This document shows, piece by piece, positions 1-64,000 of a stretch of DNA of 64,000 nucleotides (within the stretch, counting starts at the first letter, position 1; each line of letters opens with the position of its first letter). Both the position numbers and the translations under genes were made by a program. The notes below the pieces were generated by a model. That model had not been told where the DNA came from. It saw only the letters and a list, made by a program, of their open reading frames with translations, and did not search any database. Source of the DNA: an uncultured Alphaproteobacteria bacterium (GTDB lineage Bacteria > Pseudomonadota > Alphaproteobacteria > Rs-D84); assembly GCA_947367055.1 (NCBI GenBank), contig CANBCI010000003.1, forward strand, positions 161,508-225,507. The letters are read 5' to 3'.

Positions 1-817
1 CATATCGCCCCATGGCCCAGCATACGAATACCGAGATAAATGAAAACACCGTTGTAAGAATACCCAGATTTAAATTCGTGTTAAACATGTAAACGGTGTA
101 CATTGTTATAATTGTTCCCAATGCCCCGGACAGGGTAAATCCGCGTAAAATCTCGATAAAAAATATAACGCGAATAATCGGGAATCGCATCATGCAACTG
201 AAAAAACCCAGGAAATCAACCGGCGCCCTTGACCGGTGTCGCGACGAAGAGATAAGCAAAGTTGCGGCAAATTCCAACACCGCCAATATCAGCAATACAT
301 AAGCCACCTGGACATACGAACTGGTTGAAATGAACAACCCCAGGGCCACCGGCGCGACGATTTTTGTTAAAAATGACACGGCGGAATTTAGTCCGACATA
401 TCGCCTCATCTGTGCGACGGATGCCTTTTCATGCAGCATTGTGTGCATCGGCAGATAAAAGAACACGCCACTGATACCATACAGAATACCCAATGGCATT
501 ACATATTCAATAGTTTTGTCGCCCAAAAATATTATCAACAGCAACAATATTATTTTAGGTATCAGATTAAATCGAAACACTGCGACTTTGTTTCGGCATT
601 TAACCCAGTATGCAATCGCAAAGAAACCGACTGCAATCACCGCGTAATAAAACAAATTATATATACCGACGGCAACTATTTCGTTTGACGCGTTTTGCAT
701 TATAAACGAAGTAAAGAATGTAAGCAGGAACAAATCCGATATTTTATGAAACGCGTTAAACAATATCATTAAATTTAGGTCACGCGACAATTTTACCGGC
801 GTGTCTTTAGATTTCAT
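1..817 (-). pseudogene. polytopic membrane transporter-like gene (MFS-like), start ATG at 817 with GGAGAGAGAG SD, interrupted by single in-frame TGA at 506-508; continues open to window edge
   Basis: Manual minus-strand translation gives MKSKDTPVKLSRDLNLMILF...GRQNY*ICNAIGYSDGISGVFFYLPMHTML...VFVCWAMGRY. It is hydrophobic throughout. One stop interrupts an otherwise roughly 270-codon frame. This ORF is not in the supplied track. Confidence 0.4.
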
Positions 818-927
818 AACTCTCTCTCCAGGAATAACAACGGAGGGTATTTTATCACAAAAATCCTATAAATGGAAATTTTATGTAAACATTTGACAGG
901 GGCACGCCCGCATTGCATAATAAGATT

Positions 928-1047
928 ATGAAAAGAGCATTTTTATTTTTGGTTGTAATTTGCACATTTGCGGTGTCGGCATGTGGCGTAAAATCCGAAT
1001 TGGCGCGTCCGAACGATTCATATCCGCGCAATTACCCGATATATTAA
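928..1047 (+). CDS. small predicted lipoprotein (39 aa, MKRAFLFLVVICTFAVSAC lipobox)
   Basis: A short ORF with a signal peptide plus Cys lipobox. TTGACA-17-CATAAT-like promoter lies upstream. It falls below the track size cutoff. Confidence 0.3.
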   Translation: MKRAFLFLVVICTFAVSACGVKSELARPNDSYPRNYPIY

Positions 1048-1067
1048 AAAAACAGAAAAATATATTT

Positions 1068-1152
<85 letters not shown>

Positions 1153-1246
1153 GGTGCATACATAAAAACATTTTATGATAAAAAATGCTTGATTTCCAGT
1201 AAAATTTACCCTAAAATCACACGCAGAATAAGAAAAGGCATATAAA

Positions 1247-1426
1247 ATGGCATCTAAAAAAGGCAATAAGGAAGTATTTGCATTGGCGAATCCGGAAACG
1301 GGGTACTTCTATATCAAATCTAAAAATACCAAGTCGGAAAATACCGCCGGCAAAATGAAAATGCGCAAATACGATCCGAAATTGCGCAAGCATGTGGTTA
1401 TGACCGAAAGAAAAATGCCTCACTAA
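1247..1426 (+). CDS. rpmG: 50S ribosomal protein L33
   Basis: The 59 aa product MASKKGNKEVFALANPETGYFYIKSKNTKSENTAGKMKMRKYDPKLRKHVVMTERK matches the L33 pattern. It is below the track cutoff. Confidence 0.85.
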   Translation: MASKKGNKEVFALANPETGYFYIKSKNTKSENTAGKMKMRKYDPKLRKHVVMTERKMPH

Positions 1427-1451
1427 TATTTGTGACGCATTACGCAATTTG

Positions 1452-1480
1452 AAATCCCCGCACCCGCGGGGATTTGCTTT
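1452..1480. terminator. bidirectional rho-independent terminator (AAATCCCCGC-ACCC-GCGGGGATTT)
   Basis: A 10 bp perfect stem lies between convergent rpmG and the OMP gene. Confidence 0.6.
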
Positions 1481-1481
1481 A

Positions 1482-2066
1482 CTAGAATATATATTCCAGC
1501 CCGATTGTGACGGCATGCCGGCGCCCCTTTAGCGTTGTTGGCACATCCAACGCATCAAAGTCAAACCGCGCCCAGGTGTGCAGCCAGTTCACCTTTAACG
1601 ACAACCCGTCGTATAACCATATCCGCGCGCCCAGCCCCAATCCATAAGTGAACGCCAGTTCGGATATGTCGAGTAATTCATCGTCATACGATATATGCCC
1701 GATGCCAAGTTCCCCCATTATAAACGGCGTGGTTTCAAATGGTAATATCGGTAATTCCAGCCGCGCCGTTAAATTTTGCATACGGAAATCATCAATATCA
1801 AATCCGGCCATATTCGCAGATAATGCGAAAGCGCCGGTGTTATACCCCGCACCGATACTGTAATTGCCAAAGTGCCCATGATACGACACAGAATCAGACA
1901 CCAAGTCAGCAATATTGATTTTGATATTTGATTTGGAATACGCGTCCAGCCCGGCATAAATAAAAAAGCCCTCGTCCTTTGGGTCACCGGACAGGCGTTC
2001 TGATTCGGCATACGCGGTGTTCGCGGCAAGAATCGTGGCCAACACGACCACGGATATTTTGTGCAT
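1482..2066 (-). CDS. outer-membrane beta-barrel protein (OmpA-like/OmpW-like porin family)
   Basis: It has a signal peptide, alternating hydrophobic beta-strands, and a C-terminal aromatic residue (…GLEYIF). Confidence 0.7.
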   Translation of the reverse strand: MHKISVVVLATILAANTAYAESERLSGDPKDEGFFIYAGLDAYSKSNIKINIADLVSDSVSYHGHFGNYSIGAGYNTGAFALSANMAGFDIDDFRMQNLTARLELPILPFETTPFIMGELGIGHISYDDELLDISELAFTYGLGLGARIWLYDGLSLKVNWLHTWARFDFDALDVPTTLKGRRHAVTIGLEYIF

Positions 2067-2208
2067 GGTTCATCCCCCATTGTTTGCATTTATACAAAAA
2101 CAAAAACCACTGGAAATTATTTCAAGTGGTTGGAGGTAGTAACAATACAAAACGAATTGCCCGGTTATTTATATATATCCCGGCCCCCAACCATTAGTTG
2201 GAGTGTTT
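2067..2208 (-). promoter_or_regulatory. conserved structured leader, copy C (P1 CUCCAAC/GGUUGGGG, P2 CCGGG stem, terminator CCUCCAACCAC...GUGGUUUUUGUUUUUG) upstream of OMP gene
   Basis: The minus strand reads ...ACACTCCAACTAATGGTTGGGGGCCGGGATATATATAAATAACCGGG...CCTCCAACCACTTGAAATAATTTCCAGTGGTTTTTGTTTTTG, 27 nt before the ATG. The architecture matches copies at 11695 and 54820. Confidence 0.5.
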
Positions 2209-2528
2209 AACGCCCGCACAGGCGGTTTTGTATAAGGGTTACTAGCCCCATTTGCAGCAGGACAGCCCATTGCAATCATATTGTATCATATACATTTACA
2301 ATTGCAACCGCCAAAATCTTTTAGAAGACCGGGGCGGGAGTCTACAGACACATCTTTGGTATGTGTTGGTTTATTCAATATATTCACCAACCTCCCAACC
2401 CCGAATGGGTTGAAAGTTTTACGCCTGTACGGGCAACCAAAGACCGAGTCTGTATATTCTCGGGCAACAGAAATCCTGTTGCAATCGGTACTATATCCTA
2501 AATATCCGGAATATGCAATAAAATAAAA

Positions 2529-2653
2529 CTGGATTGCCGCGGTCGCACTGCTCCCTCGCAATGACAAGGCCGAGATTAAACGCCCGGCAAACGAACGTTC
2601 GTATATTAAGTTCTTAATCCCTTTGTCATTGCGAGCGTAGCGAAGCAATCCAG
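2529..2653. repeat. nested-palindrome MITE/REP-like element, long variant (outer IR CTGGATTGC/GCAATCCAG, inner IR CGCAATGACAAG/CTTGTCATTGCG, core TTAAGTTCTTAATCCC)
   Basis: The inverted repeats are visible directly. It is a paralogous copy of the element at 3079-3172. Confidence 0.7.
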
Positions 2654-2678
2654 TTAATAACACTCGCAACACAAATTA

Positions 2679-2987
2679 TTATCGTATCCAAAACATATCT
2701 TGTTCAGACAAATCAAGCCAATCGGGATTTATTGATTCTATCAATGCAATTTTATTTTTGCGCGAACCAGATTTTAATTTTTTCTCTCGTTCCAAGGCAT
2801 CATTTACATAATTAAATTCTTCATAATATCCCAATTTATTGCAACCATATTTTGCGGTAAATGATTTTGGGGAAACTTTTGTTTTGTGTTCATGCACGCG
2901 GCGAACAACATCATTAGTGACGCCGACATACAGGGTGCCGTTGCGTTTGTTAAACATAATATAAACATAAAATTTATATTCTTTCAC
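2679..2987 (-). CDS. GIY-YIG nuclease superfamily protein (UPF0213/YhbQ-like)
   Basis: The N-terminal FYVYIM...GTLYVGVTNDVVRRVHEH motif is typical of a GIY-YIG domain. Length is about 100 aa. Confidence 0.7.
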   Translation of the reverse strand: MKEYKFYVYIMFNKRNGTLYVGVTNDVVRRVHEHKTKVSPKSFTAKYGCNKLGYYEEFNYVNDALEREKKLKSGSRKNKIALIESINPDWLDLSEQDMFWIR

Positions 2988-3078
2988 TTATTAAACTATA
3001 TCATATATTAGATTTTATTTCATATTATTTACAGTTGCCATGTGATTTAATAAATTGATTATGCTGCGCGCAATACCA

Positions 3079-3172
3079 CTGGATTGCTTCACTTCGTTCG
3101 CAATGACAAGTTCGTTATTAAGTTCTTAATCCCGTTGTCATTGCGAGGAGTGTTAACGACGAAGCAATCCAG
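3079..3172. repeat. nested-palindrome MITE/REP-like element, short variant
   Basis: It shares CTGGATTGC...CGCAATGACAAG...ATTAAGTTCTTAATCCC...TTGTCATTGCGAG...GAAGCAATCCAG with the 2529-2653 copy. It lacks a roughly 35 bp internal segment present in that copy. Confidence 0.7.
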
Positions 3173-3195
3173 TAAATAAATACAATTGGCACAAA

Positions 3196-3231
3196 TAAAA
3201 AAATCCCGTCGGTGATGAAACACCGACGGGG
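3196..3231 (-). terminator. rho-independent terminator (CCCGTCGGTG-ATGAAA-CACCGACGGG + U-run) for gene 3289..3624
   Basis: A hairpin plus A-run on the + strand lies downstream of the minus-strand stop. Confidence 0.6.
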
Positions 3232-3288
3232 CTCCCTTCCTTCCGGATTGTCCGGAAACTTTTGTGACCCGCAAAATATTTCGGGCTA

Positions 3289-3624
3289 TTATGCGGCGCG
3301 CAGTGTGGCCGGGCTTTCGTCGCCCTCTGCCGCGTCCATTATCTTTTTCGCCTCGGCAAAAACCATGCCCTTTACACGCAGCGCCAATGTCTTGGTATCC
3401 ATGGTTTCGGCCGCAATGTCAAAGTTATCTGTGCGTATCTGCAACGATACATACGCCCCCACCAGCGATGTGCGCGGCAAATCTTCTATTGAACGGGGCG
3501 CGTTGTTGTTCCCAATCTGTAATTCATCGGCCAGCGATATTATCTGCCGGTCTTCGTTCACCCATACCGTCGTCGTTAAAACTTGGTTCAGGGCAATCAT
3601 TATTTCTTTGATGTTCTTTGGCAT
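3289..3624 (-). CDS. hypothetical protein (111 aa), divergent from mraZ
   Basis: A clean ORF followed by a terminator. No family recognised. Confidence 0.45.
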   Translation of the reverse strand: MPKNIKEIMIALNQVLTTTVWVNEDRQIISLADELQIGNNNAPRSIEDLPRTSLVGAYVSLQIRTDNFDIAAETMDTKTLALRVKGMVFAEAKKIMDAAEGDESPATLRAA

Positions 3625-4001
3625 GTGCGGGTCCCTCCTTTCTGGGCTGGTGTTAAAATTTCAACCAAACTTTGTATTTACATCGTGTATTTACAAAAAT
3701 TTAATTAAAATTTATTGTTTCGTTTTTTGTTTTTCGCGAAAATCCGGTTTTTTGGCGGATTTTCGGGCTTTTTTGTTCTTTTCCCCTTGTCTATACACGA
3801 ATCATAGAACAAAAACGAATCGCAGGTCAAGCGAAAATTTCATTTATTTTAATTTTATTTTAATTTTTTCATGTTTTACTTATAAAACCATAAAATCCCA
3901 TAATTTGATTATAAAATGTCATTGACAACCAAATTTTGGCATGCTAAATTTTAATCGAAGCCAACCGAAAGACCGCGGGTCGCACCCAAACAAAGGTTAA
4001 A

Positions 4002-4454
4002 ATGTCATTGTTTCTCTCATCTTATGAAAATCGTTTGGATAGCAAGGGGCGTATTTCCGTACCCGCTTCTTTCCGGGCTTCGGTTTCTGGCGACAGTTTT
4101 CCCGGCGTTGTGCTTTACCGTTCTTTTACCAACAATTGTATCGAGGGCATGACCATGCGCCGAATGGAACAATTGGCCGCCGCGGCCGATAACAGCATGG
4201 GCGTCTTTGACGGGGCGTTGGACGATTTGTCGGCGATGCTGTTTGCGGATGCGCGACCGTTGTCGTTCGATGTGACGGGCCGCATTGTAATCCCGGCGGA
4301 TTTATTGGCGCACGCAGATATTCATGACACGGCCGTATTTGTCGGCCGCGGCAACAGTTTCCAGATTTGGAACCCCGACGCATTCCGCGCCGCCCAGGAA
4401 CGGGCACTGGGGAACCTGCGCACGGCGCGCCCGAATATAAAAATCGGCGCATAA
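4002..4454 (+). CDS. mraZ: transcriptional regulator MraZ
   Basis: It contains the LDSKGRISVPASFR motif plus a second repeat (DVTGRIVIPADL), the duplicated MraZ fold. A TTGACA-17-TAAATT promoter sits at about 3914-3942. Confidence 0.8.
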   Translation: MSLFLSSYENRLDSKGRISVPASFRASVSGDSFPGVVLYRSFTNNCIEGMTMRRMEQLAAAADNSMGVFDGALDDLSAMLFADARPLSFDVTGRIVIPADLLAHADIHDTAVFVGRGNSFQIWNPDAFRAAQERALGNLRTARPNIKIGA

Positions 4455-4575
4455 TAATCCAATTTAATTTTTATAAAAATATCCGCGGCCGTGCGGCGGC
4501 GCGAATGTACGGCACGCCGGTCGACGCAATGCCGCGGACGTATCACGCGCCACAGTTTTCCAATTGCGCGCAAAT

Positions 4576-4605
4576 AAAAATCCCGCAGGTTGCGGGATTT
4601 TATTT
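4576..4605. terminator. bidirectional terminator AAAAATCCCGCA-GGT-TGCGGGATTTT
   Basis: A perfect hairpin lies between mraZ (+) and the convergent large secreted-protein gene. Confidence 0.6.
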
Positions 4606-6869
4606 TATGGTGTCGGTGCCGTTTCTTTTTTGCAAGAACCATTATTATCTAGTGCCATTCCGGTCGGACATATGCACTGACCGCTATTATCACGAACCGA
4701 CCCGGTCCATGTACCGTTGGATAATACGCATTTGCTTTTCTCTGTAGTCAAACTAGTATTTACCGCATCATCCAACCATTCATGAATCTTGGCATCGGCC
4801 GTCACATTTTCAGACGACTCGCCATTAACACTCATACATGTGCCGATTATGGATTTGCACGCACTAATCGACGCATTGGACGGATTGGTGGTGTTGTATG
4901 AATATGTGTTATATCCGTATGTCGTGCTGTTCCGGTTCAGACAGGTCACCACCTCTGAAACGCAGGTTTCCGCATAATCGGACAGGATTGTATCCTGGGC
5001 CGCTTTTATTTGTGGCAGAACGCGTTCCATATAGTTTTTAATAACCTGGTTATTCGTTTGATATTGGTTGTTCGAAAAACTGTAATCCTGGCACATGTTC
5101 AGAACAGATGCGCACATACCGTCGGCCTTGCCAGTTTGACTGTCAATTCGGCCGATTTTCTGTTGCAGGAAATTTGCCATGACGGAATCCGCCTTGTCCG
5201 GGAATGTGCTGGTCACATACGCACTGATATAATCTGACAGGGTTCCGCTATCCCATGCGTTTTGGCCGCTGTTATAATTCCAGGTCGCATAGATTGTGCC
5301 GGTCTTGCTGTTTTTTGTATCACCGGGCGTTCCGGGCAAACTGCCCGCGACAACATCGCCCGCAACAATGAATTTGCCCGTCGGGTCCAGACAGTTTTCA
5401 TAATTCGTGCCGCAGACGAAATCTTCCTGCATGCACTTGTCCAATTCCGTCACGCATTCGCGCAGGTTGTACGCATTCTTTTGCTGGGACACCTGCAGAC
5501 GCGCGTTTTGCAGCAATACCTTTGCATTGCTGACCATTGATGACATTTGTGCATTGGACTCATTCAGGCTGCGTTCATACGCGATGCACTGCTTGTCAAT
5601 TTCCAGGTCATACGCGTTTGTGATGATTGATATGTCGACACCCTGGGCCTGGCAACTGTTCAGAACGGACGCCTTGCACCGGGCGGTTGCGGTCTTGTAA
5701 AGTTGCGCGCCGCGCTGGTTGCTGATGCTGTTTGTGGCGGATGTGTTCAGTATGCTGCCTGTGCCGATACTGGCCAGATTGAAGCCCGAACTATCCAACG
5801 AGAAATTCAACAGCCCGGACAAATCCGTTGAAACGCCCGATGTGGACGATGACGCCGTGCCGGTGTTGACATCAATAATCATGCCCTTGATTTTATCCAG
5901 GTTGCTTTTCAACTGGCTGGTGTCTGTGGATGACGACAGTTGTAATTCCGCCTCGGTCGCTTGGAACAAGCTCTCGACCTGGGTGGCCGTTAAACCGATG
6001 TAGCGCATGTTTTGCGCAACATTTTGCAATTCTTCGGTTGCCTTTTTCAATGCCTGTTCCGTCTTTTCATAATTGGCCAGATTGGAACTGCAGCTGCAAC
6101 GCCCCTGATTATCGTCCAGCACATTACAGAAATTATCCATACACGATGTGTACTGTGCCTTGCAAAAATCGGTGATTTGCGCCAATTCATCCATTGTTGC
6201 GGTGGTCGTTGCCGTGGATGTGGTTGTACCGCTATCCGTGGTCAGACCCATTTGAATTGACGGAACGCGCGCACTGACGGACGCGGTGGTTCCGCGAACG
6301 CCGACGCGGCCGGTGTACAGCGGCGCCGTCACCGTGTTTGACTGAATAATCGATGCGCGCGCGGCAACATTATTTCCGCCCGATGTTGTGACGGTATTGC
6401 GCCGTGTGGCGGTTGTCGTGGCCGAATTAGTGGTTGTGGCACTGCGCGCGGTGGATGTCGGGCGAACAGTTCTTGTCGATGATGCGGCGCGGGGCGCAAC
6501 CGTGCCGTTGGCCGCCGTTGTACTGCGCGCGGTGACGGTCGCGGTGCGTGTGCCGGCCGTACGCGAAGATGTGCCACGCGGTGATACGTTTCCGGTATTG
6601 GATGACACGACCCGTGTTGCGGTCGTTGTATTGCGGCCCGCATTGCGCGTTGCGCGCGCCGTGGGCGTTGCGACAACGGCCGGCGACACCGTCGGCTGGG
6701 GGGCCGGCTGCGTATTGGCCTGATCCGGCGCAATTTCTTCGTATTCCGCGCCAAACTGAACATAACCGTCATCGGTCATTTCAATTTCGTCATCGTAATA
6801 TATTGGCGCAACCTCCGCAAATGCGGGCAAAACCAATAATCCACTTAACACGGCAATAAATCTTTTCAT
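4605..6869 (-). CDS. large secreted Cys-rich protein (754 aa): signal peptide, approx 200 aa Thr/Ala/Arg-rich low-complexity region, coiled-coil, Cys-rich modules with EGF-like CxCxxG motif near C-terminus
   Basis: It has a signal peptide MKRFIAVLSGLLVLPAFA, many regularly spaced Cys, and GQCICPTGMALDNNGSC at the C-terminus. It looks paralogous to 51803..53659. Confidence 0.7.
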   Translation of the reverse strand: MKRFIAVLSGLLVLPAFAEVAPIYYDDEIEMTDDGYVQFGAEYEEIAPDQANTQPAPQPTVSPAVVATPTARATRNAGRNTTTATRVVSSNTGNVSPRGTSSRTAGTRTATVTARSTTAANGTVAPRAASSTRTVRPTSTARSATTTNSATTTATRRNTVTTSGGNNVAARASIIQSNTVTAPLYTGRVGVRGTTASVSARVPSIQMGLTTDSGTTTSTATTTATMDELAQITDFCKAQYTSCMDNFCNVLDDNQGRCSCSSNLANYEKTEQALKKATEELQNVAQNMRYIGLTATQVESLFQATEAELQLSSSTDTSQLKSNLDKIKGMIIDVNTGTASSSTSGVSTDLSGLLNFSLDSSGFNLASIGTGSILNTSATNSISNQRGAQLYKTATARCKASVLNSCQAQGVDISIITNAYDLEIDKQCIAYERSLNESNAQMSSMVSNAKVLLQNARLQVSQQKNAYNLRECVTELDKCMQEDFVCGTNYENCLDPTGKFIVAGDVVAGSLPGTPGDTKNSKTGTIYATWNYNSGQNAWDSGTLSDYISAYVTSTFPDKADSVMANFLQQKIGRIDSQTGKADGMCASVLNMCQDYSFSNNQYQTNNQVIKNYMERVLPQIKAAQDTILSDYAETCVSEVVTCLNRNSTTYGYNTYSYNTTNPSNASISACKSIIGTCMSVNGESSENVTADAKIHEWLDDAVNTSLTTEKSKCVLSNGTWTGSVRDNSGQCICPTGMALDNNGSCKKETAPTP

Positions 6870-7012
6870 ACGGAATCTTCCCTTCTATTATGATAATTTT
6901 ATCACAATGGCGCCCTGCAATCAAATGAAAAATAGGCGTTTGACAATGTGCGATTTGAAATGTTTTGCATATTCGCCCCGCGAAAAAAGGTTATGTTTTT
7001 TAATGAATTTTC

Positions 7013-7041
7013 TTGTAAAATATTGCAGTGATGTATATAAT
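7013..7041 (+). promoter_or_regulatory. sigma70-like promoter TTGTAA-17-TATAAT for PLD gene
   Basis: Consensus hexamers with 17 nt spacing lie about 30 nt upstream of the ATG at 7070. Confidence 0.45.
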
Positions 7042-7069
7042 CGCCAAAAAGAATTTTTTAGGGTGGAAA

Positions 7070-8659
7070 ATGTTTTCGCAATTCAAGAAAGTATCAATGT
7101 GTCTGGTGGCGCTGCCGCTGTTCGGGTGCACAACTGTGCCGACGACAACGCGCGACCCGCGCCTGAACGGATATGAGGCAAAAATAACCGACGCCGATTT
7201 TGATTACGACCCCATGCAGACCCCGATTGCACAGTGCTATGCCGGGGAACTGACAAACGGGTCTGAAATCAGTGGTGCCACACTTATCGAAGACGGCCTA
7301 TCCGCGTTTGTTATTCGTGCGGCCTTTGCACGCATGGCGACCAAGACCATTGATTTGCAAACCTATATCTACAGCAATGATTTCACATCCCACATTTTAA
7401 TCGGCGAACTGAAAAAGGCCGCCGACCGCGGGGTCAAGGTGCGAATACTGCTGGACGATTACGGCACACAGTCGGACATTGTCGATGTGATTTTGCTGAA
7501 CCAGCACCCGAATATAGAGGTCAAGGTTTTCAACACCGTATCAAACCGCACGCGCCTGTTGTATTATCCGCAGTTTTTAATGGATTTCAACCGACTGAAT
7601 TCGCGCATGCACAACAAACTGTTCATTGTTGACAATGTTGCGTACATAACGGGCGGCCGCAATGTGGGCAGCAATTATTTCTATCCGGAAACGGCATCAA
7701 ATTTCTCCGATACGGACGTATTGTTCCTGGGGGACATGACGCGTTATGCAACGCAAAGTTTTAATGAATACTGGACGCATCACCTGGCGATTCCGGCATC
7801 TGTTTTCCCAAAGGCAAACTCCAAAAAGGCCATGCGCAAATTAGAAGGGAAATTCCAACGTCTGCAGACCGAAGGTGCGGATGAACTGCGCAAGTACAAC
7901 ACGATTATTTCCATGGCGCAGCGCGAATACAAAACCAAAAAATTTGACTTCAGTTGGGGACACGGAAAGTTCTTGGCCGACCCCCCGCAAAAGGTTGAAA
8001 TGACCATGCGCGAAAAAGAATTGTATCGCGGCGAAATTATCACCGCGCTGCAAAACCTGTGGGATAAAACCCGCAACAATGTTTATTTGTCGGCGGCGTA
8101 TTTTGTCCCGGGCCAAGGTGGTCTGGAACACATGCTGCGCGAGGAAAATTCCGGCGTCCACCTGACCATTGTGACAAATTCGCTGGCGTCTACAAATGCG
8201 CCGACGGTTTATGCCAAGTGGGAAAAATACCGCAAGAAACTGATTGAATCGGGTGCGGACGTTTATGAATTTATGTTGTCGGCGGAAAATCTGCGCGGCA
8301 AGCAGCATGACCGCGAACGAAAGCAGTCTAGTTTTTCCGTTCTGCACAGCAAAACAATTGTGTTTGACGACGACATTTCATGGATAGGCAGTTTCAACCT
8401 GGATCCGCGCAGCGCGTATTTCAACACCGAAAATGTCGCGATATTTGAAAGCCGTGATTTCGCCCAGAAATTGCGCGACATGATTATAAAGGACACGCAG
8501 ACATCATGGCATGTGACACTGGACGACGGGCAGCCTGTTTGGACGGGAATGCGTCCGGGCGACCCGGCGCCGCGTGTATATCATCGCAGCCCCGACACCA
8601 CCATTTTCCGCCGAATATTGAAGGTGATGACGCGACTGGTGCCGGAAAAATTTGTGTAA
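7070..8659 (+). CDS. phospholipase D family protein / cardiolipin synthase-like lipoprotein (two HKD motifs)
   Basis: It carries HNKLFIVDN...GGRN and LHSKTIVFDD...GSFNLDPRS HKD motifs. The probable start is M at 7070 (lipoprotein signal ...LFGCTT). The track start 7028 overlaps the promoter. Confidence 0.8.
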   Translation: MFSQFKKVSMCLVALPLFGCTTVPTTTRDPRLNGYEAKITDADFDYDPMQTPIAQCYAGELTNGSEISGATLIEDGLSAFVIRAAFARMATKTIDLQTYIYSNDFTSHILIGELKKAADRGVKVRILLDDYGTQSDIVDVILLNQHPNIEVKVFNTVSNRTRLLYYPQFLMDFNRLNSRMHNKLFIVDNVAYITGGRNVGSNYFYPETASNFSDTDVLFLGDMTRYATQSFNEYWTHHLAIPASVFPKANSKKAMRKLEGKFQRLQTEGADELRKYNTIISMAQREYKTKKFDFSWGHGKFLADPPQKVEMTMREKELYRGEIITALQNLWDKTRNNVYLSAAYFVPGQGGLEHMLREENSGVHLTIVTNSLASTNAPTVYAKWEKYRKKLIESGADVYEFMLSAENLRGKQHDRERKQSSFSVLHSKTIVFDDDISWIGSFNLDPRSAYFNTENVAIFESRDFAQKLRDMIIKDTQTSWHVTLDDGQPVWTGMRPGDPAPRVYHRSPDTTIFRRILKVMTRLVPEKFV

Positions 8660-8699
8660 ATAAAACGCGTAAAAAAATGCCGCCCACGCGGCATTTTAC

Positions 8700-9110
8700 T
8701 TATTTGAAAAAATCCGGCATTCGTGGTTTTTTACCGTCATATATGGCAAGCGTTCCCGCCTTTAGTGCCTTGGCGTAATACTTGATTTTGAAATCGATTA
8801 TTTCCAATGTTTTGTTCAAGGATTCCAATTGTTCCTGGGCGACGCGTTTGCGTTCGACGAACATGTCATATCGCTGCTGTATGCTGTCATCGCCGACGGC
8901 GACCCATTCCATAAACTGACGAATATCAGTCAAACTCATCCCGGTTTTTTTCAAACACTCAATTATCCCCAGCGCATTTATATCATTCGGGCCGAAATCG
9001 CGTATGCCGCCGCGACGCTTTGCAATTTGCGGTAATAATCCGGATTTTTCATAAAACCGCAATGTGTGCTCGGACAATCCGGTCATCTTTGAAACTTCAC
9101 CTATTCTCAT
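8700..9110 (-). CDS. MerR family transcriptional regulator
   Basis: The N-terminal HTH (MRIGEVSKMTGLSEHTLRFYEKSGLL) is followed by a coiled-coil dimerisation helix. No C-terminal Cys cluster is present. Confidence 0.8.
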   Translation of the reverse strand: MRIGEVSKMTGLSEHTLRFYEKSGLLPQIAKRRGGIRDFGPNDINALGIIECLKKTGMSLTDIRQFMEWVAVGDDSIQQRYDMFVERKRVAQEQLESLNKTLEIIDFKIKYYAKALKAGTLAIYDGKKPRMPDFFK

Positions 9111-9124
9111 TTTATAAAAAACCT

Positions 9125-9155
9125 CTTGCGTTAGAGTTAAGTCTAGGGTTTATAA
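9125..9155 (+). promoter_or_regulatory. MerR-type promoter: TTGCGT -19 nt spacer (TAGAGTTAAGTCTAGGGTT, dyad TAGA..TCTA) - TATAAT
   Basis: A 19 bp spacer between -35 and -10 with an internal dyad is the hallmark of MerR-activated promoters. It is divergent from the merR-family gene. Confidence 0.55.
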
Positions 9156-9180
9156 TGCATAAAGTCAAGGAGGAAAAATT

Positions 9181-10128
9181 ATGAAATCATTTGTTTTTAT
9201 TGGTGTGGCGGCGGTCGTATTGGGCGCGGTCGGATTCGGAATTTATAAGTATAAGGAGTCAAAATTGCCAACAGTATATTTTTCGCGTGATATTTCCGCC
9301 GCAGGATTGGTGCGCGCGTATAATGCGGCGGGCTGGACACCAAATGGTGCGGTCGGCATCAAAATGTCCACCGGCGAACCACCCGCCAGCAACTACCTGC
9401 GGCCGGAGTTAATCGGCGACCTAGCATCACAGGTTCACGGAACCATTGTTGAATGCAATACCGGGTATGACGGCCGCCGCGCGCAAAGCGACGAACATTG
9501 GCGCGTTATTCGCGAACACGGATTTTTGGATGTCGCCCCCGTTGATATTCAAGACGAAGAAGGCAGCATGGCCATCACCGTTCCGAACCCGTTGCGCATT
9601 TCAGAAAATTATGTCGGAACGCATTTTGCAAATTATCCGTCATACATAATTTTGTCGCATTTCAAGGGGCATCAAATGGCCGGCTATGGCGGCGCATTGA
9701 AAAATATTTCAATCGGCTTTGCATCACGCATGGGCAAGGCATGGATTCATTCCGGCGGCACCAGCAAGGATGACCCGTGGCACGGGGAACAGGATGCATT
9801 TCTTGATTCCATGGCGGATGCGTCCGCCGCGGTTATCGATTATGTCGGCGCGGACAACATGCTTTACATAAATGTTCTTAACCGCATCAGCATTGATTGT
9901 GATTGCAACGGCAATCCGGCCGAACCCGATATTCACGACATAGGAATATTGGTGTCAACCGACCCCGTCGCCATTGACCAGGCCGGAATCGACATGGTGA
10001 CGGCGGCCCCGAACAATGCGGCGTTATTGAACCGGATTCATGAACGAAACGGCCTGCGAACGATAGAGGCCGCGGAAAAGCATGGTCTGGGGCACCGCAA
10101 ATACAAGCTCGTTGATTTGGATAAATAA
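9181..10128 (+). CDS. DUF362 domain protein (putative Fe-S protein) with N-terminal membrane anchor
   Basis: It has an N-terminal TM helix and an ...ISIDCDCNGNP... Cys motif. DUF362-like length. Confidence 0.6.
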   Translation: MKSFVFIGVAAVVLGAVGFGIYKYKESKLPTVYFSRDISAAGLVRAYNAAGWTPNGAVGIKMSTGEPPASNYLRPELIGDLASQVHGTIVECNTGYDGRRAQSDEHWRVIREHGFLDVAPVDIQDEEGSMAITVPNPLRISENYVGTHFANYPSYIILSHFKGHQMAGYGGALKNISIGFASRMGKAWIHSGGTSKDDPWHGEQDAFLDSMADASAAVIDYVGADNMLYINVLNRISIDCDCNGNPAEPDIHDIGILVSTDPVAIDQAGIDMVTAAPNNAALLNRIHERNGLRTIEAAEKHGLGHRKYKLVDLDK

Positions 10129-10143
10129 AAACGGAGGGAAAAA

Positions 10144-10680
10144 ATGAAAAAAATAACATTGGCTTTATTCGGTCTGGTCGCGATGCTGGCGGGCGGGGCC
10201 GACGCAAAAACATTGGTTGCTTATTATTCGCGTTCCGGCAACACGCAAACCATTGCGGAAATGATACGGGATGCCACCAGTGCCGACATATTTGAAATTA
10301 CAACCGCCGATGCAAACCATTACCCCGACGAATACAGACCAGCGACGGTTGTTGCCAAGGAAGAAATTGAATCCGGCAATTCCCCGGCAATCGCCGCTAC
10401 GCCGGACATGAGCCAATATGACACGGTCTTTGTCGGTTCGCCGTGCTGGTGGGGAACCATGGCCGGGCCGGTTCATACATTTTTAACAACGACCGACATG
10501 TCGGGCAAAACGGTCGTGCCGTTCAACACACACGAAGGCAGCGGCGCCGGCAGTGTTCACACCGACATTGAAAAATTGACACCGCAGTCGGCTCACAAAA
10601 ACGGCATCGCAATCCGCGGCAGCGAAGCGTCCAGTTCACGCGACACGATTAACGCATGGGTCAAAGAGATAGGAGAATAA
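10144..10680 (+). CDS. flavodoxin-like protein with signal peptide (exported)
   Basis: MKKITLALFGLVAMLAGGADA is followed by KTLVAYYSRSGNT, a flavodoxin FMN-binding loop. Confidence 0.65.
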   Translation: MKKITLALFGLVAMLAGGADAKTLVAYYSRSGNTQTIAEMIRDATSADIFEITTADANHYPDEYRPATVVAKEEIESGNSPAIAATPDMSQYDTVFVGSPCWWGTMAGPVHTFLTTTDMSGKTVVPFNTHEGSGAGSVHTDIEKLTPQSAHKNGIAIRGSEASSSRDTINAWVKEIGE

Positions 10681-10682
10681 AA

Positions 10683-11162
10683 ATGCAGAACAAATCAGCG
10701 GTTGTTTTTTTCTCGTTAAGTGGAAATACACGCAAAGTCGCGGAAAAAATCGCGCATGCAATCGGCGCGGATGCGATTGAAATAAAAACTGCCACGCCGA
10801 TAACCGGAACATATGATGAAATAGTGGAACGCGCCAAGGGCGATGTCGCCGCAAAACACACGCCCGAAATCGCGCCAATTGACATATCAAATTACGACCA
10901 CATTATCGTCGGCACCCCGACATGGTGGTACACAATGGCGCCGGCCGTTCGCACTTTTTTAAGCAGTACAGACTTTGCATCACGGCGCGTTGATGTATAC
11001 ATAACGCACGCGGGCTGGGCCGGCACCGGTGTACGCGACATGCAGGCGATTGCCAAATCCGGCGGCGCAACGGTCGGCACATCAATTGAAATTGAATTTG
11101 ACGGCCACGACATGCAAACGGATGGGGCGAGTGTCGAAAAATGGATAAATGAATTAAAATAA
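10683..11162 (+). CDS. flavodoxin family protein (cytoplasmic)
   Basis: The MQNKSAVVFFSLSGNTRKVA... FMN-binding loop is present. The ATG at 10683 is preceded by AGGAGAATAAAA. The track start 10656 is an upstream GTG/TTG extension. Confidence 0.65.
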   Translation: MQNKSAVVFFSLSGNTRKVAEKIAHAIGADAIEIKTATPITGTYDEIVERAKGDVAAKHTPEIAPIDISNYDHIIVGTPTWWYTMAPAVRTFLSSTDFASRRVDVYITHAGWAGTGVRDMQAIAKSGGATVGTSIEIEFDGHDMQTDGASVEKWINELK

Positions 11163-11187
11163 AAACCGGGGCACCTGCCCCGTTTTT
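11161..11187. terminator. bidirectional terminator AAAAACCGGGGCA-CCT-GCCCCGTTTTT
   Basis: A perfect hairpin flanked by A/T runs lies between convergent genes. Confidence 0.6.
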
Positions 11188-11515
11188 AATGATGCGCCGC
11201 GATATGCAGCAGTATACTGATTATAAATATGACCGTGACAATACCCAGAATAATTTTTTGGGGCCGGTGCGTGTGCCCGCCGTGACAATGTTCGCATTCA
11301 CATTTGCATTCGCGCATAACCAGCACCCACGACACCCCCAGCATTCCCGCCGAAAACACAAATATCCACGGTTCCAACCATTCGGGGATTATATGAAAAT
11401 GCGCAGATTCGGGCGCCACCAATCCAATGATTGACAGTGCAATCGGCAAACCGCAACAAAATATGTGCGGGACGATGCTTGCGACTATTCCAATTTTTAC
11501 GGCTTTGTTCTTCAT
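11186..11515 (-). CDS. MerT-like heavy-metal transport membrane protein (CC pair in TM1, cytoplasmic CKCECEHCHGGHTH metal-binding loop)
   Basis: It has three predicted TM segments. IFCCGLP resembles the MerT ACCLGP motif. Confidence 0.45.
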   Translation of the reverse strand: MKNKAVKIGIVASIVPHIFCCGLPIALSIIGLVAPESAHFHIIPEWLEPWIFVFSAGMLGVSWVLVMRECKCECEHCHGGHTHRPQKIILGIVTVIFIISILLHIAAHH

Positions 11516-11694
11516 GGCTGATAATTATAAATATATTTTTTTCATTTGCAAATCAATAAAGGTAGGCACAAATTCGCGTAAATTACCATTTGACCTTAAA
11601 AATCTTATGTGATTTAATCCGTGCTGACGACGGGGATCTCGTCGTTGGGTCTTACTAACCCGCAGTGTTGATGTCAGCGATGACATAAAATATC

Positions 11695-11834
11695 TCCAAC
11701 CTGTTATGCGGTTGGAGTGTGCCCAATATTTTGAATAAGCACGACAATTTCAACACATTGTTAGTAAGCTCCAACCACCAGATTTATTTGGTGGTGTTTT
11801 GTTTGATTAACCGCACAAAACAAGGAGTCTGGCG
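11695..11834 (+). promoter_or_regulatory. conserved structured leader, copy A (P1 CUCCAACC-UGUUAUGC-GGUUGGAG; P2 GUGC/GCAC; terminator GCUCCAACCACCAGAUUUAUUUGGUGGUG-UUUUGUUUG) upstream of PAP2 gene
   Basis: The hairpins and U-run are visible directly. The terminator ends 25 nt before ATG 11835. It is homologous to copies B and C. Confidence 0.5.
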
Positions 11835-12392
11835 ATGTCAAAAAAACTTAATATACTGATGGCGGTGTTGCTGTCGGGGCTGGTTCTGCTGCTGGTTTCG
11901 ACCAGGGCGCATGCCGGCGGACCATTTAGCAGTAAAAACAAACTGGGGGATGTCATGATGGTCATGAGTCCCACATACGCGCTGGGGATGACAATTATGG
12001 CCAAAGATTGGGCCGGGACGCTACAACTTGGCGAATCCATACTGGCCGCCCAGGTGGCCAGCGAGGGTATAAAAGCCCTGGAACTGGAACGGCGACCAAA
12101 CGGCGGGGATAAAAAATCTTTCCCCAGCGGCCATGCGGCGGGCGCATTTTCCGGGGCAATGTTTGTTCACAAAAGGTATGGTTGGAAACCGGCGCTTATT
12201 CCATATGCAATGAGCCTGGTCGCCGGCTGGAGTCGTGTAGAGGTCCGCGCGCATTATTGGCACGATGTTTTGGCGGGGGCGGCGGTATCGGCACTGTTCA
12301 CCTGGGTTTTGGTGGATAAATATGTACCCAAGGGTGTTGATGTCGCGGTCGGCATGGACGGCGCCCGCGTTGGTTTCAAAACCCAGTTTTAA
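11835..12392 (+). CDS. PAP2 family phosphatase (periplasmic/membrane phosphatidic acid phosphatase type 2)
   Basis: It carries the KSFPSGHAAGAFSGAMFV and YWHDVLAGAAVSA PAP2 signature motifs plus a signal peptide. Confidence 0.75.
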   Translation: MSKKLNILMAVLLSGLVLLLVSTRAHAGGPFSSKNKLGDVMMVMSPTYALGMTIMAKDWAGTLQLGESILAAQVASEGIKALELERRPNGGDKKSFPSGHAAGAFSGAMFVHKRYGWKPALIPYAMSLVAGWSRVEVRAHYWHDVLAGAAVSALFTWVLVDKYVPKGVDVAVGMDGARVGFKTQF

Positions 12393-12393
12393 T

Positions 12394-12425
12394 AAAAGCC
12401 CCATTCGGGGCATTTATTATTTAGA
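12394..12425 (+). terminator. rho-independent terminator GCCCC-ATTC-GGGGC + ATTTATTATTT
   Basis: A hairpin immediately follows the PAP2 stop. Confidence 0.55.
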
Positions 12426-12463
12426 TAATTCTTGGCGTCTATTATTTAGATATTCTTGGCGTC
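12414..12463. repeat. tandem direct repeat (2 x approx 24 bp: ATTATTTAGATA(A)TTCTTGGCGTC), second copy overlaps 3' end (…GACGCCA) of tRNA-Arg
   Basis: Direct visual repeat. TTCTTGGCGTC occurs at 12431-12439 and again at 12454-12463. Confidence 0.6.
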
Positions 12464-12532
12464 CCCAGCAGGACTCGAACCTGCATCTAATTCTTAGGAG
12501 GAACTTGTTCTATCCTGTTGAACTATGGGGAC
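12457..12532 (-). tRNA. tRNA-Arg (anticodon CCT)
   Basis: The reverse complement GTCCCCATAGTTCAACAGGATAGAACAAGTTCCTCCTAAGAATTAGATGCAGGTTCGAGTCCTGCTGGGGACGCCA folds as a cloverleaf. Anticodon loop is CTCCTAA. Confidence 0.8.
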
Positions 12533-12622
12533 GGCGAAATGTATTTTATTCCTTTTATTTTAATATTGCAAGTTGTGGTTGCCACTTGTATAATGCTTCA
12601 AACTAATCAAAAGGAAGGGTAT

Positions 12623-13561
12623 ATGGGCAGCAAACTGATAGGCTATGGTTCTTATTTGCCAGAAAGGATTGTCACCAACCAGGATTTTGAAAAAATCATG
12701 GATACGACCGACGAATGGATTGTCCAGCGCACGGGTATGCGCGAACGGCATTTCGCGGCGGATGATGAAACGGTTGTTGATATGGCTGTCGTGGCATCAG
12801 AACGCGCGTTGGCGTCGGCGGGTCTGACGATTGACGATATTGACCTGATAATAACGGCCACAACATCGCCGGAATTGGATTTTCCGTCCGTCGCGGTTCA
12901 GGTGGCGGGTAAACTCGGCGCACAGAAAAATGTGCCGGCGTTTGATGTGCGCGGCGCATGCACGGGCTATATTTACGCACTGCATTGCGCGCGGGCGTTT
13001 TTCACATCTGGAATCCACGACCGAATACTGATTATCGGTGCGGAAAAAATGTCGCGCTTTATCGATATGAATGACCGCAGCACGGCGGTTCTGTTCGGCG
13101 ACGGCGCGGGCGCAATGATATTTGAACGGTCAACATCCAGTTATTCTGGGATTATCGACACGGTTGTAATGGCCGACGGCCGCGAATTTGAAATGCTGCA
13201 CGGGTCAACGGATCACCGGATTATAATGAACGGTCCCGAAACTTATAAAAAGGCCGTGACCCTGATGCCAGAGGCTGCAAATTATATCATGCAGCATGCG
13301 GGCATTACCGCGGAAAATGTCGATTGGATTATCCCGCATCAGGCAAATTTGCGCATTATTCAAAGCGGTGCGCAGCGTCTGGGATTTCCGCTGGAAAAGA
13401 TTCTGGTCACGGTGGACAAGCATGCGAATACCAGCGGTGCGTCCGGCGTGCTGGCATTGGCGTATGGAATGGATAACGGCTTTATCAAACCGGGTCAGTT
13501 GATTTTGTATCCTGCATTTGGCAGTGGTCTGACCTGGGGTGCGGCATTGATTAGGGTGTAA
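12623..13561 (+). CDS. fabH: 3-oxoacyl-ACP synthase III
   Basis: The product MGSKLIGYGSYLPERIVTNQDFEK... contains Cys in ...GACTGYIYAL... and His/Asn motifs. Start is at 12623 after AAGGAAGGG. The track's upstream extension overlaps tRNA-Arg. Confidence 0.9.
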   Translation: MGSKLIGYGSYLPERIVTNQDFEKIMDTTDEWIVQRTGMRERHFAADDETVVDMAVVASERALASAGLTIDDIDLIITATTSPELDFPSVAVQVAGKLGAQKNVPAFDVRGACTGYIYALHCARAFFTSGIHDRILIIGAEKMSRFIDMNDRSTAVLFGDGAGAMIFERSTSSYSGIIDTVVMADGREFEMLHGSTDHRIIMNGPETYKKAVTLMPEAANYIMQHAGITAENVDWIIPHQANLRIIQSGAQRLGFPLEKILVTVDKHANTSGASGVLALAYGMDNGFIKPGQLILYPAFGSGLTWGAALIRV

Positions 13562-13565
13562 GGAA

Positions 13566-13856
13566 ATGGCAACGATAACAAGAAATGATCTGGCAAACCG
13601 TTTGCGCGCAAAGTTTGGTCTGACGACGGCGGATGCGTATAAACTGGTTGATGTTGTGTTTGATGAAATTCGTGAATCACTTATTCACGGGGAAGAGGTT
13701 AAGTTCGCAGGGCTAGGCAGTTTCAAGATTCTGACCAAGTCCGCGCGCATGGGCCGCAACCCAAAGACGGGCACGCCGGCGGTAATCAGTGCGCGCCGCG
13801 TTGCGTCTTTCCGCCCCAGCACGGAATTTCGCGCATTGGTCGCAAAAAAGAAATAA
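13566..13856 (+). CDS. ihfA: integration host factor subunit alpha (HU/IHF family)
   Basis: It carries the NDLANRLRAKFGLTTADAYKLVDVVFDEI...GRNPKTG IHF/HU signature. The fabH-ihfA linkage is typical of alphaproteobacteria. Confidence 0.85.
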   Translation: MATITRNDLANRLRAKFGLTTADAYKLVDVVFDEIRESLIHGEEVKFAGLGSFKILTKSARMGRNPKTGTPAVISARRVASFRPSTEFRALVAKKK

Positions 13857-13899
13857 TTGCAGCACATTAAATCACACACCGCCCGTTTGGGCGGTGTTT

Positions 13900-14718
13900 T
13901 TATTTCTGGGACTGATGTTCGATTATATTGACAAGTGGCTGTGGGACAACATATCGTTCAACATTTGGCAAAACGCGCGCCCATGCCGCATCCCCATTAC
14001 CAACAATGTTTATATCCAATTCGACGCCTTGACACTTTGCACTGGCCAAGGATTCCAGTATCTTGTTCGCACGCGTGTCAATCTGGGCATCTGGGCAATT
14101 GACATAAATCTTTATACATGGATTTCTTTTTGCATTGCCGCCATTTGCCAAAGCCAATTCCGACAACAGTTCGTCTTGCTTTTCCGGGTCCATGCTGTCA
14201 ATCGCCTCTTTGACAACATTGTTGACACTTAAGCGAAATGCCGCCAGCTTGTGTCCCGTTTGACGCTGAACCCCGTCCAGAATATAAATATTCATATCCT
14301 TTACGAACAAACCCGTCCGCGTCAGGGGATCTTTGACCTTTGGCGTTTCTACCCGGCCGATAACAGCATTAAAAAATGAATTGGAAGCATTTTGTGCGGG
14401 CGCAGGCTGCGTGACCGATGACATATGTTGCGGTGCAGCGGGCGCCGGTTGTGCGGCAGGTTGCGGTCGTGACTGGGCGGGCGTGGGCTGCACGGATTGT
14501 GGTTTGGGCGGCGTCGGGCGCAGGGCGTAGCGGTCGCCCACCATGTGAATAACCGCACTGTTCCAATATCCGCGCGCCACGGTTTCGGCAACCGACTGCG
14601 GAACAAAATCCTTGCCCTGTTTTATCAACTGCCCCAACCTATCATCGGATAATTTGGAAAATGATTTCATCATTTCAATAAATGAATGTTCGCTGATTAC
14701 CGGTGCCATGTTTCCCAC
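13900..14718 (-). CDS. hypothetical protein with Pro/Gln/Ala-rich central linker (272 aa)
   Basis: A clean ORF convergent on ihfA. No family recognised. Confidence 0.45.
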   Translation of the reverse strand: MGNMAPVISEHSFIEMMKSFSKLSDDRLGQLIKQGKDFVPQSVAETVARGYWNSAVIHMVGDRYALRPTPPKPQSVQPTPAQSRPQPAAQPAPAAPQHMSSVTQPAPAQNASNSFFNAVIGRVETPKVKDPLTRTGLFVKDMNIYILDGVQRQTGHKLAAFRLSVNNVVKEAIDSMDPEKQDELLSELALANGGNAKRNPCIKIYVNCPDAQIDTRANKILESLASAKCQGVELDINIVGNGDAAWARVLPNVERYVVPQPLVNIIEHQSQK

Positions 14719-14851
14719 CTTTGTGCTTGATTGATAATATGCATTATATCACAAAAAAGGACTTCCGTCAAAACATCTGAAATAGATTTATTCTTGCCAT
14801 TGGGGACAAATGGGGGTATCATTTGACCGGTAAAAAACAAGGATTACACAA

Positions 14852-17800
14852 ATGTCAAAATTGATTGTTGATGGAAATTGGGCGGCGGCCGACGTCGCAT
14901 ACAGATGCGTGGATTTTGCCGCGATTTATCCCATTACCCCCAGTAGCACTATGGGTGAATTGGCCGATGAATGGTCATTCCAGCATAAAAAGAATATATG
15001 GGGCGCCATCCCACAAATAATTGAAATGCAGTCCGAGGCGGGCGCCGCCGGCGCAATGCACGGCGCGTTGCAGATGGGGTCTCTCGCGACGACATTCACC
15101 GCGTCACAGGGCCTGTTGCTGATGATTCCGAACATGTATAAAATCGCCGGCGAACAAACACCGTTCGTAATGCATGTCGCGGCGCGCGCACTTGCAACGC
15201 ATGCGCTGTCAATCTTTGGCGACCACAGTGATGTTATGTCCGTGCGTTCGACCGGGTTTGCATTGCTGTCCAGTCACAATGTGCAACAGGCGTCTGACAT
15301 GGCCGCAATCGCGCATGCGGCGACCCTGCGGTCTCGCGTGCCATTTTTGCATTTCTTTGACGGGTTCCGCACCAGCCACGAAGAATCAATTTTGACACGC
15401 ATTCCGGACGAAGTTCTGCATGAAATGATTCCGGACGAATTGGTCTTGGCCAACCGCGCGCGCGGCATGACGCCGGACAATCCGACAATCCGCGGGACCG
15501 CACAAAACCCCGATGTATATTTCCAAGGACGCGAGGCGGCCAACCCGCTGTACTTCAAAACACCCGAAATTGTTCAGGAATGCATGGATAAATTCGCCAA
15601 ACTTACCGGCCGCAAATATAATCTGGTTGACTATGTGGGCGACGCAAACGCGGAAAACATCATTGTCGCCATGGGCAGCGCCTGCGAAACGATTGAAGAA
15701 ACATTGCCGCATTTGCCGGCGGGTCTGGGCTTGATAAAAATTCATCTGTACCGGCCGTTCCCGGTCGACGCGTTCCGCGCGGCGTTGCCAAAATCGGTAA
15801 AGCGCATCGCGGTTCTGGACCGGACCAAGGAACCGGGCGCAATCGGCGAACCATTGTATCAGGATGTTAAAACCGTTGTTGGGGACACGGCGGCGGTATT
15901 CGGTGGTCGCTATGGCCTGGGGTCCAAGGAATTCAAGCCCCGTGATGTCAAGGCGGTTTATGAAAACCTGATGCGGGATACATTAAAGCATAATTTCACC
16001 GTCGGCATTGATGATGATTTGACGGGATTGTCGCTAAAGACCGACCCGGCGTTTGCGGTCGAAGATCCGAATTTCAAAACGGCCATTTTATACGGCATCG
16101 GTTCGGACGGCACCGTCGGCGCGGTAAAAAACATTGTAAAAATCGTTGGTGAAAATTCGGATTTGTATCCGCAGTCTTATGCCGTATACGATTCGAAAAA
16201 GTCCGGCGGCCTGACCGCGTCGCACATACGCTTTTCCGACGCCCCGATTAAAAGCCAGTATTTGATAGAAGTCGCCGATTTCATCAGCGTTTCAAACTTT
16301 ATGATTGCGCGCCGCTTTGACGTGTTCCGCGGGCTTCGCGCCGGCGGCACGGTGATGATTAACACATCCATGGCGCCGGATGTAGCGTTTGCAAACCTGC
16401 CGCGGGACGCGCAGGAGCACCTTATCCGCATGCGGGCCAAGGTGTATTTCCTGGACGCGAACCGTGCGGCGGCGGAACTGGGACTGGGTAATCGCATCAA
16501 CACATTTATCATGTTGAATTTCTTTAACCTGACACATGTTATTGACCCGGCGGTCGCCGCCAAGTCAGCCAAGGTTGCAATTGAAAAAACATACAAGAAA
16601 AAGGGCATGGATGTGGTCGAGGCAAACTGGGCCGCGGTTGACCGTGCGTCGGAATTCCTGCATGAATATCAGTTGCCGTCGTCGGTATCAAGTTTTGCAC
16701 CGGATTTTGCGCCGTCCATGACTGCGGACGCGCCCGCGGAAATTGCAGGCACATTGGGTGAAATCGCCGCACAACGTGGCGACGCAATCCCGGTTTCCCG
16801 ATTCCGCGTTGACGGCGAATTCGGTGGCGGCCAATATCCGGTCGGCACCGCAAAATATGAAAAGCGCGCCGTATCAGACCGCGTTGCAACATGCGATTTG
16901 GAAAAGTGCATACAGTGCGGCAAATGCGCAACACTGTGTCCGCACGCCGCGATACGCATCAAAGCCATGACGGCAGACGAGGCGGAAAAGGCCCGCGCCA
17001 AAGGTATCATTGTTGTTCCGATGAAAACACCGGAGCTCGGACCCGACATGTACTTTACACTAAACATTTCGCCGGCGGATTGCACGGGGTGCAACATCTG
17101 TGTCAAAAACTGCCCGGTCAAGGCATTGGCATTGGCGCCCTATAACGAGGTAGCCGAAAAAAATCAATCGGCGTTTGACGCAGCGCTTGAAATACCGGAT
17201 GTGCCGCGCGAAAAGTTGAACCTGAATCTGCCAAAGCATATTGAAATGTTGCCGCATTATTTTGAATTCCCGGGCGCATGCGCAGGGTGCGGCGAAACAC
17301 CGTATATCAGAATGCTGTCCCACCTGTTCGGTGACAGAATGGTCGTCGCGAATGCGACGGGATGCTCGTCCATTTACGGGGCGAATTTGCCGACAACACC
17401 ATGGACCCGCGATGCGGGCGGCCGCGGGCCGGCATGGTCAAATTCCTTGTTCGAAGACAATGCGGAATATGGCCTGGGGATGCGCCTTGCCTTGAATCAA
17501 AAGCGCAATACGTTAAAGGGGCTGCTATTTGAATTAAATATCCCCAATGTTGAGGAAATGTTTAATGAAACAGACCCTGCAAAGCAGCGCGAGGCGGAAA
17601 CCATGCTGCGAAAAAAACTGGCGACAATCGATAGCCCGCGCGCGCGCATGGCGATGAGTTTGATTGGTGAAATCGTTGACAAGTCCGTATGGATTATCGG
17701 CGGCGACGGTTGGGCGTATGATATCGGATACGGCGGTCTGGATCATATTTTGCACAGTGGCGAAAATGTGAACATTCTGGTTCTGGATACCGAGGGTTAT

Positions 17801-18361
17801 TCCAACACCGGCGGCCAGCAGTCAAAATCAACCCCGTTCGGCGCCAGCATGAAATTCGCCATCGGCGGCAAGGAACATGCGAAAAAAGACCTGGGCATGA
17901 TTGCGATGATGTCGGGCGCATATGTTGCACAGGTTGCCCTGGGGGCAAACCCGGTACAAACCGCCCGCGCATTTCAAGAGGCCGCCGCATTCCCCGGTCC
18001 GTCGATAATATTGGCGTATGCACCGTGTATCGCGCACGGGTTCCAATTACAAAACGGCCCCGAACATCAATCGCAACTGGTATCAACGGGTGCATGGCCG
18101 CTATATCGGTTTAACCCGATGCTGATTGACGCGGGACAAAATCCGCTATCGCTGGATTCCCAGACTGAAAACCCGACACCGTTGGCGGATTTCCTAAAGA
18201 CGGAATCGCGTTTTGGTGCGGCGCGTGCGGCAAATCCGAATTTTGACCACCTGGTTGAAATGGCCGAGGATAATAACCGCTACAAGCGCGAACTAAAGCA
18301 ATACATTGCACACTTTGCAATGCAGAACAAACCGAACAAAAAAGTCAACGGCGAAGGTTAA
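14852..18361 (+). CDS. nifJ: pyruvate:ferredoxin (flavodoxin) oxidoreductase
   Basis: It is 1169 aa with the TPP motif GGDGWAYDIGYGGLDH. Two 4Fe-4S motifs are present: CIQCGKCATLCP and CTGCNICVKNCP. Confidence 0.9.
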   Translation: MSKLIVDGNWAAADVAYRCVDFAAIYPITPSSTMGELADEWSFQHKKNIWGAIPQIIEMQSEAGAAGAMHGALQMGSLATTFTASQGLLLMIPNMYKIAGEQTPFVMHVAARALATHALSIFGDHSDVMSVRSTGFALLSSHNVQQASDMAAIAHAATLRSRVPFLHFFDGFRTSHEESILTRIPDEVLHEMIPDELVLANRARGMTPDNPTIRGTAQNPDVYFQGREAANPLYFKTPEIVQECMDKFAKLTGRKYNLVDYVGDANAENIIVAMGSACETIEETLPHLPAGLGLIKIHLYRPFPVDAFRAALPKSVKRIAVLDRTKEPGAIGEPLYQDVKTVVGDTAAVFGGRYGLGSKEFKPRDVKAVYENLMRDTLKHNFTVGIDDDLTGLSLKTDPAFAVEDPNFKTAILYGIGSDGTVGAVKNIVKIVGENSDLYPQSYAVYDSKKSGGLTASHIRFSDAPIKSQYLIEVADFISVSNFMIARRFDVFRGLRAGGTVMINTSMAPDVAFANLPRDAQEHLIRMRAKVYFLDANRAAAELGLGNRINTFIMLNFFNLTHVIDPAVAAKSAKVAIEKTYKKKGMDVVEANWAAVDRASEFLHEYQLPSSVSSFAPDFAPSMTADAPAEIAGTLGEIAAQRGDAIPVSRFRVDGEFGGGQYPVGTAKYEKRAVSDRVATCDLEKCIQCGKCATLCPHAAIRIKAMTADEAEKARAKGIIVVPMKTPELGPDMYFTLNISPADCTGCNICVKNCPVKALALAPYNEVAEKNQSAFDAALEIPDVPREKLNLNLPKHIEMLPHYFEFPGACAGCGETPYIRMLSHLFGDRMVVANATGCSSIYGANLPTTPWTRDAGGRGPAWSNSLFEDNAEYGLGMRLALNQKRNTLKGLLFELNIPNVEEMFNETDPAKQREAETMLRKKLATIDSPRARMAMSLIGEIVDKSVWIIGGDGWAYDIGYGGLDHILHSGENVNILVLDTEGYSNTGGQQSKSTPFGASMKFAIGGKEHAKKDLGMIAMMSGAYVAQVALGANPVQTARAFQEAAAFPGPSIILAYAPCIAHGFQLQNGPEHQSQLVSTGAWPLYRFNPMLIDAGQNPLSLDSQTENPTPLADFLKTESRFGAARAANPNFDHLVEMAEDNNRYKRELKQYIAHFAMQNKPNKKVNGEG

Positions 18362-18473
18362 TCCCTTGCCATTGTCGGCGGACAAAAATCCCCCAGAACG
18401 GGGGATTTTTTATTTCTTTGTTTATCAATATTTTCGGTTGCATGCGGGGCGATGTTTGTTGTAAATTTATGGT

Positions 18474-18902
18474 ATGAAAAAAATTATTTTGATTTTTGCG
18501 ACAATGCTGTGTGCCTGCACGTTTCAGACCAAGCATCGCGGCTATGTATTTCCGGCCGATTTGGAATCGGAAATTGCGTCAATAAAAACAACCTCTCAAT
18601 TACAGGATGAAATCGGCGCCCCCCAGGTAAAGACAATCTATGGCGATACCGTCTGGATTTATTACGGGGCGGACGAAAATTACCGCGGGCCGTTGAAAAA
18701 AACATACACAAACCGCACGGTTCTGCTGGCCTGGGTTAATGGAAACCGCGTGACACAAACGCGCGTTCTGCACGATGCGGATTTGCCGCACGTCATGATT
18801 GACGAAGGTGAAACGGAAATCCCGGCGGCAATCGAATTGAACGCAATCCAGGAACTGTTTAACAATGTCGGTCGTTTTACACCGGCTGGATTGGGGCAAT
18901 AA
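18474..18902 (+). CDS. bamE: outer membrane protein assembly factor BamE-like lipoprotein (SmpA/OmlA)
   Basis: It has a lipoprotein signal (…MLCAC). Size and pattern are BamE-like. Confidence 0.55.
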   Translation: MKKIILIFATMLCACTFQTKHRGYVFPADLESEIASIKTTSQLQDEIGAPQVKTIYGDTVWIYYGADENYRGPLKKTYTNRTVLLAWVNGNRVTQTRVLHDADLPHVMIDEGETEIPAAIELNAIQELFNNVGRFTPAGLGQ

Positions 18903-18966
18903 ACAACAAAACATGTTTGCAAAACGACTAAAAAATGTGTAAAATAGGTATGTCGAGAGAATAAAA

Positions 18967-19503
18967 ATGAAAAAGATATTTTGTTCCATCTTATTGATTG
19001 CCATAACCACAAGTGCACATGCCGCCTTTACATCATGCGGGCCGGGATATGTCTTGGCGACCCATTCCAAAATTGACGGTATTCCCGCCGCCGAATGTCA
19101 AAAATTATGGTGCCGTGATTTGGAAACCGGGAAATCAATGGGGTCTGGCAACGCCGCGGCATCCGGGTATCGCGCAACATCCGCATCCCAGGAACTGTGT
19201 GATGCAAACGGCAATTGCGTCGAATGCTTTGGCGACCGCAAATGGTGCAGTGGCGAAGTCATGGGCGCATGGAATCCGGAATATGGCGCATACACACGCG
19301 GCGGCGACGATACCGCAACATACACATCATATTTAAAGGGTTCGTGCTTTGCATGGCGCCTAGAACAGCCGGACTGCGCAGACGGCAAGACCGCAATTTT
19401 GCAGAACGGCGAATGGATATGCACCACCCCCAGTGTTTCGACCGAGGCCGACCGTGCATCCAGCATACGGCGAACCGGCGGCGCACGACGCATATTGCGA
19501 TAA
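18967..19503 (+). CDS. secreted Cys-rich protein (178 aa, 12 Cys, CGPGY motif)
   Basis: It has a signal peptide MKKIFCSILLIAITTSAHA and a dense Cys pattern. It belongs to the same family as 54944..55435. Confidence 0.6.
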   Translation: MKKIFCSILLIAITTSAHAAFTSCGPGYVLATHSKIDGIPAAECQKLWCRDLETGKSMGSGNAAASGYRATSASQELCDANGNCVECFGDRKWCSGEVMGAWNPEYGAYTRGGDDTATYTSYLKGSCFAWRLEQPDCADGKTAILQNGEWICTTPSVSTEADRASSIRRTGGARRILR

Positions 19504-19615
19504 AAATCCGGGCCCATTTGGGCCCGAATTTATTTTATGCCAAATGTTTGTTTTTCCTAATTTTTGTGATATAATATCCGGTAATGAGAGAATGCAACCG
19601 TAAAGAGTATGCAAT

Positions 19616-20179
19616 ATGGCAAGCAAGAAATTAGATTTTAAGACCGGACAATATGTAGTGTATCCGACCCAGGGTGTCGGCAAATTATTACGCATAGAAG
19701 AACAAACCATCGGCGACCAGAAAATCAAGATGCTGGTGATTGATTTTGAACGCAACCACATGACTCTGCGCGTACCGTTGGAACGGGCGGAAATTTCGGG
19801 TTTGCGTCCGTTAATCACATCCAAAAAGATGGACGAGGCAATCGCCGCCGCCAAGGGCAAGGCGGGCGCAAAACGCATGATTTGGGCGCGGCGCGCGGCA
19901 CAATACGAAGAAAACATAAACTCTGGCGACCCAATGAAACTGGCCGAGGTTGTACGCGACCTGCAACGGCGCAGCGCGGCCGACACCATGACATTTTCGG
20001 CGCGTCAATTATACCTGCGCGCACTGGAACGCATGGCCCAGGAATTTGCAATCCTGCACAAGATTGATTTGGACGAGGCATCTGAAAAAATAGAAGATAT
20101 TCTGGGCGTGCCCAAGGAAATCGACTTGAACGCCATTGACATTGACGAAGACGAAGAAATAGAAGACGAAGAGTCATAA
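19616..20179 (+). CDS. cdnL: CarD/CdnL family RNA polymerase-binding transcription factor with acidic C-terminal tail
   Basis: The N-terminus carries the YVVYPTQGVGKL RNAP-interacting domain motif. A TGTGATATAAT extended -10 lies upstream. Confidence 0.8.
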   Translation: MASKKLDFKTGQYVVYPTQGVGKLLRIEEQTIGDQKIKMLVIDFERNHMTLRVPLERAEISGLRPLITSKKMDEAIAAAKGKAGAKRMIWARRAAQYEENINSGDPMKLAEVVRDLQRRSAADTMTFSARQLYLRALERMAQEFAILHKIDLDEASEKIEDILGVPKEIDLNAIDIDEDEEIEDEES

Positions 20180-20184
20180 AAAAT

Positions 20185-20213
20185 AAAATCCCGCATTTCG
20201 CGGGATTTTTTTA
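20185..20213. terminator. bidirectional terminator AAAATCCCGC-ATTT-CGCGGGATTTTTTT
   Basis: A hairpin lies between the convergent cdnL and the 3-gene operon. Confidence 0.6.
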
Positions 20214-20225
20214 TCGCAGATACAT

Positions 20226-20624
20226 TTACTTTGCCTTCTGCATTTGTGCTGCATGTTGAATCATAGCTGCACGTGCGCGTTCGGATTTCACCACCTGACG
20301 CACCATTTCAACCATAATCAAATTACGATTCCCGCCGCGCCGCATTAGAAAACCGTTACGCGGCACACCGTCTATTTTCAATATTTCTGGTGCGATTTCT
20401 ACACCCAGGTCTGCCGCAATTGCGGCAAATTTATCGCCCGCGCCGGTGCGTGGCACAACAAACATATATTCAACCATTTGACTTGCCCGTGCACCGGTCG
20501 TCACCTCGCGATTGATATAACCATAATCGGCAACAGCATCACTGATTTTTTTATACGTGTCTTCCAAATAAGTCATAATCAGACTGTTTGCAATCCAATC
20601 ACGCGTTTGATTTTTTTCATTCAT
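20226..20624 (-). CDS. hypothetical cytoplasmic protein (132 aa), third gene of secreted-protein operon
   Basis: Its start overlaps the upstream stop (ATGA). Confidence 0.45.
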   Translation of the reverse strand: MNEKNQTRDWIANSLIMTYLEDTYKKISDAVADYGYINREVTTGARASQMVEYMFVVPRTGAGDKFAAIAADLGVEIAPEILKIDGVPRNGFLMRRGGNRNLIMVEMVRQVVKSERARAAMIQHAAQMQKAK

Positions 20625-21301
20625 TTATTTACTCCTATAATTTGCTCATTAGTATAATACCTTTTATATTGATTATGAATTTTTGCCATAGCCTCAATAA
20701 ATCTCTGGCAAGTGGTCGAATCCGCATTTAGCCTGCGTGCAATTTCATCATCACGCAATATAGATTCGCATTCAGTACGAATATCGCCCAACGAAGCCAT
20801 ATCATTTACAGATTGCATATAACCATAAAATGGGTCACTAAATGCCCCATACGCATCACCAAAAACCTCTTTCATAATATTACTGTATTCTAACACGTTC
20901 CATTGTATTTTTGTACTGGTATCATCCAACGCTGCAAAACCGGCTTCTGTATATTTAGTAACCAAATTATTGTGTCTACGAATTGCATCTATGGACGTTT
21001 CCAAACAAACATTGATAGCATTCGGCCCTTGATATACAGACATGCACTGGAATAAAATTTCTGCTGGACTGATTGTTACAACACCGTCCTTTGCATTCAA
21101 GTGCGAATAAAAACTTTTCCAAATCTCGTCAGCCTCTAATATACCATAATTAACACTCCTCAATGCATTAAAAAAAGCTCTTCTCAGTGCGTCTGCATAC
21201 CACCGAACAGGGGTGTGTAAGTCAAGATAAGTTGATGGTGTGTCCGCCATACTTGTGCCAACTATCATTAAAAGCCCAATGGCTGCAATTATTTTTTTCA
21301 T
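20621..21301 (-). CDS. hypothetical secreted protein (226 aa, signal peptide MKKIIAAIGLLMIVGTSMA)
   Basis: It has a signal peptide and is translationally coupled to its neighbours. Confidence 0.55.
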   Translation of the reverse strand: MKKIIAAIGLLMIVGTSMADTPSTYLDLHTPVRWYADALRRAFFNALRSVNYGILEADEIWKSFYSHLNAKDGVVTISPAEILFQCMSVYQGPNAINVCLETSIDAIRRHNNLVTKYTEAGFAALDDTSTKIQWNVLEYSNIMKEVFGDAYGAFSDPFYGYMQSVNDMASLGDIRTECESILRDDEIARRLNADSTTCQRFIEAMAKIHNQYKRYYTNEQIIGVNK

Positions 21302-22194
21302 TTTAAAGCCTCCTCACATCTGTCGGCAACTTCGGCCGCGCGTTTAATTGCAGATATTTGTGTTGCGTTGAACACTGTCGCGGTTACCGATGCAACCGTT
21401 GCACCACCCGCCATTACATTTGCCATAGTATTCAAATTCTTTTCTTTTTGCTCGTCGCCACTACGCACGCTTTTTGAATTGGCCATTACACTAGATATTG
21501 TTCCCGCCAATCCAAGTCCAGCACCAACACCACTGGATGCCGTTGCACCATTCGCACGCTTATTCACACTGGATAAGTTTACGGTAGCCCACATGCCACA
21601 TTCTGTTACAACTTTCTGCGCACGAATTATATCTGCATCTGAATCCGTACCTAATACACGCGCCTGACCCAATACACGCGACAGATTATCAATACCTGAA
21701 ATACAGTTATTAATTTGCGATTGCAAATCACCCTTTATACGGTTTGAACCCGCAATAGCCGCACCAGCAATATTTGTGGCGGTATTTGTTGCCAACAGAC
21801 CCGTACGCCAATTTCCAAGTTTTCTAGATTTTTCATCACCTTTATCATTAAGTGCTGTCTTCATATTTTCCAAATTGCGTGCATAATCCCTCAATTCTTG
21901 TTCAAACGCACGTTCATCTTCAATCTTCAACATTGGCAGTTTTTCAAATGCCTCTAATTGCGCATCCAGCGAAGATTTAGCGACACCAACCGCTGTGGCC
22001 GCGCCACCAGCCACGGCCCCCACCGCGGTCACGCCTGTATTTATGCCAGCCATTGTTTTCATGTCTAATAATTCCGCCGAAATATTGCCACAATTCTGGC
22101 GTACATTATCAAGCGCAGTTGTCAGTTCAGTTGAGGCATATCCAACGGATTCATAACATAACAACAGTGCCGTAATTAAAAATTTTTTTTGCAT
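21298..22194 (-). CDS. hypothetical secreted Gly/Ala-rich protein (298 aa; repeated GxxxG/AxxxA segments)
   Basis: It has a signal peptide, is the first gene of the operon, and carries an AAGAGGG SD. Confidence 0.55.
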   Translation of the reverse strand: MQKKFLITALLLCYESVGYASTELTTALDNVRQNCGNISAELLDMKTMAGINTGVTAVGAVAGGAATAVGVAKSSLDAQLEAFEKLPMLKIEDERAFEQELRDYARNLENMKTALNDKGDEKSRKLGNWRTGLLATNTATNIAGAAIAGSNRIKGDLQSQINNCISGIDNLSRVLGQARVLGTDSDADIIRAQKVVTECGMWATVNLSSVNKRANGATASSGVGAGLGLAGTISSVMANSKSVRSGDEQKEKNLNTMANVMAGGATVASVTATVFNATQISAIKRAAEVADRCEEALK

Positions 22195-22450
22195 ACCGCC
22201 CTCTTTTCAAATTAAAATAACCGTCAATTTAGGAATGACGGTCGGGGAGTTTGCGAAATCAGTTTGCTATTGATTCTGCCGCTTTCGGGAAGCCCTGTTA
22301 TATAACGGCAGCCCCCCGACAATATACTAGTCGGGCGGATTTAACGATGATAAAACAGCTAATAAACCGAATATATTAACGATCTCTAATCACTGTTTCC
22401 CACCGAGCAAACAGGCTCGCAAAAGCCTACAACCCAATTCCCATTGAGTT
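22195..22450 (-). promoter_or_regulatory. long structured 5' leader of 3-gene operon: three-way alternative pairing CCGCCCGAC / GUCGGGGGGC / CUCCCCGAC enclosing CUGCCG...CGGCAG hairpin, then terminator CCGUCA-UUCCUAAAU-UGACGG + U-run 20 nt before SD
   Basis: Complementary segments are read directly from the sequence. A TTGTAA-17-TAAAAT promoter (with TGn) lies at 22458-22486 on the minus strand. Confidence 0.4.
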
Positions 22451-22491
22451 GGTTAATATTTTATCACAAAAGACAATAATTTACAACTATT

Positions 22492-22514
22492 AAATCCCGC
22501 GAACCGCGGGATTA
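22492..22514 (-). terminator. plsX terminator AATCCCGCG-AACC-GCGGGATT
   Basis: A hairpin lies immediately downstream of the plsX stop. Confidence 0.55.
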
Positions 22515-22541
22515 TTAACTTTTAATTTATATTTATTTTTT

Positions 22542-23615
22542 TTATTCAGTGACCGCATCATTCTGTAATTGGGCACGAACATGTGCAATTGCATGCGCGC
22601 GCGCCGCAATAACATCATTCAAATTTGCACCGGTCAAATCCGACGCATGCCGTATTGCGTTCGCAAACGCCAGCGCATCACTGTTTCCGTGCGTCTTTAC
22701 CGCAAACCCGCGCAACCCCAGGAACATGGCCCCAGCATAAGAACGCGGATCAATTTTATGCTTTAACCGCTTGAAAACATGAACCAGGAAAAACGCCCCG
22801 ATAATCGCCAGAAATGATTTTTTTAAGTTATCCATTAAAACGCGCTTTATCAGTTTCGCCGTTCCCTCCACCGTTTTCAAAACAATATTGCCTGTAAAAC
22901 CGTCCGTGACAACGACCTGAACATTTCCGGCACTGATGTCATTACCTTCTACGAATCCGATATATTCGTACGGCAATTCATCCTTGTGCTCCTGCAGAAT
23001 CTTGTTCAAATGCTGTAATTTTTCATTGCCCTTGGTGTCTTCTTCGCCAATGTTTAAAATGCCCAGTTTCGGTTTGCCCATTTTGCCGATAACCTCGGCA
23101 TAAACGCTGCCCAGGACCGCAAAATCAAACAGGTTTTCTTCGTCGCATTGAACATTTGCGCCCAAATCCAGCAACACAACACGCGAATCCCCGCCACCCG
23201 ACGGCAACATCGTCGTAATCGCAGGGCGCGAAATCCCGTCAATTGTTTTCAGCGCCAGTTTGGCCAGCGACATCAGCACACCGGTATTTCCCGCACTGAC
23301 AACGGCGGCGGAATTGCCCTCGCGCACATCTTTGATTGCCATATACATTGATGTATCCTGGGCATGGCGGATTATGTCGCGAACCTTGTCTGTACCCTTA
23401 ATCGCATTTGGCGCATGAATGATTTCGCAATTGCGCGCCACACGCGGATATTTCGCCAATAACTTGTTCAGACGTTTTTCATCACCAAATACGCGAAAAA
23501 ATACGCCGTCTTCGCCGTTTTGATACAGGAACTGGTTCATGCCGCCCATTACCGCGGCCGGTCCCTTGTCCCCGCCCATTGCATCAATTGATATTATTTT
23601 CTTTTCAGTTGACAT
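22542..23615 (-). CDS. plsX: phosphate acyltransferase PlsX
   Basis: The N-terminus IISIDAMGGDKGP and overall length match PlsX. rpmF lies upstream. Confidence 0.9.
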   Translation of the reverse strand: MSTEKKIISIDAMGGDKGPAAVMGGMNQFLYQNGEDGVFFRVFGDEKRLNKLLAKYPRVARNCEIIHAPNAIKGTDKVRDIIRHAQDTSMYMAIKDVREGNSAAVVSAGNTGVLMSLAKLALKTIDGISRPAITTMLPSGGGDSRVVLLDLGANVQCDEENLFDFAVLGSVYAEVIGKMGKPKLGILNIGEEDTKGNEKLQHLNKILQEHKDELPYEYIGFVEGNDISAGNVQVVVTDGFTGNIVLKTVEGTAKLIKRVLMDNLKKSFLAIIGAFFLVHVFKRLKHKIDPRSYAGAMFLGLRGFAVKTHGNSDALAFANAIRHASDLTGANLNDVIAARAHAIAHVRAQLQNDAVTE

Positions 23616-23685
23616 GGTGCATTAAAAAAGCAGAAAGGCAACGCAATCCAGCGCGCCAGTCTGCCCCTTCGATATTTTCGGTTGA

Positions 23686-23835
23686 TTATTTCGCGCCGCA
23701 CGCCGGACAAATGTGGTGCGGACGTTTCTTTTCACCGCATGTTTTGCAAACACTGGCCGGCATGATTGACAATGCATCATGTGAACGACGCTGTGCGCTA
23801 CGTGCTTTACTTGTTTTGCTTTTTGGCGTTGCCAT
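23686..23835 (-). CDS. rpmF: 50S ribosomal protein L32
   Basis: The 49 aa product MATPKSKTSKARSAQRRSHDALSIMPASVCKTCGEKKRPHHICPACGAK is below the track cutoff. Confidence 0.8.
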   Translation of the reverse strand: MATPKSKTSKARSAQRRSHDALSIMPASVCKTCGEKKRPHHICPACGAK

Positions 23836-23899
23836 TTTACTATCCTTTTATTTACAGTTTGCTATTTTAGTTAAATCTTTCACTTTTGCAAGAAAAACT

Positions 23900-24298
23900 T
23901 TAATCCGATATTACCTGGGCGACAAACATGCCATGATTGTGCATCAGTCCGATTACCGGCGTATAATCATCCAACCCCAGATAGAATTTATAACCTTGTG
24001 CCTCTAGCTCTGTAATCTTAGCCAGTTTGTATTCCGCGGTTGTCCCCGGGTACTCGTGCGGTTTGCAAAACACGCGCTTTTTAATATTCGGCAGCAAACC
24101 GTTTATAAATTCTTCAACCTTTTTCTGGCCCATGGCCCAGCGGCCGGTTATAAAAACAATCGTGAAATCCCGCCCCAACGATTCCAGCACCCGTATCATA
24201 TTCGGGTTCGGTTCGCCAAAATGATCATAGTCAGGTATTGCGAACTTCTTGGCCACGACCCCGTCTATATCACAAAAGATTGCCGGAATTTCATGCAT
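23900..24298 (-). CDS. HAD-like phosphatase (small, DIDGV motif)
   Basis: It carries FCDIDGVVAKK as HAD motif I. Confidence 0.5.
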   Translation of the reverse strand: MHEIPAIFCDIDGVVAKKFAIPDYDHFGEPNPNMIRVLESLGRDFTIVFITGRWAMGQKKVEEFINGLLPNIKKRVFCKPHEYPGTTAEYKLAKITELEAQGYKFYLGLDDYTPVIGLMHNHGMFVAQVISD

Positions 24299-24345
24299 TT
24301 GAATACACCCGTGCCCGGGCGAAAACGCCCGGGCACATTTGTTTT

Positions 24346-27300
24346 TTAGATGTCCAACAACTGCTGCTGCGAGGCACCATCGCGGGCCAGTTTTTCAGCC
24401 TTTTCCTCTTCGCGGGCGATTTCGCGAACACGGTGCACATACGCACCCGTACCCGCCGGAATCAGACGACCCACAATCAGGTTTTCATTGATACCCTGCA
24501 GTTTGTCGGTCGCGCCGCTAATCGCCGCGTCAACCAAGACCTTGGTTGTCTGTTGGAACGACGCGTTGGATATGAACGAACGCGATGTCAATGACGCACG
24601 GGTCAGACCGACCAAGACCTGTGATGCCTCGGCCAGGCGCCCATTGTCGCGTGCAACACGCGCGTTTTCTTCTTCGAAATCAACACGGTCAACAACCTGC
24701 CCCATTAGGAAGCCCGTATCACCCGGATTGATGATTTCAACACGACGCGTCATTTCGCGGATCATGATTTCAATGTGCTTGTCATTGATTGCCACGCCCT
24801 GCAGACGGTAAACCTGCTGAATCTGGTCGACCATAAATGTCGCCAATGCTTTCTGGCCCAGGATACGCAAAATATCCTGCGGAACCGGGTCACCGTCGAC
24901 CAACTTGTCAGCCTTTTTCACAACGTCCCCGCTGCGCACCAACAGGTTTGTACCCTTTGGCACGGCGTATTCGACCGGTGCGGAACCATCATCCGGTTCA
25001 ATACGAATGATGATTTTGGATTTCGCATCCTCCAGTTCAATCGTACCGTCAATTTCCGCCAGCAATGCCGGGTTGGCGGGACGACGCACTTCCAACAATT
25101 CGTTAACGCGCGGCAGACCGCCGGTAATATCGCTGGTACGTTTCGCCTGAACCGGGATACGCGCCAAGATGTCACCCGCCGCAACGGTTGCACCATTTGC
25201 AACGTTCAACACCGAATAAATCGGCAACAGGTATTCCGCAATCTTTTTACCGCCCAGGGATATTACATTGCCCTTTTCATCAACCAATGTGATTGCCGGT
25301 TTCAATGCCTTTTTCGTATTGGTTTTCCAATTGATAACCTTGCGCGAAATGATGCCGGTTGTGGAATCAACTTCTTCCTGGTATGAAACATTTTCAACCA
25401 AGTCGTTGAACTGAACAATACCGTCTTTTTCCGCAATAATCGTATTGGAATACGGATCCCATTCGGCAACTTTCGCGCCTTTTTCAACCTTGTCACCGTC
25501 ATTTACAATCAGCATTGACGCATACGGCAGGCTGGCCGTGAACAACTTTGCACCCTTGTCATCAACAATGGATATTTCGCCATTGCGGCTTAACACCACG
25601 ATACGACCGGCAGAGTTTTTAATCGTATTCACACCCGACAGTTTAACCGTACCGGAAACCGGAACCTCTATAAAGTGGCTTTCGGCACCACCGGATGCAA
25701 CACCACCGACGTGGAAGGTACGCAATGTCAACTGGGTACCCGGTTCACCAATGGATTGCCCAGCGATAATTCCGACCGGTTCACCAACATGCACCAGCGC
25801 ATTACGCGACAAGTCCATACCATAGCACTTTGCGCACAAACCGTCACTGTGACATGTCAACACGCTGCGCACATCAACCGACGGCAGGCCCGATTCATTG
25901 ATTTTCTTTGCGGCCGATTTTGTAATCAGTTCGCCGGCCGGTACAATGACTTCCTTGGTAATCGGGTGAACAATATCGTGCGCCGCCGTACGACCCAACA
26001 CAACATCGCCCAGCGCAACGGTCAGGGTTGAACCCTGATATACCGGCTTTGCGGTGATGAATTCCGTTGTACCGCAATCGTGTTCTGTAATAACCGTATT
26101 GTGTGCCAATTCAACCAAACGACGGGTCAAGTAACCAGCGTCCGCGGTCTTCAACGCCGTATCCGACATACCCTTACGCGCACCGTGGGTTGACGTAAAG
26201 TATTCGGACATGGTCAAACCTTCCTTAAAGTTTGAAACAATCGGAACTTCGATAATCGAACCGTCGGGTTTTGCCATCATACCGCGCATACCAGCTAACT
26301 GCTGAATCTGACCCTTGGAACCACGGGCACCGGACAATGCCATCATCAGGATAGAGTTCCAGTTGTCACCACTGGTCTTGCCCAGCGCGGCATACGCCAA
26401 ATCACCCAGTTTATCGGTTGTTTTCTGCCACAGGTCGACCAACTTATTATGTCTTTCGCCACCGGACAGCAAACCGTTCTGATACTGGTTTTCAATTTCT
26501 TCGGCCGATTTTTCCGCATTCGCGATAAGTTCTTTCTTTTCCTCCGGAATAACGATGTCGTCAAATCCGATTGAAATACCACTGCGCGCCGCCTGTTCAA
26601 AGCCGGTGTTTTTAAGCGCGTCGGCCAACAGAATCATTTCCTTGTCCCCGCAACGCTCGTATGTTGTCGCCAACAAAGCCTTGATTTCCTTAACCGGCAT
26701 AACCTTATTCACCAAATCAAACGGCATTTTGTCCGATTTCGGCAACAGTTCACCCAAAATCATGCGGCCGGCCGTGGTCTTGTAAGTTTTGCCGTTGATA
26801 CGCGCAACAATCGGGGTATGCAGCGTAATCGTCTTGTTTTCCAATGCCAACTGCACTTCGTCCATGTTCGCGAAACGCGGCGATTTTTCGTCATGTTCAC
26901 CATTGATAAGCGAGATGTAGTACACACCCAGAACCATGTCCTGTGACGGCACAATCATGGGTTCGCCGTTTGCCGGTGACAGAACATTGTTCGACGACAG
27001 CATAAGTGTGCGCGCCTCCAATTGTGCTTCCAATGAAATCGGAACGTGCACGGACATCTGGTCACCGTCAAAGTCGGCGTTAAAGCCCTTACATACCAAC
27101 GGGTGCAGACGAATCGCCTTGCCTTCGGTCAAGACCGGTTCAAACGCCAGCATGGACAGACGGTGCAACGACGGCGCACGGTTCAGCAAAACCGGATGTT
27201 CGTAAATAACCTTTTCCAGAATTTCCCAAACAACATCTTCGCCGTTTTCAACCATTTTGCGTGCGGTTTTCAATGTATTTGCATATTCACCCGCCATCAG

Positions 27301-28455
27301 TCGTGCATAAACGAACGGTTTGAACAATTCCAGCGCCATTGTTTTCGGCAAACCAACCTGATGCAGTTTCAGGGTCGGCCCCGACACAATAACGGAACGG
27401 CCGGAATAGTCCACACGTTTACCCAACATGTTCATACGGAAACGGCCCGATTTACCACGCAGCGAATCCGACAGGGATTTAAGCGGGCGACGGTTTTGCG
27501 ATACCATTGGGCGCGCCTTGTGTCCGTTGTCGAACAGGGAATCCACCGCTTCCTGCAGCATGCGCTTTTCATTGCGGACGATGATTTCCGGCGCGTGCAT
27601 TTCCATAAATCTTTTCAGACGATTATTGCGGATGATAACGCGACGATACAAATCGTTCAAATCGGATGCCGCAACATGCCCCGCGTCCAAAGTCACCAAC
27701 GGACGCATATCCGGCGGAATAACCGGGATAATGTCGGGCAACATCCATGCCGGATCCGTCTTGGAATCCATAAACGCCTCAACCAGTTTCAACTGCTTGA
27801 TAAGCGCTTTGCGTTTTGCCTCTGACTTGGTGTCCTGCAATTCCGCGCGCAGACGTGTGCGTTCGTCGCCCATGTCCAGGTTCGCGATAATGCTGCGCAC
27901 ACCTTCGGCACCGATGCCGACATGGAACGCGTCCGCACCGAATTCTTCGACAGCGTTTTGATATTCATCTTCGCTGATGACATCATACTGCTTCAGATTG
28001 GTCAAACCCGGTTCAATCACGATATACGCGTCATAGGATATAACCTGTTCCAATTTTTTCTGCGGCAGATTGTTAAGCAATGTCGCAATCTTGCCTTCAC
28101 GCAGGAACCATGTATGCGCAACCGGAATCGCCAGTTTAATGTGCCCCATACGTTCGCGGCGAACAGAGGCCGGCCCGATTTCCACGCCACAGCGTTCGCA
28201 AATCAGTCCCTTGTACTTGATTCTTTTATATTTGCCGCATGCGCATTCATAATCCTTGACCGGGCCAAAAATCTGCTGACAAAACAGACCTTCCGCCTCC
28301 GGCTTTAATGAATGGTAATTGATGGTTTCCGGCTTTTTGACTTCGCCGTGGGACCAAGACAAAATTTCTTCTGGGGACGCGATGGTGATTCGCAGTGCGT
28401 CAAACTGCTCTTTAGTTTCAATTTGTCCGAATATTTTCTGCAACATATTGGTCAT
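24346..28455 (-). CDS. rpoC: DNA-directed RNA polymerase subunit beta'
   Basis: It is 1369 aa with the NADFDGD catalytic motif and zinc-binding Cys residues. Confidence 0.95.
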   Translation of the reverse strand: MTNMLQKIFGQIETKEQFDALRITIASPEEILSWSHGEVKKPETINYHSLKPEAEGLFCQQIFGPVKDYECACGKYKRIKYKGLICERCGVEIGPASVRRERMGHIKLAIPVAHTWFLREGKIATLLNNLPQKKLEQVISYDAYIVIEPGLTNLKQYDVISEDEYQNAVEEFGADAFHVGIGAEGVRSIIANLDMGDERTRLRAELQDTKSEAKRKALIKQLKLVEAFMDSKTDPAWMLPDIIPVIPPDMRPLVTLDAGHVAASDLNDLYRRVIIRNNRLKRFMEMHAPEIIVRNEKRMLQEAVDSLFDNGHKARPMVSQNRRPLKSLSDSLRGKSGRFRMNMLGKRVDYSGRSVIVSGPTLKLHQVGLPKTMALELFKPFVYARLMAGEYANTLKTARKMVENGEDVVWEILEKVIYEHPVLLNRAPSLHRLSMLAFEPVLTEGKAIRLHPLVCKGFNADFDGDQMSVHVPISLEAQLEARTLMLSSNNVLSPANGEPMIVPSQDMVLGVYYISLINGEHDEKSPRFANMDEVQLALENKTITLHTPIVARINGKTYKTTAGRMILGELLPKSDKMPFDLVNKVMPVKEIKALLATTYERCGDKEMILLADALKNTGFEQAARSGISIGFDDIVIPEEKKELIANAEKSAEEIENQYQNGLLSGGERHNKLVDLWQKTTDKLGDLAYAALGKTSGDNWNSILMMALSGARGSKGQIQQLAGMRGMMAKPDGSIIEVPIVSNFKEGLTMSEYFTSTHGARKGMSDTALKTADAGYLTRRLVELAHNTVITEHDCGTTEFITAKPVYQGSTLTVALGDVVLGRTAAHDIVHPITKEVIVPAGELITKSAAKKINESGLPSVDVRSVLTCHSDGLCAKCYGMDLSRNALVHVGEPVGIIAGQSIGEPGTQLTLRTFHVGGVASGGAESHFIEVPVSGTVKLSGVNTIKNSAGRIVVLSRNGEISIVDDKGAKLFTASLPYASMLIVNDGDKVEKGAKVAEWDPYSNTIIAEKDGIVQFNDLVENVSYQEEVDSTTGIISRKVINWKTNTKKALKPAITLVDEKGNVISLGGKKIAEYLLPIYSVLNVANGATVAAGDILARIPVQAKRTSDITGGLPRVNELLEVRRPANPALLAEIDGTIELEDAKSKIIIRIEPDDGSAPVEYAVPKGTNLLVRSGDVVKKADKLVDGDPVPQDILRILGQKALATFMVDQIQQVYRLQGVAINDKHIEIMIREMTRRVEIINPGDTGFLMGQVVDRVDFEEENARVARDNGRLAEASQVLVGLTRASLTSRSFISNASFQQTTKVLVDAAISGATDKLQGINENLIVGRLIPAGTGAYVHRVREIAREEEKAEKLARDGASQQQLLDI

Positions 28456-28545
28456 GTTATTTTGCTCCTTTCAAAAAGAGTGAAAGTTTAGTGCGGGCGA
28501 CCGGCAAATTATTTCACCGGCCGCCGACCACGTACGTCTTCCCAC

Positions 28546-31500
28546 TTAATCCATTTTCTTTGGTGTCATCGCCAGACCCAAGCCCTGCAATTCGCGAACG
28601 AATACATTAAATGCCTCAGGGGTGCCGGTTTGGAAATCATTGCTGCCGGTGATGACGGAATCGTACATCTTGTTTCGACCCGCAATATCGTCGGATTTCA
28701 CCGTCAACATTTCGCGCAACAGGTGGGCCGCACCATGCGCCTCCAATGCCCAGACTTCCATTTCACCCAGTCTCTGTCCACCCATGTGGGCCTTACCGGA
28801 CAACGGCTGCTGTGTCACCAATGAATAATTGCCGACGGAACGCGCGTGAATCTTTTCATCAACAAAGTGATGCAGTTTCAGCATGTACATCACGCCGACC
28901 GTAACCGGACGTGCGAACTTTTCACCGGTCATTCCGTCATACAAGTCAAATTGACCTGTTTCCGGCAATTTGGCCAGTTTTAACATCTTGTGGATGTCGT
29001 CGGATGTCGCACCGTCAAATGTCGGGGTCGCCATCGGAACACCGTCGCGCAGCAACGCCGCCTCTGCCCGGACATCGGTATCGGTCATTTTTTCCAACTT
29101 TTCAGCGGTTTCCTTGCCGTATATCTTGCCCATGATATTGCGCAAATCGTCGGTGACCGCACGCTTTGCCTTGACTTCTTCCAAGACTTCGCCAATCTGC
29201 TGGCCCAAGCTGCGCGCTGCCATACCAAGGTGCGTTTCCAGAATCTGACCGATGTTCATACGGCTTGGCACGCCCAACGGATTCAGAACAATGTCAACCG
29301 GGGTTCCGTCAGCCAAATGCGGCATGTCTTCGATTGGAACAACCTTGGACACGATACCCTTGTTTCCGTGACGGCCGGCCATTTTGTCACCCGGCTGCAG
29401 TTTCATCTTGTGCGCGATGTAAACCTTGACCTCTTTCAAGACGCCCGCGTTCAGCGAATTGCTTTCGGTCGCCTTGGCAACTTCCGCATCCGCCTTTTCG
29501 TTCAACGCCTTTAATTTCAGAACATGCTGTTCGCGCAGTTCATCAATTTTTGCCTGCGCTTCCTTGTTCTTTACAACCAGTTTTTTAACATCGGCCGCAC
29601 GAATGCCTTCAAACACTTCCTGGGTCAATTTCTTGCCGATAAAGGGTTTCAGACTGCCGCTGCCGTTTTCGATTGTTTCGCCTTCGGCGATTTGGAAAAT
29701 CTGATCCGCAAAACCGCGTTCAATAATTGTCGTTTCTTCTTCGCGGTCCTGGTTTATCTTTTCGATTTTCTGCAATTCAATCATCTGGGTGCGTTCGTCC
29801 TTTTTGACACCATGACGCGTCAGAACATTAACACCGATAACCGTACCTTCTTCATTCGGTCCAACCTTCAGTGAGGTATCCTTGACATTCAAAGCCTTTT
29901 CACCAAAGATGTTGCGCAACAGCGCTTCTTCCGGTGTCAGCAGTGTTTCGGATTTCGGTGAAACGCGGCCAACCAGAATGTCGCCCTGCTTCACACGTGC
30001 ACCAACATAAATGATTCCGGATTCGTCCAGGTTTTTCAACGCTTCTTCGCTGACATTCGGGATGTCGCGCGTCAGGCTTTCCGGCCCTAATTGCGTATCG
30101 CGAACCTTGAATTCCTTTTCAACGATTTTGATTGATGTGAATGCGTCGTCGCGTGAAATGCGTTCGGAAATAACGATGGAATCTTCATAGTTATAACCGC
30201 GCCACGGCATAAACGCAACCAGCACATTGCGTCCCAACGCCAGTTCACCGTAATTCATAGACGCACCGTCGGCAATGATGTCGCCCGCGGATATGCGGTC
30301 GCCAACCTTTACCAATGGTTTCTGATGAATCAAAGTTTCACTGTTGCTGCGTTCAAACTTTTCCAAGTTATAAATGTCAACACCCGTCACGACATTGCGG
30401 CTGTTCATGCACTTTACAACGATACGGTTCGCATCAACGGATTCAACGACACCACTGTGTTTTGCAACCTTGCCGGTGCGGGAATCGCGCGCCACTTCGC
30501 GTTCAATACCCGTTCCGACCAGCGGGGCCTGAACACGCATCAGGGGAACCGCCTGACGCTGCATGTTCGAACCCATCAACGCACGGTTCGAGTCGTCACT
30601 TTCAATAAACGGGATCAGTCCGGTCGCAATGGACACAACCTGGCGCGGTTCAACGTCAATCAGGTCGATTTCACCCTTTGGCACCATCATAAATTCGCCG
30701 TTCACACGGGCCGTCACCATATCTTCGGCCAAGACACCCGCCGCGGTTATGGGCGTGTTACCCTGGGCGATTTTGTGGCCCAATTCCTCGTCCGCGGTCA
30801 AGTACACCATTTTGTCTGTAATTTTGTTGTTTTCAACAACATAATACGGTGTTTCGATAAATCCGTACGGATTAACGCGCGCGTATGTCGCCAAGTGGTT
30901 AATCAGACCGATGTTCGCACCTTCGGGTGTATGAATGGGGCAAAGTCTGCCATAGTGCGTCGGATGTACGTCGCGGACATCAATGCCGGCGCGTTCACGG
31001 TTTAGACCCCCGGGACCCAATGCGGAAATCAAACGTTTGTGTTCAACTTCGGACAACGGGTTATACGCATCCATAAACTGTGACAACTGCGATGTACCCA
31101 AAAATTCCGATACCAACGACATCAACGGTTTTACATTGATGACATCCTGCGGCTGCATATTGGCGATATTCGGACTCGACAACGCTTCGCGAACCAGACG
31201 TTCAATGCGAACCATGCCGGTACGGAAATTCTGTTCCAACAGTTCGCCAACCGTGCGCACGCGACGATTCGACAAGTTATCAATATCGTCGACCGTATCC
31301 TTGCGGTCAATGATATTCGTCAGCGTCTTCAGCACCGCCAGGAAATCCGCCTTGGTCAGCAGGCGTTCATCTTCCGGTTTTTTACCCGATTCGATTTTCA
31401 GGCGCTTGTTCATCTTAAAGCGGCCCACCGCAGACAAATCATAGTATGCCGCGTCAAAACCCTGTCGCATGAACAGGTTGATTGCCGCCTCTAATGTCGG

Positions 31501-32682
31501 GCGTTCACCCGGGCGGATGATGTTGTAAATTTCAATCAACGCTTCTTCGCGGTTCGTGGTCTTGTCCGCCATCAATGTGTTGCGCATGTGCGCGGAAATG
31601 GTGGAATTGTCAATGGAAATCAACGAAATGTTTTTGACATTCATCTTGTCCAAATCGGCCAGAACTTCTTCCGTGATTTCCGTGCCGGACTGGAATACAA
31701 CCTCGTCGCCGTTCATAACGGGATCAAACAAGTATTCACCAACCAAAGATTCCGGCATGATACCGAACTGCTTGGACGCGGCCATGATTTTGCCCAGACG
31801 CTTTGCGTTCAGCCTGTCGCCCTTGGACGCCAGAACCTTTTTGTCTTTCGGATTTATCAAATCATAATTCAAACGATATTTATCCAGGCCTTCGAAACTG
31901 TCGGTGTTTCCAACCCACATTTTGCCGTCAAACGACAACGGTATGGATTTATAAAACGCCCCCAGGATTTCAGTATCGCTCATGCCGCGGATATTCGCCT
32001 TGCGCGGATCGGCCAACCATTTCTTTTCATCGGCCGCCGACGGCAGGCAACGCAACAATACTGTCGCCGGAACCTTGCGGCGGCGGTCAATGCGAACATA
32101 AATCACACCCTTGGATTCTTCAAAATCAATCCAGCTGCCGTGTTCGGGAATAATGCGTGCCGTATAAGTTATCGGGTTGCCGGCAACCTTGGCTTCCTTG
32201 GTTGTGGCGAAAACGACACCCTGTGCGCGGTGCATTTGCGAAACGATTACTCGTTCAACACCAGACGCGATAAAGCTGCCGCGTTCGGTCATAAGCGGCA
32301 CTTCGCCCATAAATATTTCTTGGTCTTTGACCTCGCGCAATGACTTTTTGCCGTCTTCGGCGATGTCCCACAAAATCAATCTCAGCTTCAACTTCAGCTT
32401 GCTGGAATATGTCATATTACGCAGCATGCATTCTTTAACATTGTATACAGGCTTGTCCAAAGTATATTCCACAAATTCCAGGTCGGCGATGCCGGCATAA
32501 TCCTTGATTGGGAACATGGACGAAAATACATTCTGCAAACCGATATTTTTGCGATTTTCCGGCGCAACATCAGCCTGCAAAAAATCTTTGTATGAATTAT
32601 ATTGAATTTCAACCAAATCAGGAAGCGGAGTTTGCAAAAAACTTTTTCTAAAAGATTTTCTAAATTTCTGGATAACTGCCAT
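28546..32682 (-). CDS. rpoB: DNA-directed RNA polymerase subunit beta
   Basis: It is 1378 aa with conserved beta-subunit blocks. Confidence 0.95.
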   Translation of the reverse strand: MAVIQKFRKSFRKSFLQTPLPDLVEIQYNSYKDFLQADVAPENRKNIGLQNVFSSMFPIKDYAGIADLEFVEYTLDKPVYNVKECMLRNMTYSSKLKLKLRLILWDIAEDGKKSLREVKDQEIFMGEVPLMTERGSFIASGVERVIVSQMHRAQGVVFATTKEAKVAGNPITYTARIIPEHGSWIDFEESKGVIYVRIDRRRKVPATVLLRCLPSAADEKKWLADPRKANIRGMSDTEILGAFYKSIPLSFDGKMWVGNTDSFEGLDKYRLNYDLINPKDKKVLASKGDRLNAKRLGKIMAASKQFGIMPESLVGEYLFDPVMNGDEVVFQSGTEITEEVLADLDKMNVKNISLISIDNSTISAHMRNTLMADKTTNREEALIEIYNIIRPGERPTLEAAINLFMRQGFDAAYYDLSAVGRFKMNKRLKIESGKKPEDERLLTKADFLAVLKTLTNIIDRKDTVDDIDNLSNRRVRTVGELLEQNFRTGMVRIERLVREALSSPNIANMQPQDVINVKPLMSLVSEFLGTSQLSQFMDAYNPLSEVEHKRLISALGPGGLNRERAGIDVRDVHPTHYGRLCPIHTPEGANIGLINHLATYARVNPYGFIETPYYVVENNKITDKMVYLTADEELGHKIAQGNTPITAAGVLAEDMVTARVNGEFMMVPKGEIDLIDVEPRQVVSIATGLIPFIESDDSNRALMGSNMQRQAVPLMRVQAPLVGTGIEREVARDSRTGKVAKHSGVVESVDANRIVVKCMNSRNVVTGVDIYNLEKFERSNSETLIHQKPLVKVGDRISAGDIIADGASMNYGELALGRNVLVAFMPWRGYNYEDSIVISERISRDDAFTSIKIVEKEFKVRDTQLGPESLTRDIPNVSEEALKNLDESGIIYVGARVKQGDILVGRVSPKSETLLTPEEALLRNIFGEKALNVKDTSLKVGPNEEGTVIGVNVLTRHGVKKDERTQMIELQKIEKINQDREEETTIIERGFADQIFQIAEGETIENGSGSLKPFIGKKLTQEVFEGIRAADVKKLVVKNKEAQAKIDELREQHVLKLKALNEKADAEVAKATESNSLNAGVLKEVKVYIAHKMKLQPGDKMAGRHGNKGIVSKVVPIEDMPHLADGTPVDIVLNPLGVPSRMNIGQILETHLGMAARSLGQQIGEVLEEVKAKRAVTDDLRNIMGKIYGKETAEKLEKMTDTDVRAEAALLRDGVPMATPTFDGATSDDIHKMLKLAKLPETGQFDLYDGMTGEKFARPVTVGVMYMLKLHHFVDEKIHARSVGNYSLVTQQPLSGKAHMGGQRLGEMEVWALEAHGAAHLLREMLTVKSDDIAGRNKMYDSVITGSNDFQTGTPEAFNVFVRELQGLGLAMTPKKMD

Positions 32683-32847
32683 GGGTCTGAATCCTTTTTT
32701 CTTGTGCGTTTTGCAAACGAAAGCGACTGCTTATCGCTGTATCTTTTTTACGCCTGTGCGCCCGCCTAGGGAAAAATCCCCGGCGGGCTGGGCGTTGCGC
32801 CGCGATGCCGCGGCGACTTTTGGGCATTGCGCCCGTGCGTGATTAAA

Positions 32848-33213
32848 TTATTTCAATTCAATCTTGGCACCGGCGGCTTCCAATGTAGCCTTCATTTTTT
32901 CGGCTTCATCTTTAGCAACGCCTTCTTTCACGGCCTTCGGTGCGCCTTCGACCAAAGCTTTCGCTTCGCCCAGGCCCAAACCTGTGATGTCTTTTACAGC
33001 CTTGATAACAGCCAATTTGTTTGCACCGGCTTCGGCCAGAACAACATCAAATTCGCTTTTTTCTTCGGCGGCGGCGGCAGCCGGACCGGCCGAAACTGCG
33101 ACGGCGGCGGCGGCGCTAACGCCCCATGTTTCTTCCAACGCTTTGGACAGTTCAACTGCTTCCAAAACGGTCAATTTTGACAATTCTTCAACCAATTTTT
33201 GAATGTCTGCCAT
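32848..33213 (-). CDS. rplL: 50S ribosomal protein L7/L12
   Basis: The product is [19 protein letters not shown]...ELK. Confidence 0.95.
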
Positions 33214-33258
33214 TTTATTACTCCTATTCAGTAATTCAGAATGTTTCCATTCTGCGTG

Positions 33259-33738
33259 TTATTGATTCTTTTTTCCATACTCTGCCGAAACACGCGCCAA
33301 ACGCGAACCCGGTTCGACCAGGATGCGCGCGATTGTACCGCGAATTTCCAACAGGGAAGGAAGCTTGGATAATTGCACAACGCCGTCCGTATCCAGAACA
33401 TCCGCGTCCATTTTACCACCGATGATTGTCAAATTCGGATGCGCATCCGCAAATTTGGCCAATACCTTGGTAACCGCCAGTGCGTCGGTTGCAACCGCAA
33501 CCGCCGTCGGCCGTTTCATCATATCGGACACAGGTTCGAAATCGGTACCCTTTAGCGCCAGTTTCATCAAACGGTTTTTGACAACCTTGAAAACGGAAAC
33601 CAACGGGCGCAAATCATTGCGCAGGGATTCCATTTCCTGAACCGTCAAACCATGGTTTTCAATAATGAAAACACCGTTTGCTTCTTTCAAGGACGACTGC
33701 AACGCTGAAATCAAATCTGATTTTTCTTCGCGTCTCAT
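33259..33738 (-). CDS. rplJ: 50S ribosomal protein L10
   Basis: Sequence and position within the cluster. Confidence 0.9.
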   Translation of the reverse strand: MRREEKSDLISALQSSLKEANGVFIIENHGLTVQEMESLRNDLRPLVSVFKVVKNRLMKLALKGTDFEPVSDMMKRPTAVAVATDALAVTKVLAKFADAHPNLTIIGGKMDADVLDTDGVVQLSKLPSLLEIRGTIARILVEPGSRLARVSAEYGKKNQ

Positions 33739-34154
33739 AAAATCATACCCTTACTTCTTCTGTTGTTAACTTTCCATCGGATGCAACACCCGGATGGGGC
33801 CTTTTTCCTGCCCCAAAGAATTTTTTCTTTGTCTATGACGGCGGTTTCCCTTTAAGCGACGGTTGCCGCACCATCAGTCTCGGACAGAAATCTGTTTTTC
33901 GGAACCGAACGGTTATCGGTGAGCTTCCTTTGCACTTTTTTGAAAGTACTTACAGGCTGACTTAAACCGACTCACCTCAAGTTTTTCACCGAATAAATTT
34001 CCCGACATCAGGTTGACCCGCCAAGACGAACAAAAACCACGTTCACCATGCAACAATAACGGTGCACTAATGAAATACTTGCAGTTGTTGCACGATCTCT
34101 CGGCCGGAAGTATTGTTGTCAAGTCATATGACATCGTTCGATTCCTTGTTGTTC
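33739..34154 (-). promoter_or_regulatory. rplJ leader region (expected L10(L12)4 autoregulatory leader)
   Basis: A 415 nt untranslated spacer lies between rplA and rplJ. A conserved L10 leader is established in bacteria; it was not folded here. Confidence 0.35.
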
Positions 34155-34829
34155 TTATTTCACCTCAACCTTCAGGCCCGGGCCCTGGGTTGTGGCAACC
34201 GCCGCACCCAAGATATACTGACCCTTGGAGGATGACGGTTTTACCTTTTTCAACTGTTCAATCAACGCAACCGCGTTTTCAACCAGTTTCGCCGTTTCAA
34301 AGGACATTTTACCAATACCGGCGTGAATGATGCCCTTCTTTTCCGCACGATATTCAATCTGGCCCGCCTTGGCGGTTTTCACCGCTTCGGCCACATTGTT
34401 CGTGACAGTGCCCAATTTCGGGTTCGGCATCAGGCCCTTCGGACCCAATACACGCGCGATTTTGGACATTTTCGGCATCATGTCCGGTGTTGCGATAACG
34501 CGGTCAAAATTGATTTCGCCGCCTGCGACTTTTTCAATCAATTCTTCGCCGCCAACAACATCGGCACCCGCCTTTTTGGCTTCGTCCTGGGAATTTGCCG
34601 TAAATACCGCAACGCGAACGGTTTTACCCGTACCATTGGGCAAAGACAGCATTCCACGGATATTCTGATCCGCCTTGGTCACATCAACACCCAAACGGAT
34701 GGCGATTTCCAATGTTTCATCAAACTTTTTGGACGCATACGGACGCAAAGCCTCAATCGCATCGGCGATGGAATAAACCTTGTCCGTGTCCAGATTTGCC
34801 CAAGTCTTTTGTCTTTTTGTCTGTTTCAT
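34155..34829 (-). CDS. rplA: 50S ribosomal protein L1
   Basis: Sequence. Confidence 0.95.
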   Translation of the reverse strand: MKQTKRQKTWANLDTDKVYSIADAIEALRPYASKKFDETLEIAIRLGVDVTKADQNIRGMLSLPNGTGKTVRVAVFTANSQDEAKKAGADVVGGEELIEKVAGGEINFDRVIATPDMMPKMSKIARVLGPKGLMPNPKLGTVTNNVAEAVKTAKAGQIEYRAEKKGIIHAGIGKMSFETAKLVENAVALIEQLKKVKPSSSKGQYILGAAVATTQGPGLKVEVK

Positions 34830-34833
34830 GATA

Positions 34834-35265
34834 TTATTCCTCCACCTTTACGCCCATAGAACGGCACTGACCGGCGACGATGTTCATCGCAGATTCAATG
34901 GTAGAGCAATTTAAATCCGGCATTTTGTTTTCTGCAATTTCCTTAATCTGTGCCTTGGTAATCGTGCCAACAAAATCACGACCCGGTTTCTTGGAGCCCA
35001 GTTTCAGTTTCAACGCCTTTTTGATATAGTATGATACCGGCGGCAGTTTCATGATAAATTCAAAACTGCGGTCAGTATAAACCGTGATAATGCACGGAAT
35101 CGGCATACCCGGTTCCTTGTCGGCGGTTTTGTCATTAAACTGCTTGCAGAATTCGGCGATATTAACGCCCGCGGCACCCAACGCCGGGCCAATCGGCGGC
35201 GCAGGATTTGCCTGTTTCGCAGGGACGACCAATTTGACCAATCCCTTAACTTCTTTTTTTGCCAT
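34834..35265 (-). CDS. rplK: 50S ribosomal protein L11
   Basis: Sequence. Confidence 0.95.
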
Positions 35266-35384
35266 TTTGTCACTCCTTTTTCAGTTAGTGTCGTGGTACG
35301 ATGTGGCGCATCTACCACGGGGTTGCGGATTTTTAGCGGAACGATTCCACAAAACCCGCGAAAACTTTTTGTACGCGTCTGCGC

Positions 35385-35918
35385 TTATACTCTTTCGACC
35401 TGTTCAAATTCCAGTTCAACGCTAGTTTCACGACCAAACACCAGAATTGTGACCGTCATTTTTTGCTTTACATTATCAACATCGGACGCAACACCGTTGA
35501 AACCGGCAAACGGCCCGTCGATAACATGAACTTCCTGGCCCACCTCATACTCAACATCATCCGGCAGGAAACTACCCTCTTCCACCTGCTTTTGCAGACG
35601 GCGCGCCTCTTCTTCGCTGACGGCAATCGGCTTGTTTTTCGCCCCCAGGAACATAACAACCTGTGGCATCAGTTTAACCAGCGAGAATGTTTCGTTGTTC
35701 ATAACCATTTGAACAACAATGTATCCCGGAAAGAATTTGCGTTCCGCCTTGACGCGTTTTCCACCTTTGATTTCCACAACTTCGCGCGTCGGCACCAAAA
35801 TTTCGCCGAACAGCGCGTTCAGGCGCCGCTTGTCAATTTGTTCACGCAGGTTTCGCGCAACCTTGTCTTCGCACCCGGTGTGAACATTAACTACAAACCA
35901 CTGCATTTTGTCTTCCAT
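35385..35918 (-). CDS. nusG: transcription termination/antitermination factor NusG
   Basis: NGN and KOW domains are present, and it is positioned upstream of rplK. Confidence 0.9.
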   Translation of the reverse strand: MEDKMQWFVVNVHTGCEDKVARNLREQIDKRRLNALFGEILVPTREVVEIKGGKRVKAERKFFPGYIVVQMVMNNETFSLVKLMPQVVMFLGAKNKPIAVSEEEARRLQKQVEEGSFLPDDVEYEVGQEVHVIDGPFAGFNGVASDVDNVKQKMTVTILVFGRETSVELEFEQVERV

Positions 35919-35939
35919 ATGCGCATCCTTTGCCCGTGT

Positions 35940-36119
35940 TTAGAAAATCCAGCCTACAATCGCGTTCAGCACGCTGTCCACAACGAAAAAGAACAACGCC
36001 GCCAAACCAGAAAACACCAGAATCATTATCGTAGAACGAATTACGGTATCGCGCGACGGCCATACAATCTTGAACCATTCACTGCGTACTGATTTTATAT
36101 ATTCCAGTATTTTTTTCAT
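35940..36119 (-). CDS. secE: preprotein translocase subunit SecE
   Basis: The 59 aa product MKKILEYIKSVRSEWFKIVWPSRDTVIRSTIMILVFSGLAALFFFVVDSVLNAIVGWIF has a single TM. It is below the track cutoff. Confidence 0.8.
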   Translation of the reverse strand: MKKILEYIKSVRSEWFKIVWPSRDTVIRSTIMILVFSGLAALFFFVVDSVLNAIVGWIF

Positions 36120-36157
36120 AAAAACTGCCTGTCTATCCTGTTTTACTTGGTCATCCT

Positions 36158-36231
36158 TGGCAGGGGCAGAAGGAATCGAACCCTCATCCGCGGTTTTGGA
36201 GACCGATATTCTACCGTTGAACTATGCCCCT
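36158..36231 (-). tRNA. tRNA-Trp (anticodon CCA)
   Basis: The reverse complement AGGGGCATAGTTCAACGGTAGAATATCGGTCTCCAAAACCGCGGATGAGGGTTCGATTCCTTCTGCCCCTGCCA folds as a cloverleaf. Confidence 0.85.
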
Positions 36232-36477
36232 AAAAAGAACCAATTGCCTGCAATTTACAACGCCGGGCCAATATAGTCTGGGACAAGATAGCACAGCGCC
36301 ACAAAAAATCAAGCGGAAAATATTATAAGATTTTAATCGCGCCGGTGCAAGCAAAATATGCAATAAATATTCAAAATCAATCAGATAGGACGCGCGCACC
36401 ATCCGATACAAGCACTTTTTACTTGCGCGGCCCCCGCTTTTTTTTCTATGATTTACATACCAGGAGAGGAAAAATCG

Positions 36478-37154
36478 TGCAAAACCGCATAGAACCGCCA
36501 GTTTTAGTATCTCGTTTGATGACGTTTGTCTTGGCGGCGGCGCTGGTTGTATTAATGGCACTGGGGCTGACACTATACAAAATGTTCCCGCTAAACCGGC
36601 CGGAAATATTTTTCCTGGCATCCCAGCCGCGTGCCGATTTAGAAGTCCGGCTTATCGAAATGCCGCCAAATGATGAAAATTTGGCAAATTACAAAAAGGC
36701 TTTTATACGCGAATACATCAAGGCCCGAAACGAGGTTGTGCCCAATGCAAAGACAATGCGCGAAAAATGGGCGAACAACAGCGACGGCGTTGTGCGCGTA
36801 TGGTCTGACGACGCGGTATTTGCGAAATTCATTCAAACGGACATGTGGAACGCCCAGATGAACAACATACCGGATTTTGAGTTTTCATGCTCGGTTGAAT
36901 TTCAAAACGGTGCAATATCGCCATATTCAAACACTGACGACACATATATTGTAAATTTCCGTTATTTTTGTGCAGATAGTGATAGACAGATGGATAAAAA
37001 AGATTATAAAATAAAGATAAAGTTGGAAACAACGGACGGCGCAAAAATGAAATGGGCCGACCGCTTGGAAAATCCGTTGGGAATACGCGTGACGGAGTAC
37101 AAGGTGGAATCTGGAAACGGTGATCCGCTGGATACTGGGTTCCTGGCCGACTAA
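36478..37154 (+). CDS. virB8: type IV secretion system protein VirB8
   Basis: It has an N-terminal TM plus a periplasmic NTF2-like domain ending in NPLGIRVTEYKVE (VirB8 NPxG motif). Start is GTG at 36478 after GGAGAGG. The track's longer N-terminal extension is unlikely. Confidence 0.75.
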
Positions 37155-38720
37155 TTGATTTATGAAAGGATGATGGGCATGAGTTTTTCAAAAGCGTTCA
37201 AGTTAAATATATCCCTGTTGTGCATCGGCATGCTGTGCTTTGCCGCACCGGCGTTTGCCGAAGATTACGGCATACAGGAGGCATGGGACAACCCAAACGC
37301 CAACATGGCCAGCGGCAGCAGCAAACCCGGATACGCCCAATTGTCCTGGACCAAGGGCAGTGTTTTGCCAATCAAACTGCGCAACGGCATGGTGACAATG
37401 GTGACACTGCCAAACGGTGAACAAATTCAAGATGCCGTTATCGGGAACACGGGACTGTTCACAATTCAGGACGCGGTCCAGGGCGGCCGCACAATGATGA
37501 TAAGCCCGCAACCTGCCGTCCAGGGTGGCGATACAAACATGATTGTGACTGGCAAATCGGGAAATACATATGTGTTTTACCTGCGCGCGGAACCCGCAAA
37601 TTCCAGTGAAATTACATATTCACAGGTCGATATCGTTTTAGACGGAAACACCGCATTGCCCACAACGGGTACGGGCGCCACGACCGCATCCGGCGGAATG
37701 AATTCAATATTTGCGAAAAAATCCGCGGCGTCAAACACGGTTGGTGTTGACGGCGAAGATTACGGCTGGATAAAGTCCATGAAAATCGACCCGTCCGAAT
37801 TCCGCTTTGACCTGGACATTTTTGTTCCAAACCCTGATGATTATGTAATCGCACCGGAACGCGTATGGCGCGACAGAATATTTACATATATTGATTTTGG
37901 CGACAAGGTTATCGCCATGACCCAGCGCCCGGTCGTATCCCTTTTGGTCGAAGGTGGTGAATCCCCGGTTGGATTCCGCACCGACGGCGAAGACGGCCGC
38001 CTGTTGATTGTAGAGGCGGTCGGCGATATGGTTCTGCGCAGTGGCCAGCGAATTGTCTGCATTAAAAAGCGTGAAAAGCCGTTCCTGATTGCGGATACGG
38101 CATCCGTAATGGCCCTGGCCGAGGCGAATGTCGCCCAATCCATGATGTCCGGACAATCATTGAACAATATCGCGTATCAAATGGATGTGAACGCAATAAA
38201 CGCCGCCGGTACCAATTATACCGGGACACCGATATTCATGGGCCAAGGTGCCAGCAACACAACCGGTGCCGGATACTATATGCCCGCCGGATATGGCACA
38301 ATGATGACGGAAACTGTCACGGGTGGCGGCACGTCCGGCGTGACAATGATGCCGACCCAAAGACTAACGGCGGGTTCATATCTGCCACAAACAAATATAC
38401 CGCTGATTACCAGCAATCAAACCGGTGTCGCCGTTGAACTAAAATCCGACACATCAGTCAAGGCGCTGGATGATTATTGGACGGGTCTGCTGGCGAAATT
38501 CAGCGGCGATAACGGCCAGGGTCTGTTAACCCCGTACAAAGACATGGTGTTCTTTGCGGTTGATGAACAGGGTGTTGGTGATTTGGGTTCCGGTGCATCA
38601 ACGGCGCGTCTGTACCGCCTGCGCATAGGGCCGATGACGGATATTGACACGGCGCAATCGCTGTGCGACCAATTGCTGAAATTCAGCGGCGCCAGTTGCC
38701 ATGTCGTAAGAATCCAGTAA
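37155..38720 (+). CDS. virB9: type IV secretion system protein VirB9/TrbG-like, atypically long (521 aa) with Gly/Thr-rich insert and C-terminal SPOR-like domain
   Basis: The N-terminal domain is ...TGKSGNTYVFYL. The C-terminal VirB9 beta-sandwich is ...DYGWIKS...RIFTYIDFGD.... The C-terminus ...ARLYRLRIGPMTDIDTAQSLCDQLLKFSGASCHVVRI resembles SPOR. The true start may be ATG at 37179 (MSFSKAF… signal peptide). Confidence 0.7.
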   Translation: MIYERMMGMSFSKAFKLNISLLCIGMLCFAAPAFAEDYGIQEAWDNPNANMASGSSKPGYAQLSWTKGSVLPIKLRNGMVTMVTLPNGEQIQDAVIGNTGLFTIQDAVQGGRTMMISPQPAVQGGDTNMIVTGKSGNTYVFYLRAEPANSSEITYSQVDIVLDGNTALPTTGTGATTASGGMNSIFAKKSAASNTVGVDGEDYGWIKSMKIDPSEFRFDLDIFVPNPDDYVIAPERVWRDRIFTYIDFGDKVIAMTQRPVVSLLVEGGESPVGFRTDGEDGRLLIVEAVGDMVLRSGQRIVCIKKREKPFLIADTASVMALAEANVAQSMMSGQSLNNIAYQMDVNAINAAGTNYTGTPIFMGQGASNTTGAGYYMPAGYGTMMTETVTGGGTSGVTMMPTQRLTAGSYLPQTNIPLITSNQTGVAVELKSDTSVKALDDYWTGLLAKFSGDNGQGLLTPYKDMVFFAVDEQGVGDLGSGASTARLYRLRIGPMTDIDTAQSLCDQLLKFSGASCHVVRIQ

Positions 38721-38743
38721 TCCAAGCACGCGGCGGATAAAAC

Positions 38744-41107
38744 ATGATTAAAATAAAGCAACAATTTTCAGACCTGCGCAAAACAACGCCAAAGCATATC
38801 CAGTGGCTGCTGCTGGCGGCGGCGTTTATTGTGGTGTTGATATTGTTGACGCTACTGCTGACGGGCGGTGGGAAACAGGAAACAATCCAAAACACGGACG
38901 ATATTCCGGTACAATTAAACATAACGCCCGATGTAATCGACTGGGCGGACACGCCGGTTGATGAACGCCGCACGGAAACGATAAAAGTGTCGGCCAGTGG
39001 TCCGGTAAAAATCACGGCGGTTCGTGATACAAAAAGCATATCGGGATTTGAACACAAAGAAACCTGTCCCAACATGGGCGAAGTCAATGACAAAATCTCG
39101 TGCACGATAACGGTTGATTATGCACCAACCGCCGCCGCCGCCGCCGAAGGAAATGCACTGTTTATCGATTGGCGCGGTGCAAATGAATCCGACGCAATGG
39201 TGCGCACCGATAAAATTATCATCACATTGGGCGCGGTTGCACCCGCGGCGCCGGCAAATTTCATAGAACCAGAACCTGAGCCGGAAATTGTTATCCCGGA
39301 ACCGACGCCTGTAACGGCTGAAATTGTGCGTGAAATTGAAACAATCGCACCGTCTGATCCGTTTGCCGACGACAATGATGACGATTTTGTGGTCCCAGAA
39401 CCTGTACAACCCGCGCCACCGCCGGCAAAGCCGGTTGCAAATACACCGTCACGGGCAGAGGCATGCTCTGACTTTGCATTTGCGGGCTACAATTCAACTG
39501 GCAATCAAATCGGCTGGATAAAGCCAGAGGGCGGCGCATATTACTTTCACCCGTTTTCCGATAAAAACTGCGATACGCCGACGGGTATTTATAATCCGGA
39601 CAACGGCATAATTACATCAATTGACGGATCGGGTCAAAAAATCGGCACCGATGCGGAACATATCGGCCAGACGACAATTTCACTAAACGGCACGATTCCG
39701 CAACTGTCCAATGCGCCGGCCGTAAAAAAGGTGAACCGTGCACGGCAATTAACCACCGAAGAACTATCAACAGTCGCATTAAATGAGGGCATGGGCCAGG
39801 TTCCGTTGACCCCCGCGCCCGTGGACGTCAGTTTTGATTCCAGTGGCGACGTAATCCAGAATACGCAGCCATTTGACCGCTCATTTATACTGCGTCAATA
39901 TAAACCAATTCCGGCAACAATTGTTTCGGACATTCGTGCCGATGCAGAGGCATTGGCAAACAACACACTGCCGGTTCGCGCAACAGTTGACCGCAATGTC
40001 TATGCCGATAACGGCCGCACGGTTATTATACCGGCCGGGACCCTGCTGATGGGATATGTGACGGGCACATTGCCCGGCCCGTACACCACAATCGGGCGTA
40101 TGGATATCCGTTGGTACCAGTTTATATTGCCCAGTGGCGTTGAATTTAATTTCCAAAATAAAGAACAGGATCCGTTTTCCGCAGACGCCCAGGGGCGCAC
40201 CGGTGTTCCCGGCCGCGGCAGCACGGATTATCTGGAACAGTTTGTTATGCCGATGCTGACGGCGATTGTACCGGCGGCGGTAAACATGATTGCACCTGTC
40301 GCGGACAAGTTTGTTAACCAGATTGATTTGGACAATAACACCGTGGTTCAAAGCGGCACACTGCGTTCATCGGAATTGGCTAAAAATGAAATTATCACCG
40401 CATGGAATCAGGTGGCCCAGAAATTAATGGTTGATATGATGGAAAATACAGTACCGCCGTTTTCAATTGCGGCCGGCACGCGTATAACCGTGTATTCGCC
40501 GGTTGATTTGCAGGTCACATGCGGATCCGCAGCAGAAAACCCGGGCAAAAAATGCGCCATAAAAGAATACAATACCAGCAGACGCCGCAATGTTGTCAAT
40601 GATGCGCAACCGAATTATTCCGACGGATCTTGGGTCGGCCAGGTTCGCTCTTTCAACTGGGCTAAATATTGCGACGGGTACGCAAATGGTAAACTGTCAG
40701 ACTATCAAACAGAGAAAGTATACCAAGACGGCCTGGATTATAGTTCGGTTCTGTTCTATTGCCAATCCAACCAATACAAGGCGATAAACAACGCCCGCCA
40801 GGAGGCATTGTACCAGAATCAGCAGTCAACCAGCAATCAGAACAGCGTTGCCAGCATGGGCGGCATAGGGTCGACCACATACAATGAAAATGTTCTGGGG
40901 TTGCAGTATGCGGACGAAGATAAAACACAGATTGTAAATCCGTTTATACAATTGCCGACGGAAAACGCCCCGTTGATAACATGCGAAGACGGTTCAAATC
41001 CGGACGCAAACGGATGTTGCACCGGTGAAATATATACGGACATGGGTGACCAAGGATTTAATTGTTGCCCGGAAACCGGGGGCGATTGTTTCCCGCCGAT
41101 ACTGTAA
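38744..41107 (+). CDS. virB10: type IV secretion system protein VirB10/TrbI-like, atypically long (787 aa) with Pro-rich linker and approx 230 aa Cys-rich C-terminal extension
   Basis: It has a TM near the N-terminus, a PEPEPEIVIPEPTP linker, and the core ...RTVIIPAGTLLMGYVTG...RMDIRWYQFILPSG...TGVPGRGSTDYLEQF.... An extra domain ends in ...CEDGSNPDANGCCTGEIYTDMGDQGFNCCPETGGDCFPPIL. Confidence 0.8.
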   Translation: MIKIKQQFSDLRKTTPKHIQWLLLAAAFIVVLILLTLLLTGGGKQETIQNTDDIPVQLNITPDVIDWADTPVDERRTETIKVSASGPVKITAVRDTKSISGFEHKETCPNMGEVNDKISCTITVDYAPTAAAAAEGNALFIDWRGANESDAMVRTDKIIITLGAVAPAAPANFIEPEPEPEIVIPEPTPVTAEIVREIETIAPSDPFADDNDDDFVVPEPVQPAPPPAKPVANTPSRAEACSDFAFAGYNSTGNQIGWIKPEGGAYYFHPFSDKNCDTPTGIYNPDNGIITSIDGSGQKIGTDAEHIGQTTISLNGTIPQLSNAPAVKKVNRARQLTTEELSTVALNEGMGQVPLTPAPVDVSFDSSGDVIQNTQPFDRSFILRQYKPIPATIVSDIRADAEALANNTLPVRATVDRNVYADNGRTVIIPAGTLLMGYVTGTLPGPYTTIGRMDIRWYQFILPSGVEFNFQNKEQDPFSADAQGRTGVPGRGSTDYLEQFVMPMLTAIVPAAVNMIAPVADKFVNQIDLDNNTVVQSGTLRSSELAKNEIITAWNQVAQKLMVDMMENTVPPFSIAAGTRITVYSPVDLQVTCGSAAENPGKKCAIKEYNTSRRRNVVNDAQPNYSDGSWVGQVRSFNWAKYCDGYANGKLSDYQTEKVYQDGLDYSSVLFYCQSNQYKAINNARQEALYQNQQSTSNQNSVASMGGIGSTTYNENVLGLQYADEDKTQIVNPFIQLPTENAPLITCEDGSNPDANGCCTGEIYTDMGDQGFNCCPETGGDCFPPIL

Positions 41108-41112
41108 ATAAT

Positions 41113-41138
41113 ACCCCCGCGCATGCGGGGATTTTTTT
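41113..41138 (+). terminator. rho-independent terminator ACCCCCGC-GCAT-GCGGGGGATTTTTTT after virB10
   Basis: A perfect hairpin plus T7. Confidence 0.65.
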
Positions 41139-41414
41139 ATTAACCACAGGGGTTGAAAAAATAAAGAAATGATTTATATATGTTCATGTATTCGGCACGC
41201 ACATTCGCGTGCCGTTTTTATTATACGCCAATTTGCGCCGCCCTGAAAAACGCGATATTTTGCGATTCGGATACACCCCAACAAAAGCGACAAACGAATC
41301 GAAAAACATAATCGCATTTCAACCATTGGTTGTAACATTTTACAGCCTTCAATTCTTGCTCTATACCAAAAGGACAACCTGTCATAAGTAATCTAAACAC
41401 AAAGGAGGGATAAT

Positions 41415-41759
41415 ATGACACAAAAAGAAGCCGTACTAAACAATTCGGAAAAATTCCAGAACGCCGAACAATTATGGTTTTGGTTTCTGTATTCAAAATC
41501 CGTTCAACATGGTTTTGTACGGAATTTTGGACGCGCCACCCGCAGACCCTGTGAATTGCTGGATGTTGAAACGCTGATAACAAAATTGTACCTGTCGGGT
41601 CGGCTGAATGACGAACAATTGGCCGTCATGAAAAAGTTCGGCGACCGGCGGCGCGCGCCACACCAACATATTTGGCATGAAAACCGTGCCGCGGACTTAT
41701 GGCGCCGCGCAATGGAAACATTGAACACGGCATTTACACAACAGGGATGGATTGAATAA
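41415..41759 (+). CDS. hypothetical protein (114 aa) with strong SD AAAGGAGGG
   Basis: A clean ORF with an RBS, in a small operon downstream of virB10. Confidence 0.5.
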   Translation: MTQKEAVLNNSEKFQNAEQLWFWFLYSKSVQHGFVRNFGRATRRPCELLDVETLITKLYLSGRLNDEQLAVMKKFGDRRRAPHQHIWHENRAADLWRRAMETLNTAFTQQGWIE

Positions 41760-42192
41760 AACTATCGGCACACGGCATCCGGCGGGGAGATACGAATGCC
41801 CACGCCCGTTATACAAACATATTGGAACACTTGACATGATTATTATTGCATTTTCATCAAATACATCAAAAATATTACCACGAATTTTTTGCAGACATTT
41901 TCGGCACTGTGCGGTGATTATCCCGCACGCGGGTATGCAGCCCGAACTGCATTTATACCAATTTCTGCGACGCAAGCATGTTGCACGATTATCCCTAAAA
42001 TGCCGCGATATAAATGTGCTGCGCAGGCATGGATGGCATTTCTTATACATACCGGGCGACGTCACGATGCCAACAAATGCGGCGCGCGCCATGACATGCG
42101 TCAATTTTACAAAACGGGCAATCGGCATGCGCGCCCCATTTGTACAAACCCCGGACGCCCTGTACCGGCGACTAAAACACATGATAAAATGA
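41752..42192 (+). CDS. hypothetical protein (146 aa), overlaps upstream stop by 8 nt
   Basis: The ORF is followed by a terminator. Composition is less protein-like. Confidence 0.3.
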   Translation: MNKTIGTRHPAGRYECPRPLYKHIGTLDMIIIAFSSNTSKILPRIFCRHFRHCAVIIPHAGMQPELHLYQFLRRKHVARLSLKCRDINVLRRHGWHFLYIPGDVTMPTNAARAMTCVNFTKRAIGMRAPFVQTPDALYRRLKHMIK

Positions 42193-42222
42193 AATCCCCC
42201 GTTTCGGGGGATTGTTTTATTT
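42192..42222. terminator. bidirectional terminator AAATCCCCC-GTTTC-GGGGGATT
   Basis: A hairpin between convergent genes. Confidence 0.6.
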
Positions 42223-43800
42223 TGCCGCGCGCATTTTTATTATATACATTTGCGCAATCGCCAAGATATTTGACACCGTCCAGTACAGCACCAGTCCCGC
42301 CGGCATCCATGCAAACATGACCGTAAACAGCACCGGCATCCATTTCATCGCCTTTTGCGTTTGGGCGACCGGGTCATTCCCGGCATTTTTATTTGAACTT
42401 GCCGACTGCAAATATTGTTGCAGCCACATTGTCGCACCCATTAATATCGGCAGTATGAAATACGGGTCCATTGCCGCCAAATCCGAAATCCACAGGAAAT
42501 GCGCACTGCGCATCTGGACGGAAACCAGCAGCGCCTTGTACAACGCAAAGAATATCGGTATTTGAATCAGCATCGGCAGGCATCCGGACATTGGCGACGT
42601 CTTGTGCGTCTGATATAGACGCATCATCTCCATCTGCATGCGCGGTTTATCATTGGCATACAGTTTCTGAATCCGCGCCATTTCCGGCTGCATTTTCTGC
42701 ATGGCCATCATTGACGTATATGACTTGCGCGTCACCGGCCACAAAATCAGTCGCAACAGCACCGTCATCAAAATAATCGCAATACCGTAATTATGCACAA
42801 AAGAATTGAACATATTTATCAGCCACAACATCGGCTGCGCCAAAAACCAGAACCAACCGTAATCCATTGTTTCATTGATTCCCGCAATTTCTTTTGATGC
42901 CGCGGCAAGCGTACCCTGTTCACGCGGGCCCGCATATATGTTCGTGATAATTGTATCCGTCGCGCCGGGTGCAATTGCAACCGCACCCGCCGCCGCATCG
43001 GCGATAAACTTATCACCCGCGCCCTTTACACGAATTGTCTGATCCGGGCGGGAAATGGATACGATTGTTTCCCAATATTGTTCGGCAAACCCCGTAAATC
43101 CGTTAATGGTTGAATACGCATAGGATTTGTTTTCCAACTTGCGCCAATCACGATATTCAACATCGGAATTTACAAAAGATACCGCGCCGGTTTTAACGCC
43201 CGCCGATGATTTTTCGACCGCCCCGCGCACAATTCGCGCATATGGCGCAAATGTTGCGTTCGTCTTGGAATTGTTCTTTATTTCATCTGTGACGGTTATA
43301 ACATAATCCGCAATGGAAACGGTGCGCGTAAACTCAACACCCGACGCGTCGCGCCATGTCATCTTGTCGGGCGCACCACGCCATTTGGCATTGGCCACTG
43401 GTGCGGCGGCGCCCGTCGCAATGTACCCGACTTCGGCATAGTCACCCTCTGCCCCCAGCAGTGCCACACGCGCACCATTTAAATCTTTGGCCGACGCCGC
43501 AAAATCCGCCAGTTTTACATCATATATACGCAGGCCCTGAACACTGGCCGACAGTTTATCGGATGAAATTTGTTGTACGGGAACAGCACTCATATCCACC
43601 GCGGGCAATGCATCGGATACATTTTCCGCATTCTTTTTTGGGCCCATAATCCACCCGATTATCATCCATGCCGCAATCAGCATTATAAACCACCACAGCA
43701 TGCCGCCGATACGCGATGACGCCTTTGATGACTGCGACGCATTTTTATTCGCGTTCCACATGTTGAACCCGGAATTATTATTGTTCAGATATTTTACCAT
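42217..43800 (-). CDS. yidC: membrane protein insertase YidC
   Basis: A large periplasmic domain is followed by 5 TM segments with a conserved C-terminal region (…MSGCLPMLIQIPIFFALY…). Confidence 0.9.
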   Translation of the reverse strand: MVKYLNNNNSGFNMWNANKNASQSSKASSRIGGMLWWFIMLIAAWMIIGWIMGPKKNAENVSDALPAVDMSAVPVQQISSDKLSASVQGLRIYDVKLADFAASAKDLNGARVALLGAEGDYAEVGYIATGAAAPVANAKWRGAPDKMTWRDASGVEFTRTVSIADYVITVTDEIKNNSKTNATFAPYARIVRGAVEKSSAGVKTGAVSFVNSDVEYRDWRKLENKSYAYSTINGFTGFAEQYWETIVSISRPDQTIRVKGAGDKFIADAAAGAVAIAPGATDTIITNIYAGPREQGTLAAASKEIAGINETMDYGWFWFLAQPMLWLINMFNSFVHNYGIAIILMTVLLRLILWPVTRKSYTSMMAMQKMQPEMARIQKLYANDKPRMQMEMMRLYQTHKTSPMSGCLPMLIQIPIFFALYKALLVSVQMRSAHFLWISDLAAMDPYFILPILMGATMWLQQYLQSASSNKNAGNDPVAQTQKAMKWMPVLFTVMFAWMPAGLVLYWTVSNILAIAQMYIIKMRAAK

Positions 43801-43802
43801 GA

Positions 43803-44351
43803 TTATTTTCCACCCTTTTGTGCATTTAATTTTTTACGACGCGCCACCCACCAGTTAAACAGATACAACCCGACACCAACGCAAATACAAATATCAGCCA
43901 CATTAAACGCCGGCCAATGATGCGTCCCGATATGAAAATCCAAGAAATCAATCACCGCGCCAAAGCGTATGCGGTCAATCAGATTTCCAATCGCCCCGCC
44001 CGCAATCAAGGCCAACGCCGCCCGTTCATGCGCATCGCCACGACGAAACAGGTAATATAAAATAAACCCGATAACCGCACCCGTCGCAAAGATTATTATA
44101 AGCGGCGCGGTTTCCCCCAGCACGCGAAACATTGAAAACGACGCACCCGGATTCCATGTGAACACGATATTAAATACATCGCACACACGCGCCATTATAT
44201 ATGAAAACGGCACCAGATTAAACGCCGCACCAAACACCGGCACGCGTCCCAAAATCAGGTACAGCAAAATACCCTTGGTCAATTGGTCAACCGCAATAAC
44301 GCCCAATATTATCGCCAAATATTTAATTACCTTTTTCATCTTTTTCCCCAT
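43803..44351 (-). CDS. lspA: lipoprotein signal peptidase II
   Basis: It carries ...FNIVFTWNPGASFSMF...IDFLDF... LspA motifs. Confidence 0.85.
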   Translation of the reverse strand: MGKKMKKVIKYLAIILGVIAVDQLTKGILLYLILGRVPVFGAAFNLVPFSYIMARVCDVFNIVFTWNPGASFSMFRVLGETAPLIIIFATGAVIGFILYYLFRRGDAHERAALALIAGGAIGNLIDRIRFGAVIDFLDFHIGTHHWPAFNVADICICVGVGLYLFNWWVARRKKLNAQKGGK

Positions 44352-44435
44352 GTGAAAAAAATATAGCAGGCACGGCCCCCAAAAGCAAATAAAATGTCCC
44401 GGCGCCCCGGGACAAAAAAGAAAGACGAAAATATA

Positions 44436-46142
44436 TCAATCCTTGGTGTCTTCGCCCGCATTAAGCAGCGCATAATTATCCGCACGCAACGCGTCCAGCA
44501 TTTCTGAAATATCCCTATCCGATACGCCCAAATATTCCAATACCCCGCGCCCCAGGAAGAAAGATGTCTCAATTGTCTCGGGCAATGCTTCAAAGGCACC
44601 TTCTTTTAACAACTCCTTGGAATCCGCCAAGTTGCGCGCACGCGCGAATATTTTCACGCGGGGCGTAACACCCTTTACGGTTAAAATTGTTTTCCGCGCG
44701 GTCGCCGCATTATCCAACGCGACAACAACCGCACGCGTGCGGCGCGCGTTTAACCCCAGTTCACGTAGCACATCGCCATTTGAACAATCACCGTACGCAA
44801 CATTAAACCCACGGTCACGCCCCAGCATAACGGCACTGACATCCAAATCAAGCGCGACGTATGGAATGTCTTTTTCAATCATAAGTTGTGCGACAATCTG
44901 CCCAACGCGTCCAAATCCGCATATTACAACCGCCGGTTGTATTTCCGGATCGGCCCGGTTGAACTGGCGCGAATGGCGTTGTGCAAACAACCAACCGCGA
45001 CGATTCAAATAATCATATACGCACAATAATATTGGCGTGACCATAATGGACAATATTATTATCGCCGTCACAATTTCCGCATGGTTTTGCGGTATCGCCT
45101 CAATTCCGCTGGACTTCATAGTCTGCAGCATCAGCAACCCAAATTCGCCGCCCTGGGCCAAAACCAGCGCAATCAGCGAAGCATCCTGGGACGGAACACT
45201 GCGCACGCGCGCAACGATATAAATCGCGACAAACTTTATCGCAATTAACCCGATTAGTCCCAAGACGACTATATACCAATTGCTAATCAGCATCGGCAGG
45301 TTCAACCCCATTCCAAGCGATATGAAAAAGAATGCCATAAACAGCATTGCATACGGACTGATTTCCGCACTGACCTGGTGACGGTAAATCGTTTCAGACA
45401 TCAGCATACCCGCCAAAAACGCCCCCAGCCCCGCCGGCATTCCGATTAAATCCAGCACAACCGCCCACACCACTATGTTCAGCATCACCGCCAGCAAGAA
45501 TACTTCGCGTGATTTTAGACGGCATACAAGTTTTAACAACGGATTCAAAATAAACCGGCCGACAATAATAACCCCCAATATCAACGCCACTGACCAGACC
45601 AAAACATCAATCGCCGTCGCCCCCAGATTAAACGAACGGCCCGCAAACACCGGCAACATGGCCAGCAACGGTATCGACAGCAAATCTTGAAACAATAAAA
45701 TTGAAAAAGTCTGCCGCCCCGGTTCCGTATTCAATTGATTTCTTTCCGTCATCAGTTGCAGGTCTTCGGACGTGCTGGACATGGCCAGCATCAACGCCAC
45801 CATCATGCATCCCATAATCGACCAAGATGTAACCCCGTGCAGTATCGGAAACAGCATTACCGCCACCATCATGACCTGGGTCAGGCCGAATCCGAATATC
45901 GTGCGCCGCATATCCCACAGGCGTCGCATATTTATTTCCAACCCGATGTTAAACCACAAAAACAGTATTCCCAAATCCCCCAGGAATTTCCATGTCTCGG
46001 TCAATTCAAACAGGTTTAACAAATACGGCCCGGATAAAACGCCCGCAATCAAAAATGCCACCAACGCGCCGATTTTCGCCGTTCGCAATATATAGGCCAG
46101 CACAAATATAATTGCAAAAAATATCAAGATAGACAGCGACAT
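44436..46142 (-). CDS. CPA2 family monovalent cation:proton antiporter (KefB/KefC-like) with C-terminal TrkA-N (RCK) domain; TGA stop
   Basis: It has 12-13 TM segments plus a Rossmann motif VVICGFGRVGQIV. It ends ...EDTKD then TGA. Confidence 0.8.
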   Translation of the reverse strand: MSLSILIFFAIIFVLAYILRTAKIGALVAFLIAGVLSGPYLLNLFELTETWKFLGDLGILFLWFNIGLEINMRRLWDMRRTIFGFGLTQVMMVAVMLFPILHGVTSWSIMGCMMVALMLAMSSTSEDLQLMTERNQLNTEPGRQTFSILLFQDLLSIPLLAMLPVFAGRSFNLGATAIDVLVWSVALILGVIIVGRFILNPLLKLVCRLKSREVFLLAVMLNIVVWAVVLDLIGMPAGLGAFLAGMLMSETIYRHQVSAEISPYAMLFMAFFFISLGMGLNLPMLISNWYIVVLGLIGLIAIKFVAIYIVARVRSVPSQDASLIALVLAQGGEFGLLMLQTMKSSGIEAIPQNHAEIVTAIIILSIMVTPILLCVYDYLNRRGWLFAQRHSRQFNRADPEIQPAVVICGFGRVGQIVAQLMIEKDIPYVALDLDVSAVMLGRDRGFNVAYGDCSNGDVLRELGLNARRTRAVVVALDNAATARKTILTVKGVTPRVKIFARARNLADSKELLKEGAFEALPETIETSFFLGRGVLEYLGVSDRDISEMLDALRADNYALLNAGEDTKD

Positions 46143-46170
46143 TTATTTTCTCCCTCCGTATATAAACGCA

Positions 46171-46995
46171 CTATACCAGAACACGCGCCATTTGTGCAAA
46201 TGTTTCGGGTGAAATTTGTTCGGCCCGTTCCGCGCCGGTCAACCCGAACTGCGCCCAGTCAACACCCGGCATTATACCGCGTATCATTTTGCGCCGCTGG
46301 CCGAAAAGTTTGGCGGTGATTTTTTCCAACTTCAACACATCGCCCAGCGCCCGAATTTTATCTTGGTTTGGGACAACCCCGACAACGGCGCTTTGCACCT
46401 TGGGCTGGGGCGTGAATGCGGTGCGCGGCACATTAAACAAAATCTTTGCATCCGCAATCAGTGCCGTTAAAACCCCCAAGCGCCCGTATGCCGCATCGCC
46501 CGGCCGCGCGGTGATGCGTTCGGCCACCTCGCGCTGGAACATCAATGTCATGGACTTTATGGGCGCGCCACCCGCCGCACGAATTAACCAGCGCACAAAC
46601 AATTCCGTTCCGACATTATACGGCAAATTCGCACATATTGCATACTCTGCCCCCCCCAGCTTTTCAAAATCAACATTCAAGGCATCGTCGTATATAACCA
46701 TCAATCGACCGGCGGACGCACGTTCTATTTCCGATAAAATTGGCTGCGTGGTCGTATCCTTTTCAATCGCGATAACACGCGCGGCCCCCGCCGTCAACAG
46801 CGCCCGCGTAAGGCCACCGGGGCCCGGTCCAACTTCAACCACCGTCATGCGTTCAATATCGGGCACACTGCGCGCGATGCGTCCCGTCAAATTCAAATCA
46901 AACAGGAAATTTTGCCCGAACTGCTTTTTCGGAACAAGCCCGGACGCGCGCATCATGCTTGACACCGGCGGCAAAGATTCAATCGCGGATGTCAT
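46171..46995 (-). CDS. rsmA: 16S rRNA (adenine1518-N6/adenine1519-N6)-dimethyltransferase
   Basis: It carries the GQNFLFD motif and a SAM-binding VVEVGPGPGGLT motif. Confidence 0.85.
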   Translation of the reverse strand: MTSAIESLPPVSSMMRASGLVPKKQFGQNFLFDLNLTGRIARSVPDIERMTVVEVGPGPGGLTRALLTAGAARVIAIEKDTTTQPILSEIERASAGRLMVIYDDALNVDFEKLGGAEYAICANLPYNVGTELFVRWLIRAAGGAPIKSMTLMFQREVAERITARPGDAAYGRLGVLTALIADAKILFNVPRTAFTPQPKVQSAVVGVVPNQDKIRALGDVLKLEKITAKLFGQRRKMIRGIMPGVDWAQFGLTGAERAEQISPETFAQMARVLV

Positions 46996-47591
46996 ATTGT
47001 CTTGCGCCCCCCGAACGCCAGGCTTAACGTTCCGTCATCCAGAAAATCCAAATCACCGCCCAATGGAACACCCGACGCCAATTCAGAAAACGCCGCCCCG
47101 CAATTGTCCCCAATAACCGACATTACATAATGCTGGGTTGTTTTACCCTCGACCGTATTGGGCAATGCAAAAATAATTTCCGTAATATTTTCATCCTTTA
47201 TGCGCCCAGGCAGTGTCGCAATATTCAAATCATCGGGCATTGTTCCCGCCGCCCCCGACAGCAATCCCCCCAAAATATGATACCGGCCGCGAAAAACAGA
47301 TGACTTTTCCAAGACCCACACATCACCAACATCGCGAACAACACATAATTGTCCGTTGGCGCGCGACGCGGTGCGGCAAAACTCGCACGCGGATGCATCG
47401 CGATCGGTCAACATTCCGCACACCGGACACGGCGCGATATTTTCCGCCGCATCATTTAACGCCGCCGAGAGTTGCGCCGCGCGCCCCGTCTTGTCCTGCA
47501 GCAAAGACAGAACAATGCGTTGCGCGGCGCGATTACCAACCCGCGGCAATTTAGCAAACTGTTTAATCAACTTCTCAATTTTCGAATTCAT
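46992..47591 (-). CDS. recR: recombination protein RecR
   Basis: It has an HhH domain, a C4 zinc finger (CPVCGMLTDRDASACEFC), and a Toprim domain. Confidence 0.9.
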   Translation of the reverse strand: MNSKIEKLIKQFAKLPRVGNRAAQRIVLSLLQDKTGRAAQLSAALNDAAENIAPCPVCGMLTDRDASACEFCRTASRANGQLCVVRDVGDVWVLEKSSVFRGRYHILGGLLSGAAGTMPDDLNIATLPGRIKDENITEIIFALPNTVEGKTTQHYVMSVIGDNCGAAFSELASGVPLGGDLDFLDDGTLSLAFGGRKTI

Positions 47592-47602
47592 AACAAAATC
47601 AC

Positions 47603-48817
47603 TTAATGAAACACATAACTGTCAATTCCGGCGGCGGACGCCCGCTGACGCAAAGATGATGCCGCGGCGTCCGACAATCCGTTCACACGCACGCGCCACA
47701 TTCCATTTGGTGCCTTTTCAATCACTGGCGCGACATTTAACGAACTTTTCACATTGGCAACCTGATTTGCGGCCGCATCACGCGATGAAAACGCACCAAA
47801 CTGAACCCCGGCCGCACCGACGCCAGATGCCGCACCACCAGATGACGCGGTCGATTTTGCCGGCGCCGAATTATGCTGCGCACCACTTGTCGCCGCAACA
47901 TACGCCGCATTAAATGTCGGCGCGGCAGCGGCATTTGACTTTGGCTGTGCGACGGGCACTGGCGCAGATGACGCGGACGATACGGGCGACGCCACCACGG
48001 CGGCGGCATCAGGCGCAACACCCGACAACGCGAAACCCTTGTTTAACATCTGGACCGATACGTTCGCACGCACATCCTTGTTTTCCGCCCCCAAGACCAC
48101 GGACATCATGCGTTTTCCGCCGCGTTGCGCGGTCGCAACCAGCGAATATTTAGACTTGTTCGTAAAGCCGGTTTTCATCCCGTCACACCCCGCATACGAC
48201 CCCAGCAACCGGTTGCCGTTTGTATATGTTTTGCCGTTGTATGTCCATGTCTTTATTCCGAAATATTTCCAGTATTGCGGGAAATGCTTATACACCGCCA
48301 TGGACAGCAATGCAATATCACGCGCAGTCGACAAATGATCATCATTCGGCAGTCCGGACGAATTTTCGAAATTGGTCTGACTAAGTCCGATTTCATTGGC
48401 AACGCGGGTCATAAGGCCGGCAAAATTGCCCTCCTTGCCCCCTTTAAGGTTTTCCGCCAACACCCGCGCAACATCATTTGCGCTTAAAACCGCGACAGCC
48501 TTTATCGCGTTTTCAACGGAAATCTTGCTGCCCGCGGCCAGGCCCAGTTTTACCGGCGACGCGTTTGCGGCAGACTGTGATACAATCAGATAATCATCCA
48601 GATGCAGCCGCCCGTGTTCCAGCGCATCAAATGTCAAATACAGTGTCATTATCTTGGTCAATGACGCCGGATAATTCGGCTGGGTTGCGTTTTCCTGATA
48701 CAATATGCGCCCGGTATCCATATCGGCAACCAAGGCGGCCCGATACTGCGCCGCACGCGCCGGCGCGCATAATGCCGCCGCAAAAAATGCACAAATAAGA
48801 ATGCCCCTTGCCTTCAT
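47603..48817 (-). CDS. D-alanyl-D-alanine carboxypeptidase (PBP5/DacC-like) with C-terminal SPOR domain
   Basis: It carries SLTKIMT (SxxK) and SGN motifs. The C-terminus ...VQFGAFSSRDAAANQV...WRVRVNGLSD...SYVF is a SPOR domain. Confidence 0.8.
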   Translation of the reverse strand: MKARGILICAFFAAALCAPARAAQYRAALVADMDTGRILYQENATQPNYPASLTKIMTLYLTFDALEHGRLHLDDYLIVSQSAANASPVKLGLAAGSKISVENAIKAVAVLSANDVARVLAENLKGGKEGNFAGLMTRVANEIGLSQTNFENSSGLPNDDHLSTARDIALLSMAVYKHFPQYWKYFGIKTWTYNGKTYTNGNRLLGSYAGCDGMKTGFTNKSKYSLVATAQRGGKRMMSVVLGAENKDVRANVSVQMLNKGFALSGVAPDAAAVVASPVSSASSAPVPVAQPKSNAAAAPTFNAAYVAATSGAQHNSAPAKSTASSGGAASGVGAAGVQFGAFSSRDAAANQVANVKSSLNVAPVIEKAPNGMWRVRVNGLSDAAASSLRQRASAAGIDSYVFH

Positions 48818-48882
48818 ACAACAAATACTACAAAAAATCCGCCCCCATGGTCAAGGGCGGATAATTTATTGACGAAAAGAAA

Positions 48883-50253
48883 TTAACCCAGTTTGCGCAG
48901 GGAAATTTTTTCACCGTCAACGATAACCAAAATACCGGATTCCAGTCCGAACCATTTGGCCGCCGCGATTGCATCCTTGGACGCGAACATTTCCGCGTCG
49001 CACTTGGAATGCACGCCGCGCGACAGGCACAGTTGATTTGCCACCACATCTTCGCGTGCGATTGCAAACACCGGCACATCCGGACGACGGCACGCAATCA
49101 ATGTCGCCGGCACCGTCGATTCAGAGAACACGACAATCGCCGCCGCGTTATTCAATTCGGCCATAACCGTCACTGACAGCGCCCAATCATTTTCCGGCAA
49201 ATCTTCGGCATCAGACCAATCCTGGCCGTTTTCAATGGAATCTTGGTCCGCGTTCTGCAGGACTTTTGCCATTGTTTCAACAACGAACGGCGGGTTGGCG
49301 CTGATTGTGGTTTCTTCACTGGTCATGGTTGAGTCAACATGCAGATATGCGGCCGTTGCAATATCGGAAATTTCCGCACGGGTCGGGAAATCGCTGTTGA
49401 CCATGGAACCCAACATCTGCGTCGCCATAATAACCGGCTTGTTGCGTTCACGGCACAGGCGGATTATACGACGGGAAATCGCAGGAACCTTTTCAAAGGA
49501 AACCTCTACCGCCAAATCGCCACGCGCAATCATGATGCCGTCGGCCACATCAATAATGGATTCAATTTTTTCAACCGCCTGGGGGCGTTCGATTTTCGCA
49601 ATGATTTTTACCGGATGCGATGTGCGCGCCGTAATAAACTCACGCGTTTCGATAACATCTTCGGGCTTTTGAACAAATGAAATCGCGACATAATCCGGGT
49701 TCTTGGTCAACGCATATTCCAAATCAGCACGATCTTTCGCAGTCAATACGGATGTAGCAACCTCTGTATCGGGCAGATTGAACCCGCGACGCGACCAAAT
49801 TTCAGTACCGCGGACAACGGTTGCCTCGATGCTGTCGGAATTGACCTTTTCCACCTTCATTTCAATTTTGCCGTCGTTCAGCAAAACGCGGTCGCCCGGC
49901 TTTAATGACTTGATAACATCCATATCCGGCAATTGAACGCGATTGGAATTACCCGGCGTTGGGTCGGAATCGAAAACAAATTTCTGGCCCGGGACGATTG
50001 GGAAACGATCTTCGGTTTCAAAGTTTCCGATACGGTGTTTCGGCCCCTGCAGGTCGACCAGAACCGCAACCGGGCGACCGGTTTTTGCGCTGTATTCACG
50101 AATAATGTCTATTTTTTTGCCCTGGGCGTCACCAACGTCATGGCTAAAATTCAGACGGCATACATTAACACCGGCTTCAATCATTTGCTGCAATACTTCG
50201 CGGCCTTCGCTGTTCGGGCCGATAGAAGAAGTGATTTTTGTAAATCTTTTCAT
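48883..50253 (-). CDS. pyk: pyruvate kinase
   Basis: It carries MKRFTKITSSIGP... and pyruvate kinase barrel motifs. Confidence 0.9.
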   Translation of the reverse strand: MKRFTKITSSIGPNSEGREVLQQMIEAGVNVCRLNFSHDVGDAQGKKIDIIREYSAKTGRPVAVLVDLQGPKHRIGNFETEDRFPIVPGQKFVFDSDPTPGNSNRVQLPDMDVIKSLKPGDRVLLNDGKIEMKVEKVNSDSIEATVVRGTEIWSRRGFNLPDTEVATSVLTAKDRADLEYALTKNPDYVAISFVQKPEDVIETREFITARTSHPVKIIAKIERPQAVEKIESIIDVADGIMIARGDLAVEVSFEKVPAISRRIIRLCRERNKPVIMATQMLGSMVNSDFPTRAEISDIATAAYLHVDSTMTSEETTISANPPFVVETMAKVLQNADQDSIENGQDWSDAEDLPENDWALSVTVMAELNNAAAIVVFSESTVPATLIACRRPDVPVFAIAREDVVANQLCLSRGVHSKCDAEMFASKDAIAAAKWFGLESGILVIVDGEKISLRKLG

Positions 50254-50342
50254 GATTTGTTCCCTATTCTATTTTTGTTTTTCTTGATTTTTGCGAATAA
50301 TCATATATCATAAAGTTTTGAAATAAACAAGGGGAAATCTAC

Positions 50343-50591
50343 ATGAAAAATGCAAACCACGGCGCAATTGACAACCAGCAGTTGTTAAGCATTATTGAAC
50401 GAATTGAAAAATTGAACGAAGAAACGGCCGCCATCGCCGCCGACATCAAGGAAATTTATAGCGAGGCTAAATCCGCCGGATTTGACCCGAAATATATCCG
50501 CCAGATGATACGTCTGCGCAAAATGGATCCGGACGAACTGGACGAGGCGGACGAACTGACCCAGATGTACCGCAGCGCGCTGGGGATATAA
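50343..50591 (+). CDS. UPF0335/DUF2312 (GapR-like) protein
   Basis: It is 82 aa with LLSIIERIEKLNEE...IKEIYSEAKSAGFDPKYIRQMIRLRKMDPDEL, conserved in alphaproteobacteria. Confidence 0.7.
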   Translation: MKNANHGAIDNQQLLSIIERIEKLNEETAAIAADIKEIYSEAKSAGFDPKYIRQMIRLRKMDPDELDEADELTQMYRSALGI

Positions 50592-50599
50592 TTCAGATA

Positions 50600-50914
50600 A
50601 TGAAAAACTTTACCAAACGCATTGAAAATTTTGTCTGCGCCCATTGCGGCGCAGAATGCGTTGGAAACGGATATACCAATCATTGCCCGAAATGCCTGTG
50701 GTCGCGCCATGTCGACAACAACCCGGGCGACCGCGCGGCGTTATGCGGCGGCATGATGCGCCCAGTATCTGTTGAAAAATGCGGCGACGAATTTATAATA
50801 ACGCATAAATGCGAAACATGTGGCAAGACAATTCGTCAGCGCGCCAGCGATGATGACAACATGGACGAAATCATCCGCATCAGCGCAAATTCATCATTTA
50901 TATTCGGGAAATAA
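50600..50914 (+). CDS. RNHCP domain-containing protein
   Basis: It has the YTNHCPKC motif and a CxxC…CxxC arrangement. Confidence 0.55.
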   Translation: MKNFTKRIENFVCAHCGAECVGNGYTNHCPKCLWSRHVDNNPGDRAALCGGMMRPVSVEKCGDEFIITHKCETCGKTIRQRASDDDNMDEIIRISANSSFIFGK

Positions 50915-50986
50915 AACATAGATTTTATAAAAAATTCACGGCGGCATAAATGCCACCGTGATAAATTTTAATACCGCACCATATTA

Positions 50987-51778
50987 TTACGGATTTTTAG
51001 CGTTTTGGCGTGCCGCGGCCTGTTGCTGGTTATAATTATAAGTCGCAATCTGCACCAGGAATTTTTGCGCACAATCCAAAACCTCGTCGCGACGGCTGGT
51101 GCCACCGGTCCCGGTTGAACTATCTCTTATGGTGCTACAATTAGCCAGTATTCCTTTATAAGGATTCTCATCCGCGGATTTCTCTATAATCTTCCAGGTT
51201 TCCGCAATTTCCAAGTCACGTCGCAACTGCTTTTTCGCATCGGTTATATTGCCGGCGTTAATTGCGTTCACAACCGTCTGGACATTTTGTTGCAAACATG
51301 CCGCGGCGTTAACCGGACTCGTCGCAGACAGCATGCAGTTCTGCGTACCGGCCAAGACTATGTTTTTATCGGTTGAATTGGCCGCGCCGCTGGATGAATT
51401 TTCCGCCTCGGCACCGGCCGCCTGCAAACTGGTGGTCAAAACGGCCTTTTTAAGTTGCGTCTTAAACCGGCGCATCATTGCATCCAGATATTCATACTGC
51501 TTGTACATCTGCTGAGTCATGATAGTGGTTTTCAGCGCGATAACCTCTTTCATGGCCTGTTTTGTTGTCTCACTCGACGGGTTTATCGTGTGGTTTATAT
51601 TATACGCGTGAACACTGCATAATGCAATTTCCGGCGAAATATATTCATTTTCATCTTTTTCACAGCCATTGCTTGTCGCGGCAACAACAGGGGAAACCCG
51701 CAACGCACACGTCATAACTGTCGCACATACGCAAGGTATTTTTAGCAAATTAAAAATTATTCTTTTTGTTTTTACCAT
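50987..51778 (-). CDS. hypothetical secreted protein (263 aa), Cys-containing, adjacent to large Cys-rich paralog
   Basis: It has a signal peptide and Gln-rich helical regions. Confidence 0.5.
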   Translation of the reverse strand: MVKTKRIIFNLLKIPCVCATVMTCALRVSPVVAATSNGCEKDENEYISPEIALCSVHAYNINHTINPSSETTKQAMKEVIALKTTIMTQQMYKQYEYLDAMMRRFKTQLKKAVLTTSLQAAGAEAENSSSGAANSTDKNIVLAGTQNCMLSATSPVNAAACLQQNVQTVVNAINAGNITDAKKQLRRDLEIAETWKIIEKSADENPYKGILANCSTIRDSSTGTGGTSRRDEVLDCAQKFLVQIATYNYNQQQAAARQNAKNP

Positions 51779-51802
51779 TTATAATAATTACCATTTTGCG
51801 TT

Positions 51803-53659
51803 TTATTTACAAGTATGTGTACCTACATCCCAGTTTTTGCCGGCCGCAATACAGTCTTGAATTGCTTGACTATTTGCATTCAAATCCGGCATTTTGAACA
51901 GATTTTTTGTTGCCTTTTCAACTGGGCCCATTGACTTTACACTATCCGTCATATTAAATTGGCATTCGCCGTTTACATCCTCTGAATAACCAAATGGACA
52001 ACTACATGTACTGCTTAATGTCCAAACACCCCCAGAATTTTTGCATTTACATTCAGCGGTTCCAGCCGCAACGGAAGTACTGCAATAAGAGCTGTTCTGG
52101 CTGGTTGTATCACTAGTTACAGGACCGGTGCCTACTTTTTTAGAATACGTTGACTTTAAGTCTTTAACACAAACTTTTTCCGGCAATTGTTTAAGATTAA
52201 CCGCTTTCTGTAGTTCCGATAATGTATTTTCATTTACCGCACAATAAATTACGCCGTCATTTGCGGGTGTTGTATTTCCCCCAAACAGGCCCGAACCGTA
52301 TATCGCCGGTGCATCCTGTTCAATTATGCGTTCCAGAATCTCAACATCAATTGACGCCTGTTTCTTGCGTTTGCCGAATATTTTTGAATTATCCAATGCG
52401 GCCGACGCACATCCGACACGAATGCTGTCGTCACCATTTTCTTCGCTGTCAAGCCAATCGCGGTAAACCTGATCCGAACTGCTTAATGTCTTGTTCAATG
52501 TACAGTACATATCATCTTCGGCGGGGATAACCATACCCAGTGTGCAAGAATGCCCACCCTTGGCACCATAACCCGCCACGGATTTACCATTTGAACAATT
52601 TCTTTCATCGTATGTATATCTCTTATTACCCTTTTCAGGATATGCACACAAATACTGTCCCCAGATATTACAACTGCCCTCAAGCATCATGTAGATATCC
52701 GTAATATCAACACCGACAGACTGTGCGGTTATCAACGCGTCGTACATTTCATCCAAAACATCATTGTACGGTTCAAAGAATTGCTCTGCCCGGTCCTTGA
52801 ACACCTTTACACGCTTTGGCCCGGCGCAATTGTTTCCCTTTTTATCGCACCCGGCATATTCAAACGCCGTTTCCATTGTCGCCTTTAGAGATTTCATTGC
52901 GACCTCGGCATTTTCAATTTTTGACAGGATTTCACCCGAAATCTGTTCACGCAGCAATATGTCACTTGATACGCCGTTTTGCGCTGCGGCAACCTGGGCG
53001 GCGGTTAATTGCGTTTCACCGGACGGACTAGACACCATGCCGGCGGCGGCCGCGGTTGTCGCCGTGGCCGCGGCGTTCGCCGTTGCCTGGGCGGTTAATT
53101 GTTTCTGTTCCTCTAGCGCGGCCTGCATCTGTTGCATTTGCTGGGCATTCTGGGCGGCCATTTCAGCCTGCATCTGTTGCATTTGCATCTGCATTTGTTG
53201 CATCTGCTGGGCGGACTGCTGCGCGGCGGCATTTTGCGCCGCGGCCGCGGCCTGGGCGGCGGCCTCGTTCGCCTTGGCGGTCGATGACGCAACCAGTTGC
53301 GCCGAAATATATTGAACTAAATCATTTCCGTATTGCTTACACGCGTCATTTGATTGGACACAGCCCGATACAATCGCCGATGTGACATCCATTGATGTGC
53401 AACCGCCCGTCGCACATTTCGGCTGTGCACAGCGCATAATCAACGCATTGCAATTTCCAAAATCAGCCGTGGCCGGCGTTCCCGCCGCATTGCGCGAATT
53501 GATAAGCGAATTCCAGTTGTTGTTGTTATTTGCGCCCGACGGATTAAAAGCGGTTAAATTATTGCCATTCGTGGTTGCAATCACCGCGCCCGCGTCAAAC
53601 ATCGGCGCAAAGGCAATCGCAGATATTGCGGACAAAAAAATCAATGATATGCGTTTCAT
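51803..53659 (-). CDS. secreted Cys-rich coiled-coil protein (approx 618 aa) with Gln/Met-rich repeat (QQMQQMQMQMQQMQAEM) and C-terminal EGF-like motifs (ECKCKNSGG…STCSCPFGYSEDVNGEC)
   Basis: The likely start is MKRISLIFLSAISAIAFA (AGAGAGAA SD) rather than the track start 53737. The CSCPFGY...C stretch fits the EGF-2 pattern. Confidence 0.65.
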   Translation of the reverse strand: MKRISLIFLSAISAIAFAPMFDAGAVIATTNGNNLTAFNPSGANNNNNWNSLINSRNAAGTPATADFGNCNALIMRCAQPKCATGGCTSMDVTSAIVSGCVQSNDACKQYGNDLVQYISAQLVASSTAKANEAAAQAAAAAQNAAAQQSAQQMQQMQMQMQQMQAEMAAQNAQQMQQMQAALEEQKQLTAQATANAAATATTAAAAGMVSSPSGETQLTAAQVAAAQNGVSSDILLREQISGEILSKIENAEVAMKSLKATMETAFEYAGCDKKGNNCAGPKRVKVFKDRAEQFFEPYNDVLDEMYDALITAQSVGVDITDIYMMLEGSCNIWGQYLCAYPEKGNKRYTYDERNCSNGKSVAGYGAKGGHSCTLGMVIPAEDDMYCTLNKTLSSSDQVYRDWLDSEENGDDSIRVGCASAALDNSKIFGKRKKQASIDVEILERIIEQDAPAIYGSGLFGGNTTPANDGVIYCAVNENTLSELQKAVNLKQLPEKVCVKDLKSTYSKKVGTGPVTSDTTSQNSSYCSTSVAAGTAECKCKNSGGVWTLSSTCSCPFGYSEDVNGECQFNMTDSVKSMGPVEKATKNLFKMPDLNANSQAIQDCIAAGKNWDVGTHTCK

Positions 53660-53748
53660 ATTCTCTCTGCTACAAATTTTAACACAAAGTTCGAATAAAA
53701 CAAAGCAAAAAGATATACACCGTACGCTTAAAAACAAAAAGCGGCAGA

Positions 53749-54039
53749 TTATTTCTGTCGCTTTTTGGTGGCGGGCCTTTCGCCCTCCAGTAATTTCATT
53801 TGCATTTCCATAATGGTCTTTTCACGGTCGCGTATCACTTCCAGCAGGCGGTCGTTTTCCAACTTTATGCTGTCCAGCTCACGGCGGCCGACCTCCACCT
53901 GATTTGACAACTGACGGTGCCGGCCGCGATTAAACAACCCCGTCACCAACGCACCCACCAGCGCGCCGCTTGATGCGCTTAACAAATCCGATAAAGTTTC
54001 AACCAATGGTGTCGCCATACGCAAATCATACCGCAACAC
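53749..54039 (-). CDS. small membrane/coiled-coil protein (DUF1043/YhcB-like)
   Basis: It has an N-terminal TM plus a coiled coil. Confidence 0.45.
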   Translation of the reverse strand: MLRYDLRMATPLVETLSDLLSASSGALVGALVTGLFNRGRHRQLSNQVEVGRRELDSIKLENDRLLEVIRDREKTIMEMQMKLLEGERPATKKRQK

Positions 54040-54052
54040 CGCGCAAAATGCA

Positions 54053-54655
54053 TTAGGAGTGTTTTCTTAATCCCGTCTTTTTATCCACCCAAACCTCTTC
54101 GGCGGCGATTTCCATCATCGGCATGTCGGATGCGCTGTCCGAATAGGAACGCACGACACGCGGCACAAATTTGTTTTGAACCGCCCATGCATCCAGGGCA
54201 CGCACCTTGTTCGCACCCCAGCACAAAAATTTATATTTCCACGGCCGCGTTTTTTCCATTTCAGAACACATAACCGCGTCAAACTTTATATCCCGCACCA
54301 GGTTCGGCAGCAAATAATCCGGTGATGCGGAAATCAGAACAACCTTGCGCCCGGCGTTGCGTTCGGCCTCAACCTGCTCCTTGGCCCAGCCAAAGCGTTC
54401 GCGTTTATGCTGCTTGATAAAGCCGGGGGCGAATTTCTTTACCATTTTCGGCGTTAGAAAGCGACGCATCGCTTCGCGCCACCAAGTGCCGCCGGGATTA
54501 AACATGCGTGCAATTGCCGCCACGCCCATAATCGGCAGAAACAGCCACGGCCGCAAACTTCTGCGGAAACAATACTTTGCAAATTCAACATTAGAGTCGT
54601 GCGCAGACAATGTTCCGTCAAAATCAAACACGACAACATCTACTTTTTTTAACAT
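54053..54655 (-). CDS. HAD-IB superfamily hydrolase (phosphoserine phosphatase-like)
   Basis: VVVFDFDGTLS is motif I. Confidence 0.7.
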   Translation of the reverse strand: MLKKVDVVVFDFDGTLSAHDSNVEFAKYCFRRSLRPWLFLPIMGVAAIARMFNPGGTWWREAMRRFLTPKMVKKFAPGFIKQHKRERFGWAKEQVEAERNAGRKVVLISASPDYLLPNLVRDIKFDAVMCSEMEKTRPWKYKFLCWGANKVRALDAWAVQNKFVPRVVRSYSDSASDMPMMEIAAEEVWVDKKTGLRKHS

Positions 54656-54819
54656 TTTCTTTTATCCTTATGTTTTACTGTTCGTGGCATTATAGCAACC
54701 TTTTGCTTGCGCCGCAAATCTTATATTGATATTATTATTTTGTTATCGGGTGTTTCGATAATGGGGTTTAGCGACCCCGTCGTATACGTCGGCACGTCGC
54801 GTTATGACGCGCAAAAAAT

Positions 54820-54943
54820 CTCCAACCCATGGGTTGGAGGGGTGGAAATATCAAAAATACCACCACTATTTATACGATAGTCGCTAACCTCCAACCACAC
54901 AGATTCTGCGTGGTTTTTTCATATGATGTTATGGAGAACGACA
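54820..54943 (+). promoter_or_regulatory. conserved structured leader, copy B (P1 CUCCAACC-CAUG-GGUUGGAGG; P2 GGUGG/CCACC; terminator CCUCCAACCACACAGAUUCUGCGUGGUU-UUUUC) upstream of Cys-rich secreted protein gene
   Basis: Visible directly. The terminator U-run ends about 24 nt before ATG 54944. Confidence 0.5.
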
Positions 54944-55435
54944 ATGAAACAATTTTTTATAGCATGCGCCGGCGCTATTGCAACCGCACAGGCTTTGGCG
55001 GTAATATCACCCCAACAAAACTACTGCATACTTTGCCAAATACCAAACCTGGGAGCAGGCGAAACGATTACATACGCCGATGTATGCTATTCTGATGAAT
55101 TGGCCGATTGCAAGTCTTTTCGTCCGTCCGTTATCGGAACTACAAATCATGTGCAAACTCTTTCAAGTGGAAAACTGAATTGCACCGTAAATTACAATAC
55201 CGTCAGTGCAACATGCACTAAAACCATATCCTATCGGTGCGAAAGCGGATACTTCGGCACCCCGACCAAAGGAATCTCTGGATGCACCAGTTGCGCCGAC
55301 GCCACCGGAAACAGCAATGCAACATCAAAGGTGGGTGCAACCGCAATCACCGATTGCTATATACCGGCCGGCAACTCCGACGAAGACACAACCGGACATT
55401 TTTCATATACCGACGATTGCAAATATTCAAACTAA
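54944..55435 (+). CDS. secreted Cys-rich protein (163 aa; CESGYFG…C EGF-like motif)
   Basis: It has a signal peptide MKQFFIACAGAIATAQALA and 14 Cys. The start is at 54944 (GGAGAA SD), not the track start 54923. Confidence 0.6.
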   Translation: MKQFFIACAGAIATAQALAVISPQQNYCILCQIPNLGAGETITYADVCYSDELADCKSFRPSVIGTTNHVQTLSSGKLNCTVNYNTVSATCTKTISYRCESGYFGTPTKGISGCTSCADATGNSNATSKVGATAITDCYIPAGNSDEDTTGHFSYTDDCKYSN

Positions 55436-55459
55436 AAACGGGGGCCCGGCCCCCGTTTT

Positions 55460-58400
55460 TTATTTCTTTGACGCGTTTGTTTTTCTTTTCTTGAAACGCA
55501 GCGCGGCCTTGATCCGGCGACGCATTCCCTCCATTAGGAAGAACAGCGCCGGCGTCAACACGAATGTCCAAACCAAGGATGCCGCCATACCGCCAATCAT
55601 AACCGCGGCCATCGCGACCTTCATGCCGTCGGTCGACCACAACTGGGGCAACATACCCGTTATAACGGCAATTGATGTCATAAGAACCATGTTCTTTTTA
55701 TCAGTCAATTCCGTCCAGAGCGCGACACGCGGAACCGCGCCGTCGGATATGCGTTTTATCGTCGGTTCCAACACCAGAATGTTGTTGTTAACCACAAGTC
55801 CGACCAACATAACAAACGCCAACATGGCACCGACATTCATTGACGCCCCGGACAGGAACAACATCACGAACACGCCGGCAAAACTGGTGATGATTGATGT
55901 TGCAATGGTCAACGGATGCACCAACGAATTCAATATCGCCGCCAGCAACATGAATGTCAATATCGTCGCCAGCAAGAATGCCTGGCCGATTTCACCGGTG
56001 GTTTCACTCTGTGTTTCGGACATGCCGCCGAACTGGGCATAGTAACCCATTTCCCATTCCATGGCGTCAAGTCCGGCCTGAATCTTTTGCTGAACCGGGC
56101 CCATGGTGGATTTGCCGATGTTTATGTCAATCTCGGTTATTCTGGTTTTATCCAGACGGTTGATGTTCGACGTTGCTGGCATACTTTTCACATCGCCCAA
56201 TTCGGACACGGCTACCATGCCCTTTTGCGAGTTTACATACACATTGTCAAACAGCGCGCCATTCTTGAACGGTTTTGCAAATTCCAGAATAATCGGATAT
56301 TCCTCGCCCCGCTCCTTGTACTTGTAATCGTCATTACCATACAGCGCCGCACGCAATGCCGAACCGGCATAGGAATTTGACACACCCCAGAAATTCATTT
56401 TCGACTGGTCCGGAATAAACTGAATTTCATTATTCGGGCTCGGCACCGCCAAGACTGCCGTCTGAACTTCGGGTATGCCGTTTATCATGTCTATGATTTG
56501 GGCGGCATACGCTTCGCGTTTGGCATCGTCCTCGCCATAGATGTTTAAAACCATATCGCTGGATACCGATGAAGACATTCCGGCGCCGGCTTTTATCTGA
56601 ACCTCCAAATCCGGAATTTCGGCCAATTTCGGCAGGATTTCACGCGCCAGTTTTTTATCGGAAATCTTGCGCTTGCCCAATTCTTCAAGCGTCAGTTTCA
56701 CGCTGATATTATGCAGGCCGCGTTCACCGATTTTAACCGTCGACGCCTTTACATCCGGGAAACCTTTCAGCACATCTTCAATTTGCGCCGCCAGTTGTTC
56801 GGATTTTTCATAAGTTGCACCCATGGGCGCACGCGCGGTTATTGTGATTTCATTTGTGTCGGTCGACGGAGCAAATTCATTTCCAACAAACCGCATCAGG
56901 AATGTTGACGCAATCAGCACCATAAACGCCCCCAGAACCACGCGCCCCGGATGCCGGAACTGATAGTCAAACCATTGACGCAATGGCGTCTTTTCCGGAT
57001 CGACCGGTGCCGATGCCGCGACCGGCGACTTGCCCTCCTTTGGGGCCGATAGGCGCAAAAATTTCGCAATCATCATTGGCGCCAGCGTGAACGAGAACAT
57101 CAGCGACAGCAATGTCAGATATACGACCGTCATACCGAACTGCGCCATGAACTGCCCCGCAATTCCACCCATAAACGCCAGCGGCAGGAACACCACAACA
57201 TTCGTTCCAACGCCCGCCAGAACGGAAACGGCAACTTTCTTGGTCCCGTCAATAGCCGCGTTTTCTGGATTCTTGCCCTTCTTCATTTCCTGCAATGCGG
57301 ATTCAATCAAAATAATCGCATTTGACACCAAGGTCCCCAGCGCAGATGAATACGCCAACAGTGTCATTGCATTGATTGTAAATCCGCTGCCGTCCATAAA
57401 GAAGAATCCGGCAATCAATGATGCGGGAATAACGACACCCGCGATAATTGTTGAACGCCAGTTGCGGGTAAACGCCAACAATACCAAAACCGTAAAGATG
57501 ATACCCAGAACAATTCCCCAAATCGTGCTGTAGGTTTCGTCCAGAATTGATGTGGATGAATCAGACACAATCTGCATTTCGGCACCGGGGAAACGCGTCT
57601 GCATATCGGCAATCAGGCCGGGCATGCGTTCACGCAAAGCCTCTGAAATCTTAATCGCATTTCCGTCGGACGATTTTACAACCGATGCAATAACGACATT
57701 TTCACCATTGTAGCGCGCACCGTTTTCAATGTCGCGCGCGGCGTCGACGACGGTCGCAATGTCGGAAATTTTGAACTTCTGGCCCTCCATCGTGACGATT
57801 TGGACATTTTCAATTTCTTCGACCGATTTGAATTCGCCAATAAACCGAACATTCGACGACCCGGTTCCACTTTCAATTTTTCCGCCCGGCACATTCAGAT
57901 TTTTATTCCCCAGCGCCGAAACAATATCAATAATCGTCACACCGCGGGCCGCCATCATGTCCGGATCCATTTGGATGCGCACCGCGCGTTCGCGGCCGCC
58001 GAATACGGACACGCTTGCAACACCGTTTATGGCGGTTATCTTGTTCGACAGGACGTTGTCCACATATTCTTCCAAATCGCGCGCGTCCGCACCACGCAAA
58101 ACAATGTCCACAACCGATTCCTGCAACGGGTTCAGTTTTTCAACAACCGGCTGCTTTAGCGCGTCCGGGAATTCCGACGCCAATGCGTCAATTTTTGTTT
58201 TGACTTCGGACGCCTTGTCATTGACATTTACCCCCAAATTAAATTCCGCCATAACATACCCGCCGTTTTCAAACGCCTGGGATGTGATTTTTTTCAAACT
58301 GGCGACTTCGGAAATTGCGTCTTCGGCCTTTTTGATAACCTGGGATTCAATTTCAGACGGTTCGGCACCGGGGTACACGAATGTCGCGGTCACCATTGGA

Positions 58401-58519
58401 AAATCCAACGACGGCGTGCGTTCAATGTTCATTTTCGGAAAAGACACCAATCCCAACACAACCCAGAACAACACAAACATAAGCGTGGTAATCGGGCGTG
58501 TGACGAAAAACTTTAACAT
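55460..58519 (-). CDS. RND family efflux transporter permease (AcrB/HAE1-like)
   Basis: It is 1019 aa with 12 TM segments and two large periplasmic loops. Confidence 0.9.
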   Translation of the reverse strand: MLKFFVTRPITTLMFVLFWVVLGLVSFPKMNIERTPSLDFPMVTATFVYPGAEPSEIESQVIKKAEDAISEVASLKKITSQAFENGGYVMAEFNLGVNVNDKASEVKTKIDALASEFPDALKQPVVEKLNPLQESVVDIVLRGADARDLEEYVDNVLSNKITAINGVASVSVFGGRERAVRIQMDPDMMAARGVTIIDIVSALGNKNLNVPGGKIESGTGSSNVRFIGEFKSVEEIENVQIVTMEGQKFKISDIATVVDAARDIENGARYNGENVVIASVVKSSDGNAIKISEALRERMPGLIADMQTRFPGAEMQIVSDSSTSILDETYSTIWGIVLGIIFTVLVLLAFTRNWRSTIIAGVVIPASLIAGFFFMDGSGFTINAMTLLAYSSALGTLVSNAIILIESALQEMKKGKNPENAAIDGTKKVAVSVLAGVGTNVVVFLPLAFMGGIAGQFMAQFGMTVVYLTLLSLMFSFTLAPMMIAKFLRLSAPKEGKSPVAASAPVDPEKTPLRQWFDYQFRHPGRVVLGAFMVLIASTFLMRFVGNEFAPSTDTNEITITARAPMGATYEKSEQLAAQIEDVLKGFPDVKASTVKIGERGLHNISVKLTLEELGKRKISDKKLAREILPKLAEIPDLEVQIKAGAGMSSSVSSDMVLNIYGEDDAKREAYAAQIIDMINGIPEVQTAVLAVPSPNNEIQFIPDQSKMNFWGVSNSYAGSALRAALYGNDDYKYKERGEEYPIILEFAKPFKNGALFDNVYVNSQKGMVAVSELGDVKSMPATSNINRLDKTRITEIDINIGKSTMGPVQQKIQAGLDAMEWEMGYYAQFGGMSETQSETTGEIGQAFLLATILTFMLLAAILNSLVHPLTIATSIITSFAGVFVMLFLSGASMNVGAMLAFVMLVGLVVNNNILVLEPTIKRISDGAVPRVALWTELTDKKNMVLMTSIAVITGMLPQLWSTDGMKVAMAAVMIGGMAASLVWTFVLTPALFFLMEGMRRRIKAALRFKKRKTNASKK

Positions 58520-58547
58520 TTGATTTTCTCCTATCCTTATAAAAAAC

Positions 58548-59168
58548 TTATTTCTTTATTTTAACCTTCACACCGTCGGAAACGCGCGACAGTATTATGA
58601 CATCGCCATCATGCAGACCGTCCGTAATAACCGCGGTATCCGCATCCGTGCGCGCAATCTTGACATGACGACGCGCCGCCCGGTCGCCGTCGACGACAAA
58701 AACATCACTGCCGATTACGGCATAGGCTGGGACAAAGAAACCGTGCATTTCATATTCCGCGTAATTCAGACCGTCCGCAACCCCGCGCGTGCGAACCGTA
58801 TGCATGCCGGTGTCCAAATCAATGCCGCGCGACACAGAAACAATCACGCCGTCGCCAATTTTCTGGCCCGGTTTTAACACACCGACGCGGCCGCCGGACA
58901 CCATTGCACGATTGCCCTTTACGGTAACAGGCTCGGTCAAAACACCCGACATATTTTTAGCCTCCATAACCTCGACAATCAGTCCCGAATCCGCCGCCGC
59001 GCGCGCCGGATTGAACACAAACAGCCGATTTTCCACCGCAACCATTGCAAAGCGCCCTATTACCCACAGCACCACGATTAACACCAACACCGCATAGATT
59101 CTTTTCTTGTTCCGCGGGCGTTTTGACCATACTTTTAGTTGTTCAAATTTTTCCAATAATGCTTCCAT
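58548..59168 (-). CDS. efflux RND periplasmic adaptor (membrane fusion protein), unusually short (206 aa)
   Basis: An N-terminal TM is followed by beta-barrel/MP-domain-like sequence. Coiled-coil hairpin and lipoyl domains appear to be missing. Confidence 0.6.
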   Translation of the reverse strand: MEALLEKFEQLKVWSKRPRNKKRIYAVLVLIVVLWVIGRFAMVAVENRLFVFNPARAAADSGLIVEVMEAKNMSGVLTEPVTVKGNRAMVSGGRVGVLKPGQKIGDGVIVSVSRGIDLDTGMHTVRTRGVADGLNYAEYEMHGFFVPAYAVIGSDVFVVDGDRAARRHVKIARTDADTAVITDGLHDGDVIILSRVSDGVKVKIKK

Positions 59169-59170
59169 TT

Positions 59171-60502
59171 TTATTCACCCAATTTTTTGATTGATTCAAC
59201 AGACATTAACAAACCGTACTTTGCCTGCAGCAAGGCCGTATCCAACTGATACAGGCCCGCCGACACTTCGGCCAGTTCGACGGCCGATGTCTGGCCTGCG
59301 GCAAAGCGTTCGGTTGAAAACTGGTACGCCTTGGCCGCCAGATTGCGCGCGTTTTCCAGCGTCGCCAAATTGTCACGCAAATGGTTGTATTTCTTTATCG
59401 CGTTGTCATATTCCTCTGTCTTCAGCTTCTTTGACTTGTACAGGTCCTGGCGCGCGGCCTCGGCATCCATGGCATCCATGGTCGCGTTTGCACGATGCAG
59501 CCCACCACTAAACAACGGCATTTGCATTGCCAGCCCCCAATACGCCGACTGGGTTCCCTTTTTATCAAACATTGTGTCAAATTCGTTGCCCATGGCGAAA
59601 TAGTTATAAGACGCCGTCGCCGCCAGTGTCGGCAGATATTCCGCACGCGATGATTTCACCTTGGATTCGTACATTTTCACCTGCCCGGCCAAAACGTCCC
59701 ATTCGGGCGTGTTTTCCAATTTTCCCGCATCCAAGGCCGGGAATGATTTTGGAAAATCGTCGGTCAGTGTGATTTCTTCATTCACATCTATCCCCGCAAA
59801 AATCTTAAGCATGCGGTACGCGGTGTCACGATTAAACTCCGCATTGGACAGATTGATTTCCTTGGTTGCGATGTCGGATTCAATTTTAACCAGGTTGCTG
59901 CGGCTGGCGCGGCCCGCCGCCCCCAGATTGCGACGCGCATTGCGTGCCGCCTGTAAATCAGATTTTGCGATTTTTACAATGTCGTCCGTCATTTTTGCGG
60001 TCCAATACAAATCAGTCGCGCTGTATTTAACCTCGCGGCGAACCATTTCACGGCTGGCCTCGGACATCTTTATGGCGGCCTTTACACTTTTAACCGCGTT
60101 GCCGATTTTACCAAATGTATAAATCGGCTGGCTGGCGCTGACGCCGACGGTGAACATGTTATCCGGAATTTCCAGATACACCGACTGATTGGCCAGCGAC
60201 TCGTCAATCATCGCACCCAACTGCGACGGCAGTGTAACGCCACGTGCCTTGGATGGGTCTTCGACATTAACCAGGTTCATGTATGTCGCCGATCCGTCTA
60301 TTTTGAACCAGCGGTTTGCATTAACCGCATCCAACTGCGCGGTGGCCTTTTTCACATTGGCCTCGGCCTTTTTTAAATCCTCCGATTCGTGCATGATCAT
60401 GTCAACCGCCGTTTGCAATGACAAATCCATGGCGGCGACACCGCGCGAAAACACACACGCGCACAATGCGCACGCAATAAATGCAAATCGCTTGTTAAGC
60501 AT
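59171..60502 (-). CDS. TolC family outer membrane efflux protein
   Basis: It is 443 aa with a signal peptide and coiled-coil/beta-barrel repeats. Confidence 0.85.
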   Translation of the reverse strand: MLNKRFAFIACALCACVFSRGVAAMDLSLQTAVDMIMHESEDLKKAEANVKKATAQLDAVNANRWFKIDGSATYMNLVNVEDPSKARGVTLPSQLGAMIDESLANQSVYLEIPDNMFTVGVSASQPIYTFGKIGNAVKSVKAAIKMSEASREMVRREVKYSATDLYWTAKMTDDIVKIAKSDLQAARNARRNLGAAGRASRSNLVKIESDIATKEINLSNAEFNRDTAYRMLKIFAGIDVNEEITLTDDFPKSFPALDAGKLENTPEWDVLAGQVKMYESKVKSSRAEYLPTLAATASYNYFAMGNEFDTMFDKKGTQSAYWGLAMQMPLFSGGLHRANATMDAMDAEAARQDLYKSKKLKTEEYDNAIKKYNHLRDNLATLENARNLAAKAYQFSTERFAAGQTSAVELAEVSAGLYQLDTALLQAKYGLLMSVESIKKLGE

Positions 60503-60944
60503 TTTCCAACTCCATATCTGTTAAAATCTTTTCTATTTCCCGCAGGGCATTTGTAAAACGCGCCTCGTCCTTTTGGGAAAGGCCACTAAACATTTTCTCA
60601 ATGCCGCCACGAAATTTTTCAATTGCGGCCGCCGCCAAATCCACGCCGCGGGCCGTGCATTCATACCAAGTATTGCGACGGTCCGTTTCATCAACCGCGC
60701 GCGAAACAAATCCGTCGCGTTCCAGTTTACGGAATGCCGCGCACAAATTCGGCGTGGTAATCTGTTCGCAACGCGCGATATCCTTCAGACGCGTGCGTCC
60801 GCTGACATACAGCCGTACCAGAATATTTAACTGCTGCCGCGGCAACGTGGGTGACTGTGTGGGTTCTTTTTTTAGTTTATATGCCAGTTTGTCCAACAAT
60901 AAAATATTGTTTTCCATCAACTGAACAAATTCCTTGCGCGCCAT
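60495..60944 (-). CDS. MarR family transcriptional regulator
   Basis: It has a winged HTH and is the first gene of the efflux operon. Confidence 0.8.
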   Translation of the reverse strand: MARKEFVQLMENNILLLDKLAYKLKKEPTQSPTLPRQQLNILVRLYVSGRTRLKDIARCEQITTPNLCAAFRKLERDGFVSRAVDETDRRNTWYECTARGVDLAAAAIEKFRGGIEKMFSGLSQKDEARFTNALREIEKILTDMELENA

Positions 60945-61117
60945 GTAATTATCCTTTATAATAATTAATGAAGTGTTTAATTGTTAAAAATCTGAATAAT
61001 TATATATTTTAACAATTCTATTGCAAGCAAAAAATTCACAATTTTTTATTTTTATTCCCACGGCTGGATTTTTATTATTGCAAAACCCGCAAAGATAATT
61101 ATAATCAATAGCGCTTT

Positions 61118-61191
61118 TGGGGTGTCGTCTAATGGTAGGACAAGAGATTTTGGTTCTCTTTATCATGGTTCGAATCCGTGCGCCCCAACCA
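61118..61191 (+). tRNA. tRNA-Gln (anticodon TTG), U1-A72 first pair
   Basis: TGGGGTGTCGTCTAATGGTAGGACAAGAGATTTTGGTTCTCTTTATCATGGTTCGAATCCGTGCGCCCCAACCA folds as a cloverleaf. Confidence 0.8.
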
Positions 61192-62088
61192 GAATAAACA
61201 AAGTCACCCAAAAGGTGGCTTTCCTTTTGGAAAACCAAGATTTTTGCAGAGTTCGAAAATGTGATTTAAAATTTATTGACACTTTCGAACTAATTATAAA
61301 CGTATTGCAAGAATATGACATTTTTGATATAAATTTTATGAAGAGGTCTGGCATATGACTGGTATTGACTATATAAAAAATGCTGTTTTTGAATTGCTAA
61401 AAAATAATTCTAATGGGCATGATGATAAACATGTATTTCGCGTTTATAATACTGCCATGAATTTTTGTGACGATATTCCGTCGGCCAACCACGATTTAGT
61501 CGCAGCCGCAGCCCTGTTGCACGATTGCGACGATTACAAATTATTTGGCGAAGAATCAGAAAGGCTATTGACGAACACAAGACGCATATTATCAGGTTCT
61601 GGATTTGATGCCGAATTTTGTGAAAATGTTATCAATATAGTAAAAACAATTGGATACAGCAAGCGGTTGAAAGGTATTAAAGCGTATGGTATTGAAGGCG
61701 AAATTGTATCTGATGCTGATATGTGCGATGCATCGGGGGCAACTGGTATGTTGCGTTGTATTGAATATCGTTCTAGCAGTGGCCAACCATTTTTTGATCC
61801 AAATTATTTACCCTGTGAAATGGATGCCGCGACATATAGAAAATCAAAAATTGATCCATGCGTAAATCATTTCTTTGTTAAAATATTTCATTTGCGAGAT
61901 ATGTGTTTGACAGAACCAGGACGTAAATATGCGGCAAAAAAACATAAAGCCATTGTTGATTTCCTAAAAACATATTTTGACGAAGTCAATGCACCACAAA
62001 TATGGTACGATTTGTTGAAAAAATATGAATAAATAACCCGCATTCCGCCAGCACCCAGCACCCCACAACCACGATAAACAAAGTCACC
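61192..62088 (+). mobile_element. low-GC islet at tRNA-Gln 3' end flanked by approx 27 bp direct repeats (61183-61208 and 62061-62088), each followed by a similar hairpin terminator
   Basis: DR1 is CCCCAACCAGAATAAACAAAGTCACC and DR2 is CCCCACAACCACGATAAACAAAGTCACC. The enclosed HD gene is visibly AT-rich. Confidence 0.45.
61355..62032 (+). CDS. HD domain phosphohydrolase
   Basis: H...HD motif (HDDKHVFRV…LLHDCDD). Confidence 0.7.
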   Translation: MTGIDYIKNAVFELLKNNSNGHDDKHVFRVYNTAMNFCDDIPSANHDLVAAAALLHDCDDYKLFGEESERLLTNTRRILSGSGFDAEFCENVINIVKTIGYSKRLKGIKAYGIEGEIVSDADMCDASGATGMLRCIEYRSSSGQPFFDPNYLPCEMDAATYRKSKIDPCVNHFFVKIFHLRDMCLTEPGRKYAAKKHKAIVDFLKTYFDEVNAPQIWYDLLKKYE

Positions 62089-62138
62089 GCACAGGTGACA
62101 TTTTCTTTGATTTCCTAATATTTTATGCTTCTTTCGAA

Positions 62139-62687
62139 CTATTTTTTATATTTAACATAAACCAGTTCATCGCATTTGCCTGTACATTTTGCCCAGGATG
62201 CCATTGGCCGACGTTCCAAAAATTCATAACCATTGCGCTTTGCAACATTTTCTGAACGGATATTTCCGTCATCTATTTCAATGATTATTTTATTAAAGCC
62301 AAAGTTAAACAATTCTTGTTCAAGGGCGGACAGTGCCTCACCCATATATCCATTGCCAGATGCAGGCTTCGTCTGCCAGTATCCTACATAACCGGAATCT
62401 GCCCCCGTACGCTTAAAACGTATGCGACCAATAAATTCATTATCATGAAATATACCATAGCAGACAGCTTCATCCGTCACACGCTGCTGAATACGTTTTT
62501 GCAACAGTGCCTTAACATCATCGGGGGATTTTATATATTCCATGAAACCTTGAAAGCTTTCTATATAATCACGACTGCCGTCCATGGCATTATAAATCAT
62601 TTGTGCATTTTCATCGGTTGCATCCAACGTGCGCAATTCCAGCCGTAGTGTTAATATTGTCTCCGCAAATTCTGACAAAGGCCTCAT
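62139..62687 (-). CDS. GNAT family N-acetyltransferase (RimJ/RimL-like)
   Basis: It has the GNAT core (…IGRIRFKRT…GYMGEAL…). The start MRPLSEF is preceded by AAAGGA. Confidence 0.7.
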   Translation of the reverse strand: MRPLSEFAETILTLRLELRTLDATDENAQMIYNAMDGSRDYIESFQGFMEYIKSPDDVKALLQKRIQQRVTDEAVCYGIFHDNEFIGRIRFKRTGADSGYVGYWQTKPASGNGYMGEALSALEQELFNFGFNKIIIEIDDGNIRSENVAKRNGYEFLERRPMASWAKCTGKCDELVYVKYKK

Positions 62688-62908
62688 ATACAATCCTTTT
62701 ACATTATAGTTACCTGTATTATAGCACGATATCAAAACATGGCCTAGCCATTACCACAAATTAGCAGCATGGCCTTTACTTGTTCAATTTCCGGTGCCAT
62801 TTTGATTAAATCATTATAATAATTGGTTCGAAAATTGCCAGTCAGGCACAACCAAAATAAACAACACCGCCAAGAAGGGTGGTGCTTTTATCAATTCACA
62901 CAAAAATA

Positions 62909-63811
62909 TTATTCCGCATCATAATATTTATGGAACATCTTGGCGGCGGCACGCAATGATTTTTCAATATTAGAATTATTTTCGGCCGGCCCCCAACTTT
63001 TTATATCACTGCGTTCACCAATTCCCAAACATTTCCCAGGATTCAATTCCAGCGTTAACGGAAATTTGTATTTCATCTTTTTGAGCTCGCAAAAAAAACG
63101 TTTAAAATCAATTCCACCCATATGAAACGGATTATGAAAATCAACGCACGGATATGTATTGTGCAAATGGAATGTGAAAACACGATCTTTTAATATTTCC
63201 AATGTTTGCCAAAAATGCTTTTCCACATCTTTTTGGGCCTCTGGACTTTCAGATGCATACGCATGCCCCACATCAAAGCAAAATCCCAAATTATCCGCTT
63301 TGATTCTGTCTTTAAAATATTGTAAATTATTATGGTACGCAAACAGTGACCCCCGCATCCACGTTGTTTCAATCGCTATTTTCATACCATGCTTTGCGGC
63401 ATGTCGCGCCAATGCGTGTGCCCATTTCACGCACAATTCCATGCGCGCCGGATGTTCGGATAGTGGGAAAGCCCCTTCGTCTGGGTGTATAACCGCTACC
63501 TGTATCCCAAGCTTTGCATAATAATCAATACAGTCTTTGATATATTCCAACCGCTGTTTATATACTGCCACATCAAAAGACAATTGTCCGCCCACCATCG
63601 GCAAATGACCGCTGAAAAAGCGCAAGCCGGCATTACGCATTACTTTGTTGATTATTTTTGGATTCGTAGAAAAATGTCCGACGGACGGGAAATATTCCGC
63701 CGCGGAAAATCCGGTCTTTTTCAGAATTGCCGGCAAAGAAAAAAAATCGATGCCATAATCCTTGCTGGGGTGTTGACATTCAAACCAGCCGATATTAATA
63801 GACAGTTGCAA
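62909..63811 (-). CDS. sugar phosphate isomerase/epimerase (xylose isomerase-like TIM barrel)
   Basis: TIM-barrel AP-endonuclease-2/xylose-isomerase-like pattern (…AVIHPDEG…FDVGHAY…). Confidence 0.65.
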   Translation of the reverse strand: MQLSINIGWFECQHPSKDYGIDFFSLPAILKKTGFSAAEYFPSVGHFSTNPKIINKVMRNAGLRFFSGHLPMVGGQLSFDVAVYKQRLEYIKDCIDYYAKLGIQVAVIHPDEGAFPLSEHPARMELCVKWAHALARHAAKHGMKIAIETTWMRGSLFAYHNNLQYFKDRIKADNLGFCFDVGHAYASESPEAQKDVEKHFWQTLEILKDRVFTFHLHNTYPCVDFHNPFHMGGIDFKRFFCELKKMKYKFPLTLELNPGKCLGIGERSDIKSWGPAENNSNIEKSLRAAAKMFHKYYDAE

Positions 63812-63900
63812 AATATTCTCCTTTGGCGGAATTATATCATAATTTGGAAATGAAAATATCTGAAATTTTCTAAAATTTTACGTACTTTCGAACCGATAGG

Positions 63901-64000
63901 TTATTTATCAATCTTGAACTTTGGGTACATCTTCATATCACGCGGCACGCCATAAAGTTGAAAAGCACAACGCATGGCCACCGCATCACAGGCCATATCA
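63901..64000 (-). CDS. 3' end of a minus-strand gene truncated by window edge (…MACDAVAMRCAFQLYGVPRDMKMYPKFKIDK*)
   Basis: An open frame runs to the edge and ends in TAA at 63901-63903. Confidence 0.3.
   Translation of the reverse strand, partial: DMACDAVAMRCAFQLYGVPRDMKMYPKFKIDK

Follow-up and report, generated by a model that had tools for sequence, protein, structure and literature searches.

The chlamydial proteins OmcB and OmcA, a large and a small Sec-exported, cysteine-rich envelope protein of an obligately host-dependent bacterium, are encoded together, and TraN of the F plasmid is an outer-membrane adhesin for mating-pair stabilisation, of about 600 amino acids with a signal peptide and about 22 conserved cysteine residues, in which a variable region sets recipient specificity. 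Cysteine pairs on consecutive helices are known from the CHCH-type twin C-x9-C and C-x3-C helical hairpins of the mitochondrial intermembrane space, an oxidising compartment. Polymorphic toxin, contact-dependent inhibition and colicin-type systems join a conserved N-terminal body to a C-terminal cassette that recombines, has sharp limits and is poor in GC, with a small gene downstream, and EGF-like domains (PS01186, EGF_2) are small extracellular modules with six cysteines in the order C1..C2..C3..C4-x-C5..C6, folded as a two-stranded beta-sheet with 1-3, 2-4 and 5-6 disulfides. Each of these shares some features with gene D (51803..53659, minus strand), the flagged gene of the 64,000-nucleotide stretch of DNA analysed here (the window), which encodes an exported (predicted) protein of 618 amino acids with 24 cysteine residues and stands first in a two-gene unit with gene C (50987..51778, minus strand), coding for an exported (predicted) helical protein of 263 amino acids with six conserved cysteines in its mature part.

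The source organism is an uncultured, Candidatus Enterousia-like gut alphaproteobacterium (order Rs-D84) with a reduced genome. Rs-D84 / Candidatus Enterousia bacteria, with genomes of about 0.75–1 Mb, are widespread in human and animal guts; they are predicted to live as obligate symbionts or parasites and to obtain metabolites from other cells (PMC12306168). For Enterousia, Rs-D84 and RF32, the literature search returned genome-level descriptions only and nothing on the proteins of the five genes (A–E) treated below.

Comparison of the five flagged genes

The first-pass annotation had placed D and C together with A (4605..6869, minus strand), B (18967..19503, plus strand) and E (54944..55435, plus strand) in one expanded family of secreted proteins with EGF-like signatures. 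The five open reading frames are real at these coordinates, and all five N-termini exhibit a K/R-rich n-region, a hydrophobic stretch and an A-x-A-like site, as read from the sequence, in agreement with the signal peptides that had been proposed. The high cysteine density was likewise borne out, with 2.9–7.1% in A–E versus a median of 1.4% for all ORFs of the window (22 of 754 residues in A, 11 of 178 in B, 9 of 263 in C, 24 of 618 in D and 12 of 170 in E), and it is not a general trait of the exported proteins of this organism, the others in the window containing 0–1.8% cysteine. The core cysteines, 19 in D and 18 in A, are all invariant among 32 orthologs of each, and therefore these cysteines are not compositional noise. 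The described low-complexity regions are also present, as a Q/M-rich run at residues ~150–165 of D and a Thr/Ala/Arg-rich region of ~160 amino acids at residues ~60–222 of A. A further ORF at 41697–42182 (9.9% cysteine) was considered as a sixth member and rejected as likely spurious, as it overlaps a plausible gene on the opposite strand.

By BLASTP, HMM and profile–profile comparison, A–E represent at least five unrelated families, and the notion of a family expansion falls with this. The all-versus-all alignment gave a single weak link, between A residues 709–747 and D residues 534–567 (41% identity, E ~1e-3 in a five-sequence database), all other pairs having E >= 0.4. HMMs of the D and A families matched no other ORF of the window, hhalign among D, A, C and the families fam1, fam2 and fam5 returned nothing except an A–fam2 module, and for B and E nothing related turned up among the other flagged proteins. 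C is the operon partner of D and not its paralog. Gene B encodes an exported (predicted) protein of 178 amino acids with ten cysteines in its mature part, unrelated to the others, without a Pfam or NCBIfam match and with only six close sequences in its cluster. The motif CxCxxG[YF], which had been described as recurring, occurs in its strict form once only, at D residues 552–558; the CICPTGM of A is a near miss, and B and E contain CxxGY only, not above shuffle expectation (P = 0.06–0.09). The N-proximal DFxxC block is present in both A and D as the pattern C-x6-C-x4-C, but no profile–profile alignment joins the two, and homology of the A and D blocks is unsupported by hhalign. When the tails of D and A homologs were used to build an HMM of the four-cysteine module, D was the one ORF of the window that it matched; A, B and E were not hit, nor was the VirB10 ORF, whose cysteine-rich tail had been assigned to the same class.

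Gene E encodes an exported (predicted) cysteine-rich orphan of 163–170 amino acids with one CxSGYFG...GCxxC unit, and sits on a strain-specific insertion at about 54731–55422 that is absent from the syntenic loci L017 and L082. A homolog search among 5.8e9 proteins returned E itself alone; weak relatives were observed in L058. E and these relatives share C-x-SGY[YF]-x(n)-GC-x2-C units with the Ephrin_rec_like / GCC2_GCC3 (PF07699) and furin-like (PF15913) families, but all fall below the curated cutoffs: the E-like protein at 1333–1959 of L058 scores 21.3 bits on Ephrin_rec_like (cutoff 23.1), and E itself has no PF07699 match and reaches 14.3 bits on Furin-like_2 (E 0.048) versus a 28-bit cutoff. 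E is a strain-specific orphan unrelated to D. The conserved leader motif reported before it is real, ACCTCCAACCAC followed by a hairpin occurring three times versus 0.26 expected; an Rfam scan of the window returned four tRNAs and nothing else.

That A–E are five paralogs of one eukaryote-like EGF-domain family is largely refuted and must be considered very improbable. PROSITE gave a single match, EGF_2 at D residues 552–566 (shuffle P = 0.0015); EGF_1 matched nowhere, and EGF_2 matched none of A, B, C and E. This one match, the resemblance of the A and D tail modules and the sub-threshold matches of E and the E-like protein speak for such a family, whereas no pair besides A–D is significantly similar, HMM and profile–profile searches gave no cross-family matches, and only 7 of 32 D orthologs and 5 of 32 A orthologs retain the EGF_2 pattern. 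No EGF, laminin or other domain of eukaryotic type passed any Pfam threshold in the window proteins, 32 D orthologs or multi-module orthologs; EGF-type models (EGF, hEGF, EGF_CA, Laminin_EGF and others) gave nothing at E <= 1 in A–E, at E <= 0.01 in the 32 D orthologs, or at E <= 1 in nine orthologs whose tails hold from one to about six modules, even A orthologs with about six in tandem. What stands of the EGF-like signature is a small module, resembling the EGF_2 pattern, that is found at the C-terminus of both A and D and has four cysteines instead of six. To read these genes as a eukaryote-like EGF family was attractive but wrong.

Conserved body and distribution of the D family

The ATG at 53659, the start codon of D, coincides with M1 of the orthologs, which is invariant. 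This codon opens a signal-peptide-like segment, read from the sequence at residues 1–25 (MKRISLIFLSAISAIAFAPMFDAGA; 53585..53659, minus strand), which is conserved in position among orthologs and contains no lipobox. Residues 65–110 (53330..53467, minus strand) form a helical block whose six cysteines, spaced C70-x6-C77-x4-C82-x4-C87 ... C100-x6-C107, are invariant in 32 orthologs (pairwise identity 0.75), with AF2 helices at 68–83 and 90–102 (pLDDT 75–83). This block would be a twin C-x6-C stapled helical hairpin if the cysteines pair as their spacing suggests. It recalls the CHCH-type proteins in its paired C-x(n)-C on consecutive helices (C70/C77 and C100/C107 in D, C472/C479 and C486/C493 in A), but differs in the spacing of six, the bacterial context, the lack of homology and a disulfide pairing that is only presumed. 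A Gln/Met/Ala-rich region at residues 111–200 (53060..53329, minus strand) follows, predicted by AF2 as a single helix (108–199), with a pairwise identity of 0.66 and a compositional TFIIA hit as its sole Pfam match; it is a putative coiled-coil stalk. The conserved core at residues 220–500 (52160..53002, minus strand) comprises a helical hairpin and a small beta-rich subdomain with ten invariant cysteines.

Pairwise identity among orthologs is 0.53–0.75 across the body of D versus 0.23 in the tail, and the body is under strong purifying selection. Of the 24 cysteines of D, 19 are invariant or almost so, as are six of mature C; the number of cysteines is even in both mature proteins, and the dominant cysteine signature of the conserved parts is the helical C-x6-C pair, which is not EGF-like. 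Pfam and NCBIfam returned only compositional or sub-threshold matches for A–E, and profiles of the D, A and C families found nothing among PDB sequences; D has no fold match either.

The D family was defined by the 19 invariant core cysteines, the motifs FGNCN and GVDITDIY, and a C-family gene immediately downstream, all of which are present in the window copy. It forms 151 representative clusters among 1.84e9 proteins, all of the same architecture or fragments of it, and counts >1267 homologs (clusters at 90% identity), none of them named. Orthologs were observed in 243 species-level genomes, assigned to Ca. Enterousia, uncultured Alphaproteobacteria or Rickettsiales and mostly from animal or human gut where a source is recorded. 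On these searches the family is sharply bounded and restricted to the Rs-D84 / Candidatus Enterousia lineage. Neither D nor A was found when viral contigs and plasmids were scanned, and a phage or plasmid origin is therefore unsupported.

The D-C transcription unit

In 79 of 81 loci C is the gene that immediately follows D, of which it is the obligate partner; it is 39% identical (E 5e-62) to the corresponding neighbour in L001. In-frame fusions of D and C were observed in L029, P0038, P0249 and P0284 and arose independently at least three times, each having unfused nearest relatives. Upstream of D, within 53660..53686 (minus strand), are an extended -10 element, TGTGTTAAAAT (53676–53686), and a Shine-Dalgarno-like sequence, AGAGAGAAT (53660–53668), and the arrangement TTTTTATGTTAAAATT-N7-9-AAGAGAGAAT-ATGAAA is conserved in 15 of 15 related loci inspected; a simple -35/-10 scan does not call this element. 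A hairpin with an 11-bp stem and a T-run, resembling an intrinsic terminator, follows immediately after C (50929..50961, minus strand), and a second terminator-like hairpin with a T-run, read from the sequence at 53730..53766 (minus strand), closes an upstream gene of 96 amino acids. Because this upstream hairpin isolates them, D and C have a transcription unit of their own, and together they form one self-contained two-gene unit.

The joint encoding of a ~62-kDa protein and a smaller cysteine-rich partner in one operon is also the arrangement of OmcB and OmcA, and D-C might accordingly be conceived as an internal envelope scaffold, that is, a periplasmic or outer-membrane-associated, disulfide cross-linked layer that stabilises the cell of this reduced-genome bacterium. 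A Sec signal alone takes a protein of a diderm bacterium only as far as the periplasm, where Sec substrates without further signals remain by default, and nothing linked to D-C was recognised as an outer-membrane anchor, an autotransporter barrel, a lipobox or a dedicated secretion gene. The strong conservation of the D body and its presence throughout the order would also fit an internal envelope component, and further cysteine-rich exported families, fam2 (~1050 amino acids, 36–41 cysteines) and fam1 (~450 amino acids, 13–15 cysteines), adjoin D-C in related genomes, at 28–33 of 81 loci. However, D and C have no sequence or profile similarity to OmcB and OmcA, no Pfam similarity to chlamydial OMP families was found, and D differs from them in its putative coiled-coil stalk and polymorphic tip. 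The exchange of the tip between genomes that are 98.5–98.9% identical, and the occurrence of the same tails on diverged cores, both presented below, are difficult to reconcile with a structural protein that is buried, and such a scaffold is considered unlikely.

Homologs of VirB8, VirB9 and VirB10 are encoded in the window at 36345–41107, 10 kb from D-C, the latter two with large extra domains. An accessory adhesin of this type IV secretion system, with a role like that of TraN, would accord with their presence in the same genome and with the size, cysteine count and specificity-type variable region of D, which resemble those of TraN. Against such a role, no Pfam TraN, VirB5 or other type IV secretion family matches D, C or A, and no VirB or Tra profile of Pfam or NCBIfam matches any of A–E. 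The system here is VirB-type, not F-type, and no linkage of D to its genes was seen: precomputed Pfam annotation of the D-C neighbours in L001 and L082 and Pfam scans of ten recurring neighbour families revealed none of them, and the neighbours in the 81 loci are housekeeping genes. This role is considered very unlikely. C was considered separately as a VirB5-like pilus protein and rejected, having no profile support.

Hypervariable tail of D and its replacement as a cassette

The C-terminal region of D, residues 501–618 (51806..52159, minus strand), is hypervariable, with a length of 57–326 amino acids among orthologs. Within the 90%-identity cluster of the window protein itself, 89% of the tail columns are variable versus 8–18% in the other structured segments of D and 42% in the short linker at residues 201–219. 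The tail of the window copy carries two four-cysteine modules, C539...C552-x-C554...C566 and C603...C617, and one to four modules with the consensus C-x3-GG-x-W-x(n)-C-x-C-x2-G-[FY]-x(n)-C occur per D tail. The first of them, CKNSGGVWTLSSTCSCPFGYSEDVNGEC (residues 539–566; 51962..52045, minus strand), holds the sole EGF_2 regex match. AF2 places short strands at 558–560 and 566–568, with a block-mean pLDDT of 68–76 over 531–570. Its similarity to the EGF-like domain lies in the ending C-x-C-x2-G-[FY]-x7-C, which fits EGF_2 in the window, in the short strands just after C-x-C, and in the small, extracellular-type modules being arranged in tandem arrays in some A orthologs, but the module has four cysteines, a conserved GG-x-W before C-x-C and an EGF_2 pattern that is not conserved among D and A orthologs. 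Residues 526–566 can be read as containing six cysteines, but the C2–C3 spacing is then 1, and C526, C537 and C566 are not conserved.

The replaced nucleotide segment was located at 51684..52236 (minus strand). It runs from residue ~476 of D through the 24-nt spacer into C, of which it includes the first ~31 codons, those of the signal peptide. The alignment between the window and the syntenic L082 breaks exactly at this segment, with flanks 81–88% identical, and L017 and L082, 98.5–98.9% identical over 13 kb of flanking sequence, are unalignable across it, which indicates that a whole cassette is exchanged at the D tail. Some D pairs have cores 93–99% identical and tails only 25–48% identical, and conversely tails 97–100% identical were observed on cores 81–82% identical. 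The cassette has a GC content of 37.8% versus 50.4% for the D core in the window, and tail GC lies below core GC in 37 of 39 loci. No silent or orphan tail cassette was found within the window. The hypervariability could partly reflect relaxed constraint, which is disfavoured because complete, even-numbered cysteine modules are retained in every tail variant inspected. A wholesale tail swap between strains of one species is as would be expected of a surface binding protein, and the adhesin-like role that had been suggested from the start is the reading best supported by this polymorphic tail; the view of these products as exported cysteine-rich proteins of disulfide type, from a host-associated organism, is itself supported.

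A conserved body with a bounded, GC-poor, recombining C-terminal cassette is at the same time the classic layout of polymorphic toxins, and D could on this ground be seen as a toxin- or bacteriocin-like protein with a delivery and receptor-binding body, a variable C-terminal killing domain and C as immunity or helper protein. The bicistronic arrangement, with a small gene downstream, and weak, generic structural matches of the long helical hairpins of D to the pore-forming or colicin-like coiled coils of YaxB, XaxA and AhlC would agree with this. C, however, does not co-vary with the tail: its body is ~98.9% identical (nucleotide) between L017 and L082 despite their unrelated tails, and 77% identical (protein) to the window copy. 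C also has a predicted signal peptide of its own and is repeatedly fused downstream of the tail. The tails consist of tiny cysteine modules of 30–40 amino acids, and Pfam found neither toxin nor EGF domains in them among 32 D orthologs and multi-module orthologs. The lack of orphan or silent cassettes in the window and the absence of the family from viral contigs and plasmids also weigh against a toxin, and this explanation is considered highly doubtful.

Modules shared by A and other families

Gene A encodes an exported (predicted) protein of 754 amino acids with 22 cysteines and belongs to a separate conserved family. Besides a helical core that contains seven C-x6-C pairs, it has an R/T/A-rich region, a five-cysteine block, a coiled coil and a tail that varies. 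For the A and D families hhalign gave a probability of 13.8%, from the coiled coil alone, and when D and A were compared whole and by sub-domain the tail module alone aligned. This C-terminal four-cysteine module of A, residues 714–746 (CVLSNGTWTGSVRDNSGQCICPTGMALDNNGSC; 4632..4730, minus strand), is the only element common to A and D (hhalign probability 78%, E 1.8e-5). Moreover, the tail of the D-family protein P0045 matches the A tail by tblastn, and the module occurs in zero to about six tandem copies among A orthologs. A second module, C-x6-C-x6-C-x6-C at residues 472–493 (5391..5456, minus strand; shuffle P = 0.0015), is present in 32 of 32 A orthologs and connects A by hhalign (probability 73%, E 3e-5) with fam2, the family that adjoins D in other genomes. 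Neither the four-cysteine module of the tails nor the helical C-x6-C modules belong to a domain type described so far.

Possible role of D-C

The best explanation, put forward tentatively, is that D-C is an Rs-D84-specific exported, disulfide-braced complex with a polymorphic binding tip, adhesin-like and located at the surface or envelope, a function suggested by the conservation, pairing and tail exchange described above. D and C would both be exported through Sec and, braced by disulfides, would act as one extracytoplasmic complex. In this complex D may provide a stalk and a tip, made of the six-cysteine helical hairpin, the ~90-residue Gln/Met-rich helix, the helical and beta core and the four-cysteine tip modules, the tip being exchanged as a recombination cassette even among strains of one species. 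The tip may contact a variable external ligand, for example the surface of a partner or host cell that supplies the metabolic needs of these dependent bacteria; alternatively, it might be under pressure from immunity or phages.

A more specific proposal, which is less probable and somewhat unlikely, is that D-C constitutes a conserved attachment organelle of Rs-D84/Enterousia, whose four-cysteine tips set the partner or host surface and whose module has been shuffled onto unrelated stalk proteins such as A. If this were true, it would represent an independently arisen bacterial counterpart of the eukaryotic EGF-repeat adhesion molecules. The four-cysteine and C-x6-C modules could be added to domain libraries, which would provide labels for thousands of 'hypothetical proteins' of gut metagenomes. 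Because it is order-wide, has a conserved promoter and predicted exported products, and carries a tip exchanged among strains, D-C is a concrete and testable candidate for the determinant of contact or specificity in this lineage.

Five Cysteine-Rich Genes of the Window

The five open reading frames described in the first-pass annotation are all present in the window, namely gene A (4605-6869, minus strand, 754 aa), gene B (18967-19503, plus strand, 178 aa), gene C (50987-51778, minus strand, 263 aa), gene D (51803-53659, minus strand, 618 aa) and gene E (54944-55435, plus strand, 163 aa, or 170 aa if the upstream ATG at 54923 is used), and all five N-termini display a basic n-region, then a hydrophobic stretch, then an A-x-A-like site. 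The cysteine density ascribed to them was borne out, with 2.9–7.1% Cys against a median of 1.4% for all window ORFs, and since the other exported window products are Cys-poor (OMP beta-barrel, 0%; OEP, 0.7%; 47603-48817 product, 0.7%), Cys-richness is a trait of these genes and not of the secretome. The low-complexity regions were likewise found, as a Q/M-rich run in D and an R/T/A-rich region in A. Residues 1-30 of A (MKRFIAVLSGLLVLPAFAEVAPIYY; 6780-6869, minus strand), which take in the signal peptide and the start of the mature protein, show 81% identity among 32 orthologs, nearly equal to the best-conserved core segments (0.83–0.84). Such conservation is unusual in a signal peptide and hints at a dedicated function in targeting or docking, or at an RNA signal in the same stretch. 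Genes A, B and D each have an extended -10 element, TGTGnTAAAAT, 20–35 nt ahead of the ATG (at ~6880-6910, ~18930-18960 and 53676-53686, respectively), and D and B additionally have the Shine-Dalgarno-like GAGAGAAT; this is likely the consensus of strong promoters in this organism.

The grouping of A to E into one expanded family was not upheld, as BLASTP, HMM and profile-profile tests link only short modules. In all-vs-all BLASTP (five-sequence database), the sole link was A 709-747 with D 534-567 (41% identity, E ~1e-3), with E of at least 0.4 for all remaining pairs, and HMMs built from alignments of 32 orthologs each of D (A1) and A (A2) gave zero matches to other window ORFs. Comparison of the A1 and A2 profiles reached 13.8% probability, restricted to the coiled coil, and at the sub-domain level the C-terminal module alone aligned (probability 78%, E 1.8e-5); the C-x6-C-x4-C N-terminal blocks of A and D look alike and gave no alignment. 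In hhalign comparisons covering D, A and C together with three Cys-rich families of related loci, one extra link (probability 73%) was observed, joining the C-x6-C-x6-C-x6-C module of A to a ~1050-aa family. Relatives of B were absent among the proteins examined, and a search of 5.8 billion proteins with E matched E alone.

The proposed EGF likeness stood as far as a short pattern, with a single PROSITE EGF_2 match (D 552-566) in a scan of the five proteins; EGF_1 had zero matches in the same scan, and Pfam EGF-type models matched none of the window proteins, the 32 D orthologs or those A orthologs whose tails carry about six modules in tandem. The EGF_2 pattern is retained in just 7/32 D and 5/32 A orthologs. 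The strict CxCxxG[YF] motif, said to recur, was found once. The tail repeat of D and A has four Cys, C-x3-5-[GA]G-x-W-x(3-8)-C-x-C-x2-G-[FY]-x(7-10)-C. Unlike the EGF pattern, the Cys signature that dominates the conserved regions is the C-x6-C pair on a predicted helix. D has three such pairs and A has seven, numbers that hold in 32/32 orthologs of each; compared with shuffled sequences, the excess is marginal in D (P = 0.049) and strong in A, where seven pairs are attained by 0/2,000 shuffles. An Ephrin_rec_like match in an E-like protein of another genome was sub-threshold (21.3 versus 23.1 bits). A five-member EGF family, contradicted by the tests described here, is scarcely credible.

Family and Architecture of Gene D

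At 90% identity the D family forms >1267 clusters, none of which has a name or a Pfam domain. A phmmer search against 1.84 billion representatives, with residues 215-525 of the D core as query, returned 151 matches (145 below 1e-10), all of them proteins of the same architecture or fragments thereof, and as judged from these searches the family is large yet sharply bounded. D had no match in the PDB by sequence, and the fold search returned nothing specific. The protein consists of a signal peptide (residues 1-25, mean pairwise identity 0.44), a conserved Asn-rich linker (26-64, 0.60), a helical block with six Cys (65-110, 0.75), a Q/M/A-rich helix (111-200, 0.66), a variable linker (201-219, 0.26), a helical and beta core (220-500, 0.53–0.72) and a tail (501-618, 0.23), and 19 of its 24 Cys are invariant in 32 orthologs.

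Polymorphic Tip of D

The polymorphism of this C-terminal tip is the main new result. Within the 90%-identity cluster of the window D, 89% of tail columns are variable; the corresponding figure is 42% for the short linker at 201-219 and 8–18% for the remaining structured segments. Two unrelated tail types occur inside this cluster. Nucleotide alignment of the window with the syntenic locus L082 breaks exactly at 52236-51684, an interval made up of the D codons from ~476 onward, the spacer and the C signal peptide, with flanks 81–88% identical. Loci L017 and L082 share 98.5–98.9% identity over 13 kb, yet a ~500–550-bp tail cassette is unalignable, and the body of C is untouched by the replacement. 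Some D-family pairs have cores 93–99% identical and tails merely 25–48%, and converse pairs have tails 97–100% identical and cores just 81–82%, with breakpoints 20–45 residues past the conserved LPxKVCV motif. Every tail variant inspected has small Cys modules, and the tail Cys count is 4–14 in 119 D homologs. The tail has a lower GC content than the core in 37/39 loci (37.8% versus 50.4% in the window). Gene A ends in the same module type, present in zero to about six tandem copies among its orthologs, and one D-family tail matches the window A tail directly. An internal envelope scaffold, which would account for the conservation of D-C, leaves this cassette replacement unexplained and is rather unlikely.

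The D-C Unit and Its Neighbourhood

A 24-nt spacer separates D from C, and in 79/81 loci the gene immediately following D is a C ortholog. Single-ORF D-C fusions were observed in locus L029 and in the database proteins P0038, P0249 and P0284. Mutual identity among the three from the database is 43–54%, and each has a closer unfused relative (72%, 57% and 55%), so the fusions are independent. A polymorphic toxin would account for the cassette, but C does not co-vary, is putatively exported and often fused, and the Pfam scans show no toxin domain, making this reading very unlikely. Upstream of D, an extended -10 plus SD-like element, TTTTTATGTTAAAATT-N7-9-AAGAGAGAAT-ATG, is nucleotide-conserved in 15/15 loci inspected, and terminator-like hairpins close the gene upstream of D and follow C.

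The surroundings of D-C differ among genomes and are mostly housekeeping genes; about one third of genomes carry, near D-C, a BspA-type LRR protein and additional families of exported Cys-rich proteins. The latter include the ~1050-aa family (28 loci), in which C-x6-C-x6-C-x6-C modules recur and the C-terminal part has hydrophobic segments, a ~450-aa exported family (33 loci), A-like paralogs (856–967 aa) and E-like proteins with repeated CxSGY[YF]..GCxxC, all four absent from the 64-kb window. Examples of Cys-rich families in related loci are L002 872-3982, L004 2610-5891, L001 11126-12502, L003 9298-11868, L058 9317-11941 and L058 2299-3435.

Gene E and Other Features of the Window

Gene E lies on a ~690-bp segment (~54731-55422) missing from the syntenic L017 and L082, whose flanks are ~84–88% identical to the window, and therefore represents an insertion specific to the strain, placed between the genes for the HAD hydrolase and the RND pump. 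ACCTCCAACCAC, a motif with a short hairpin and T-run after it, has three occurrences against 0.26 expected, just upstream of E (54887-54898, plus strand), of the OMP beta-barrel gene 1482-2066 (2126-2137, minus strand) and of the PAP2 gene 11835-12392 (11767-11778, plus strand). It includes an anti-SD-like CCUCC, resembles a leader of the terminator or attenuator type and is probably the conserved leader motif reported before one member.

The window also encodes housekeeping genes (mraZ, PLD, PFOR, flavodoxins, CarD, rpoB/C, YidC, LspA, pyruvate kinase), an RND pump with OEP and MarR, and VirB8, VirB9 and VirB10 homologs. The VirB9 homolog (37155-38720, plus strand, 521 aa) has about 215 aa extra at the C-terminus, and the VirB10/TrbI homolog (38744-41107, plus strand, 787 aa) has about 380 aa extra N-terminally and about 200 aa C-terminally; its Cys-rich tail, assigned earlier to the class of the five proteins, is present (ITCEDGSNPDANGCCTGEIYTDMGDQGFNCCPETGGDCF) with no match to the four-Cys module. 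D-C as a T4SS-associated adhesin is possible, lacks linkage or profile support and has a low probability. The virB10-yidC gap (41110-42215, ~1.1 kb) does not convincingly contain a long gene; a 114-aa ORF (41415-41759, plus strand) is plausible, and an overlapping 161-aa ORF with 16 Cys (41697-42182, minus strand) is probably spurious. GC is 40–42% at 1-4000, 20000-22000 and 60000-64000 versus about 47–54% elsewhere; these stretches contain small ORFs and an OMP gene and, at 20621-22194, encode two signal-peptide proteins.

Host Dependence and Possible Role of D-C

D homologs occur in 243 species-level genomes, whose titles read Candidatus Enterousia, uncultured Alphaproteobacteria or Rickettsiales, with named sources mostly animal or human gut, such as sheep, deer, water buffalo, yak and wild mice. 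The lineage is the order Rs-D84, whose genomes are about 0.75–1.0 Mb, are without flagella, respiration and most biosynthesis, and belong to predicted obligate symbionts or parasites (PMC12306168). The protein families and modules are undescribed, having no name, Pfam domain or structural relative; the general layout, a secreted Cys-rich protein with conserved body and polymorphic tip in a host-dependent bacterium, is familiar. Export, disulfide pairing and surface exposure of D-C are inferred. D has a conserved, universally present and presumably disulfide-braced body, with C as its obligate partner subunit, and the recombining tip of small folded modules on this body would be the specificity determinant. 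D-C is best, though tentatively, read as a specificity-determining binding protein, for which the obvious ligand would be a partner or host surface, as the bacterium must live off other cells.

Follow-up and report, generated by a model that had tools for sequence, protein, structure and literature searches.

A probable decayed stack of small integrative modules at the 3′ end of a tRNA-Gln gene in an uncultured alphaproteobacterium

In the 64,000-nucleotide stretch of DNA analysed here (the window), three low-GC accessory genes, specifying an HD-domain phosphohydrolase, a GNAT acetyltransferase and a TIM-barrel protein (hereafter HD, GNAT and TIM), lie directly 3′ of a tRNA-Gln(UUG) gene (Table 1). 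The interval from 61192 to ~64007 is interpreted, with a probability of roughly two in three, as a decayed stack of three small integrative modules and two gene remnants that accreted at the 3′ end of this tRNA gene; the modules, gathered at a tRNA attachment site, were probably mobilised in trans. The initial annotation had described an AT-rich islet bounded by two direct repeats of the tRNA end, and had suggested that an element integrated at tRNA-Gln had decayed or that the islet was mobilised in trans. Integration at the tRNA end is supported by the deviant GC and GC3 of the genes, their absence from the closest relative (L004), the hypervariability of the locus, the occurrence of HD and TIM elsewhere and the presence of a recombinase at the same tRNA in two relatives (L044 and L073). 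The proposed boundaries had to be redrawn, since the repeats separate modules and the islet ends on the right where a deletion has joined it to the MatE stop codon, ~64007, just outside the window.

Table 1. Features of the tRNA-Gln islet (coordinates in the window)
Feature	Position	Strand	Basis or remark
tRNA-Gln(UUG), encoded CCA	61118..61191	+	ARAGORN; Rfam tRNA 57.7 bits; array anchor
Repeat copy 1: last 9 nt of the tRNA + tract GAATAAACAA + hairpins	61183..61244	+	Fold −14.9 kcal/mol, z −2.8
Inverted repeat, 43 bp, arms AGTTCGAAAATGT / ACACTTTCGAACT	61250..61292	.	Fold z −3.4
Putative HD promoter, TTGCAA-17 nt-TATAAA	61305..61333	+	Read from sequence; inferred
Cargo 1: HD-domain phosphohydrolase, 225 aa, GC 0.36	61355..62032	+	Pfam PF01966
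Repeat copy 2: pseudo-tRNA 3′ end GCATTCCGCCAGCACCCAGCACCCCACAACCA + tract CGATAAACAA + terminator hairpin 62083-62099	62040..62124	+	
Half-site AGTTCGAAAG, overlapping the GNAT stop codon	62130..62139	-	Comparison with L005
Cargo 2: GNAT acetyltransferase, 182 aa, GC 0.39	62139..62687	-	Pfam PF13302, PF00583
Remnant of another cassette's 5′ region: 18-codon ORF + promoter-like site	62744..62857	-	Homology to L005, L177, L015
Repeat copy 3: GGTTCGAAAAT + degenerate tRNA end + tract AAATAAACAA + terminator hairpin 62865-62884	62825..62884	+	
Cargo 3: xylose-isomerase-like TIM-barrel protein, 300 aa, GC 0.42	62909..63811	-	Pfam PF01261
TIM upstream region, with half-site GGTTCGAAAGT at 63886-63893	63812..63896	-	Read from sequence
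3′ remnant of a second GNAT gene (~35 codons)	63904..64000, on to ~64008	-	Abuts the MatE stop codon

When compared with the 51 other ORFs of the window (GC 0.491 ± 0.038), HD (GC 0.360, GC3 0.28), GNAT (0.394) and TIM (0.416) showed GC z-scores of −3.5, −2.6 and −2.0, respectively, confirming that the three genes are AT-rich. The MatE gene, present family-wide, has a native GC content (0.489). Milder low-GC patches and low-GC ORFs also occur elsewhere in the window. An ORF and Pfam domain search found HD, GNAT and TIM to be the only ORFs of the islet, in agreement with the earlier observation that an integrase is lacking; none was found either in the 1.6 kb recovered beyond the window. A tblastn search of the window with the serine recombinase of relatives matched the antisense of the tRNA alone, and no tyrosine-recombinase motif was detected in the islet or in 828 ORFs of variable regions. 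With MarR, TIM and GNAT as look-up sequences, the sole matches were short contigs and the same strain (99.96% identical and 1.6 kb longer), and the samples of this species all show one arrangement, with no excision polymorphism among them.

The HD protein is YedJ-like but scores below the curated cut-off (NCBIfam PRK10119, 44 bits versus a cut-off of 286), and a look-up of its exact sequence gave no match. Its putative promoter is not listed by a promoter consensus scan; the same arrangement is kept 5′ of HD in three other loci (L088, L089 and L058). GNAT is RimL-like, also under the curated NCBIfam cut-off, and has no homolog in any of the related loci. A search of 5.8 billion proteins gave no more than 10 homologs of TIM, which are scattered across genomes; upstream of TIM, half-site GGTTCGAAAGT is followed by a spacer resembling that of a 50-bp inverted repeat described below. 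PADLOC recognised no defence family among the cargo. The cassette remnant between GNAT and TIM comprises an 18-codon ORF (62744-62800) and a promoter-like site found by the promoter scan (62813-62841), and is 85% identical to L005 (62778-62857), 92% to L177 (62808-62855) and 71% to L015 (62774-62871), its counterparts in these loci being placed 5′ of intact genes. The second GNAT remnant (tblastn, 53% over 45 aa, E 1e-9) derives from a gene that is the neighbour of TIM in L174.

The tRNA-Gln 3′ end, with an A-rich tract and a terminator hairpin, is present in three copies in the window (61183, 62063 and 62849), all on the same strand and within 1.7 kb. The recurrence reported initially, that of CCCCAACCAGAATAAACAAAGTCACC at 61183 as CCCCACAACCACGATAAACAAAGTCACC at 62061-62088, is real: ungapped extension of copies 1 and 2 gave 62 nt at 71% identity, including a core identical at 15/15 positions (ATAAACAAAGTCACC). 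The copies are not two, however, but three, the third lying at 62849-62884, between GNAT and TIM. Pattern AACCANNATAAACAA has three matches in the window, all on one strand, against 0.21 expected, and none of 100 shuffles reached three. Each copy is followed by a hairpin, as had been described for the first two, with a terminator-like score (−10 to −15 kcal/mol, z −2.8 to −3.2); that of copy 1 (61200-61222) is followed by a second, small one (61225-61240). The best-kept portion of the repeat is the tract just 3′ of the tRNA, the tRNA-derived parts of copies 2 and 3 being short and imperfect (9/11 nt with an indel, and ~8 nt, respectively). Neither displaced copy (62061, 62849) sits at the far right boundary; both lie between modules.

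The downstream copies are not the simple target duplication that was first suggested: copy 2 is an instance of a conserved 24-26-nt 'pseudo-tRNA end' (CGTTTCGCCCRCACNCCACAACCA, with terminal sequence …CCACAACCA) that moves with cassettes across genomes. Copy 2 contains an internal 7-nt duplication (CAGCACC), matches the cassette-end family of L088, L177, L089 and L058, and has a flank 81% identical to the displaced copy of L005. In copy 3, GGTTCGAAAAT is a T-loop-like half-site and the degenerate tRNA end ...GGCACAACCA stops at 62854; this copy gave a profile match with an E value of 0.016 and is 89% identical to L174 from 62851 on. The inverted repeat at 61250-61292 is a shortened local form (spacer of 22 nt) of a 50-bp repeat, GTTCGAAAGT-N30-ACTTTCGAAC, found 3′ of the tRNA or of tRNA copies in many relatives. 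The modules are also marked by three GTTCGAAA half-sites, five of the seven occurrences of GTTCGAAA in the window falling within 61251-63893; half-site AGTTCGAAAG is a remnant of the 50-bp repeat. Neither the repeats nor the ~170-nt units found in relatives correspond to an Rfam family. Of the latter, family B was considered as a possible tRNA-like or tmRNA gene and rejected, given that acceptor pairing is not conserved and Rfam returns no match. The 24-nt inverted pairs were similarly discarded as insertion-sequence ends, since the enclosed genes, 0.4-1.8 kb apart, are unrelated and no transposase domain is found.

The initial annotation had proposed comparing this locus in related genomes. 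The order AcrB-HlyD-OEP-MarR-tRNA-Gln is kept in ~80 related loci, all from metagenome-assembled genomes (MAGs) of uncultured gut Alphaproteobacteria, in which repeat regions may be misassembled, while what follows is hypervariable: an interval of 0.2-6 kb containing mostly singleton genes, usually followed by tRNA-Glu, MerR and GyrA. The 3′ half of tRNA-Gln(UUG) is identical across 64 related loci. HD, GNAT and TIM are missing from nearly all 80 loci, including that of the closest relative, L004 (AcrB 98%, OEP 93%, MarR 96% and HlyD 89% identical), in which DNA homology to the window ends at 61215, inside the hairpin 3′ of the tRNA. L004 was ruled out as a clean empty site, its right flank being inverted or rearranged. 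The clean case is provided by L088 and L177, whose flanks are ~94% identical and whose variable segments (0.86 kb and 6.1 kb) extend from 1 nt past the tRNA CCA to a displaced copy of the tRNA end; the locus is thus subject to replacement polymorphism with boundaries at tRNA ends. In 25 of 55 loci, the 1.2 kb downstream contains an exact 14-nt copy of the tRNA end (GTGCGCCCCAACCA), and a 10-mer of the tRNA end, allowing up to one mismatch, occurs downstream 50 times on the plus strand versus four times on the minus strand. A regex-plus-hairpin scan for displaced copies missed known ones and was replaced by a profile search, which gave 165 plus-strand versus 86 minus-strand matches, generic terminators being picked up as well. 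The tract 3′ of the CCA differs widely between genomes.

Cassettes are shared between genomes and between two tRNA-Gln loci. Homologs of HD are 94, 88, 85 and 73% identical in L088, L089, L040 and L058, respectively; in the first three of these loci AcrB is only 83, 73 and 74% identical, and MarR 57, 48 and 57%. The position of HD in the array varies by genome (first, fifth or later), HD-cassette homology stops at differing points in different genomes, and a metagenome scan found another HD adjoining the tRNA in L169. TIM is 91% identical at the amino acid level (89% at the nucleotide level) in L174, beside tRNA-Gln(CUG) in a MAG whose core proteins are just 52-80% identical to those of the window, and 74% identical in L177, within a tRNA-Gln(UUG) array. 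In L174, TIM keeps a UUG-type pseudo-end despite its location at tRNA-Gln(CUG), and a displaced copy holds 20 nt of the 3′ end of tRNA-Gln(CUG) itself, which shows that tRNA genes are genuinely the target of these insertions. Searches of plasmid and phage DNA collections returned no match or trivial matches.

In L044 and L073, a gene for a large serine recombinase (Resolvase, Recombinase and Zn_ribbon domains) directly adjoins tRNA-Gln, its ORF overlapping the antisense of the 3′ half of the tRNA. The gene is intact in only these two of ~64 loci (that in L067 is a fragment cut by the contig end) and was in none of them adjacent to HD, GNAT or TIM. In several loci the sequence just 3′ of the tRNA still translates to the recombinase C-terminus. 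A viral contig of 36 kb encodes a recombinase 40% identical to it, which overlaps tRNA-Pro in the same manner. A metagenome scan with the L044 recombinase retrieved mostly the tRNA-Gln antisense pattern and few genuine recombinases, but supplied further tRNA-Gln loci, L169 among them.

These observations are consistent with the following model. An incoming circular module would carry an attachment site formed by a tRNA-end-like sequence, its own A-rich tract and a terminator hairpin (candidate attP, CGTTTCGCCCACACACCACAACCA + terminator). Site-specific recombination in the last ~10-20 nt of the tRNA gene, whose final ~10-25 nt would act as the chromosomal attachment site, would place the new module directly after the tRNA, each insertion displacing the older content, previous terminator included, downstream. 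In the window, module 1 would consist of a terminator, the inverted repeat, HD and a pseudo-tRNA end; module 2 of a terminator, GNAT, the remnant of the other cassette and a pseudo-tRNA end; and module 3 of a terminator, TIM and the second GNAT remnant. The recombinase would have come from outside the islet, the best candidate being the large serine recombinase family of this tRNA acting in trans, and an internal deletion would then have taken out the recombinase, leaving the cargo alone. The hairpins may terminate tRNA and cassette transcripts in both directions, each cargo gene having its own predicted promoter. That this serine recombinase moved these particular cassettes we infer, as we do where exactly the crossover falls and what the 50-bp inverted repeat does; the varied tract to the right of the CCA is not readily reconciled with a sequence-specific half-site of a serine recombinase. 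With degenerate copies in the window and a deletion junction at its right end, the islet has probably lost its mobility.

The same arrangement might be produced at a hotspot with no dedicated integrase, where cassettes would be exchanged by homologous recombination after DNA uptake. The anchors would then be the conserved tRNA and the repeated ~100-nt intergenic blocks (pseudo-end, terminator and inverted repeat), which would represent shared regulatory or terminator modules rather than attachment sites. This we consider rather unlikely, although it accommodates the lack of an integrase in the window and the differing endpoints of HD-cassette homology among genomes, and boundaries at the tRNA end are also expected from homology-anchored swaps. 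Terminator blocks, in addition, are near-identical within a genome (~85 nt, 93% in L088; ATAAACAA-type in the window) and closer to one another than to orthologous blocks elsewhere, so that gene conversion or homologous exchange fits them as well as co-transfer does. Homologous exchange, however, makes no new copies of a tRNA 3′ end, whereas exact 14-20-nt copies specific to the local tRNA (UUG versus CUG) exist in the 25 of 55 loci mentioned and in L174. Nor does it sit well with a recombinase gene that physically overlaps tRNA-Gln in relatives, or with the movement of the TIM module between two tRNA-Gln loci with differing flanks.

It seems very unlikely that another enzyme was responsible, be it a GIY-YIG nuclease cutting the site, with capture of cassettes through repair, or a recombinase for which the 50-bp inverted repeat is the true crossover site. 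A ~0.4-kb unit encoding a GIY-YIG nuclease (81 aa) does lie exactly 3′ of the tRNA CCA in at least 11 relatives, but the window has no such gene. The 50-bp repeat is as long as a serine-integrase attP and occurs preferentially downstream of the tRNA (65 matches in 421 kb versus 18 in 746 kb); its right arm (61275-61280) is where the homology of the HD cassette to L089 and L058 sets in, and TIM is flanked by a left-arm-like and a right-arm-like half-site. In L044 and L073, however, the stretch from the tRNA to the inverted repeat is element-specific coding sequence, which places the crossover at the tRNA and led to the repeat being set aside as the crossover site; ~170-nt units of family A, moreover, multiply without it. 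That no insertion occurred, with three native AT-rich genes and bidirectional terminators with A- and T-rich shoulders that evolved independently, is scarcely credible. The best-matching part of the repeats is indeed an A-tract plus hairpin, which could occur in any terminator, and the window has other low-GC ORFs; yet against this stand the excess and single-strand placement of the three pattern matches, the tRNA-like sequence upstream of each copy, the absence of the genes from the closest relative, a cassette identity far above that of the core, and the few, scattered homologs of TIM.

Insertion by accretion at the tRNA has precedents. The ssrA islands of Dehalococcoides are tandem, low-GC and downstream of one small-RNA gene, each bounded by a direct repeat of its 3′ end; a ~540-aa CcrB-like serine recombinase is encoded on the reverse strand beside attL, insertion is inferred in or after the T-loop, and some islands without integration genes are read as cis-mobilisable units gathered by accretion, the CIME concept also being cited (McMurdie et al. 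2011, PMC3146451). The modules described here are likewise tandem and each bounded by a repeat of the target 3′ end. They differ in that the target is a true tRNA gene (tRNA-Gln), not a tmRNA gene; in that they measure 0.17-1.4 kb, often with a single gene, compared with ~10-30 kb and a six-gene integration module; and in being marked by a conserved pseudo-tRNA end and the 50-bp inverted repeat. The window has no recombinase by attL; one is present at the same tRNA in L044 and L073, where its ORF overlaps the tRNA itself, and at tRNA-Pro in the phage contig. Islander islands run from an intact tRNA gene to a displaced, directly oriented 3′ fragment of it and are foreign in composition; tandem arrays are recognised, each island must contain a tyrosine integrase, and tRNA genes were, according to that paper, not a known target of serine-family integrases (Hudson et al. 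2015, PMC4383910). The intact tRNA-Gln(UUG) at one boundary, the foreign composition and the absence from close relatives are shared with these islands. Unlike them, the islet has no integrase inside, the candidate enzyme is a serine recombinase, and the displaced same-strand fragments of the window are degenerate, none being at the far boundary, while those of relatives are exact over 14-20 nt.

As in integron arrays, the cassettes mostly contain a single gene, are gathered at one fixed chromosomal platform, occur at differing array positions in different genomes and have a conserved, imperfect site at their boundaries. An integron was ruled out, since there is no attI, Pc or attC, and no IntI in the islet or in the 828 ORFs of variable regions; a tRNA gene serves as the platform, pseudo-tRNA ends mark the boundaries, and the cassettes, in both orientations, have intrinsic terminators and what read as promoters of their own. 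Accretion and CIMEs are known from ICESt1 of Streptococcus thermophilus; CIMEs, which stem from conjugative elements with a tyrosine recombinase, measure kilobases and occupy the 3′ end of a protein gene. Here too, attachment-site-like repeats flank three tandem modules without an integrase. CIMEs lack recombination and transfer genes and can be mobilised only in trans; for the modules of the window, mobilisation in trans is putative.

Islands linked to tRNA genes are textbook material, and the islet in the window would by itself be an ordinary decayed example. The tRNA-Gln locus, together with a second tRNA-Gln in some genomes, nevertheless seems to be where much of the accessory-gene flux takes place in a lineage with some genomes of ~1 Mb. 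What is exchanged is often a single gene with conserved ends, an integron-like outcome reached with different machinery, and the only integrase seen at the site is the large serine recombinase that overlaps the tRNA, as its relative does at tRNA-Pro in a phage. We tentatively propose, while regarding it as less than an even bet, that in Candidatus Enterousia and its relatives (small-genome gut Alphaproteobacteria MAGs) tRNA-Gln genes form a platform on which cassettes are captured by a clade of large serine recombinases that specifically targets tRNA 3′ ends, the 3′ end of the recombinase coding sequence overlapping the attachment site. Single-gene, self-promoted cassettes with conserved ends (the 24-nt pseudo-tRNA end and the 50-bp inverted repeat) would be captured there, the ~170-nt units would be miniature derivatives multiplying in tandem, and the islet in the window would be a fossil of the process. 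Should the enzyme recognise the short, highly conserved end of the tRNA, it would represent a serine integrase from nature with a landing site conserved in many genomes; if true, this would bear on the flexibility of reduced genomes and possibly on genome engineering.

The genes 3′ of tRNA-Gln, which encode an HD-domain phosphohydrolase (HD), a GNAT acetyltransferase (GNAT) and a TIM-barrel protein (TIM), are all low-GC outliers, as the initial annotation had claimed, when set against the 51 other long ORFs (GC 0.491 ± 0.038, GC3 0.532 ± 0.070). A MarR gene and an RND efflux operon lie upstream; none of the three proteins reached a curated NCBIfam cut-off or matched any defence family. Both tRNA-end repeats quoted in that annotation were found exactly as given, and ungapped extension aligned them with 71% identity over 62 nt, the core ATAAACAAAGTCACC being identical at 15/15 positions. 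The repeat is thus real, but the count of two was incomplete, a third copy lying at 62849-62884. The pattern AACCANNATAAACAA gave three matches (0.21 expected; three in 0/100 shuffles), all on the + strand and spanning <1.7 kb. The hairpins reported after the copies are indeed there, behind all three (−10 to −15 kcal/mol, z ∼ −3), terminator-like by score and some of them bidirectional. Five of the seven window occurrences of the 8-mer GTTCGAAA fall within 61251-63893.

The window is continued for 1635 nt by a metagenome contig (99.96% identity), on which MatE is the next gene. Large contigs carry many homologs of MatE at ∼60% identity; where these contigs bear a source name, it is Alphaproteobacteria or 'bacterium'. 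In the ∼105 nt that lead up to the MatE stop, the minus strand encodes the C-terminal end (35 codons) of a second GNAT gene (53% identity, E 1e-9), one that adjoins TIM in another genome. In addition, positions 62744-62857 are the promoter and first 18 codons left from yet another cassette gene, and are 85-92% identical to the related loci L005 and L177 and 71% to L015. The islet thus extends from 61192 to about 64007 and is mosaic, made up of modules and remnants. Elsewhere in the window, at 20226-22194 (−), 2286-3925 and 41221-41583 (−), further ORFs are low in GC (0.37-0.46, z down to −3.1), with no Pfam match and with no tRNA-Gln-type repeats or GTTCGAAA sites nearby; these may also have been acquired.

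Coordinates of the features in the window and in related loci (L handles, mostly MAGs)
Feature	Location	Strand	Remarks
tRNA-Gln(UUG)	window 61118-61191	+	CCA encoded; ARAGORN, Rfam
Inverted repeat, 43 bp	window 61250-61292		5′ of HD gene
HD-domain phosphohydrolase	window 61355-62032	+	GC 0.360, GC3 0.280, z −3.5
GNAT acetyltransferase	window 62139-62687	−	GC 0.394, z −2.6
Xylose-isomerase-like TIM-barrel protein	window 62909-63811	−	GC 0.416, z −2.0
MatE			next gene beyond TIM side; GC 0.489, z about 0
GTTCGAAA half-sites	window 62132, 62826, 63886
∼170-nt units directly 3′ of tRNA-Gln (examples)	L074 12036-12387; L039 11989-12516; L043 12019-12363		L074 in window orientation
∼170-nt unit (further example)	L174 9643-9815	reverse
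Second tRNA-Gln, anticodon CUG	L174 9569-9642	reverse	between Lactamase_B gene and TIM cassette
Inverted pseudo-tRNA-end pairs	L089 7388-7411 + 8280-8303; L058 6446-6469 + 7142-7165; L036 7601-7624 + 8446-8469
Large serine recombinase, 511 aa	L044 1975-3510	+
Large serine recombinase, 511 aa	L073 3700-5235	+
Viral-contig recombinase homolog	L179 10001-11482		tRNA-Pro 11459-11535 (−)
GIY-YIG unit	L089 6856-7260		GIY-YIG gene 6963-7208

Eighty loci were collected by anchoring on the TolC-like gene (OEP) in species-representative MAGs of gut Alphaproteobacteria, labelled Candidatus Enterousia or unnamed relatives; the comparator genomes were MAGs throughout. The order AcrB-HlyD-OEP-MarR-tRNA-Gln was kept almost everywhere, and the proposal of integration at this tRNA was supported in that the 0.2-6 kb interval after it varies in content between genomes. 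Its 452 ORFs form 244 protein clusters, mostly singletons, and include restriction-modification genes, methylases and transporters; the usual right end is tRNA-Glu(CUC), MerR and GyrA. HD, GNAT and TIM are all absent from the closest relative, L004 (AcrB 98%, OEP 93%, MarR 96% and HlyD 89% identical), as is MatE, and DNA homology to the window ends at 61215, within the first hairpin. L004 is not a clean empty site, because its right flank is rearranged; it attests the absence of the genes only. Several genomes (L004, L017, L061, L075) have tRNA-Glu or tRNA-Gln inverted with respect to the usual order, and in the window's own lineage MatE stands in place of tRNA-Glu/GyrA; larger rearrangements, therefore, also break at this hotspot. 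Between MarR and tRNA-Gln, many relatives (L036, L038, L040, L041, L059, L065, L069, L071, L076, L080, L081) encode a ∼200-220-aa protein that is unrelated and shows an H…HD motif; it has no Pfam match and is absent from the window.

An exact 14-nt copy of the tRNA end, GTGCGCCCCAACCA, was found ≤1.2 kb downstream in 25 of the 55 loci with sufficient flank, four having at least two copies (chance expectation about 5e-6 per locus); with ≤1 mismatch, a tRNA-end 10-mer occurs downstream 50 times on the + strand versus four on the −. Most displaced copies terminate ∼170-nt units, which can be tandem and identical (L039, L043, L074) and consist of a terminator, ∼110 nt with several hairpins, and the tRNA's final 14-20 nt, copied exactly. 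These form two or three, or at least three, families, none with an Rfam match; in family B, 16 of the 32 predicted pairs show compensatory changes. A unit of this kind also follows the tRNA-Gln(CUG) of locus L174. Since the displaced copy there reproduces 20 nt from the end of this very tRNA (GAATCCAGCTGCCCCAACCA), displaced copies originate from the local target tRNA, as an integration mechanism predicts. This tRNA, with the ∼1.4 kb downstream of it, serves as a further insertion site that has displaced 3′-end copies of its own. Flanks are ∼94% identical between the loci L088 and L177; homology stops on the left one base past the CCA and restarts on the right where the displaced copy ends, enclosing 0.86 kb in L088 (terminator, inverted repeat, HD) and 6.1 kb in L177 (ABC transporter, ∼170-nt unit, TIM, MFS and others).

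The cargo genes of the window appear to be mobile cassettes. HD lies directly after the tRNA in L088 and L169, after the tRNA and one ∼170-nt unit in L040, fifth in the arrays of L089/L090 and 4 kb into that of L058; a paralogue type, 69% identical, is located elsewhere in other genomes. Identities to the window in L088, L089, L040 and L058 are, respectively, 94, 88, 85 and 73% for HD, 83, 73, 74 and 74% for AcrB, 78, 66, 65 and 66% for OEP, and 57, 48, 57 and 52% for MarR. In L089 and L058, DNA homology to the HD module starts at the right arm of the inverted repeat (61275-61280) and extends ∼10 nt beyond the stop. Only ten TIM homologs were found among 5.8 billion proteins. One (91% identical; 89% at the nucleotide level over 62851-63856, repeat copy 3 included) sits after a tRNA-Gln(CUG), in a MAG with core proteins 52-80% identical, and retains a UUG-type pseudo-end, CCGTGCGCAGGACCA then AGATAGACAAAACCGCCC; another, 74% identical, is in the tRNA-Gln(UUG) array of L177. 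For GNAT, none of the loci examined held a relative.

A motif screen of 828 ORFs of the variable regions returned no tyrosine recombinase and two large serine recombinases (57.5% identical to each other; Pfam Resolvase, Recombinase and Zn_ribbon_recom; NCBIfam similarity XisF/CcrB-like). Each gene immediately adjoins tRNA-Gln and is transcribed toward it, its open frame crossing a hairpin and the antisense of the tRNA 3′ half (…WLGRTDSNHDKENQNLLSYH*), and the stretch from inverted repeat to tRNA shows protein-level conservation. At the hotspot, the 50-bp form of the inverted repeat is enriched. Because in several loci the first ∼100 nt past the tRNA still translate to the recombinase C-terminus (aa 460-511, ∼55% identity), the terminator-plus-inverted-repeat blocks would seem to be leftovers of such genes. 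The ∼170-nt units resemble shrunken versions of the recombinase element, made by internal deletion. On a 36-kb IMG/VR viral contig, a homolog with 40% identity lies at one end and likewise overlaps the antisense of tRNA-Pro(GGG). The three proteins may represent a clade of tRNA-targeting serine integrases; according to the 2015 Islander paper, none of the serine family was known to target tRNA genes (PMC4383910). At least 11 genomes have, inserted exactly past the tRNA-Gln CCA, a ∼0.4-kb unit with an 81-aa GIY-YIG nuclease gene. The unit, which might contribute to the hotspot in a homing-type manner, ends in …TTTATCAAGG and then a degenerate tRNA end (flank also in L026, L029, L049, L050, L054, L056, L069 and others).

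Successive site-specific insertion at the extreme 3′ end of the tRNA is the best-supported explanation. Each module would supply a tRNA-end-like half-site and its own terminator, older modules being displaced downstream by new ones and decaying afterwards. Repeat copy 2 might be read as random decay of a duplicated target; it belongs, rather, to a conserved 24-26-nt pseudo-tRNA end, CGTTTCGCCCRCACNCCACAACCA (30 matches with ≤5 mismatches in 2.3 Mb), and as this closes cassettes in L088, L177, L089, L058 and others, copy 2 is a cassette-borne site. Simple insertion does not account for the inverted pairs of a 24-nt pseudo-end, CGTTTCGCCCACACACCACAACCA, found 0.4-1.8 kb apart in 11 loci with unrelated cargo genes between them; inversion, or modules inserting in either orientation, may be the cause. 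Terminator blocks are more alike within one genome than to their counterparts in other genomes, so gene conversion or homologous exchange probably contributes. The sequence to the right of the CCA varies widely, which is hard to square with a sequence-specific half-site of a serine recombinase.

The lack of an integrase in the segment, already remarked on in the initial annotation, was upheld: the window has three modules and no recombinase, and any mobility would hence need one in trans. That the islet is now fixed is suggested by its degenerate sites and by the deletion junction at MatE. An integron was rejected as its identity. Among known systems, the islet most resembles the tandem ssrA-specific islands of Dehalococcoides, which have 20-bp repeats of the tmRNA gene end, T-loop insertion and a CcrB-like serine recombinase adjoining attL, and of which integrase-less examples were interpreted as cis-mobilisable units (PMC3146451). 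The islet fits the description attachment-site-flanked, integrase-less and tandem. Islander requires an internal integrase, and the islet has none. By itself it is an ordinary fossil; the interest lies in the family-wide platform behind it.
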